From contig JARRQO010000014.1 in assembly GCA_037381685.1 (NCBI GenBank), positions 1 through 39,462 of the forward strand: a DNA stretch of 39,462 nucleotides, given 5' to 3'. A model generated the notes under the pieces. That model was not told the DNA's origin, searched no databases, and worked only from the letters and a program-made list of their open reading frames with translations. How positions within the stretch are numbered: the first letter of the stretch is position 1; each line of letters starts with the position of its first letter. The DNA comes from Deltaproteobacteria bacterium (GTDB taxonomy: Bacteria > Desulfobacterota > Desulfobaccia > Desulfobaccales > 0-14-0-80-60-11). Below are positions 1 through 39,462 of the stretch, in pieces. A program made the translations under genes and the position numbers.

Positions 1-135
1 TTGGAGAAGGTCTCCGATCTGAGCCAGATCATGGCCTTCGGCATCTTCACGACCCCCGCCCTGGTGGTGGACGGCGAAGTAAAAGTGGTGGGCCAGGTGC
101 CCAGCGTCGAAGAAATCAAAAAAATTATCGGCTGA
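1..135 (+). CDS. thioredoxin-fold protein, C-terminal fragment (redox-active-disulfide-protein-2-like); 5' end lies outside the window
   Basis: The frame is open from nt 1 to TGA at 133-135. It reads LEKVSDLSQIMAFGIFTTPALVVDGEVKVVGQVPSVEEIKKIIG*, the typical C-terminal end of small thioredoxin-like proteins found beside ars genes. It is absent from the ORF track because it has no start in the window. Confidence 0.55.
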   Translation: MEKVSDLSQIMAFGIFTTPALVVDGEVKVVGQVPSVEEIKKIIG

Positions 136-158
136 ATGAAGACAAAGGCGGCGCCTTT

Positions 159-587
159 ATGTTAAAAGTCCTGTTCCTCTGCACCGAAAATTCCTGTCGC
201 AGCCAGATGTCCGAAGGCCTGGTGAACCATGATCTGGCCGGGCGGGTGCAGGCCCGGTCCGCCGGCGTCCGCCCCAGCCGGGTGCACCCCCGGGCCGTGC
301 AGGTCATGGCCGAGTTGGGTATCGATCTCTCGGGTCACCGCGCCAAGTCGGTGGCTGAGTTGGCGGCAGAGCACTTTGACCTGGTCGTCACGGTGTGCGA
401 CCGGGCCCGGCAGGAATGCCCCTTTTACCCCGGCGACACCGAGGTGCTGCACGTGGGTTTTCCCGACCCGGCCGCGGCCCAGGGCTCGGAGGCGGAAATT
501 CTGGCGGTTTTTCGCCAGGTGCGGGATGATCTCCGGCGGCAATTGGTGCCATTGCTTGAAGAGAGGCTCAAGCCGAGGCGCGGTTAA
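159..587 (+). CDS. arsC: arsenate reductase, LMW-PTP family (thioredoxin-coupled type)
   Basis: 142-aa ORF with an N-terminal CX5R(S) P-loop (LCTENSCRSQM). Downstream cysteines (VTVCDRARQECP) match the thioredoxin-coupled ArsC pattern. Confidence 0.85.
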   Translation: MLKVLFLCTENSCRSQMSEGLVNHDLAGRVQARSAGVRPSRVHPRAVQVMAELGIDLSGHRAKSVAELAAEHFDLVVTVCDRARQECPFYPGDTEVLHVGFPDPAAAQGSEAEILAVFRQVRDDLRRQLVPLLEERLKPRRG

Positions 588-641
588 CCGCGCTACCGCG
601 CCCACTTTAGAAGTTCCGGGAGGAGGCCTGGGAGAGCTTGC

Positions 642-1196
642 ATGTTATTGGAAAAGATTAACCATTATGAAATCTTCCGGCCCAAATGCGACGCCAGCAA
701 AGAAGTGCTGCACGGCATCGCCACCTTCGACGCCGACATCTCCCCCGTTTTTCCGTATCTCAACGCCGAACTGGGCGGCTGGGACTATAATCAAAATAAC
801 CAGGTCTTGCTACTGAAACTCTCCGACGGCAAGTGGATCACCTTACAGCGGCACGAGATCGCCATCCGGGGAGCCCGGGATATCGAGGAATCTCAAGCCC
901 TGCTGGAGTGGATCAAGGGGCAGATCAACGAGGTCTACGCGCGCCGGGATCAACTGCAGCCCCGTTATAGCGGCCAGGCCGGTCTCAAGGTCATGGAAAT
1001 CCTCAAGCTCCTGCCTCTGACCAACTGCCAGGCCTGCGGCTACACGGCGTGCATGGCTTATGCCGCGGGCCTGCGGGAAGGAGAGATCAGCCTGAAAGAG
1101 TGCCCGCCCCTCTGGGAAGCCGACTACCGGGATAAGCGGCAAAAACTCCAGGCATATCTGGAAAGCTTCGGCTGGCGCGCCTTGGACGCATTTTGA
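642..1196 (+). CDS. putative Fe-S cluster domain protein (RnfB/CdhE N-terminal-like 'FeS' domain), ars-associated
   Basis: 184-aa ORF. The C-terminal motif LPLTNCQACGYTACMAYA...ISLKECPPL is the CxxCxxxC...C signature of the 'putative Fe-S cluster' domain. It lies directly downstream of arsC. Confidence 0.6.
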   Translation: MLLEKINHYEIFRPKCDASKEVLHGIATFDADISPVFPYLNAELGGWDYNQNNQVLLLKLSDGKWITLQRHEIAIRGARDIEESQALLEWIKGQINEVYARRDQLQPRYSGQAGLKVMEILKLLPLTNCQACGYTACMAYAAGLREGEISLKECPPLWEADYRDKRQKLQAYLESFGWRALDAF

Positions 1197-1352
1197 CCGG
1201 TAGTCCGCGGCTGGGCTCCCAGGCACGTCGTTCAGGCGCGGCCGGAAACCGTACAGACCCGAAAAGAGGCCACTGTGGTTGCCAAACGGCCGCATCTCAG
1301 CAGACCTGTACTTGAGGGTGCACCCCTGCATCTCTCTGTCTCCCGTAGTGGA

Positions 1353-1841
1353 TTATTTGAACAGAATCAGTTTAGGGGAAAGAGCGGTACCTTGTATGGC
1401 TAACCGCGCCAAACTGACCGGCAGCACAAATCGGCGAGGCCCGGCGCTGCCGGGGTTGAGGTAAAGCACGCCGTTTTTGCGCTCCAGATGGGGTTCGTGG
1501 GAGTGGCCGAAGATGACCGCGGCCAGCCCTGCGGCCGCAGGGTCCAGGTCCAGGGCGTAAAGTTCATGGAGGACATAAATCAGGACCCCGCCCACCTCGA
1601 TTATCCGGGTGTGGGGGAGCTCCGCAGCCCAGGCGCCCCGGTCGGTGTTGCCCCGGACCGCATGTACCGGCGCGATTTGCCCCAGAGTTTCTAATATCTC
1701 GGGATTGCCGATGTCCCCGGCGTGGATGATAAGTTCGACGCCAGTCAGGGCTTTAAGGGCTTCGGGCCGCAGCAGGCCGTGGGTGTCGGAGATGACGCCG
1801 ATAAGATGTTCAGCCATAGGAGCAGGGGAGGGCTGGGCCAT
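1353..1841 (-). CDS. metallophosphoesterase, YfcE/MJ0936 family
   Basis: 162-aa ORF with ordered phosphoesterase motifs ISDTHG, HAGDIGN, VRGNTD, FGHSHEP. The true start may be the internal Met at 1817 (MAEHLIGVISDTHG). Confidence 0.85.
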   Translation of the reverse strand: MAQPSPAPMAEHLIGVISDTHGLLRPEALKALTGVELIIHAGDIGNPEILETLGQIAPVHAVRGNTDRGAWAAELPHTRIIEVGGVLIYVLHELYALDLDPAAAGLAAVIFGHSHEPHLERKNGVLYLNPGSAGPRRFVLPVSLARLAIQGTALSPKLILFK

Positions 1842-2048
1842 AGTGGCAGGTTTCAGAAATAGGCTCGGGGCGCCTCCGCGGGAGATATTTTTCCTCTCGC
1901 CAGGACACCAAAGCGCCCAAGGCGCAAACTAGTTGGCCGCATTAATAAAATCGAGTTTTAGGTCGACCTCATTTTGCCACACTCCACAGGATGGCGGAGC
2001 TAACTGCGGCCAGCCGCAATAACTGCCGACGCGATGAGGGGGATGCCG

Positions 2049-2261
2049 CTAATCCTGGCTGTAGATCAGCTTGATCAGGCGGCCCAGGTCGTCCAGGCTC
2101 ATGTGGCCTTGGGCGTAGGTTTGGGTTACCTTGACCAGGGAGGACAGGAGCAGCAAACCGCCAACTTTTTCTTCCAATTGCTTTCCCAGCCGCCGGTCGT
2201 GGCCGGGAAGAAAGGCGGCACTCTTGGTGGGCTGGTTGCAGCCGCAAGCGCAGATAGGCAT
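2049..2261 (-). CDS. small hypothetical protein (70 aa, Cys-rich N-terminus)
   Basis: ATG is preceded by GGAGG 8 nt upstream. The protein begins MPICACGCNQ..FLPGHDRR. No family recognised. Confidence 0.5.
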   Translation of the reverse strand: MPICACGCNQPTKSAAFLPGHDRRLGKQLEEKVGGLLLLSSLVKVTQTYAQGHMSLDDLGRLIKLIYSQD

Positions 2262-2395
2262 ACCAAGCCTCCTTGCAGGTTAACTTATTGTTGTTAATAA
2301 TAAATAAAGTAAGTACCACAAAATTATAAACTTTGATCTATGATAATAAAACTGTTGCGAAAATTCAAGTTTTTAGATTTCCCTCCGACAACCTT

Positions 2396-2610
2396 ATGAA
2401 GATGCGGGCCGCACTGGCCCTAAAGGCCTTCCGGCAGTTTATCGACGTCTCGGGTGACGCAATGGCTATGATGCCCAACGCCAAGGGCTTTTTCCCGGAG
2501 GATCATCCCAGCTTTGTGGGGATCTACTGGAGGCCGGTAAGCAGTCCCGGCGCCGAGGCCATCGTGGAATCCGCCGATGCTGCCAGGGGCGCCCCAAATT
2601 TTTGCAAGCC
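2396..2610 (+). pseudogene. remnant of a TPP-dependent pyruvate/indolepyruvate decarboxylase (central domain only)
   Basis: The translation is KMRAALALKAFRQFIDVSGDAMAMMPNAKGFFPEDHPSFVGIYWRPVSSPGAEAIVESADA. By eye it aligns with the middle domain of Zymomonas-type PDC (recalled from memory: [61 protein letters not shown]). Neither the N-terminal nor the C-terminal TPP-binding domain is present on either side. It sits in AT-rich DNA. Confidence 0.6.
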
Positions 2611-2696
2611 AGCCAAGGCGGGAGGTGCAAACTAGCTCGCTTTATTGGTGAAGGGTAGGGATATTATGACTGATGTAATGAACTTCATCTGTATCG

Positions 2697-4925
2697 CTAA
2701 AAATTTATACTAATACGCCGGATGTCAAGGAGGGGGCCGTTATTGATGGTGGGAATCGCGGACCACTTGTGGATAATGTAGTGTTTGCGTTGCTCATAGA
2801 GGGCATTCACATCCATCCCGAGTCGGCGCATAACCCGGATGGAAGATCGGGCCTCCCGGTGCAGGTAGGTCAGGTCAAAAAAGCGCTGATTCACATACCC
2901 CTTGGTGTCCATCTGAAAAGCCAGGTCGTTATCTTCAAAGCCCCAGCCTGCGCCATTGAAAGGCGCGCTTTCATCAAAGCGAATCCCGTCAGCGAAGACC
3001 GCGCGGCGAAACATGCCGTACTGCGTCCAGGCCACCAGGTTGGTGGTCTCAACCCGGTTGATGCTATAAAAGGATGAGCTGGCACGTTCCCGAAAGGGCG
3101 TCTGCCCGGCTGAATCCGCACCGATACAGCCCAGGCGGCGCCCGTTATTTTCCAGGTAGCGCAGCATGGCGAAGCTGGAGAAAGGCACGATCTCGATATC
3201 CCCATCCATGAACAGGAGATAATCGGCGTCAATTTCAAGCATATAGTCAATGATTTGGTTCCGCGCCCGCGAACTCCCCAGATTCTCCGGGTTGCAAATC
3301 AGTTGAAAAGGCACGTCGATTGCGGCCCGCAATTGCCTCAGGGCCTCCGCAGTACCGTCCACGGAGCCATTGTCACAAACACAAATATGGGGCTCCTGGC
3401 CCAACCGTCTCAGCATGTGGGCTTCACGGACATAGCACCTCACCGAATCAAGGCTAACGTCACAAGTATTCCACGTGAGCAGAGCCAGAACGATTTTTTT
3501 CCCTGCCGGCAATGCCCCCGGATGCGACTTATAGAAAACCCCGCCCAGGCAGGCGTGGGGATAAGGCTGGTCCTGGCGATAGAGGGTAAGATCATCTTCA
3601 CCAGGGTCATCGATCACTTCAGAGAGTGGATGGATATCGTGCCTGCTGCAGAGGTCAACCCATTCCCGGGGTGTGACCTTATTCCAACCATTGAAAACCT
3701 CCCGGCGATCAGGACGCATCACGCCGAGGTTCAAAAACGCCGGCTGCTGCCAAAAGGAGTCGAAGTAATAATCGGAGGTTAAAATCAGCCAGCCGCCGGG
3801 CTTTAGTTTTCGCGACAAGGCGGCGATCAGGGCTTCTCGCTGCGGCTTGAGCAGATGTTCCAGGGTGTTAATACAAAATACCCGGTCGAAAACCTCGTCA
3901 GGGACTCCGAAAGGCAGCACAAATTTCCCTTTTGGTATCGGATTCCAATGACGATAAAGGATGTGGGGATATAAACCATGCAATCGTTCCTGGAAACCCG
4001 CGGGGTTAATGGTGCAATCCAGGACGGACCCGGTGTTCGGCAGGCGCGCTTGGAACAGGGCAAAAGGCAGTTCCCAGCGCCGCATCCGCGGCAGATTGAG
4101 ACCATGATTGAAAGCCGCGTATTCAGGAAGGGAGAGATGGCCGGTTTTTGCCGGCGTCATCGTGGGAATGGTCCTCTCCACCACGGGCAGTTGAGCAGGT
4201 ACGACCTGGCTGGCGGTTTTCTCTCCCAGAACTCCGCCATAGAAGGACCAATCCTTCCCCAGTATTCCCTGGATTACCTCTACCGGAAAGGATCGCCAGT
4301 AGGCCCCCTGGGTCTGCTTGGGGCTCGCGTTGTTCCCATGAATGAGGCCCACATGAAATGTGGTATCCGGCAAGGCCACCATGCGCTTAGGGTCGCCGCT
4401 CCAGACAAAACGGCCGTCCTCGCCGACATTGATATCTTCGAAAGGATGGTTAACCCAAAAGGCACGCCGGTAACACAGAGTGTTGCCCGACAGCCAAAAG
4501 CGCAAGTGCGCGGGATAGACGTATTCCCAGGCCCTACGGGTATCCAAGTCGTAAAACCGCAAGCGGTTGGTACCGCAGACTTCGGCGCCTGCCTGCCGGA
4601 GCGCCTCGGTCTGGTAGCTTAAACGGTAGGGGGCATACCAGTCGTCGTCATCCCAGTGGGCAATTATGTCACCCTGGGCCTGCTCACAGGCGAGGTTGCG
4701 TTTGGCCCCGATCGTGAGCTTGTTCTCCAAACGGATATACCTAATGCGGCTATCAGACGGAATGAGGTCCCTGATGCTGTCGGTGCCGTCGTCAACGATT
4801 ATCAGTTCCTGGGGGTCATAATCCTGGCGTTGGAAGTAAGCGAGGGCCTGGGCAATAAAAGGACGGCGGTTGTACGTGGGCATGATGCAGGATACCAGCG
4901 GCCTTGCCCTGCTGGCGGCGCTCAT
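2697..4925 (-). CDS. three-domain enzyme: family-2 glycosyltransferase - SAM methyltransferase - family-2 glycosyltransferase
   Basis: 742-aa ORF with AAGGAG 5 nt upstream. N-terminal GT2 signature: CIMPTYNRRPFI..LIIVDDGTDS..HWDDDDWY. Central class-I methyltransferase-like block: FDRVFCINTLEHLLKPQREALIAALSRKLKPGGWLILTSD. C-terminal second GT2: VLALLTWNT..VCDNGSVDGT..LFMDGDIEI. Confidence 0.8.
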   Translation of the reverse strand: MSAASRARPLVSCIMPTYNRRPFIAQALAYFQRQDYDPQELIIVDDGTDSIRDLIPSDSRIRYIRLENKLTIGAKRNLACEQAQGDIIAHWDDDDWYAPYRLSYQTEALRQAGAEVCGTNRLRFYDLDTRRAWEYVYPAHLRFWLSGNTLCYRRAFWVNHPFEDINVGEDGRFVWSGDPKRMVALPDTTFHVGLIHGNNASPKQTQGAYWRSFPVEVIQGILGKDWSFYGGVLGEKTASQVVPAQLPVVERTIPTMTPAKTGHLSLPEYAAFNHGLNLPRMRRWELPFALFQARLPNTGSVLDCTINPAGFQERLHGLYPHILYRHWNPIPKGKFVLPFGVPDEVFDRVFCINTLEHLLKPQREALIAALSRKLKPGGWLILTSDYYFDSFWQQPAFLNLGVMRPDRREVFNGWNKVTPREWVDLCSRHDIHPLSEVIDDPGEDDLTLYRQDQPYPHACLGGVFYKSHPGALPAGKKIVLALLTWNTCDVSLDSVRCYVREAHMLRRLGQEPHICVCDNGSVDGTAEALRQLRAAIDVPFQLICNPENLGSSRARNQIIDYMLEIDADYLLFMDGDIEIVPFSSFAMLRYLENNGRRLGCIGADSAGQTPFRERASSSFYSINRVETTNLVAWTQYGMFRRAVFADGIRFDESAPFNGAGWGFEDNDLAFQMDTKGYVNQRFFDLTYLHREARSSIRVMRRLGMDVNALYEQRKHYIIHKWSAIPTINNGPLLDIRRISINF

Positions 4926-4983
4926 TCTGACTCCTTCGGCGGCTTCGGGTCTGAAAACCCTGGTTCCACAGGCGGAACCTGGC

Positions 4984-6006
4984 CTAGCCCGTGCGGCGCG
5001 AGGCCGCGATATCTTTTTGCAGTTTCTTGATGGTCAGGTCCTTTTTAGAGGATTCCGATTTTAAAGCGGCAATCTCTTTTTTCAGTCCCTCAATCGCGGA
5101 CACCTGGTTCTTAAGATCTGCTATTTCTTTGGTATACGTCTCCCGATCAGTCGCGGCAGCCGTTTTTACTTCCTCCACCTGGGATTTAACCTGCTCCACT
5201 TCGGCTACCCTGGTGTTCACGCGGTTCACTTCTCGGCTCAGGCGCGATACTGCAGCGGCCGAGGCGGTACCGGCGGGTTCGGTGACAATGCTGTAATAGC
5301 GGACCACGCCTTTTTCTTCGTAGAGGTTGACCTTCTGTCCGGGGGCCAGGCGGGCCGGAAAGGTGCGGAGATCGGCCACGGAGGCGGCATTCAACCCCGG
5401 TTTATAGGGCACCACCTGATTTACTGCGATTTGCTGGGCCTTTAGATTCTCCTGGGCGGTGGCGACATCCCGGTTGACCAATTCGTCGGTCTTTTGGGGG
5501 CTGGTTCTCAGAGGTGGAATATCCATTTGAGTCAGGGTGTTCTTGACCATATCCCTGAAAAATCCGGTGGCGAGCCCGATTTTATCCGTAGTCTCCTTCC
5601 AGACCCCTCGGAAGTCGGATCTGAAAACGAAGTCTGCCGTTCGCAGGGCCTGCCGGGCCGTGATCCGGTCCTGCCCCACCACGGCCTCCGCCGGAAGGTC
5701 CACTTCGAGGGTGACCCTGGCGTCGGTGCCGACGTTCACCAGCAGCTCATTCTCCGTACTCATGAGGAGGGTTTCGCCCTGAAAAACTCTGAAAAAGACA
5801 TCAGGAGGGGTTTCGGGAAAAAGCTCCCGGAATTTGGCTTCGTCAAAGGGTATCGTGAAATTCCCCTGGGTATCCGTGTCGGCCCCTCCGAGAGGATCAT
5901 GTATTTTCCCATCTTGGTCCCAGGTTTCGACGCGCAACCCTGAGATCCCTTTCTTGGTCTTGACTTCGATTACCTGACCGGAGATCCGAAAAAGTCTCGC
6001 TGACAT
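4984..6006 (-). CDS. hypothetical CIS-associated protein: N-terminal transthyretin/carboxypeptidase-regulatory-like beta-sandwich, C-terminal coiled coil
   Basis: 340-aa ORF with AAGAGG 5 nt upstream. The N-terminus ISGQVIEVKTKKGISGLRVETWDQDG..DTDTQGNFTIPF resembles CarboxypepD_reg/transthyretin folds. The last ~90 aa are heptad-like and charge-rich (VAEVEQVKSQVEEVKT..IADLKNQVSAIEGLKKEIAALKSE). Confidence 0.7.
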   Translation of the reverse strand: MSARLFRISGQVIEVKTKKGISGLRVETWDQDGKIHDPLGGADTDTQGNFTIPFDEAKFRELFPETPPDVFFRVFQGETLLMSTENELLVNVGTDARVTLEVDLPAEAVVGQDRITARQALRTADFVFRSDFRGVWKETTDKIGLATGFFRDMVKNTLTQMDIPPLRTSPQKTDELVNRDVATAQENLKAQQIAVNQVVPYKPGLNAASVADLRTFPARLAPGQKVNLYEEKGVVRYYSIVTEPAGTASAAAVSRLSREVNRVNTRVAEVEQVKSQVEEVKTAAATDRETYTKEIADLKNQVSAIEGLKKEIAALKSESSKKDLTIKKLQKDIAASRRTG

Positions 6007-6024
6007 GGCGTGCCTCTTTTCCCC

Positions 6025-7473
6025 TTAGGGTTTAGTGTCCAGGATGCTGCAGCAAAACTGGCCGAAAATCGTTTTGATGGCTGGCAGAATGGGAATTACC
6101 GAGAGCCAGTAACCCCAGGTTTGAAACGACTTGACGTAACGCCGTTTCGTGAAGTTGCAGATGTAGTACACGCGGTTTTCCCTGATTTCCACACAACCCA
6201 GGTAGACCTTGTCTTCTTCCCCGCAAGTGGGACAGTCCACCAGGAACTTGTCGCAGAAGCAATCTTTCAGGTGTTGCAGGAAATGACTCATCAGGTCGGT
6301 GCAGGCATTGATCACATCCTGGTGGTATTTTTTGATTACCGCCGGGGGTTCCTGGGTAAAATTGGGGAACCCCTTAACCCCGAAGGCCGCCTCCAGGTTG
6401 ATTGCCGTTATGGTATTGACTATCCAGTTGAGGACGTAGGCGGTTTGGCCTTTGCCGTCAACCACGATATCCATCGGGTAGAGTTGGACCGGGATGCGGT
6501 ATCTGGGCACCAACCTGGCTTTTTTCAAGTCCACCACCACCACTTTGTAGTCGTCGGCCATGGTGACCAGCATACCGACAAAAGGACCGGCTACCAGGGG
6601 AGTTTTTTTCAGGGTCACGAACGCCAACCGGGTCGGGGTATCCCGCGGCAGATCAATGGCCTGATCCTGGGCGCCAGTGGTGCTGTTGAATCGTAATAGC
6701 GCCTTCTTTCCGGGAGCCGGGTTGCCGGTGACATAGAGCAAATCTCCCAAGAGCACCAAGTCATTTTCCCCATCCTCACCCTGCAGGGTGAAACTGGGAA
6801 GTGCTGCCGCCGGGGCATTGAGATCGATCTGGAGAATCCTGGTAAAGGTTGCAGATTCGCTGGGCGTGGTGTCGTTCACCGCGATGAAGGCGAGATGCTT
6901 TTCCGGGGAAATTTTCAGTAAACCGGTGGCGTTGCCGGCCTTGACCGAGGTGGCGGCAAATCCCGGCAAGCCTACAGAGGATATCTGGAAAAGTCCCTGG
7001 TTTTTCGACAGGCCATAGAGCAGGTTGCCCGGGGCCGGCCCATAAGCCAACCGGACAAATTTGGCGGCGCATTGCATGGAAGTCGGCCCCCAGGTGTGGG
7101 TGCCGTTTGCGGCAATGCTGGCCGCGGCAAAGATGGAGTCCTTGTCGTCCTGAAGAGCCACCGCGCTGAGAGCCTGGCCGTCCGGCGATATGGCGACGTC
7201 CTGCACCTGGACATTGGCGCTGGCCGGGAACACCAGGGTTTGCGCCAGTTCCTGCTTGTTGAGATCGTACACGTAAATCTTGTTCTGAGCCCCGCAGGTG
7301 TAAGCCAGGGGGAGGGTAGGATGCAGGCGCAGCCGATGATGGAACTTGAGAGCCGGACCGAAGATGGTGGCCAGGCCCGGATCGATCTCATAATCGGGGA
7401 AAGGCCGGTCATGGTCGAACATGGCGCAGAAAGTCTGGCTGGCCAGGGCTTCCACAATCTTTGAAAAAAGCAC
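6025..7473 (-). CDS. beta-propeller (YVTN-like repeat) protein with Cys-rich region and hydrophobic C-terminal tail; probably the C-terminal part of a frameshift-split gene with 6972..9764
   Basis: 482-aa ORF beginning at a GTG with no SD. Repeated blade-like segments: IYVYDLNKQ..VAISPDGQ; LLYVTGNPAPG; GQTAYVLNWIVNTITAINL. Cys cluster: CFCDKFLVDCPTCGEEDKVYLGC. Hydrophobic end: WGYWLSVIPILPAIKTIFGQFCCSIL. Confidence 0.7.
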   Translation of the reverse strand: MLFSKIVEALASQTFCAMFDHDRPFPDYEIDPGLATIFGPALKFHHRLRLHPTLPLAYTCGAQNKIYVYDLNKQELAQTLVFPASANVQVQDVAISPDGQALSAVALQDDKDSIFAAASIAANGTHTWGPTSMQCAAKFVRLAYGPAPGNLLYGLSKNQGLFQISSVGLPGFAATSVKAGNATGLLKISPEKHLAFIAVNDTTPSESATFTRILQIDLNAPAAALPSFTLQGEDGENDLVLLGDLLYVTGNPAPGKKALLRFNSTTGAQDQAIDLPRDTPTRLAFVTLKKTPLVAGPFVGMLVTMADDYKVVVVDLKKARLVPRYRIPVQLYPMDIVVDGKGQTAYVLNWIVNTITAINLEAAFGVKGFPNFTQEPPAVIKKYHQDVINACTDLMSHFLQHLKDCFCDKFLVDCPTCGEEDKVYLGCVEIRENRVYYICNFTKRRYVKSFQTWGYWLSVIPILPAIKTIFGQFCCSILDTKP

Positions 7474-9764
7474 CAGAGGAGCTTATCTTCAGAATGTGGT
7501 TCATCACTGGCGGAGCCGCACAGGTCCGTGCGTTTCTTGGACCCGGAGAGAAAAATATAAGGGCCGCTGGCCGAATTGATGAGCTGGGCCAGGAGGTTGA
7601 AGAACGCGGTTAAACGCCTCTGTTCCAGGGGAACGGGAGGCTTGTCGGGCATATTGGTGAGGTTCAGGGGAAAATTCTGTCCCCACAGGATGAAGAGGTC
7701 CTCTAGACAGTCTTTATAAAAATCCTGGAGGAGGGTTCCTTCCAGGACAGTCTCCCAGAAATCCTTAGGAACCTCCTTATCGACCGCCAGATTGGCAACT
7801 TGCCCCCCACCCGCACTGATGCTGACGCAGACCTTGCCGGCGCCGTGCTCATCCAAAAGCCCTTTAACCTGAGCCTCGTGAACGAGGTTCCGGACCAACT
7901 CCTGTTGGACCTGAATGCCATAGCCTTCGCAGTCCAGGGCATAGCCCGGCCCTACCACCACTTCTTCCCGGTTTGGGCCGCACTTCATTTTGAGGCCGCA
8001 AACCACCCCATGCCCATGCAGATATTTATTGTGGAAACGCAAGTCCTGGAAGGCACAGAGAAAATCCAGCGCCTCCTGCACGGTCTGGGCCCCGGGCAGC
8101 TGGCATTGCTGGTTGTCAAAGCAGACCTCGTCGGCGCAGATGTCCGTCAGGCTGGGAAACAAGGTCCGGCAGTCGTCCGTTACCTGCGCGTGGCCGCCGC
8201 TGACTTCTATCAGGGCCAGGCGGCAATAGGCATGGTGAATGCCCTTGGGGGGCTGGGCGATGGGATCGGTGTTGGGGACCTGATAGGGCGGCCATTCGAT
8301 ATCGCCGGTGGCGGTGCGGGCCGGAATCAGCCAATAATCCCCTGACCGGTACGTGCCTTCCGAGAACTGGACCTGGATGCCGCTTGCCGGGTCAAGGCTG
8401 AGCCAATTCCCCGCGTCCAGCTTGATGCCGTTGGCGTCAGCCCCACTGCCGTTCTGGTCCCAGCGCCGCAGCTTGGGGTTGCAGGCCTGATCTACGGGGG
8501 TGACCGGCGTGGTCAAGACGATCTGGCGCGGCGCCTGGGTTATTACCCGGTCGATCTGCACCAGTTGCCGCGGGGCGCCTTTGAGGGTCGACTCTTCGTC
8601 GACGATCTCGACCCACTGGCCGCTGGCAAAACCCAGCACCTCATCTTTGCCGGTGTCGGTCACGGTAAGTGTATTGCCGTCGAATTGCACAATGGTGGTT
8701 TCAACCGAGGCGTTTTCCCGCGACCACTTGAAGGTGGCCAGGGACGCCGGCCCGCCATTGTGCAGCTCCACCCGGTAAAGCTGGTTTTCCATCCCTCGAT
8801 AACCGGCCCCCGGGGGCAGCAGGCAGGGGTCTTTTTGAGCCTGGGGCGGTTCGGTGCGGGCGTTCAGGGTGCCGGTGCTCGGGGCGGTATACTGGTCGAA
8901 TTCCGGGAACGTAGTTTCGCAGGTCACCTGGCCGGCCGGCGGACTTGTCGGCGGACTCGCCGGGGGACTCGCCGGCGGGCTGGACATTTCGGCACTCACC
9001 GGCAGCAATTTGACCTGCCAGACGGTTTTCAGCCGCGTGGTGGTATCCGGGCCGCCCAAGGCCACCTCACGGATGCGGCGATCATCTAAGGCAGTTATCT
9101 CCCGCGGCCACACGTCCAGGAAGGCCAGATAGGCGCCGTCGCTTAAAAGCAACTGATTCGGGCCCGCCGGTGGGCTGGTGGGCGGGCTTGACGGCGGACT
9201 CGTCAAAGCACTGGTAAAGTCGGGATGGGGATAATCAGGCTGCGTAGCATAGGTTGTCAGGCGGTGCAGCGCAGCATCGCCGGCGTCCTGCAAGTCTGCA
9301 AGACTGGTGCTGAACGCCAGAAGGTTTCCGCCAGTATCCACGGAAGTGATCTGCAGCACCTTATCTGCCGTTTGGGCCGCGGTAATCCGAACCCATTGGC
9401 CGGCCTGCAGCTCACGCCGGTCCACCATCAACGTGGGAACGCGGGCTTGGTGCGGTTGTCCCTCCACCAGCGTGATGGGGAGCGCGGTCGCCTCTAATTC
9501 GCAGAGCTGTCCGCCCACATAAATCCGGCCGGGGGAGATCGTCAGGTCTAGCCCATCCGGCGTCGCCTCGATCTTGAAGCCGCCCACCTGCTTGGGAACG
9601 CCGCACAAGCCTATCTCATCTTCAGCTTCCGTCCTGGTGCGGTGTAGCTGGATCGCCAGTTGCTCATTGGCGTCGGCGTCCAACTGCACCCGCCCCTGTT
9701 GCATGAGCACACCGCTGTAATGCTTCTCCGGGTCAAAGGTCTTGCGGCTATAATCACCAGGCAT
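6972..9764 (-). CDS. DUF6519-like CIS distal protein (fibre/receptor-module candidate); only ~7471..9764 looks genuinely coding
   Basis: GGGAGG lies 4-5 nt upstream of the ATG. I recall the N-terminus MPGDYSRKTFDPEKHYSGVLMQQGRVQLDADANEQ as the DUF6519 signature seen after baseplate genes in eCIS loci. The last ~165 codons (RLWKPWPARLSAPCSTM...) are R/P/S/W-rich off-frame-looking sequence that overlaps ORF 6025..7473 by ~500 nt. Confidence 0.7.
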   Translation of the reverse strand: MPGDYSRKTFDPEKHYSGVLMQQGRVQLDADANEQLAIQLHRTRTEAEDEIGLCGVPKQVGGFKIEATPDGLDLTISPGRIYVGGQLCELEATALPITLVEGQPHQARVPTLMVDRRELQAGQWVRITAAQTADKVLQITSVDTGGNLLAFSTSLADLQDAGDAALHRLTTYATQPDYPHPDFTSALTSPPSSPPTSPPAGPNQLLLSDGAYLAFLDVWPREITALDDRRIREVALGGPDTTTRLKTVWQVKLLPVSAEMSSPPASPPASPPTSPPAGQVTCETTFPEFDQYTAPSTGTLNARTEPPQAQKDPCLLPPGAGYRGMENQLYRVELHNGGPASLATFKWSRENASVETTIVQFDGNTLTVTDTGKDEVLGFASGQWVEIVDEESTLKGAPRQLVQIDRVITQAPRQIVLTTPVTPVDQACNPKLRRWDQNGSGADANGIKLDAGNWLSLDPASGIQVQFSEGTYRSGDYWLIPARTATGDIEWPPYQVPNTDPIAQPPKGIHHAYCRLALIEVSGGHAQVTDDCRTLFPSLTDICADEVCFDNQQCQLPGAQTVQEALDFLCAFQDLRFHNKYLHGHGVVCGLKMKCGPNREEVVVGPGYALDCEGYGIQVQQELVRNLVHEAQVKGLLDEHGAGKVCVSISAGGGQVANLAVDKEVPKDFWETVLEGTLLQDFYKDCLEDLFILWGQNFPLNLTNMPDKPPVPLEQRRLTAFFNLLAQLINSASGPYIFLSGSKKRTDLCGSASDEPHSEDKLLWCFFQRLWKPWPARLSAPCSTMTGLSPIMRSIRAWPPSSVRLSSSIIGCACILPSPWLTPAGLRTRFTCTISTSRNWRKPWCSRPAPMSRCRTSPYRRTARLSARWLFRTTRTPSLPRPALPQTAPTPGGRLPCNAPPNLSGWLMGRPRATCSMACRKTRDFSRYPL

Positions 9765-9786
9765 GGCGTCCTCCCGTGAATGCGTG

Positions 9787-12006
9787 CTAACTCGCGTAAA
9801 AGATTCCGGCTTCTAAACCGAAGCGCAGGTATTCATCCAGACGGGCTCGCAGGTTGGCTTTCCTCTGTGGCTGATACAAATCATGAAACGCGCCCATTTC
9901 CGCCTGGTCCTCGGCGCCTTCCTGGATCTCCACGGCGCACGACGGGCTGAGTTGGCAGTAACCAGGATCACCGTAACGCGTTGAGGTAAACCCGGGGGTC
10001 AAGGCGGACAGGATCACTTGCCGTTCAACGTCCGGCAAATCGCTCACTGCCGCCAGCCCTAACTCTCGGGCCCGTTGCGCCAGGGCCAGGTAAGGCTGGC
10101 AATTGTAACCGCGCGGCACCAGCGATTTTGGCGGCAGGTAGCAAAAGCGCACACAGCCCTGTTGCAATTGCTCAGCCACAACTTGCGCCACAAAGATGGT
10201 GTTGGAGGCTAAATCCAGGCGCAGGGTGTGCACCTGCCCGATCACCGTGCTGTTTTCGATCTGAAGCGGTGCGCCCGCCTCCACGCCCGCAAGTCCGCCG
10301 TAGGCTACGGCAGTTTCGTCGGTGGCATCCACGATGCTGCCGACGATCCGGACCTGGGCACCTTGGGCGGCACGAATGCCGCCAATGATGGAGGCTTCAA
10401 TCTCGACCATCGTGTTGGGTGCTTCAATGACCAGCCGGGGAGCGGCAGGCTGAGCCCCCACGTCGCGGATAGCGGGGCTTTCGCCGGGGAGCAGGGTGCA
10501 ATGACGCAACCGCAGCACGCGCAGCCGGTTCGGGTTATGTTGATTATCCAGTACCGGCACCCGGAGGCGCCCGCCGCTGATCAGGAAGCCGTTCAGCGTC
10601 ACCTCGGAGTTCTCGCCGCCACAGACCAGCATATCGGCCCCCGGCACCAAGACCGGCCGGCGCTCTTCGGCGGCCCGCAGTTCGATCAGGTGTCCCTCTG
10701 ATACGTCTCCAGCCACCTGGACGTGAGGGGTTTCCACGTAGTATGCATTATTGGTGATTTCCACCACGCCGCCGGTATCGGCCAGTTGATCGAGCGCTTC
10801 CTGTATGGTTGTCCTGTCATCAGGCACCCTGACCAGGTCCGCGTCGCTGCCGCCCACAAACGTGGTCTCCCGGCCATACTGGCCCCCGCCCATATCGGTG
10901 CTGAAACCGTAATGATAGCTGATATGTACCTCGGGACTGGGGCCGAGTCCTGCCGGCAGCGCGATGCGGCCCAGCACCGGATCGATGGCGTATTTGTCGG
11001 TTGGCATATGAGCCCAGGCGCTTCCGGCATCCGACAGGTTGCACACCACGATCTCAGCGGCCGGGATCTCCACCCCATTGACGTTCAGTGCCAGGCTTTT
11101 GCCACGGCCGTAATAAATATCCTTGTCTCTAGCCATTATGCGGCGATTGATGGGGATCGGCACATTGCGGGGCCCGGCCAGGTGAGTGATTAGATCTTCG
11201 GTTTCCGGACTGGTGTAAAGGGCCGTATCTTTTCCCAAGGCATCAAACCGGTAGCGCCGCCCGTCACCCCCATCAAAGGCCGGTACAAAGTTCAGGGGGT
11301 AACTGCCAAGCCGCCAGAGAAAAATGCCGACATTAGGAATGTTATACTTGCCGCGCCGGCTTGCAATCCGGCGCACCTCGACGGTCCGGGCCACCTGGTC
11401 AAAGGGGGTGTTGAAATACTCCAGGTTTTCCCAGTGCCGCACCCCGGCCAGGGACAGGTTATCCGGGCGCAAGTGTTTCAGATATTGCGTCGTGGCCAGG
11501 AGTTGGAAATATTCCACGACATTGGCGCCCCACGGCGCAGTCACCTCCTGGGCCAGTTGCTCAATGACCGCCGCGGTTCCTTTGCGCCGCCGATTCCGCA
11601 GGGTGTTGGCCACCAGGCTGCGCTGGCTGAAGGGGGCCTGGGGAAAGACCGCCAGGTTCCGGGTACCCACCAGATCCCCGATGTAGGGCACCACCCACTC
11701 GGCACACGTCTCAATAAACAGATCGTCATAGAGCTGGTCCAAATCCTCCTCGAGCACCGCAATCTGTTCGGCGATGACCGACAGCCAAGCTTTCAGGGGC
11801 CCGCGGGCGCGCCGCCGCTTTTCCAACAATTCCTGACGGCGCGCCGCCTGCGCGGCGCTCACCTTGGAGGCGAGGGCCAGTAAATTTTGCAGTTCGGTTT
11901 CTTCCTGGTCATCGAGTAGCAACCCCAACGCGGCGGCCAGTTCGCGGTCTCGGGTGCGGTAGATCGCCGGCAGGAGCGCATACAGTTTTTCCAGGTCAAA
12001 GCTCAT
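9787..12006 (-). CDS. baseplate wedge / phage tail protein, P2 gpI-like N-terminus with beta-helix-like C-terminal region (Afp12/Cis12-like)
   Basis: 739-aa ORF whose ATG overlaps the upstream stop by 4 nt. The N-terminus LEKLYALLPAIYRTRD...LKAWLSVIAEQIAVLEEDLDQLYDDLFIETCAEWVVPYIGDLVG matches the Tail_P2_I / TIGR02242-type pattern. Confidence 0.75.
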   Translation of the reverse strand: MSFDLEKLYALLPAIYRTRDRELAAALGLLLDDQEETELQNLLALASKVSAAQAARRQELLEKRRRARGPLKAWLSVIAEQIAVLEEDLDQLYDDLFIETCAEWVVPYIGDLVGTRNLAVFPQAPFSQRSLVANTLRNRRRKGTAAVIEQLAQEVTAPWGANVVEYFQLLATTQYLKHLRPDNLSLAGVRHWENLEYFNTPFDQVARTVEVRRIASRRGKYNIPNVGIFLWRLGSYPLNFVPAFDGGDGRRYRFDALGKDTALYTSPETEDLITHLAGPRNVPIPINRRIMARDKDIYYGRGKSLALNVNGVEIPAAEIVVCNLSDAGSAWAHMPTDKYAIDPVLGRIALPAGLGPSPEVHISYHYGFSTDMGGGQYGRETTFVGGSDADLVRVPDDRTTIQEALDQLADTGGVVEITNNAYYVETPHVQVAGDVSEGHLIELRAAEERRPVLVPGADMLVCGGENSEVTLNGFLISGGRLRVPVLDNQHNPNRLRVLRLRHCTLLPGESPAIRDVGAQPAAPRLVIEAPNTMVEIEASIIGGIRAAQGAQVRIVGSIVDATDETAVAYGGLAGVEAGAPLQIENSTVIGQVHTLRLDLASNTIFVAQVVAEQLQQGCVRFCYLPPKSLVPRGYNCQPYLALAQRARELGLAAVSDLPDVERQVILSALTPGFTSTRYGDPGYCQLSPSCAVEIQEGAEDQAEMGAFHDLYQPQRKANLRARLDEYLRFGLEAGIFYAS

Positions 12007-14738
12007 GGCAGCACCTCTAAACCAAGGGGTCGGGGATCGAGCATCAATATTTCGGCGGGAAAAACCTGGCGTTCGCCCGGCCGCGGCAGCGCGGCTTCCA
12101 GGCGGGGGGGAGGAAGCAAGGGCGCCGGCTGATCGGAACGGTAGAATTGCTTGATGTCCACCGCCACTACTCCCGGAACACTTTGTATGGCCGCGATAAC
12201 TTCGCTCAGGTTGACTGGCTGACCGAAGGTCCGGGCCTCAAAGGAGAAACTGTCACGCAACTGTTGTTCCACCGCGGGCACCACCTTTTCCGGCAGATAA
12301 TCGGCGTGCACTTTTAACGCCGCCGCGAGTCTAAAGAAACGAGGTTGGAAGGAGTGCAGCACCAGAGAAATATTCGGGTTGCCAGCCTTGTGCATGGCGC
12401 TCAGCAGATTCTCATAAAGTTTACTGTCCGATTTAACTTCAGCCCCTCCCACTCCGGCTATGGTCACAAACACTTCCCTTTTTTCGCCGCTCCAGGTCCA
12501 GGTGGCCAGGGCTTTACCAATGCCGCTGAAACTCCGGGCAAAGTCCTCGTAATCCTGGAGTGACACCACTCGGTCCAGGGTCAACACGGTGAGAGGCGCG
12601 TTGGTGCGGGCGTCAGCCAACTGTTCCGGGTCGGCGGCCCCGCTGGCCGCCACGGGATTCGTCACGGCTTTAACCCCCAAAGGCCGCGTCATTAATTGGG
12701 TAAGCTGATTGGCTTTCACCAATCCCGGCAAGCCGATGCCCTTGCGATACTTCGCGGTCACATTCTCCAGGCCGGTGGAGAGGCGCGCCCCGGTTTTCCC
12801 GTCGCCAAAGATCACCGTGCTCCGGCCCGCATCATCGGTCCGGGTCACATAGATGCGCTCCGCGGCGCCATGACTGAGCAAGCTCGGAACCTCGTGCCAC
12901 AGGATGTCGTTGACCCGTACTTCGCAAGTGGTTTGGGAGCCGGCCGGCGTGGCGCCGCTGACGTACGTGAGCGGCGGCTGACGCAGGCTGAAGCGCTGAA
13001 AAGGCTGGCTGGCATCGCCGCCACCCAGGGCTTCCTGGACTGTTTCGCCATGGGTGGCTTCCGCCACATTGGCGTTGATCGTGACCGTTTGGCGCACATA
13101 ACTATAAGTAAGGGACTGCTCCAGAGTCAACACCGTGAACCCCGCTTCAATGGCCACTTTTTTCAGAATTAAAGTCTCACTGGCCCTGATGCCGGCGAGG
13201 TCGCGGCGCTCACCCGTAAGGATGACTCGCTGTCCTTCCTTTAAGCCGAAATACGCCCGGTCCAGCGTGAGGCGGTTTCCTGCCACCGGGTCGTCAATGG
13301 GCAGGTCGGCCAAGGTCAGCGGCTCGCTGGGGGCATAAACCGTCACATCTCGAAAAGCACCGAGATCAGCGGGATTATTTTCAGGAAACAGGGTCCACCA
13401 GGATTGCCCCGGATCCAGGGTGAGGAGGGTGGTTTTGGCACTCATCCCGTAAGCCGTGCGGGGGCGCTGGGACACCTGGTCAAGCGCGAAAATTGCGGTT
13501 GCCTGGCCGGGCTTGGTCAGCGCGACATAAGTCTTTGGGAGAATCCCATCATAGGCATTATCAAGAAAAATCTTATTATTGGCTTCTGCGGCATCCCTGG
13601 GCCATTCGGTCCACTGCGAGGGGGCGTCCACCACAAAGGTGCGGTTGATCTGCTTATAGGTAGGTTGCTTAGGGGCGTTGTACCCGAAAATGGCCGCGTG
13701 CTGCCGCAAAGCATAAATACCGGAGCCTGCCTCCAAGGGCTTGGGGGCCGTCTGTCCGGCCAGGTTGGCGGCCAGCGAGGCGGCTGACCAACCCTGTATC
13801 TGGGTGAGGGCCGACAGGTCTGCCTCACTCCAGGTTTTGCCGGCAATTTCCCGCACCACGTTGTCGTCAAGCTCGACTTTGGTGGGGAAATCATTGAGGC
13901 TGCCCTCCGGAAGGCCCTGGGGGCCTTCATACGGGGGCAGTGGCGCAGGGGGGCTGACAAAATCCACCCGCGTGGTTTTCGCCTCCTCGTCTATCGTCAC
14001 CGCCACCACGTTCAACAGCGGTCCAGGGTTGCCGCTCTTGACGATTAACAGCGTGTCACCCTGCTTTAAGTTGGTCGCAGTGCCCTGTAAGATAACGAAG
14101 GCCGCGGTGGTGGAAACCGGCTGGGGCCTGGTCAGACGTGGCTTAATGGCATTCCAGTCGGCCCGGGTCTCGATCTTCTCGACGGTCTCAAAGGTCACGG
14201 CCTGCTCGCCGGGTCCGGGAATACTCTGCACTTTGGTGCCGACATCGATACTGATGGGAGGCAGGGGCTCCAGGGGGCCGGCAGCCACGGGAGCGAGTGC
14301 CTGACCCAGGGCTCCCGGCGCATCTTCCAGGGTGAAAGCCAGGTATGTGCCGGCGGCCACGCCGGACCGCAGCTCATAGCCGATCAGCCGGGCCAACTCC
14401 AGAACCGAGATTCTCTCCGTGGCGGTGCGCAAATAGGCTTCCTGAGCCAGGCGCTCCTGGTAAAAGGTCAGCACATCGGCCACCACGGCCCAGGCATCGA
14501 TCAGGGCCATGGAGAAGTCATCGTTTTCCCGGGTGGTCAAGCGGCTCAACGCTGGCAGCCGGGAGCCGGAAAGCCGGGCCAACATGGTCGCCTTGAACTG
14601 GGCGTGGGTGCCGGCGCGATACATGATCGCCTTCAGCCCCGGCCGATTGGAGATCAGTAGCGGCGTTTGGGCTGAAATTCCTTGGCAGCAGCCACACTCG
14701 TTCAGGGTGCGCAAGGAAGGATCAAGGGATAAGCTCAT
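12003..14738 (-). CDS. putative baseplate assembly protein (TIGR02243-like large wedge protein)
   Basis: 911-aa ORF with 4-nt overlaps at both ends. The N-terminus LNECGCCQGISAQTPLLISNRPGLKAIMYRAGTHAQFKATMLARLS is the characteristic start of the eCIS 'putative baseplate assembly protein' family. Confidence 0.75.
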   Translation of the reverse strand: MSLSLDPSLRTLNECGCCQGISAQTPLLISNRPGLKAIMYRAGTHAQFKATMLARLSGSRLPALSRLTTRENDDFSMALIDAWAVVADVLTFYQERLAQEAYLRTATERISVLELARLIGYELRSGVAAGTYLAFTLEDAPGALGQALAPVAAGPLEPLPPISIDVGTKVQSIPGPGEQAVTFETVEKIETRADWNAIKPRLTRPQPVSTTAAFVILQGTATNLKQGDTLLIVKSGNPGPLLNVVAVTIDEEAKTTRVDFVSPPAPLPPYEGPQGLPEGSLNDFPTKVELDDNVVREIAGKTWSEADLSALTQIQGWSAASLAANLAGQTAPKPLEAGSGIYALRQHAAIFGYNAPKQPTYKQINRTFVVDAPSQWTEWPRDAAEANNKIFLDNAYDGILPKTYVALTKPGQATAIFALDQVSQRPRTAYGMSAKTTLLTLDPGQSWWTLFPENNPADLGAFRDVTVYAPSEPLTLADLPIDDPVAGNRLTLDRAYFGLKEGQRVILTGERRDLAGIRASETLILKKVAIEAGFTVLTLEQSLTYSYVRQTVTINANVAEATHGETVQEALGGGDASQPFQRFSLRQPPLTYVSGATPAGSQTTCEVRVNDILWHEVPSLLSHGAAERIYVTRTDDAGRSTVIFGDGKTGARLSTGLENVTAKYRKGIGLPGLVKANQLTQLMTRPLGVKAVTNPVAASGAADPEQLADARTNAPLTVLTLDRVVSLQDYEDFARSFSGIGKALATWTWSGEKREVFVTIAGVGGAEVKSDSKLYENLLSAMHKAGNPNISLVLHSFQPRFFRLAAALKVHADYLPEKVVPAVEQQLRDSFSFEARTFGQPVNLSEVIAAIQSVPGVVAVDIKQFYRSDQPAPLLPPPRLEAALPRPGERQVFPAEILMLDPRPLGLEVLP

Positions 14739-15433
14739 CGTCCCCCCTTCATGATCAGGGTGAAGACCCCATGCTCCGGAAAGTCCGGGTCATTGTCCAG
14801 GCGAGCAATCTCGAGCCGCCCTAATTCGAGCTTGCCCGATGCCAGGGCCTCCTTGCCTGGAATCCTCTGACGGTGAAACTTGGTAATGTCAAGCGAATCA
14901 ACCCCCGCTACTGCCTGGGCGGCCGCAAAAAGGGAACTGAGATAAACCGTCTGCCCGAAGGTGAAGTTATCGGGGTGAAACAGGCCCCGGCGTCCGTCCG
15001 GCAAAATGCGATTACTGAAGGTCTGAAGCAGTGCCGCTTTGACATCGCTGGCGAGGTAATTCGCCTTGACGCAGACGACCATTTCAATCTCCAGGGAGAC
15101 GTACTGGGGCCCTTCAACTTCCACGTCTTGACCAGCCATCCGGTAGCGCTCCAGATCATGGCGCAGCCCTTGTTCAAAATCCTCGTCCACGTCTTTGCCT
15201 GCCAGGCGATCAACCGTCAGGTAGCTGGTATACCAGCTCCCGGTCCAGCGGAAAGTGGCGGCGGCGCGCTGCACCTCGGGGGCGCAACGCGCAGCTAGGT
15301 CCGCATAATCCTTCGGCGTAACGGCGCGTTCCTGGGTGCGGAAGGCATGCGGAGCATACTGCCGCACCTGCTCAATGGTTTCAGGGTCCAAGCCGCCTTG
15401 GGCCGGCAACGGGTTTCTCACCGCCACAACCAC
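14735..15433 (-). CDS. baseplate J (gp6/gpJ-like) protein, C-terminal part of a frameshift-split gene
   Basis: The ORF starts inside the conserved baseplate-J core: V(R)NPLPAQGGLDPETIEQVRQYAPHAFRTQERAVTPKDYADLA. This frame stays open upstream of the nominal GTG start (..ISTSAAALVTDPSVVVAVRNPLPAQGG). Confidence 0.8.
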   Translation of the reverse strand: MVVAVRNPLPAQGGLDPETIEQVRQYAPHAFRTQERAVTPKDYADLAARCAPEVQRAAATFRWTGSWYTSYLTVDRLAGKDVDEDFEQGLRHDLERYRMAGQDVEVEGPQYVSLEIEMVVCVKANYLASDVKAALLQTFSNRILPDGRRGLFHPDNFTFGQTVYLSSLFAAAQAVAGVDSLDITKFHRQRIPGKEALASGKLELGRLEIARLDNDPDFPEHGVFTLIMKGGR

Positions 15434-17336
15434 CGAGGGGTCTGTGACCAGCGCGGCAGCGCTTGTCGATATGGGCCAGATTATCGGCGCCGATATTGCC
15501 GATGGCGCCGTTGCCGATGCGATAGGTGGCCGGAAATTTGGTGCCCGGAGATGGGCGCTGCCCCAAGTGATCGTCGCCGAAACGCAGGTAAGCCGTGCCG
15601 TCCGTTTCTACTTCCACCACGAACTCATGGCTCTCCGGCTTGCTGCTCAACAGGTCGTGCCGGGGGTCCCAGTCCGGCGCCTCGGGGGTGGGATCGGCAA
15701 GCCGAATGACCGGCACCGGAACCTGCGAGGGGTCTGCCATGGAGAAGGACATGGCCGCAGCAGCCGAAGCCGGCGGATTCTTTGGGTCGTAAGGCACAGC
15801 CTGGGTCAGCGGCGCCCGGGTCAGCTTCGGCCGGTAACGCGGGGCCGGGAGGGGAGCCGGACTATCCTGGCAATGGTCGCGGACCGCGGGGGCGACCTTG
15901 GTAAGTACCGGGTTAGGACTGGGGACCGTGTCGAGATCAAGGGAAGTGGCATCCCGTTCTGGGTCGAAGGGTCTGCCTTCCGGCATATCCGTGAAGGTCA
16001 TGCCATGGTCCGCCAGGACGATATTGCCCAGCGCCACGCTAACCTGGTCAAAAAAGGCGGTACCGCAACGGGACGAGATGCACAGCGGAAAGGGCAAGGC
16101 ATCCGCCTGGCCCCAGGCGATTTCGGTCACCGCAACCCCGGTCAGAGGATCACTGCCGGGGTTGACGGTAAGAAGCCGGACCGGATGGCGGTGGGCCGGG
16201 TCGGCATCTTCCGCCTCGCCGGTCTGCGGGCCCCGCACTTCTGCCAGGATCAGCACGTCCCCCGGTTGCAGGTTCGGATAGTCGCCGCGCAGCGTGGCGC
16301 GGGTAGCTCCTTGGGGGAGACAGCACTCCCGAGCGCTCCAATTATAGAAAGTCATCTCATTGTGGCCGGGGCGCAGCATGATATCGTGCAGGAGTTCGAA
16401 GACTTGCGGCCGTCCGGCGAGAGCCTGGGCGCAAGCTGGTGACTTCTGCGGTATGACCGGGGATTGTCCCGGCAGGCGCGAGAGCAGTTTGGTGGTCTCC
16501 CGGCCCTGTCCCGCTCTCAATTCCAGGCTCACGATATCGGGCCGGACCTGCACCTGAACCCAGACCCGGGCATTCCTGCCGTCGTGCATGGGGTAATCCA
16601 CCAACCGGGCATGACGCCTGACAGAGGTGCGCCGCCGGGCCGTGCCCAGGTAGGCTTCGGTGGCTACGGCGTCTTGCTGATAGCTCAGATAATCGCCGAC
16701 GTAGGCCAAAAGCTCCACCAGGGCAATTCCCAGGTCTGAGGGATGGCGCTCTTGCCATGGCGGCATCAGGACCGCCAGGCGGTCCAGCATGAGCTGGCGA
16801 AAGCTGGCGTAATCCTTGGCCAGATAGTTTATTTCCGGCGGTGTCGCCTGAATGCCGGGGCAGGTAAGGTCCGATTGGCAATCGAAGTCACTGGGGCAGG
16901 CGGCCTTGAAGGAGAAATCAACGGCCGACAGCACCGGGTCAAAATCAAATACCCCGGGCGGAGAGGGGGGAGACGCTGGTGCTGCGTCCGGCACCAGGCG
17001 CAGGGTGTAGGTGGAAAAATCCCCGGCAGCCGACACTTCCACCACCAAAACATTGGCTGGAATTTCGGGGGGCGAAGGGGGCGAACCCGGAGCGCCATAG
17101 GTCACTTTGGTGACTTGGATATTGCGGATGCGCTCGCCTCCTTCGATGCGCAGGTTTTCTTCCTTTAACACCCCCGGAGTCAGGTCTTTAAGGAAATGTA
17201 CCAACAGGGTGCGCTGCCGCTTCTCCAGCGGCTCATCCATGTGGTCCACAACCTCAAGGAAGTCGATGCCGTTTAAGGTGGGATGCGCCAGCACCTCGTT
17301 GCGGCGGCGCTCATCACAGCAAAAATAGGCCGTCAT
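15381..17336 (-). CDS. baseplate J (gp6/gpJ-like) protein, N-terminal part of a frameshift-split gene (Afp11/Cis11-like)
   Basis: 651-aa ORF with a 4-nt overlap with gp25. It begins MTAYFCCDERRRNEVLAHPTLNGIDFLEVVD and contains ..TYRIGNGAIGNIGADNLAHI. After that the frame decays into RCRAGHRPLGGCGGEKPVAGPRRLGP*, while the family sequence continues in the frame of 14735..15433. Confidence 0.8.
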   Translation of the reverse strand: MTAYFCCDERRRNEVLAHPTLNGIDFLEVVDHMDEPLEKRQRTLLVHFLKDLTPGVLKEENLRIEGGERIRNIQVTKVTYGAPGSPPSPPEIPANVLVVEVSAAGDFSTYTLRLVPDAAPASPPSPPGVFDFDPVLSAVDFSFKAACPSDFDCQSDLTCPGIQATPPEINYLAKDYASFRQLMLDRLAVLMPPWQERHPSDLGIALVELLAYVGDYLSYQQDAVATEAYLGTARRRTSVRRHARLVDYPMHDGRNARVWVQVQVRPDIVSLELRAGQGRETTKLLSRLPGQSPVIPQKSPACAQALAGRPQVFELLHDIMLRPGHNEMTFYNWSARECCLPQGATRATLRGDYPNLQPGDVLILAEVRGPQTGEAEDADPAHRHPVRLLTVNPGSDPLTGVAVTEIAWGQADALPFPLCISSRCGTAFFDQVSVALGNIVLADHGMTFTDMPEGRPFDPERDATSLDLDTVPSPNPVLTKVAPAVRDHCQDSPAPLPAPRYRPKLTRAPLTQAVPYDPKNPPASAAAAMSFSMADPSQVPVPVIRLADPTPEAPDWDPRHDLLSSKPESHEFVVEVETDGTAYLRFGDDHLGQRPSPGTKFPATYRIGNGAIGNIGADNLAHIDKRCRAGHRPLGGCGGEKPVAGPRRLGP

Positions 17337-17698
17337 GCGGCACCCCCGCGGCTGAATTGGGCCACCTGCTGTTGCTGCGTGCGCCGCACGGTATATTGGA
17401 TGGTCACGTTCACGGTGGCATCCTCGGCTTCCACCTGCACGCCGTCCACCTGAATCACATCACCGAGCCACTGCTGCAGCGCTCCCTGGACCAAAAACTG
17501 GGTAGCCGCGGCCAGCTCATCACTGTTGGGGGCGAAAACCAGCTGCATCAGGCCGCTGCCGAAGTCAGGCCGATTGACCCGCTCACCCGGATTGGTGAAG
17601 AGCAACTGCTCGATCAGATCCCGGATGTGGTCGTCGTCATCGGCAGTGGCGGTGCGGCCGGCGCCGTCAAAGTGAAATGGGTAAGCGATATTCATCAT
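17333..17698 (-). CDS. GPW/gp25-family baseplate wedge protein (Afp9/Cis9-like)
   Basis: 121-aa ORF. FPFHFDGAGRTATADDDDHIRDLIEQLLFTNPGERVNRPDFGSGL is the canonical gp25 motif. Confidence 0.9.
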   Translation of the reverse strand: MMNIAYPFHFDGAGRTATADDDDHIRDLIEQLLFTNPGERVNRPDFGSGLMQLVFAPNSDELAAATQFLVQGALQQWLGDVIQVDGVQVEAEDATVNVTIQYTVRRTQQQQVAQFSRGGAA

Positions 17699-17702
17699 CC
17701 CC

Positions 17703-18026
17703 TCACATTCCGGTGACTCGGGTCTGGGTCACCACAATCAGCAGAGGAGTGCCCGTCGGCGCGCAAATCGCCTGGCTGTCCAGCAACAACAGCGGCTGCC
17801 CGTTGGAAGTCAGGCGTGTGGCGGCCGTCACAAACTGGGCGGTCACGCAGGGTCCATTGGCCGCGGGTGGCGGCGGCAGCGCGCAGCCCGCCACGACATA
17901 AGGCGAGGCCAGCGTTACGGTGGGTTGGCCGCTGACCAGCACCCGGGGATTGGGCACTGTGGGTTGCGCCTGCCCTGCATGTGAGCACAATACCGTGGCG
18001 CCGACGTGCAGCAAAAAGCCTGGCAT
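17703..18026 (-). CDS. PAAR-like / DUF4280-like spike-tip protein (Afp10/Cis10-like)
   Basis: The start is taken at ATG 18026 (GGGAG 7 nt upstream) rather than GTG 18047. It is small and Gly/Val/Cys-rich (HVGATVLCSHAGQAQP..VVAGCALPPPPAANGPCV..AICAPTG) and sits between the spike and gp25. Confidence 0.6.
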   Translation of the reverse strand: MPGFLLHVGATVLCSHAGQAQPTVPNPRVLVSGQPTVTLASPYVVAGCALPPPPAANGPCVTAQFVTAATRLTSNGQPLLLLDSQAICAPTGTPLLIVVTQTRVTGM

Positions 18027-18093
18027 TGCTTTTCTCCCTAGTGGCACGGTTTTTCAGACCGTACTGGGACCCGCCCCTTATGCCGGGTTCTGC

Positions 18094-18609
18094 TTAAATG
18101 ACCGTTAGCGCCCCGTTGTTAATCGTCACCGTGGGTCCGACCATCACGAGGGACGCGCCTTTGCCGTTTTGGATGTAAATGCCGGTATCATTCACGATAA
18201 TGGTGGCCCCGGTCGTGCTTTTGAGCATGATGCCGCCGGTGGGTCCGGGTAAGTCGCTGATCACGATACTGTTTTGCAGTGAGGTTTGCATGACCACATT
18301 GGGGCTGGCCGGGTTGCCCGCCAGGGCCAGCGCCGGGACCTCCGCCGCCGACCCGAACCAGCAGCCGCTCCAGATGGGATGGTCAGGGTCGCCCTGTTCG
18401 AACTCCACCCACACGCCGGTGCCGATCTGGGGAATCATGTAGACCCCCATCTGCTTGCCGGTGATGGGAAAACAGGGCATCGCCCAACTTGAGGGGGTAA
18501 GTCCGGTGACGTCGGGGACCTGCACCAGGAGCCGCCCGATTTGCATCGGGTCCACATTGTTCAGGACCGTCCCCCGATATTTGCCGTAGTAACGTTCTCC
18601 CTCGTTCAT
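18094..18609 (-). CDS. gpV / gp5 OB-fold spike protein (phage baseplate assembly protein V-like; Afp8/Cis8 spike part)
   Basis: 171-aa ORF. YGKYRGTVLNNVDPMQIGRLLVQVPDV...GVWVEFEQGDPDHPIWSGCWF is the classic Phage_base_V/VgrG OB-fold motif. Confidence 0.85.
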   Translation of the reverse strand: MNEGERYYGKYRGTVLNNVDPMQIGRLLVQVPDVTGLTPSSWAMPCFPITGKQMGVYMIPQIGTGVWVEFEQGDPDHPIWSGCWFGSAAEVPALALAGNPASPNVVMQTSLQNSIVISDLPGPTGGIMLKSTTGATIIVNDTGIYIQNGKGASLVMVGPTVTINNGALTVI

Positions 18610-19730
18610 ACCGGGACCCTCGGGGTGATGGAGACCAGAGCATTTCTGGTCAGGTTGAAACTCTGCTTAAATTCGCCCTGTTTGATATTCGTCGTCACGC
18701 GGTCCACATAATACAGGCCGTCAAAGGCCGGCCCGGCCCCGCGTACTCCCACGAGTTGGCGCGCCTTCAACAGCCTGCCATAACGGGTAATATTCAGGGT
18801 GCCTTGACCGCTCACCGCGTCGGCGGACTTGGAGGCCTCGGCCAACCCCTTGCCGATGGCCTGCATGGGTGAGAGTTTGGCGGTGTCCTTCAGCATTTTG
18901 ATATTGGTTATGGGAGCCGGAATCACTCCCAGCGGCGGCTGCAGCGGATTCAGCTTGGGAATGGGAATCGGGATCGATATCTTCGTGAGTTGATTTTGGA
19001 TAAACACAATCGGCAGCATTCCTTTGCCACTGTCAAAAGTGAAATTGAGCGACTCAACGTTCGTATAAGGGTCCATGTCAAGATTAAGAGCCGGTTGGGG
19101 CACCCCGACTTTTATTTCAGGCCCCCAATATGCAGTGTTAGTTCCCGGCGCCGGGCCGGGATCGAGGTAAAATACGTAACCCACATCCTTGGCCAGCGAC
19201 TTGATGTAGTCCAGGTCCGTTCCTTTATGGACAGGAATCCGCTCGATGGGAATCGGGACATCCGTAAACAGACTCGGGATCACCAGGGGAATCATGCCGA
19301 ACATGGCATATTTGGCAATAATCAAAGCGACCCGAGCCTCCGGCGGCATGGCCGGATATGGCAAGCCGCTGAAATCCACCAAATCCATGACCCTGGTCAG
19401 ATCATCCCCGGTGATCGTCAGGGTCGACTCCCCCGGTTTACTGCCGGGACTCACCTGCTGGTTGGTCATGACGCCATCCATCAGGACCTGGGGGGCGCCG
19501 TTAACGGTGACGATGATGATGACGCGCAAGAGCGGCGTCTGCCCTCCGGCAATGAGGAAGATGGTGTGCAGCGGCGATTTGTTGCTCAGGGTGAAGCTAA
19601 GTTGAAAGCCACTGGGGTTGCCGGCGCTGCTCGTCACCTGGACATTGGTCAGCGCCTCCAGCGCCACCTTCGGCACCGGCACCGGCACGACCGGCCCAAC
19701 CATCAAGGTGAGATAAACCCCTTTAAGCAT
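18606..19730 (-). CDS. gpD/gp27-like baseplate hub protein
   Basis: 374-aa ORF, translationally coupled on both sides. Its position between the LysM protein and the gpV spike matches the hub gene of eCIS loci. The N-terminus (LTLMVGPVVPVPVPKVALEALTNVQVTSSAGNPSGFQLSF) resembles late-control-D-type proteins. The assignment rests on context plus weak motif memory. Confidence 0.6.
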   Translation of the reverse strand: MLKGVYLTLMVGPVVPVPVPKVALEALTNVQVTSSAGNPSGFQLSFTLSNKSPLHTIFLIAGGQTPLLRVIIIVTVNGAPQVLMDGVMTNQQVSPGSKPGESTLTITGDDLTRVMDLVDFSGLPYPAMPPEARVALIIAKYAMFGMIPLVIPSLFTDVPIPIERIPVHKGTDLDYIKSLAKDVGYVFYLDPGPAPGTNTAYWGPEIKVGVPQPALNLDMDPYTNVESLNFTFDSGKGMLPIVFIQNQLTKISIPIPIPKLNPLQPPLGVIPAPITNIKMLKDTAKLSPMQAIGKGLAEASKSADAVSGQGTLNITRYGRLLKARQLVGVRGAGPAFDGLYYVDRVTTNIKQGEFKQSFNLTRNALVSITPRVPV

Positions 19731-20046
19731 TTACAGGTCCCGGGATACCTTCCGGCAGCGTGAGACGCAGCCGGCGGCCGACGGTTTCGGTCAGCTCACC
19801 GGGACGCACCGCGCCATTGGCGTCACAGATGCGCCAGAACTGCTCCGGATCGCCCAAATACTGGCCCGCGATAGTATCCAGGCGCTCGCCTTCCGTCACC
19901 GTATGTTCAAAGAGGAGTTCAAAACGCTCCGGCGGTGGCACGAACCGCCGGCGCAGATAAGCGATCTTGCTGCCGTCTGCAGTCTCCAGGGTGGCCGTGG
20001 CCGTACTGTAATATCTGCTGGTAATCGGAAACATAGCAAACCTCAC
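19723..20046 (-). CDS. LysM / phage tail protein X-like small protein
   Basis: 107-aa ORF (GTG 20046, or ATG 20034 with GAGGT 6 nt upstream). HTVTEGERLDTIAGQYLGDPEQFWRICDANG is a LysM/gpX-type motif. Confidence 0.7.
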   Translation of the reverse strand: MRFAMFPITSRYYSTATATLETADGSKIAYLRRRFVPPPERFELLFEHTVTEGERLDTIAGQYLGDPEQFWRICDANGAVRPGELTETVGRRLRLTLPEGIPGPVNA

Positions 20047-20699
20047 GGAATTCCGGTGAGACCGAGGGTGCTCAAAATGCCCCCTTGATTCAGGGCCGCC
20101 AGGCGCTCTTTCTGCTGCTGGTAAGCCATAAACAGGCTACTGCCCTTATGATCAAAGGGCAGATCGTTCACGCTTAACACCCGCAGGCCCAAGCTGACCT
20201 TGGCCCGGATGGGATTGAGAGACGGGTCGAAGGCCTCCTCGGTAATGCTGAAATCGGTCAGGCGCACCGGCAGGATGCGGCTCTTGCTCCAGACAAACAG
20301 GGCCAGGGGCGCCTGCATGGGCACGATCTCCAGGGTGCCAGCCTGGGCCAGGCTGTTGTTGGCCTGGATCTGGCTGCTGGCCGGATAGACGATGGTCTCC
20401 AACGCGGCCAGTTGGGGATGGATGCCGAGCTGCGCGGCAGGGGGATTTTGGTCCGGAAACTCCAGCTGGTCCGTGGCGTCGATTTCAGCCTCCAGCTTGA
20501 TGGTCTCCACCGGCGGCCCCGTGAGGCGCAAGGCTTCGGAACGGTCGCCTTCGGTAGGCATGCCCTTGATCTGCAAAGTGCGGGTAAGCGTATCCGGGTT
20601 ATATTGCAGCACGATGAGCCGCCGCACCGCGCCGCTGCCCGGATCAACCAGAACGATACCGCCTCTCAGCAGGCGGGGGGAACCGGGAAAAGTGGTCAT
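20043..20699 (-). CDS. CIS tube-like protein / tube initiator (Afp5/Afp7 N-domain-like)
   Basis: 218-aa ORF. RLIVLQYNPDTLTRTLQI...VETIKLEAEIDATD resembles the 'xFNPxxL' signature of CIS tube/initiator proteins. It directly precedes the LysM gene, so Afp7 appears split in two. Confidence 0.65.
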   Translation of the reverse strand: MTTFPGSPRLLRGGIVLVDPGSGAVRRLIVLQYNPDTLTRTLQIKGMPTEGDRSEALRLTGPPVETIKLEAEIDATDQLEFPDQNPPAAQLGIHPQLAALETIVYPASSQIQANNSLAQAGTLEIVPMQAPLALFVWSKSRILPVRLTDFSITEEAFDPSLNPIRAKVSLGLRVLSVNDLPFDHKGSSLFMAYQQQKERLAALNQGGILSTLGLTGIP

Positions 20700-20833
20700 G
20701 GAGTTTCCTCCCGTGCTTTGGCGTTGTCCTCAGGGGCCTTCCCGGGCTTTCCCAGGCCGGCCGAGTGGAGCAATACCAAAATTTCCGCATCCGTTTCGGT
20801 TTTCAGGTGTCGCATCAATGCTGCCCGCACCAT
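20696..20833 (-). CDS. candidate 45-aa micro-ORF (or the displaced 3' end of the Lgt-like gene)
   Basis: It is not in the ORF track (<60 aa). ATG at 20833 is preceded by GGAGG (20839-20843) with a 5-nt spacer. Translation: MVRAALMRHLKTETDAEILVLLHSAGLGKPGKAPEDNAKAREETP. Its TGA overlaps the ATG of 20043..20699 (ATGA). Confidence 0.35.
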   Translation of the reverse strand: MVRAALMRHLKTETDAEILVLLHSAGLGKPGKAPEDNAKAREETP

Positions 20834-20895
20834 CGGAACCTCCAGTTGCACCAGGGCCAAATGCTTGCGTATCAGTGGGCCGTATTTTTGCCATC

Positions 20896-22062
20896 TTATG
20901 GATAAATCAACAAATGAAAAACATGCTGCCGGTTGCCTTTGAAAAACTCACTGGAGCCGGAAGCCCGTCCCAATTGGAGAATGAGGCGGGACAACACCCT
21001 GGCGGTCTTTTCAGTCATATCCCCGTCGCGGGATGAAATGGCATAATGCCGCACCGAGCCCGCCCCACTTGCAATGGCACCGCCGGATATTTGGACCCCC
21101 TGAGATGTACACCTCAGGCGGACTTGGTCCTGGCTGCAATTCTGATTACGAACGCAACCCTCGCAGGCCACAGCCGCCGCAATCTCCGCAACATGGCGGG
21201 GTTGCAGCAACCGGTATCTGGCATTCTCCTGGAAACGCCGCGTTAACCCTAGAGCCATCATGGTCCCGAGCACCGCGGCGGTGGCGCCGATATGCCAGGG
21301 AGCCAGGGGAAGCGCACCCGACAGTTCTGCCGCCGCGATCAGGCCCATGAGCGCCAGCGAAATCCACTGGGCTTCGGAAAAGCCCCACAGGTAGGGGCGT
21401 TCCGGGTCGCCACGCCAGAACTCCAAGACAAAGCGCACCATCCCGTAGCTGATGGTGTACCAGGCCAAAACGGTACCAGGCGCTGCGCCCCGCCTAACCA
21501 GGATGGTGCCCACCAGAACCACGCCCAATACCAGACCCGATTCCACCGCCTGAATGGGAAAGAGCCGCACCCCGACATACCAGGGGGTAAAACCGGCTTC
21601 GGCATGTTCGGGACGGTAAGAAACTCCCCAGCGATATGGCCGCCCATGGCAACAGCCGGCCATCAGACAGCCGATCCGGCCGCACGCCAGGAACAATCCT
21701 ATACCCAAAACCGTGAGATCCAGATAAGGCAAGACCGGTTGCTTCAGCAGCCGCAACAATAGCGTTGTCGCTAACAACACGGCAATTTCATGGTGGTAAT
21801 AAACAATCTGCTCTTCCCCGGTGACAATCTTGGAAGCCATTACCAGTCCGAAGAAGACCAGTGCCGTGAGGAGAGTGATCGCGCCCATCACGAGCGGGGA
21901 GAGGTTCAGGTACGCCACCAGGGATATGGTCAGAACAATGGCCAGCCCAAAGCCGGTGTAGCCGCAGACTTGATAGACCTGCCAGGTTTTCTGGAGCGCC
22001 CGGATTTCCGGGCGGACCAGTTTATCCAGCAAATTATTGCAGACCCGTAAAAATGGCATCAT
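20896..22062 (-). CDS. Lgt-family (prolipoprotein diacylglyceryl transferase-like) polytopic membrane protein with ~120-aa soluble C-terminal extension
   Basis: 388-aa ORF with AGGAAG 7 nt upstream. It has multiple hydrophobic helices. Lgt signature blocks are present: GLFLACGRIGCLMAGCCHGRP and YTISYGMVRFVLEFWRGDPERP. Confidence 0.8.
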   Translation of the reverse strand: MMPFLRVCNNLLDKLVRPEIRALQKTWQVYQVCGYTGFGLAIVLTISLVAYLNLSPLVMGAITLLTALVFFGLVMASKIVTGEEQIVYYHHEIAVLLATTLLLRLLKQPVLPYLDLTVLGIGLFLACGRIGCLMAGCCHGRPYRWGVSYRPEHAEAGFTPWYVGVRLFPIQAVESGLVLGVVLVGTILVRRGAAPGTVLAWYTISYGMVRFVLEFWRGDPERPYLWGFSEAQWISLALMGLIAAAELSGALPLAPWHIGATAAVLGTMMALGLTRRFQENARYRLLQPRHVAEIAAAVACEGCVRNQNCSQDQVRLRCTSQGVQISGGAIASGAGSVRHYAISSRDGDMTEKTARVLSRLILQLGRASGSSEFFKGNRQHVFHLLIYP

Positions 22063-22085
22063 ATAAACTTCCTACAGCCGACCTG

Positions 22086-23414
22086 TTACAGACACCCCCG
22101 ATCCTCATCGGCCGTGCAGGGTTCGGTGGACAGGGGCCTCTCCGACCTCTGGCAATTTCCTGTACCATCCCACACCACCTCTCTGCCCGGGGGAGCGGGC
22201 GTCTCAGGGTTGGGCGCCGTCCATTTATCCTGGCCCCCCGGGGTATCCTTGCAGGCGCAGTAACTGCCCACATTAAATCCACTGACGGCGAACAGACGAT
22301 ACTTCACCGTCACGTTTCTATTGTCGCAGCAGCGCTGTATCCGCAGTCCTGACCGGAGGCGGGGGAGGGCGTTGCGGGCGACATTTTTGAGCCCTTCTTT
22401 CGCCCCGCTCCAGAGTGAAGCGACTGCGCCCACCGCGGCTATGTCAGCGTCTTCTTCAAAATCGTGTCCCTCCGCCTGATTTTTCGATAACGGCGCGGCG
22501 GCGGAGACTGCTTCCCCCTGCTGCACCACGTGGGCCAACTCGTGGGCAATCAACGCCTCCCCCATCAGGCTCCCCGGGGCATATTCCCCCGCCCCGAAGG
22601 CGATGTCCCTTCCTAAGGTGAAGGCCCGGGCATTTAGACTACCAGCCATGTGTGCCGCCCCGGAATCCGTATGTATCCGCACCCGGGAGAAGTCATAGCC
22701 GAAGGCCGACTCCATACGCGAGCGGACGCCGCTGTCCAGGGGCTTGCCGGAGGCGAGCTGCGCTTGGATAGCCTGAACGTTGGCGGTTCCATCACCGCCG
22801 CTATCACGTGCCTTGCGCTGCACCCCGGCGGTTTTGGCCGGAGCCGCGGCGCCGCCGGCTTCGGCGGCGGGAGGCGCGGCAGTCGAAACGCCTCTGGGCA
22901 CGCCGGTAATCTCACCGGTTGTGGCCCAAACGGTAACTGCCCGGCTCACCCGATCTACAATCAGGCTGATATAATCACGGGCCGAGTTCACCCCCGCAGT
23001 TTCCGGCGCATAGCGGTGGATGGCCTGCTCAATACTTTGACCGCTCTGAGAACTGTAATAATTGAGCCAAAAGTTGAGATACGGACAATCATTGGTGGTG
23101 CGGCCGCTTGCCGCGAGGATCGCATTGGCAGCAGCGCAGATTCCAGCGCGCACCTGGCTCAGGAAAGCACTTTTTTTCATCTGCCCGGATTGGACCATTT
23201 CCTGATCATCTTCGACAATCAGTCCGCGCGAGGCCACTTCTGAAGCGGCTGCAACCGCAGCAGGAGCCTCTGGCGTTACCATTCCCGGCTCGACCGCGGC
23301 GGGCTCAACGGCTTGATCAGCGACCTGACGTTGGATCATCGGGGAGAGCTTGCACCTTAAGCGGGCAGGTATGACAAGCGCCGCCAAAGGGGCAGAACGT
23401 TGGGCCGGCTGCAA
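22086..23414 (-). CDS. DUF4157 ('eCIS core domain') zincin-like protein, main part, with Cys-rich C-terminal domain; candidate effector
   Basis: GKPLDSGVRSRMESAFGYDFSRVRIHTDSGAAHMAGSLNARAFTLGRDIAFGAGEYAPGS..LIAHELAHVVQQ is the DUF4157 core with an HExxH motif. The nominal TTG start is unconvincing. The N-terminal part lies in another frame (23317..23646). Confidence 0.8.
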   Translation of the reverse strand: MQPAQRSAPLAALVIPARLRCKLSPMIQRQVADQAVEPAAVEPGMVTPEAPAAVAAASEVASRGLIVEDDQEMVQSGQMKKSAFLSQVRAGICAAANAILAASGRTTNDCPYLNFWLNYYSSQSGQSIEQAIHRYAPETAGVNSARDYISLIVDRVSRAVTVWATTGEITGVPRGVSTAAPPAAEAGGAAAPAKTAGVQRKARDSGGDGTANVQAIQAQLASGKPLDSGVRSRMESAFGYDFSRVRIHTDSGAAHMAGSLNARAFTLGRDIAFGAGEYAPGSLMGEALIAHELAHVVQQGEAVSAAAPLSKNQAEGHDFEEDADIAAVGAVASLWSGAKEGLKNVARNALPRLRSGLRIQRCCDNRNVTVKYRLFAVSGFNVGSYCACKDTPGGQDKWTAPNPETPAPPGREVVWDGTGNCQRSERPLSTEPCTADEDRGCL

Positions 23415-23646
23415 CCAAGGGGCACGATTGCGGCGCGGTCACTGCTTTGGACCCGGAATGCACCAGGACCTGGCCAAAGTTGTGTCCTGAATTTGATCCT
23501 AGAGGCTCAGGATGGAGCTTCTGGCCCGCGGATTCTGACCAATCCCGTTCGGCCTGAGGCCTGGTCCGCAACGGCTCCAGCAAGTTTGGCAGGAACGCCG
23601 GCACGTTGCCCTTTTTAGTCTCTGCTGCGGCTTTGACCATGCTCAT
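23317..23646 (-). CDS. N-terminal part of the DUF4157 protein (frameshift-separated)
   Basis: ATG at 23646 overlaps the TGA of the upstream gene (ATGA). The sequence MSMVKAAAETKKG...SGHNFGQVLVHSG...CPFGGACHTCPLKVQ resembles typical N-terminal leaders of DUF4157 proteins. The frame then ends 97 nt inside the 22086..23414 ORF. Confidence 0.65.
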   Translation of the reverse strand: MSMVKAAAETKKGNVPAFLPNLLEPLRTRPQAERDWSESAGQKLHPEPLGSNSGHNFGQVLVHSGSKAVTAPQSCPLVAAGPTFCPFGGACHTCPLKVQALPDDPTSGR

Positions 23647-23984
23647 CGGGTCAGTCCTCCAAACAGCGCCTGCGCCACCTGGGCTCCGATCGCTTCGGCT
23701 GGGGAGCCGGCCGCCACCTCGAACCTCCCGCCATCCAGATGGGCAATCTCGCGTCCCTGGGCCAGTGCCGCCGGTACCCCTTGGTCGGTAAACAGTCTCG
23801 CTAATTCGCATTGGACCGCATCGGCCAGGCGATAGCGATCAATCGGAGAAAAGCCGTGCAGCACTAACTCCTCAATAAAAATTTCCACGGACGCGGGGCC
23901 GAGATCAGGAGACTGAGTCTGCCCCTGGCCATTCATGGGCTGAACCAGGCCCAATCTCGATGCCTGCGGCTTTTGTCCGTTCAT
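23643..23984 (-). CDS. small conserved-context hypothetical protein (113 aa)
   Basis: ATG at 23984 overlaps the ATPase TGA (ATGA); the ORF-track start at 23990 is a TTG. The sequence looks coding (VEIFIEELVLHGFSPIDRYRLADAVQCELARLF). It is coupled at both ends. Confidence 0.65.
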   Translation of the reverse strand: MNGQKPQASRLGLVQPMNGQGQTQSPDLGPASVEIFIEELVLHGFSPIDRYRLADAVQCELARLFTDQGVPAALAQGREIAHLDGGRFEVAAGSPAEAIGAQVAQALFGGLTR

Positions 23985-25957
23985 AACCAACCTCGAATCT
24001 CAGCCTCGGTCGGCACCTTTTCCAGCTTGGCATATTCGCCCCGGGCCGCGCGCAAGATATGCAGCATCCGCACTGGCTCATTGGCTTCCGCCGCCAGAAA
24101 GGCGGCATTCAGGGCAATGTTGCGGATGGTCCCGCCGGTCGAGTTGAGCCGCGCCAGTTTGTGCAGATCCAGACCTTCCACCGGGGTGCCGGACGGAAAA
24201 ATCCGCCGCCAAATCTCGGCCCGGTGCGCGGCATCCGGAAAGGGAAACTGCACGATGAATCGCAGACGCCGGAGAAAGGCGGTATCCAAAGCCGTTTTCA
24301 TATTGGTGGTCAGGATCGATAAGCCCCGGTAGGTTTCCATGCGCTGCAGCAAGTAACTCACTTCAATATTGGCGTAGCGGTCGTGGCTGTCCTTGACCTC
24401 GCTCCGCTTGCCGAACAGAGCATCGGCTTCGTCAAAGAGCAGGATGGCTCCCCCCGTTTCGGCGGCATCGAACACCCGCCGCAGGTTTTTCTCGGTTTCG
24501 CCGATATACTTATTGACTACCTGACTGAGATCAATGCGATAAAGATCCAGCCGCAATGCGCCTGCCAACACCTCGGCTGCCATGGTTTTGCCGGTGCCGC
24601 TGGCCCCCGCAAACAAAGCGCTGATCCCCAGGCCGCGCGCTCCTTTGGCGGCGAACCCCCAGGTTTCATAGACCTTGGCGCGTTGCCGGACGTGAGTGGC
24701 AATATCTCTCAGCGTCTGCATTTGAGGTTCGGGCAAAATCAGGTCGTCCCAGGTGGCCGCAGGATCGATACGCTGAGCCAAGTCTTCCAGGCGCGCCCGG
24801 GCCTGGCTCCGGCAGGCCTCCCACAGCAGTGGCCCGAGAGCTTCCCCTTCCTCCCCGGAAAGGCTGCTCCGCAGGTGGGCGCCGGCGGCACAAATTTTTT
24901 GAGCACTTAGATTGAATTGCGCAACCACTCTCTCCAGTTCCCCATCCAAGCGGCTGGCCAGGGGGCCCAGGACTTCCTGCCACAGGGATTGTTGTTCTCC
25001 TTTGTTGGGTCTGGTCACCTCCAGGTTTACTACCAGGCGTTTCCGGAGACGCAGCGGCTCCCGGCTCGCCACCATGAGCATGCCTTGCAGGTTCTCCATG
25101 AACGAGACCAGGGAGTGGCTGTTCACCTGGTCATCGTATTCAATGAGCAGCGCGCTGCGAGTTAGCGCGGCTTCCCGCTCCCAGAGCCGGGCTAAGGCCT
25201 CGCGCTCGAGCACCGCCAGCGGGATGTCTTCTCCGTTTAGGACATAGGCTTGGAGCCCCAGTGCGGCGCAGGCAAACGCGGCGATGGCGCGCTTTCCGCT
25301 CTTTTCACCGCCACCGAGATGGATGATGGGCCAGCCAGAAACTTCTTGGGTTCGGGACCAGAAGTCAGTCACCCATTGAGCCTGGCGGCGCTGCGAAGGG
25401 GGTAGATCACCTGGAGCTGGCAGTGATTCCACGAACCCCTGCAACCGCGCCTCCAGGGATGACACGCCGGTCAGATAGTGCAGCACACGTTCATCAATGC
25501 GGAGCGGACTGGTGGTAAGGGTATCGCCCACCCCAACTTCTAGAAGACGCCAACGACGCAGCGGACCGCCGGGAGTCAGGGCGCTCCAATGAGCTTCGGG
25601 CAAGGCCGCCAGCGCCAGACTGAAGGTGGGGAAGGGGCTGTGCGAGTTGCCCTGGGCCGCCGCACACAAGGGCGCCAGTCCGGAATCCAGTTCCATGCCG
25701 GCGCACAACAGCAAAATGTCGCGCTCGAAAGAGGACAGGAAAAAGGCTGCACAGAGGGAATCCAGGGCTGCGGCATAAGGCAGTTGCCGCGTCGCGTCAT
25801 CCAGGGCCGATTCCACAGCCCGGCTATCATCTTCCTCCGGCAGTTGGTTTTGAACCCGGGCGATGTGCTGCTTTAGAGCCTTCCGGACCCCCGCGACTCT
25901 GGCCATCAGGTAGCGTTGATTGGCCTCCTGCCAGTTATCTGCTGTTGCCATCATCAT
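23981..25957 (-). CDS. AAA+ ATPase (Afp15/Cis15-like CIS assembly ATPase)
   Basis: 658-aa ORF. The C-terminal AAA module has Walker A GASGTGKTMAAE, Walker B ILLFDEADALFGKRSE and sensor/arginine-finger regions (LSILTTNMKTALDTAFLRRLRFIV). Confidence 0.9.
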   Translation of the reverse strand: MMMATADNWQEANQRYLMARVAGVRKALKQHIARVQNQLPEEDDSRAVESALDDATRQLPYAAALDSLCAAFFLSSFERDILLLCAGMELDSGLAPLCAAAQGNSHSPFPTFSLALAALPEAHWSALTPGGPLRRWRLLEVGVGDTLTTSPLRIDERVLHYLTGVSSLEARLQGFVESLPAPGDLPPSQRRQAQWVTDFWSRTQEVSGWPIIHLGGGEKSGKRAIAAFACAALGLQAYVLNGEDIPLAVLEREALARLWEREAALTRSALLIEYDDQVNSHSLVSFMENLQGMLMVASREPLRLRKRLVVNLEVTRPNKGEQQSLWQEVLGPLASRLDGELERVVAQFNLSAQKICAAGAHLRSSLSGEEGEALGPLLWEACRSQARARLEDLAQRIDPAATWDDLILPEPQMQTLRDIATHVRQRAKVYETWGFAAKGARGLGISALFAGASGTGKTMAAEVLAGALRLDLYRIDLSQVVNKYIGETEKNLRRVFDAAETGGAILLFDEADALFGKRSEVKDSHDRYANIEVSYLLQRMETYRGLSILTTNMKTALDTAFLRRLRFIVQFPFPDAAHRAEIWRRIFPSGTPVEGLDLHKLARLNSTGGTIRNIALNAAFLAAEANEPVRMLHILRAARGEYAKLEKVPTEAEIRGWL

Positions 25958-27306
25958 GGAATCGTCACCACCGGTGAGTTGTATTTGCCTGCGGCATCGG
26001 TCCCCAAGGGGCTTTCCGCGCCATCGACCTGAAGACGCACCAAGTAATCTCCGGCCTGCACGCCACTGATGGGAATGCTGATAGTCGGACTCGGCCCCGG
26101 CGGGCTCAACGGCGGGCTCCAGGGAAGCCTGGAAGGAGCGCTAAAGCTGTAGGCCCTAAGCTCCTCGGGAGGGCTTCCCGACGGCATGAGCTCATTGAGC
26201 AACAGGACCACCCGCTGCGTATCCCCGATAGCCGGGTCGACGGTCAGGTCCACCCTGGCCGAGCGCGGCTCGCTTCCCGTACCCTGCAGATTGGCAATGC
26301 CGATGGGGGCCACCAGGCGTGGGCTCAAAACGAAGGCCGCCACATTCGATGCAAAGCCGCGATGAGGGGTGGGCGGCGAGCCTAATAAAGTCCTTTGGAT
26401 CACCTGCACCCCCTGCACGCCGGCCTGAAGTCCCCCGGGGATCGGCACGATGATTTGCCGGTCGGTCACCTCGCCAGCCGCGGGAGTGACCGCGATGCCG
26501 CCGACCTGGACCACGGTATCTTCCCCGCGCAGTTGGCTGCCCGCGATAACCAGGTTGGATCCCGTCAGAATCGGTTGGTTATCCACGATGGGACCACCTG
26601 GGCTCGCCTGGGACTTGATCTGTTCGATGACCGGATGTTTAAACGGGATAACGTGAACGCGGCGCTCGCGCACCGGCAGGGCAGGCTTGGTCGAACGGCG
26701 GCTGTCGATGAGCACCACCGAGATCTGGTAAATTGCGGTTGGCCGGTATCTCGCCTGAAATGCCGGCCATAGCTTGGAAAGTTCTTCCGTGTTCATGATC
26801 TGCGGGGTGATTTTGATCTGCTCTACCTGTTCCGCCAGATCGGAGGTGAACAAGGCTTGCAGGGCCGGCGGCAAACCACCACCCCCGACCACGGGAGTGG
26901 GAGGAGCAAGCGCAGTCCGAATGGCGTCCCGCGGCAACACCGGAGTTTCATGTAACAACTGCATGGCGTAGCCCAGGAGGATTTCCGCGTGAAATTCCTC
27001 GGCCCCATAGGCGGTCAACAAATAATAAAGGTCCAGGGCGAGGGGCGGATTGTCGATCCGTTCGCCGCGCCCATTACGCGCCGGCAAGCCAACATTGCGC
27101 CAGCCCGGATTGGGAGTGACCTGGTATAAGAACAGGTTGAGCCGACTCTTCTTTAAATCTTCATCCGAAGCATCGATGCGGTCAGGGGGCAGGGCGCTCA
27201 CCGTGACTTCCCCAACCCCGGCTGAGACATTGTGGTCGATCAAGCCGTTATTGAGCAAGTCCTTCAATACAGCGGTCACCGCCGCAATGGCCAAGGCAGT
27301 GCTCAT
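25954..27306 (-). CDS. DUF4255 (Pvc16_N) tail terminator/cap protein with extended Ig/IPT-like C-terminal domains (Afp16/Cis16-like)
   Basis: 450-aa ORF. The N-terminus MSTALAIAAVTAVLKDLL...SRLNLFLYQVTPNPGWRN is the DUF4255 signature. The C-terminal half has two beta-rich segments (ILTGSNLVIAGSQLRGEDTVVQVGG..; ..GVQAGDYLVRLQVDG). Confidence 0.85.
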   Translation of the reverse strand: MSTALAIAAVTAVLKDLLNNGLIDHNVSAGVGEVTVSALPPDRIDASDEDLKKSRLNLFLYQVTPNPGWRNVGLPARNGRGERIDNPPLALDLYYLLTAYGAEEFHAEILLGYAMQLLHETPVLPRDAIRTALAPPTPVVGGGGLPPALQALFTSDLAEQVEQIKITPQIMNTEELSKLWPAFQARYRPTAIYQISVVLIDSRRSTKPALPVRERRVHVIPFKHPVIEQIKSQASPGGPIVDNQPILTGSNLVIAGSQLRGEDTVVQVGGIAVTPAAGEVTDRQIIVPIPGGLQAGVQGVQVIQRTLLGSPPTPHRGFASNVAAFVLSPRLVAPIGIANLQGTGSEPRSARVDLTVDPAIGDTQRVVLLLNELMPSGSPPEELRAYSFSAPSRLPWSPPLSPPGPSPTISIPISGVQAGDYLVRLQVDGAESPLGTDAAGKYNSPVVTIP

Positions 27307-28175
27307 CGCTTCCCCTCATCGCGTCCCTTCAAATAGTCTTCCAGGGAGAGTGACGGCCCGGACCGCGCTGGGGGCCGGGGCGGAGGCGGCGCTGGCGGCG
27401 CTATTACCGCGCGGACCTCGACCCGCCCGATGTTAATGCGGATGACAGGAGGCTCTGGCGGCATTCTGGCCGCTTCGGCGTTGATCAAGGAAGCCGCTGG
27501 GACAGCAGGAATGAGCGGCGCCGGAGAGACAATTTCTTCGGGCCTGGCTCCCGGTGAGGCTGGTAGTATTGGTGGGTCAGTCCCTGATCGACCTCTAGCC
27601 GGTGAGGCGGGTTCAACCAAGACGGTCTGGATAGGCGGTTCAGCGGAGAAGCGCGGTGGCGCAGGGCCGTTTTCTGGGGGCCCTGGTGGCGCGGTTTTTC
27701 CAGGCGCTGCCGGAGTAGCCTCGGGCCGGACTGGGGGAGAAACTGACAGCTTCTCACCTCCGACTGGGCGGGAGTCTTCGGCCTGGAAGGCTTTCTCCGC
27801 GGTTTGCTCGAGGCTAGACCTGGTTTGCACGGCCAAGTTTTCAGCCTGGGCGGCAACCGGTGGTTGAGGGACAACCTCCGGATACTTTTCGCCTGGGACC
27901 TGGGCCGGGCGCCGGGTTGGGGGCTTTTCTTGAAGATCCTCCCCGGGCCGGCGTGATTCCGGGGGAGGCTCAGATGCTTGCCACGGAGATGTTTTCAAGA
28001 CATGATCTGATTTCCCGGATTGCTGCGCGGCCTCTTCCGGGGCGTCCCCGACGGAACCGTTCGGCACAGAACCACTCATGGGGCTGGCAGGTTCAAAGCG
28101 CGACGCCAGCCGCGGCTGAATCACCTCCACCGATTCGAGGTTCCTGGCAATCAGGCTGCTCAGAAAGTCCGTCAT
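27303..28175 (-). CDS. proline-rich low-complexity CIS protein; candidate tail-length determinant (Afp14/Cis14-like)
   Basis: 290-aa ORF, ATGA-coupled at both ends. The termini look ordered (MTDFLSSLIARNLESVEVIQPRLASRFEP... and ...PPVIRINIGRVEVRAV). They flank a ~200-aa P/A/E/S-rich spacer. Confidence 0.5.
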   Translation of the reverse strand: MTDFLSSLIARNLESVEVIQPRLASRFEPASPMSGSVPNGSVGDAPEEAAQQSGKSDHVLKTSPWQASEPPPESRRPGEDLQEKPPTRRPAQVPGEKYPEVVPQPPVAAQAENLAVQTRSSLEQTAEKAFQAEDSRPVGGEKLSVSPPVRPEATPAAPGKTAPPGPPENGPAPPRFSAEPPIQTVLVEPASPARGRSGTDPPILPASPGARPEEIVSPAPLIPAVPAASLINAEAARMPPEPPVIRINIGRVEVRAVIAPPAPPPPRPPARSGPSLSLEDYLKGRDEGKR

Positions 28176-28906
28176 CCGCCAATGCGCTCCAGATAGAACT
28201 GCCGCCGCCTTTGACTCATGGCCAGAAGGTCCGATTCACTCCAGCCATAGGCGGAGGCGAGCAGATGCAGTTCGTCCAAGACTCGGATGGCCCAGGCATG
28301 AATCTCGGTCCAAAAAAACCGCCCTATGTCAAAGGGGGCCTGCCATTTCTGGCCGCACTGGACACAAGCGACGTTGAGACTAACATCCGCGTGCGGGTCC
28401 GCCTTGGCCATGCGGGCCATAATCGCCTCAACCGCGTCGGCCGACAAGTGATCCAGCGATCTTGCTTCCCCAGCATGGCTCACTTTTAAAAGACAGCGTT
28501 TAAGGATCAGTTGACGGTTGTGCGCCAGATCCTGATGGGGGTCAATAAGCGCCAGATCGAGGCTGTTGGGTAAACGAAACTGCACTTCATCCCCCTCGAT
28601 GCGCAGCATAAGGGTCTCTTCCGGCTCAGCTTCCGGCGCACCTTTAAGATCATCTGTGCGAAAGATGAGTTCCAACTGCTCCCCGCAATGGGGACACCTC
28701 GCCAAGCCAACGATTTGAGGCCCGAAGGTCTGTTCGCGCAACTTGAGCAAACGGAGGTTACGCTGGCCGATACTAAGTCTGGCCAGAGCCTCCCGGGACG
28801 TGTCGGGGCAGGCGGCGGCCAGTAATACCAGGGCTCGCTCAGCGAGGGTTCGGCCGAGGCCCTCTTCCCAGGCCTTCAATAATTCGGGAACCGTCAAGGC
28901 GCGCAT
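28172..28906 (-). CDS. CIS-associated zinc-ribbon protein (possibly a baseplate-hub/tube assembly chaperone)
   Basis: 244-aa ORF immediately after the tube gene. It has two CxxC pairs (CPHCGEQ ... CVQCGQKW). The function is inferred only from position. I recall similar proteins being labelled T4-family hub assembly chaperone, but could not verify this. Confidence 0.5.
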   Translation of the reverse strand: MRALTVPELLKAWEEGLGRTLAERALVLLAAACPDTSREALARLSIGQRNLRLLKLREQTFGPQIVGLARCPHCGEQLELIFRTDDLKGAPEAEPEETLMLRIEGDEVQFRLPNSLDLALIDPHQDLAHNRQLILKRCLLKVSHAGEARSLDHLSADAVEAIMARMAKADPHADVSLNVACVQCGQKWQAPFDIGRFFWTEIHAWAIRVLDELHLLASAYGWSESDLLAMSQRRRQFYLERIGG

Positions 28907-28912
28907 ACTTCA

Positions 28913-29440
28913 CTACCCGGGCGGCTCGGTGAAGGCCGGCTCTGCCGGTTCAGTTACCTCAAGATCACGTTCCCAGCCCTCGTTTTCCAGTTTGATCTGC
29001 TGGATTGCCACGGCATTGGCGTTGGCGTCAAGCTCAGGAAGGGCCTGAAATTCTGAGACCCAGCAACGATAAACCCTGTAAGCCAGAGCCAACTGGCCGG
29101 CCTCATTGTAGACCTCGATAATAATGTCCTTGCGGAAATCTTGGAGGGAGACCTCCGCCCCCAGGCCTGACCCAAAGTTCCAGACCTTGTTAGCCCATTT
29201 CTCGAATTCCGTGTCGTGGGTGACGCCGCGCTCGAGGGTGATGGCGTCAAACTCTGAGCGCCCGGGAGACTTGCGGCTGCTGCTCGGGTCTCCCCCCTCC
29301 CGGTGTTTTACCACTTCGGTGGTGCGCTTCAGGATTCCCACCTTGCTGACCCCGGCAACATACTTCCCATCCCACTTGACCCGGAATTTAAAGTTCTTGT
29401 ATGGATCGAAACGCTGAGCATTGACGCTAAATTGAGCCAT
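28913..29440 (-). CDS. CIS tail tube protein (T4 gp19-like; Afp1/Cis1)
   Basis: 175-aa ORF. FDPYKNFKFRVKWDGKYVAGVSKVGILKRTTEVVKHREGGDPSSSRKSPGRSEFDAITLERGVTHD is the canonical 'conserved phage tail region protein' tube motif. Confidence 0.9.
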   Translation of the reverse strand: MAQFSVNAQRFDPYKNFKFRVKWDGKYVAGVSKVGILKRTTEVVKHREGGDPSSSRKSPGRSEFDAITLERGVTHDTEFEKWANKVWNFGSGLGAEVSLQDFRKDIIIEVYNEAGQLALAYRVYRCWVSEFQALPELDANANAVAIQQIKLENEGWERDLEVTEPAEPAFTEPPG

Positions 29441-29450
29441 GGCTATCTCC

Positions 29451-36849: not shown

Positions 36850-37469
36850 GTCCGGCCAAGCCCGCCGTTTATGTGGTGGATGACGATCCCTCCGTGCGCG
36901 GCGCCATGAAAAGATTATTGAAATCGGTGGGATTACCGGTAAAAACCTTCGCCTCGGCGCGGGAGTTTTTGGACCAGGCAACCCCGGAGTGGTCCGGTTG
37001 CCTGATGGTCGATTTACGGATGCCCGGGATGGGCGGACTGGACCTGCAATACCAATTAAACGCCCGTCAAATAAGCCTGCCGGTGATCTTTCTAACGGGA
37101 TACGGTACGGTGCCTGCCAGCGTGCGGGCCATGAAGGCCGGGGCCGTGGACTTTCTGGAAAAGCCGGTGGATGATCAGACGCTGCTCGATGCCGTCCATA
37201 AGGCCCTGGAGAGGGACCGCGGCGCCAAGCGCGATCAGGCTGAGATGCAGGCCCTGCACCAGCGCCTGGCCGCTCTGACTCCCCGGGAATATGAGGTCTT
37301 AGCCTTTATCATCTCCGGCCGGTTGAACAAACAAGCCGCCGCAGCCTTGGGGACCACCGAAAAGACCATAAAAGTACACCGGGCCCGCATCATGGAAAAG
37401 CTGCGATGCGCCTCGCTGGCGGAATTGGTGCGGCTGGCTGAAAAGGCAGGCATCAAGACATTGGACTAA
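36846..37469 (+). CDS. response regulator, FixJ/NarL (LuxR-type HTH) family
   Basis: 207-aa ORF, ATGA-coupled to the kinase. The REC domain has DDD, the phospho-acceptor in LMVDLRMPGM, and K in FLEKP. The C-terminus LTPREYEVLAFIISGRLNKQAAAALGTTEKTIKVHRARIMEKL is a LuxR/GerE HTH. Confidence 0.9.
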   Translation: MSPAKPAVYVVDDDPSVRGAMKRLLKSVGLPVKTFASAREFLDQATPEWSGCLMVDLRMPGMGGLDLQYQLNARQISLPVIFLTGYGTVPASVRAMKAGAVDFLEKPVDDQTLLDAVHKALERDRGAKRDQAEMQALHQRLAALTPREYEVLAFIISGRLNKQAAAALGTTEKTIKVHRARIMEKLRCASLAELVRLAEKAGIKTLD

Positions 37470-37655
37470 GGTCTAACCGACCTAGGACTAAAGTCCAATT
37501 TACTTCCCTTTAATTATTTCTTAAATTCTTTCCAAATAAGCAATCCCCTTCGTTAACTTGCTTCTACCTAGCATCAGGGGCACCGACCGTCGCGGGCTGC
37601 CCCGTGCTTGCCAATTAATTTGACCATGTTCCACATAGGTAGGTTAATCCCGCCG

Positions 37656-38042
37656 ATGACCAGCGCCACTTTCGGAATCTATGTGATAGATGACGACGAA
37701 TCTGCCCGCCTGGGGCTGGGGAGGTTGCTCCGGTCGGCAGGGTTTCAGGTGAAAATCTTTGCCTCGGCGCAAGAATTTTTGGATCACGGCCCGGTGGATA
37801 ACGATGGGCTGATAATTTTGGATGTGCGGATGCCGGGAATCAATGGCTTGGAGCTGCAAAAGAGATTGACGGCCCGGGGCAGCAAGCTGCCCATCATCTT
37901 CATCACCGGTTTTGAAGATCCCCGGGCCCGGAATGAGGCCCTAAAGTGCGGCTCCATCGCCTTCCTGCAGAAGCCCGTGGACGAGCAGACCTTACTCGGG
38001 GCCATCGAGGCAGCTTCCCAGAGGCAGGCACACAGAAATTAA
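37656..38042 (+). CDS. single-domain (REC-only) response regulator, paralogous to the FixJ-type receiver
   Basis: The ORF-track start at 37608 is a TTG, so I prefer ATG 37656 (ATG 37626 is also possible). Motifs: IYVIDDDESARLGLGRLLRSAGFQVKIFASAQEFLD..LIILDVRMPGINGLEL..IAFLQKP. There is no output domain. Confidence 0.8.
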   Translation: MTSATFGIYVIDDDESARLGLGRLLRSAGFQVKIFASAQEFLDHGPVDNDGLIILDVRMPGINGLELQKRLTARGSKLPIIFITGFEDPRARNEALKCGSIAFLQKPVDEQTLLGAIEAASQRQAHRN

Positions 38043-38086
38043 ATTAAACAAAAATCCGGCAGCCGAATACATCTTGGGAGGATTTT

Positions 38087-38584
38087 ATGATCACCTTAGT
38101 GGCAATCGAATATGATGATTTCTTCAAAGCGGAAGAGGTCAAGCTCAAGTTCCTAAAAATGCAGAAAGAATATCTGGTTGACCTGGAAGATGCCGTAGTA
38201 GCCACCAAAGACAAGGACGCCAAGGTCAAATTGCACCAGATTCTTAGCACCGTCAAGGCCGGCGCCGTGGGCGGCGGCTTCTGGGGCGCCCTCATCGGCC
38301 TCATTTTCCTTAATCCTCTGCTGGGAATGGCCGTAGGCGCCGCCAGCGGCGCGGCGGCTGGGGCCCTGAGCGACGTGGGTATCAATGACCAGTTCATGAA
38401 AGAGCTGGCCGAAAATTTGAAACCCAATTCTTCGGTGCTCTTTGTGCTGGTTCGCAAAGCTACGCCGGAAAGAGTGTTGGAAGAACTCCAGGGCACCGGC
38501 GGCAAGATCCTCAAGACTTCCCTGTCCCACGAGGACGAAGCCAAGCTGCAAGCAGCCCTAAACGCCGCCAAACAACAAGCTTAG
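38087..38584 (+). CDS. DUF1269-family membrane protein
   Basis: 165-aa ORF with GGGAGG 5 nt upstream. The N-terminal ACT-like part VAIEYDDFFKAEEVKLKFLKMQKEYLVDLEDAVVATKD and the Gly-zipper TM stretch GAVGGGFWGALIGLIF..GMAVGAASGAAAGAL are typical of DUF1269. Confidence 0.75.
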   Translation: MITLVAIEYDDFFKAEEVKLKFLKMQKEYLVDLEDAVVATKDKDAKVKLHQILSTVKAGAVGGGFWGALIGLIFLNPLLGMAVGAASGAAAGALSDVGINDQFMKELAENLKPNSSVLFVLVRKATPERVLEELQGTGGKILKTSLSHEDEAKLQAALNAAKQQA

Positions 38585-38598
38585 GCAACAGGTGCATG

Positions 38599-38643
38599 GA
38601 GCCGCAGGGAGTTTGATTAATTAATCCTGCGGTTCCGGTTTTT
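38599..38643 (+). terminator. rho-independent terminator candidate
   Basis: A 10-bp stem pairs GAGCCGCAGG (38599-38608) with CCTGCGGTTC (38626-35), including one G.U pair. The loop is 17 nt. CGG then TTTTT (38639-38643) follows. It lies 15 nt after the DUF1269 stop. Confidence 0.5.
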
Positions 38644-38682
38644 CCCCGATTAATGGTGAACGTTGGCAAGGAGGAGATGGGA

Positions 38683-39180
38683 ATGGCTCTCCAGGGCAGG
38701 GGTCTGGCTCAGGCAGCCAGAAGACGGATGTATGTCCAAAAGGTGATTCTCGTCCTCCTGACCATGGGGGTCTTGGCCGGCCTGGCTTATTTTCTCCTTC
38801 ACGAAAAACAAACCAAGGAGCAATCGGGAGGAGTATCCGCAGCCAAGGAATCGGCGCGGCCCAAGGCTATGATGGATTTTGAGATTTTGAAGGGCAGATG
38901 GGTCCGGCCGGACGGCGGTTATGTAGTTGCGGTCAGGGAAATCGATGCCAGTGGCAGGATGGTGGCGGCATATTTCAATCCCCGGCCCATCAACGTCTCC
39001 CAGGCCGCAGCATCATCGGATGGGACTACCATCAAGGTATTCATCGAATTGCGGGACATAAATTATCCAGGGGCCACGTATAACCTGACCTATGATCCAA
39101 GGAGCGATCAGCTCAGGGGCATCTATTTTCAACCGGCCATTAATCAGAGCTTTTATGTGGTCTTCGTCCGGATGAAGTGA
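38683..39180 (+). CDS. hypothetical protein with N-terminal membrane anchor
   Basis: The ORF is open from 38653. ATG 38683 has AAGGAGG 8 nt upstream. TM segment: VILVLLTMGVLAGLAYFLL. A soluble beta-rich domain follows. No family recognised. Confidence 0.6.
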   Translation: MALQGRGLAQAARRRMYVQKVILVLLTMGVLAGLAYFLLHEKQTKEQSGGVSAAKESARPKAMMDFEILKGRWVRPDGGYVVAVREIDASGRMVAAYFNPRPINVSQAAASSDGTTIKVFIELRDINYPGATYNLTYDPRSDQLRGIYFQPAINQSFYVVFVRMK

Positions 39181-39235
39181 TGGTCACCCGACGGTTCTTG
39201 GGCATGCAGGAAGTCCATTTTAGCAGGCTGACGCG

Positions 39236-39462
39236 ATGAAACGAGATCTCCAGGCACTTAAACCTCCCCGCTGGCGGGGCAAGCCGGTGCGGCGCATGCA
39301 TGTCATGGTGAAGCCCATAGGACCCCGCTGCAATCTCCAATGCACCTATTGCTATTATCTTTCCAAACAGGTTGTGTTGAGCACTGACCAGCATTGGCGC
39401 ATCACCGACGAAACCCTGGAGACCTTCATCCGGCAGTACTTTCAGGGCCAAAACTACAAGGA
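39236..39462 (+). CDS. radical SAM maturase, anaerobic sulfatase-maturating-enzyme-like (N-terminal fragment; runs off the right edge)
   Basis: The ATG at 39236 opens a frame that continues to the window end. It reads MKRDLQALKPPRWRGKPVRRMHVMVKPIGPRCNLQCTYCYYLSK..., with the CxxxCxxC radical-SAM motif in the MVKPxGxxCNLxCxYCYY context of anSME/SPASM maturases. It is not in the ORF track because there is no stop in the window. Confidence 0.7.
   Translation, partial: MKRDLQALKPPRWRGKPVRRMHVMVKPIGPRCNLQCTYCYYLSKQVVLSTDQHWRITDETLETFIRQYFQGQNYK

Follow-up and report, generated by a model that had tools for sequence, protein, structure and literature searches.

The region at nt 6025–9764 of the minus strand very probably constitutes one gene, which encodes a tail fibre of the eBAP5 class from an extracellular contractile injection system (eCIS) and is broken by a CGGG→TGG lesion. 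It lies within the window, the whole stretch of 39,462 nucleotides that was analysed. Read from the sequence, the region contains a 930-aa ORF (6972–9764, minus strand) and a 482-aa ORF (6025–7473, minus strand) that overlap by 502 nt. The 482-aa ORF starts with a GTG three codons past an in-frame TAA, and the motifs AGGA, GGAG and GAGG are absent from the 27 nt upstream of this GTG. With one T added to a run of six T residues (T6), the frame stays open over 1246 aa and ends in its only stop. The ORF sizes, coordinates, overlap, GTG start without a Shine-Dalgarno sequence and T6 run reported in the original prediction all hold on the sequence. As had been proposed, the 930-aa ORF is off-frame over its final ~160 codons, but its genuine part extends to ..CFFQRL (codon 770, nt 7455) and not only to ..CFF. 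The elements of the broken gene are as follows:

7455–9764, minus strand: fibre codons 1–770 (frame A), encoding the DUF6519/eBAP5 baseplate-anchor region, a His/Cys-rich beta module and the first half of a helical domain
7464–7469, minus strand: T6 run on the coding strand, the same TTTTTT as in the intact relatives L001 and L002, with no indel
7453–7454, minus strand: the lesion, with TG left of codon 771 (CGG in the intact relatives); CGGG→TGG combines the loss of 1 nt with a neighbouring C>T change
6025–7452, minus strand: fibre codons 772–1246 and stop (frame B), encoding the remaining helical domain, the propeller, C-terminal helices, a Cys cluster and a hydrophobic tail

An intact 1246-aa ORF is present on two independent metagenome contigs that are 99.9% and 99.6% identical to the window (proteins P0001 and P0122). 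Codons 1–770 and 772–1246 of the window match residues 1–770 and 772–1246 of P0001 exactly. In the DNA alignment, L001 and L002 read ATTGCGGGAAG, and the window reads ATTGTGGAAG. This difference identifies the lesion as CGGG→TGG at nt 7453–7454, which is 10 nt past the T6 run in the direction of transcription. The original prediction had placed the missing base in the T6 run itself, which L001 and L002 share in intact form, and its fused junction consequently contained four wrong residues (SKIV for QRLR); the correct junction sequence is ..CFFQRLREALAS... The more general proposal, that the two ORFs represent one protein of ~1246 aa, is borne out by the exact intact ORF in the two near-identical contigs and by the fusion of DUF6519 and propeller in every homologue examined in the orthologue check. 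The junction was read through in one frame in all 117 aligned homologues, and the fibre was single-frame at 16 of 16 loci in genomes that represent at least five phyla (Bacteroidota, Acidobacteriota, Actinomycetota, Chloroflexota and Deltaproteobacteria). When six heterologous homologues were compared with the window, they followed a single frame to nt 7455 and the −1 frame from nt 7470 on. The junction falls in a conserved helix (pLDDT 93–95), and residue 771, located in a gap-free part of this helix, is R or K in 110 of the 117 homologues.

The arrangement is neither a natural pair of genes nor a programmed frameshift. Two independent genes, one for a DUF6519 baseplate protein and one for a separately translated propeller protein, would agree with the public annotation, in which proteins of 930 and 350 aa are called in this region. 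However, the 930-aa product would end in 160 off-frame residues, the 482-aa ORF would be initiated at a GTG without a Shine-Dalgarno sequence, the annotated start of the 350-aa protein sits within the propeller, and the split would cut the conserved helix. No orthologue split at the junction was found among the 117 aligned homologues and 16 loci, and the probability of the two-gene arrangement is negligible. The second alternative is a programmed −1 ribosomal frameshift or transcriptional slippage at T6 that would generate 930-aa and 1246-aa products in a fixed ratio. A −1 shift at T6 (7464–7469) does recover the downstream frame with four residues altered, and the damaged allele could in this way leakily express a near-native protein. 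However, the near-identical relatives need no shift, because they are intact despite carrying the same T6 run, and all homologues are single-frame, with no frameshift conserved among the orthologues. In addition, the zero frame reads C-TTT-TTT-C, which is not a canonical X XXY YYZ heptamer. For transcriptional slippage, a run of six T residues is short for efficiency. We consider such recoding very improbable.

One broken gene remains the preferred reading. Two origins fit the lesion in it: an error of sequencing or assembly, or a mutation that inactivated the gene very recently and only in this strain. No other apparent frameshift occurs in the 39 kb. The 1.43 kb downstream of it contain no differences from L001 or L002, i.e. 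the sequence past the lesion shows no decay. The copy in L083, a more distant relative with 82% identity, is disrupted as well, which makes real inactivation in this lineage possible. The lesion is of a complex type, with a substitution and a deletion combined.

The reconstructed protein would be the receptor-binding tail fibre of the eCIS and comprises the following regions:

8130–9764, minus strand: DUF6519/eBAP5 baseplate-anchor region, residues about 1–545
9162–9203, minus strand: first SPPx loop, TSPPSSPPTSPPAG, residues 188–201, predicted to be disordered (pLDDT <50 at 185–202)
8931–8984, minus strand: second SPPx loop, SSPPASPPASPPTSPPAG, residues 261–278, predicted to be disordered (pLDDT <50 at 260–277)
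Residues ~578–663: His/Cys-rich beta module
6397–7374, minus strand: seven-bladed YVTN-type propeller, residues ~798–1123
6151–6270, minus strand: C-terminal Cys cluster, LKDCFCDKFLVDCPTCG...YICNF, residues 1166–1205, nearly invariant in the family
6040–6117, minus strand: hydrophobic C-terminal tail, WGYWLSVIPILPAIKTIFGQFCCSIL, residues 1217–1242

The domain make-up given in the original prediction (DUF6519, two SPPx segments, high Cys content, propeller and hydrophobic C-terminus) was confirmed. The Pfam DUF6519 family (PF20129) matched with 220.1 bits (cut-off 22.4; E=7e-65) and was found in all top homologues. The first SPPx loop consists of S-P-P repeats of variable length in the homologues, and the full protein contains 30 Cys residues, those of the C-terminal cluster being among the invariant and ≥90% conserved columns. 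This cluster is modelled as a helix and a beta-hairpin. For the propeller, the only significant sequence match in a PDB profile search was the YVTN propeller 1l0q (E=8e-12), and Foldseek retrieved seven-bladed WD40-type folds with TM-target scores of up to 0.77. The P0003 model contains 28 strands (residues 695–1022), with an AF2 pLDDT of 93–98 across the propeller; seven four-stranded blades and a match to known propellers were thus found. The AF2 model of the N-terminal part had a pLDDT of 77. The family, gene position and fold suggest that the N-terminal region would fix the fibre to the baseplate periphery, with the His/Cys-rich module and helical domain serving as a shaft, possibly in a trimer, and the propeller as the putative distal binding module that would contact a receptor. 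The chain would be closed by the Cys cluster and the proline-kinked hydrophobic tail.

Under the name eBAP5, DUF6519 has been described as the domain by which a class of eCIS tail fibres is anchored to the baseplate (Nat Commun 2026; PMC12923769), and on sequence grounds the fibre gene described here is a member of this family. It has DUF6519 well above the Pfam cut-off, a position after the baseplate genes and a modular C-terminal binding region, and the tables of PMC12923769 include a gene in which DUF6519 is combined with Lactonase, a seven-bladed propeller. The published emphasis for eBAP5 is on macroglobulin, pectin-lyase, lectin and haemagglutinin modules and on a bias towards Actinobacteriota (PMC12923769), whereas our fibre has a helical domain, a YVTN propeller, a Cys cluster, a hydrophobic tail and a split or fused PASTA-like/coiled-coil partner, and its subfamily spans the five phyla named above. 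eBAP5 systems are largely devoid of Afp12 homologues (PMC12923769); here, the Afp12 position is filled by a 739-aa gene without a Pfam match. The best Foldseek PDB matches of the N-terminal 769 residues were phage baseplate and tail-tip proteins and the baseplate of the Anabaena thylakoid-anchored CIS (tCIS; 7b5h). The top structural matches were to the phi812 baseplate (9eui_Q/9euj_G; E=5.8e-6, TM-score ~0.1), the Chi tail tip (8vjh_B) and the JBD30 baseplate (8rk3_D), with E-values from 5.8e-6 to 6e-3, but with TM-scores of ~0.1 and about 10% identity the likeness is limited to shared baseplate/RBP domains. The match to chains AA/AB of 7b5h, a system with a Cis19 crown and a Cis13 fibre, is weak (E=8.5e-3, 255 columns, TM-score ~0.1) and is in line with the partial likeness to the crown domain that has been published for eBAP5. 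At these low TM-scores, the resemblance to the tCIS crown and to phage RBP 'shoulder' domains that would be expected of an eBAP5 anchor region is tentative at most. Afp13 of the Serratia Afp and Pvc13 of the Photorhabdus PVC, both of the eBAP1 class, share the operon position and the presumed target-binding role of our fibre, but their fold is unrelated; they consist of a short helical anchor and an adenovirus-like shaft and knob, with neither DUF6519 nor a propeller. The Methanosarcina mazei surface-layer protein 1l0q has the same seven-bladed YVTN propeller fold, but it is an S-layer protein with a PKD domain from outside injection systems.

The fibre gene is located in a complete eCIS operon with genes for sheath, tube, Pvc16_N, AAA ATPase, DUF4157, spike, gp25 and Baseplate_J. 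It lies directly downstream of the baseplate genes. The Afp13-type position suggested in the original prediction is correct in that this is the tail-fibre slot, but what occupies it is itself a fibre, of a class other than that of Afp13, and not a fibre replacement. The neighbouring genes are:

9787–12006, minus strand: gene for a 739-aa baseplate-periphery protein, next to the fibre on its upstream side (Afp12 position)
4984–6006, minus strand: 340-aa partner gene, whose product has a beta-sandwich-like domain at the N-terminus, a PASTA-like domain, and a coiled coil at the C-terminus
2697–4925, minus strand: GT2-methyltransferase-GT2 protein (Pfam Glycos_transf_2, E=8e-39)

The gene order of spike, gp25, baseplate, fibre, partner or fused extension, and glycosyltransferase is kept in those loci of the 16 genomes that have enough upstream sequence. 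The 739-aa gene, whose product had no Pfam or NCBIfam matches, adjoins the fibre in all 15 full loci having that region; from its position and on the basis of PMC12923769, it probably encodes the attachment partner of the fibre. In 11 of 16 loci, the fibre/partner genes have a GT2-methyltransferase-GT2 homologue downstream of them. Long-form fibres have C-terminal extensions that are homologous to residues 111–340 of the 340-aa protein (BLASTP E=5e-20 and 1e-15), and tblastn with P0062 gave the same homology. In Pfam, PASTA (PF03793) scores 23.3 bits (cut-off 23.2) for the P0062 extension and 15.9 bits for that of P0046; the 340-aa protein of the window has no direct PASTA match and is tied to the extensions by BLASTP homology alone (E=5e-20). 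A homologue of the 340-aa gene is separate in 6 of 6 short-form loci and absent in 8 of 8 long-form loci. The fibre and the next gene are a split-or-fused pair in a large subfamily that spans several phyla, joined exactly at the hydrophobic tail, which is a modest new observation.

This tail is the most hydrophobic 19-residue window of the protein (Kyte-Doolittle mean 1.60; family average 1.41). Its W and S are invariant, its two central prolines, set three residues apart, are conserved in 117/117 and 113/117 homologues, and its CC pair in 114/117 and 112/117. In the original prediction, the tail was read as a possible tail-anchor TM helix and the system as an anchored CIS. On this view, the tail would tether the baseplate to the membrane of the producer cell, as a tail anchor or as a monotopic membrane element. 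The precedent is Cis13 of the Anabaena tCIS, a trimeric, fibre-like protein; its predicted TM helix is needed for anchoring, and removal of this helix frees the particles (PMC8894136). In agreement with this, the tail reaches the classical Kyte-Doolittle threshold of 1.6, contains invariant aromatics (YW) and the CC pair, and in a few homologues includes uncharged runs of 22–23 residues. However, the two prolines interrupt the segment, and its second half contains Lys/Glu in most homologues (consensus ..PLIKKAFEKFCC..), with 3–4 charged residues in the family consensus. The longest charge-free run has a median of 13 residues across homologues, and AF2 predicts two short helices of 9 and 13 residues (pLDDT 49–76), not one of at least 20. 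A crude Hessa-scale sum was +6.7; some genuine TM segments in the Lgt-like protein of the operon likewise get poor scores on crude scales, so membrane association is not to be dismissed on this basis. Taking prolines, uncharged runs, AF2 and crude scales together, the tail does not look like one uninterrupted hydrophobic helix of ~20 residues near the C-terminus. Nor is the tail C-terminal throughout the family: in 40 of the 117 homologues (34%), it is internal and followed by 220–400 soluble-looking residues, and 8 of 14 genomic loci carry the long form. Furthermore, the family is catalogued with extracellular CIS fibres, and the thylakoids and cyanobacterial context of the Anabaena tCIS are absent here. 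The hydrophobic segment is real, but a TM helix is not credible, being disfavoured rather than disproved, and the anchored-CIS idea, which rested on it, is unsupported and in our estimate improbable.

Among the roles considered for the tail, docking or joining the downstream 340-aa PASTA-like/coiled-coil protein would be the most likely, since a protein of this type is covalently fused exactly at the tail in about a third of homologues; we hold this assignment tentatively, at somewhat less than an even chance. An extended version is that the YWLSxxPxxP...FCC motif, the PASTA-like/coiled-coil partner and the conserved glycosyltransferase might form a distinct fibre-tip complex, in which the motif would dock the partner or engage a membrane interfacially and the PASTA-like domain would contact cell-wall material. 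This we regard as unlikely.

The chief value of our result is corrective. Mining of eCIS fibres or receptor-binding domains from the record as annotated would return two wrong products, a 930-aa chimera that ends in 160 junk residues and a propeller cut down to 350 aa, and the tempting notion of a membrane-anchored CIS is removed as unsupported. The split-or-fused pairing provides a testable hypothesis on the role of the hydrophobic tail. If the fibre-tip complex did exist, it would represent a previously undescribed mode of targeting or anchoring for a widespread eCIS lineage.

The window carries two overlapping ORFs at the fibre locus, and the ORF list and the sequence agreed with the original prediction on both of them:

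6972–9764, minus strand: ORF of 930 aa
6025–7473, minus strand: ORF of 482 aa, overlapping the first by 502 nt

The start codon of the 482-aa ORF is a GTG, three codons past an in-frame TAA, and no Shine-Dalgarno core was found in the 27 nt 5′ of this GTG. The two ORFs had been proposed to be fused through a base missing from a run of six T residues (T6; 7469–7464 on the coding strand), and insertion of one T at this run indeed joined them into one ORF of 1246 codons that has only one stop. In a search of the protein collection, the fused construct matched the 1246-aa protein P0001, with identity and coverage both listed as 100%; DUF6519 proteins that span the whole query and have 1130–1590 aa were matched in the thousands. 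Two JGI metagenome contigs that come from different samples encode P0001 and a second 1246-aa orthologue, P0122: L001 (99.91% identity to window positions 4052–11053) and L002 (99.6% identity to the window, 31 SNPs). The translation of window nt 7455–9764 corresponds exactly to residues 1–770 of P0001, and that of nt 6025–7452 exactly to residues 772–1246 and the stop. Independent confirmation of the one-gene reading comes from six heterologous homologues (37–72% identity), whose alignments to the window stay in one frame as far as nt 7455 and are in the −1 frame past nt 7470. The junction lies within a gap-free conserved stretch of an alignment of 117 homologues, which AlphaFold2 modelled as a helix (pLDDT 93–95), and residue 771 is Arg or Lys in 110 of the 117 proteins. 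The fibre is encoded in one frame in 16 genomic loci, which belong to Bacteroidota, Acidobacteriota, Actinomycetota, Chloroflexota and Deltaproteobacteria, and orthologues with two genes at this junction were not found. Cultivable carriers include Mucilaginibacter aquariorum and M. flavidus (L006, L007).

The position of the missing base had to be corrected. Both L001 and L002 read ATTGCGGGAAG where the window reads ATTGTGGAAG, which places the lesion, a change of CGGG to TGG, at codon 771 (nt 7453–7454), 10 nt 3′ of the T6 run. The run itself is identical in the window and in the intact relatives L001 and L002, so it was ruled out as the deletion site. The true junction reads ..LLWCFFQRLREALASQTF.., and the junction rebuilt in the original prediction was wrong at four residues. 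Programmed frameshifting as the cause of the split was also rejected, since the near-identical relatives are intact with the same run and the homologues keep to a single frame. The window record, an NCBI contig, differs from both JGI contigs by private SNPs and is therefore a strain of its own; the lesion, likewise private, is the only obvious frameshift across 39 kb. The 1.43 kb past the lesion shows 0 differences from L001 or L002, so the lesion, if real, must be very recent; its origin could be either an error or a real mutation. In L083, an 82%-identical relative (JGI contig Ga0597090_0036166), the fibre gene has a different disruption at positions 3860–3890, where a ∼130-nt deletion (residues ∼911–950) and a frame change inside the propeller result in calls of 979 and 208 aa, which points to real inactivation, or mis-assembly, elsewhere in the lineage. 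The split in the window is a one-base lesion and not biology of general interest.

The fibre is a member of the published eBAP5/DUF6519 family of eCIS fibres, and its position in the operon is as expected. It matches Pfam DUF6519 with 220 bits, and a weak NCBIfam hit to CIS13_fam (19.9 bits versus a cut-off of 370) was discounted as not meaningful. In January 2026, DUF6519 was defined as eBAP5, which is among the five N-terminal baseplate-anchor domains described for eCIS tail fibres (658 genes) and is reported to resemble in part the crown domain of the Anabaena thylakoid-anchored CIS (tCIS) (PMC12923769). The Pfam table of the same work contains a DUF6519+Lactonase gene, i.e. a propeller-bearing eBAP5 fibre (PMC12923769). 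The propeller-type distal module is already in public catalogues. A literature search for DUF4815 in combination with contractile injection systems found no papers. The minus strand of the window encodes a complete eCIS operon, in the order sheath, tube, T4_baseplate-like protein, Pvc16_N protein, AAA ATPase, DUF4157/eCIS_core protein, Lgt-like membrane protein, CIS_tube protein, spike, gp25, TIGR02243 baseplate protein, two Baseplate_J-like proteins, a 739-aa protein and the fibre. The 651-aa TIGR02243 gene and the 232-aa Baseplate_J-like gene overlap by 53 nt (15381–15433, minus strand). Rather than being a second frameshift, this overlap is natural: it recurs in two other loci (L010 and L054), with a gap of ∼90 nt in other genomes. 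At 31071–32234, which covers the region 5′ of the sheath gene and the divergent histidine-kinase gene, the G+C content is ∼45–50% versus ∼60% elsewhere, and this segment probably serves as the operon's promoter/regulatory region. The closest match of the fibre in genome contigs is in an unclassified ‘bacterium’ MAG (L003; 56–57% identity), and the baseplate genes are closest to those of a Pyrinomonadaceae MAG (L009; 79–85% identity). Across window positions 9787–19730, identity to L009 declines steadily outwards through the baseplate (p374 79%, spike 85%, gp25 74%, then 55–62%, 45–51% and, for the fibre, 43%), which fits faster evolution or exchange of distal parts.

The full-length architecture was modelled with AlphaFold2 on P0003, a 68%-identical full-length homologue (mean pLDDT 85.5).

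Features of the AlphaFold2 model (P0003 residue numbering)
1–450: DUF6519 region, beta-rich
483–560: His/Cys-rich beta module
566–671: helical domain
695–1022: 7-bladed propeller (pLDDT 93–98)
1038–1070: two helices, followed by a beta-hairpin with a Cys cluster
1110–1118 and 1123–1135: two short terminal helices (pLDDT 49–76)

The propeller profile matches the YVTN propeller of an M. mazei S-layer protein (PDB 1l0q, E = 8e-12), and 7-blade folds were also matched in Foldseek. In Foldseek searches with the full-length model, WD40-type propellers swamped both libraries and the N-terminus remained uninformed, so residues 1–769 of the window's own protein were modelled separately (pLDDT 77). This N-terminal model best matched the baseplates of phages phi812 (E = 5.8e-6) and JBD30, the tail tip of phage Chi and the tCIS baseplate (7b5h, E = 8.5e-3); given their low TM-scores, these similarities of a predicted structure may be taken as supportive rather than strong evidence. 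The DUF6519 region contains two disordered S-P-P repeat loops (8931–8984 and 9162–9203, minus strand), the length of which differs widely between homologues.

The hydrophobic C-terminal tail (residues 1217–1242) had been proposed as a possible transmembrane (TM) anchor. It is the most hydrophobic 19-residue window of the protein, with a Kyte-Doolittle value of 1.60, just at the threshold, and its position-independent sum on the Hessa scale is +6.7 (+5.4 to +14.6 across homologues). Such crude sums are not decisive alone, as the operon's Lgt-like protein has real TM segments of which some are also scored as unfavourable, so the case against a TM helix is made mainly by prolines, charges, the model with two helices and the fact that the segment can be internal. 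Among the 117 homologues, a W and an S are invariant, two prolines at a spacing of three residues occur in 117 and 113 proteins, and the cysteines of a CC pair in 114 and 112. The second half of the tail is charged in the consensus (..PLIKKAFEKFCC..), the longest stretch without a charge has a median length of 13 residues, the segment is split into two short helices in the AlphaFold2 model, and in 40 of the 117 homologues another 220–400 residues continue past it. The TM reading is therefore disfavoured. Cis13 of tCIS, a fibre-like trimer with a predicted TM helix needed for thylakoid anchoring (PMC8894136), is a real precedent for an anchored CIS, but the tail of the window's fibre does not have this feature, and the proposal that the system is anchored is not supported.

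Lipidation of the CC pair by the Lgt-like membrane protein (20896–22062) was considered and not supported, since this gene goes with the DUF4157/eCIS_core gene. The protein (388 aa) is polytopic, has an Lgt (prolipoprotein diacylglyceryl transferase) domain and adjoins the DUF4157/eCIS_core protein in the window (20896–23414, minus strand). The two genes are adjacent in 22 of the 25 metagenome loci with enough sequence (among L086–L140), and both their order and their place in the operon, also relative to the fibre, vary, which assigns the Lgt-like gene to a cargo cassette and not to the fibre. The pair looks like a mobile cargo/partner cassette, possibly toxin/immunity-like.

The C-terminal extensions of the long-form fibres, which continue past the tail, are homologous to residues 111–340 of a 340-aa protein encoded directly after the fibre gene in the window (4984–6006, minus strand; BLASTP E = 5e-20 and 1e-15), and the long-form homologue P0062 matched the window at 5014–5673 in tblastn. 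One extension is at the Pfam PASTA cut-off, and the remainder of the extension is a coiled coil. All six short-form loci, in which the fibre ends at the tail, have a separate partner gene 20–40 nt downstream that encodes an extra N-terminal beta-sandwich-like domain, and none of the eight long-form loci has a separate partner gene, so the two patterns are complementary. In the partner family, this N-terminal domain (residues 6–88 of the window's partner) significantly matches residues 53–136 of a cyanobacterial lipoxygenase structure (PDB 5ek8, E = 3.4e-9) by sequence, and its Pfam matches, to transthyretin-like/CarboxypepD_reg, are weak. Of 16 loci, 11 have a conserved GT2-methyltransferase-GT2 gene further downstream (2697–4925, minus strand, in the window), and the S-P-P loops may be O-glycosylated. 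In the simplest reading, the tail would mark the point at which the partner module and the fibre are joined, covalently in the long forms and, in the short forms, presumably through the extra N-terminal domain of the partner. Two observations on this fibre family are new, if modest: its partner, either split or fused, and its conserved tail motif.
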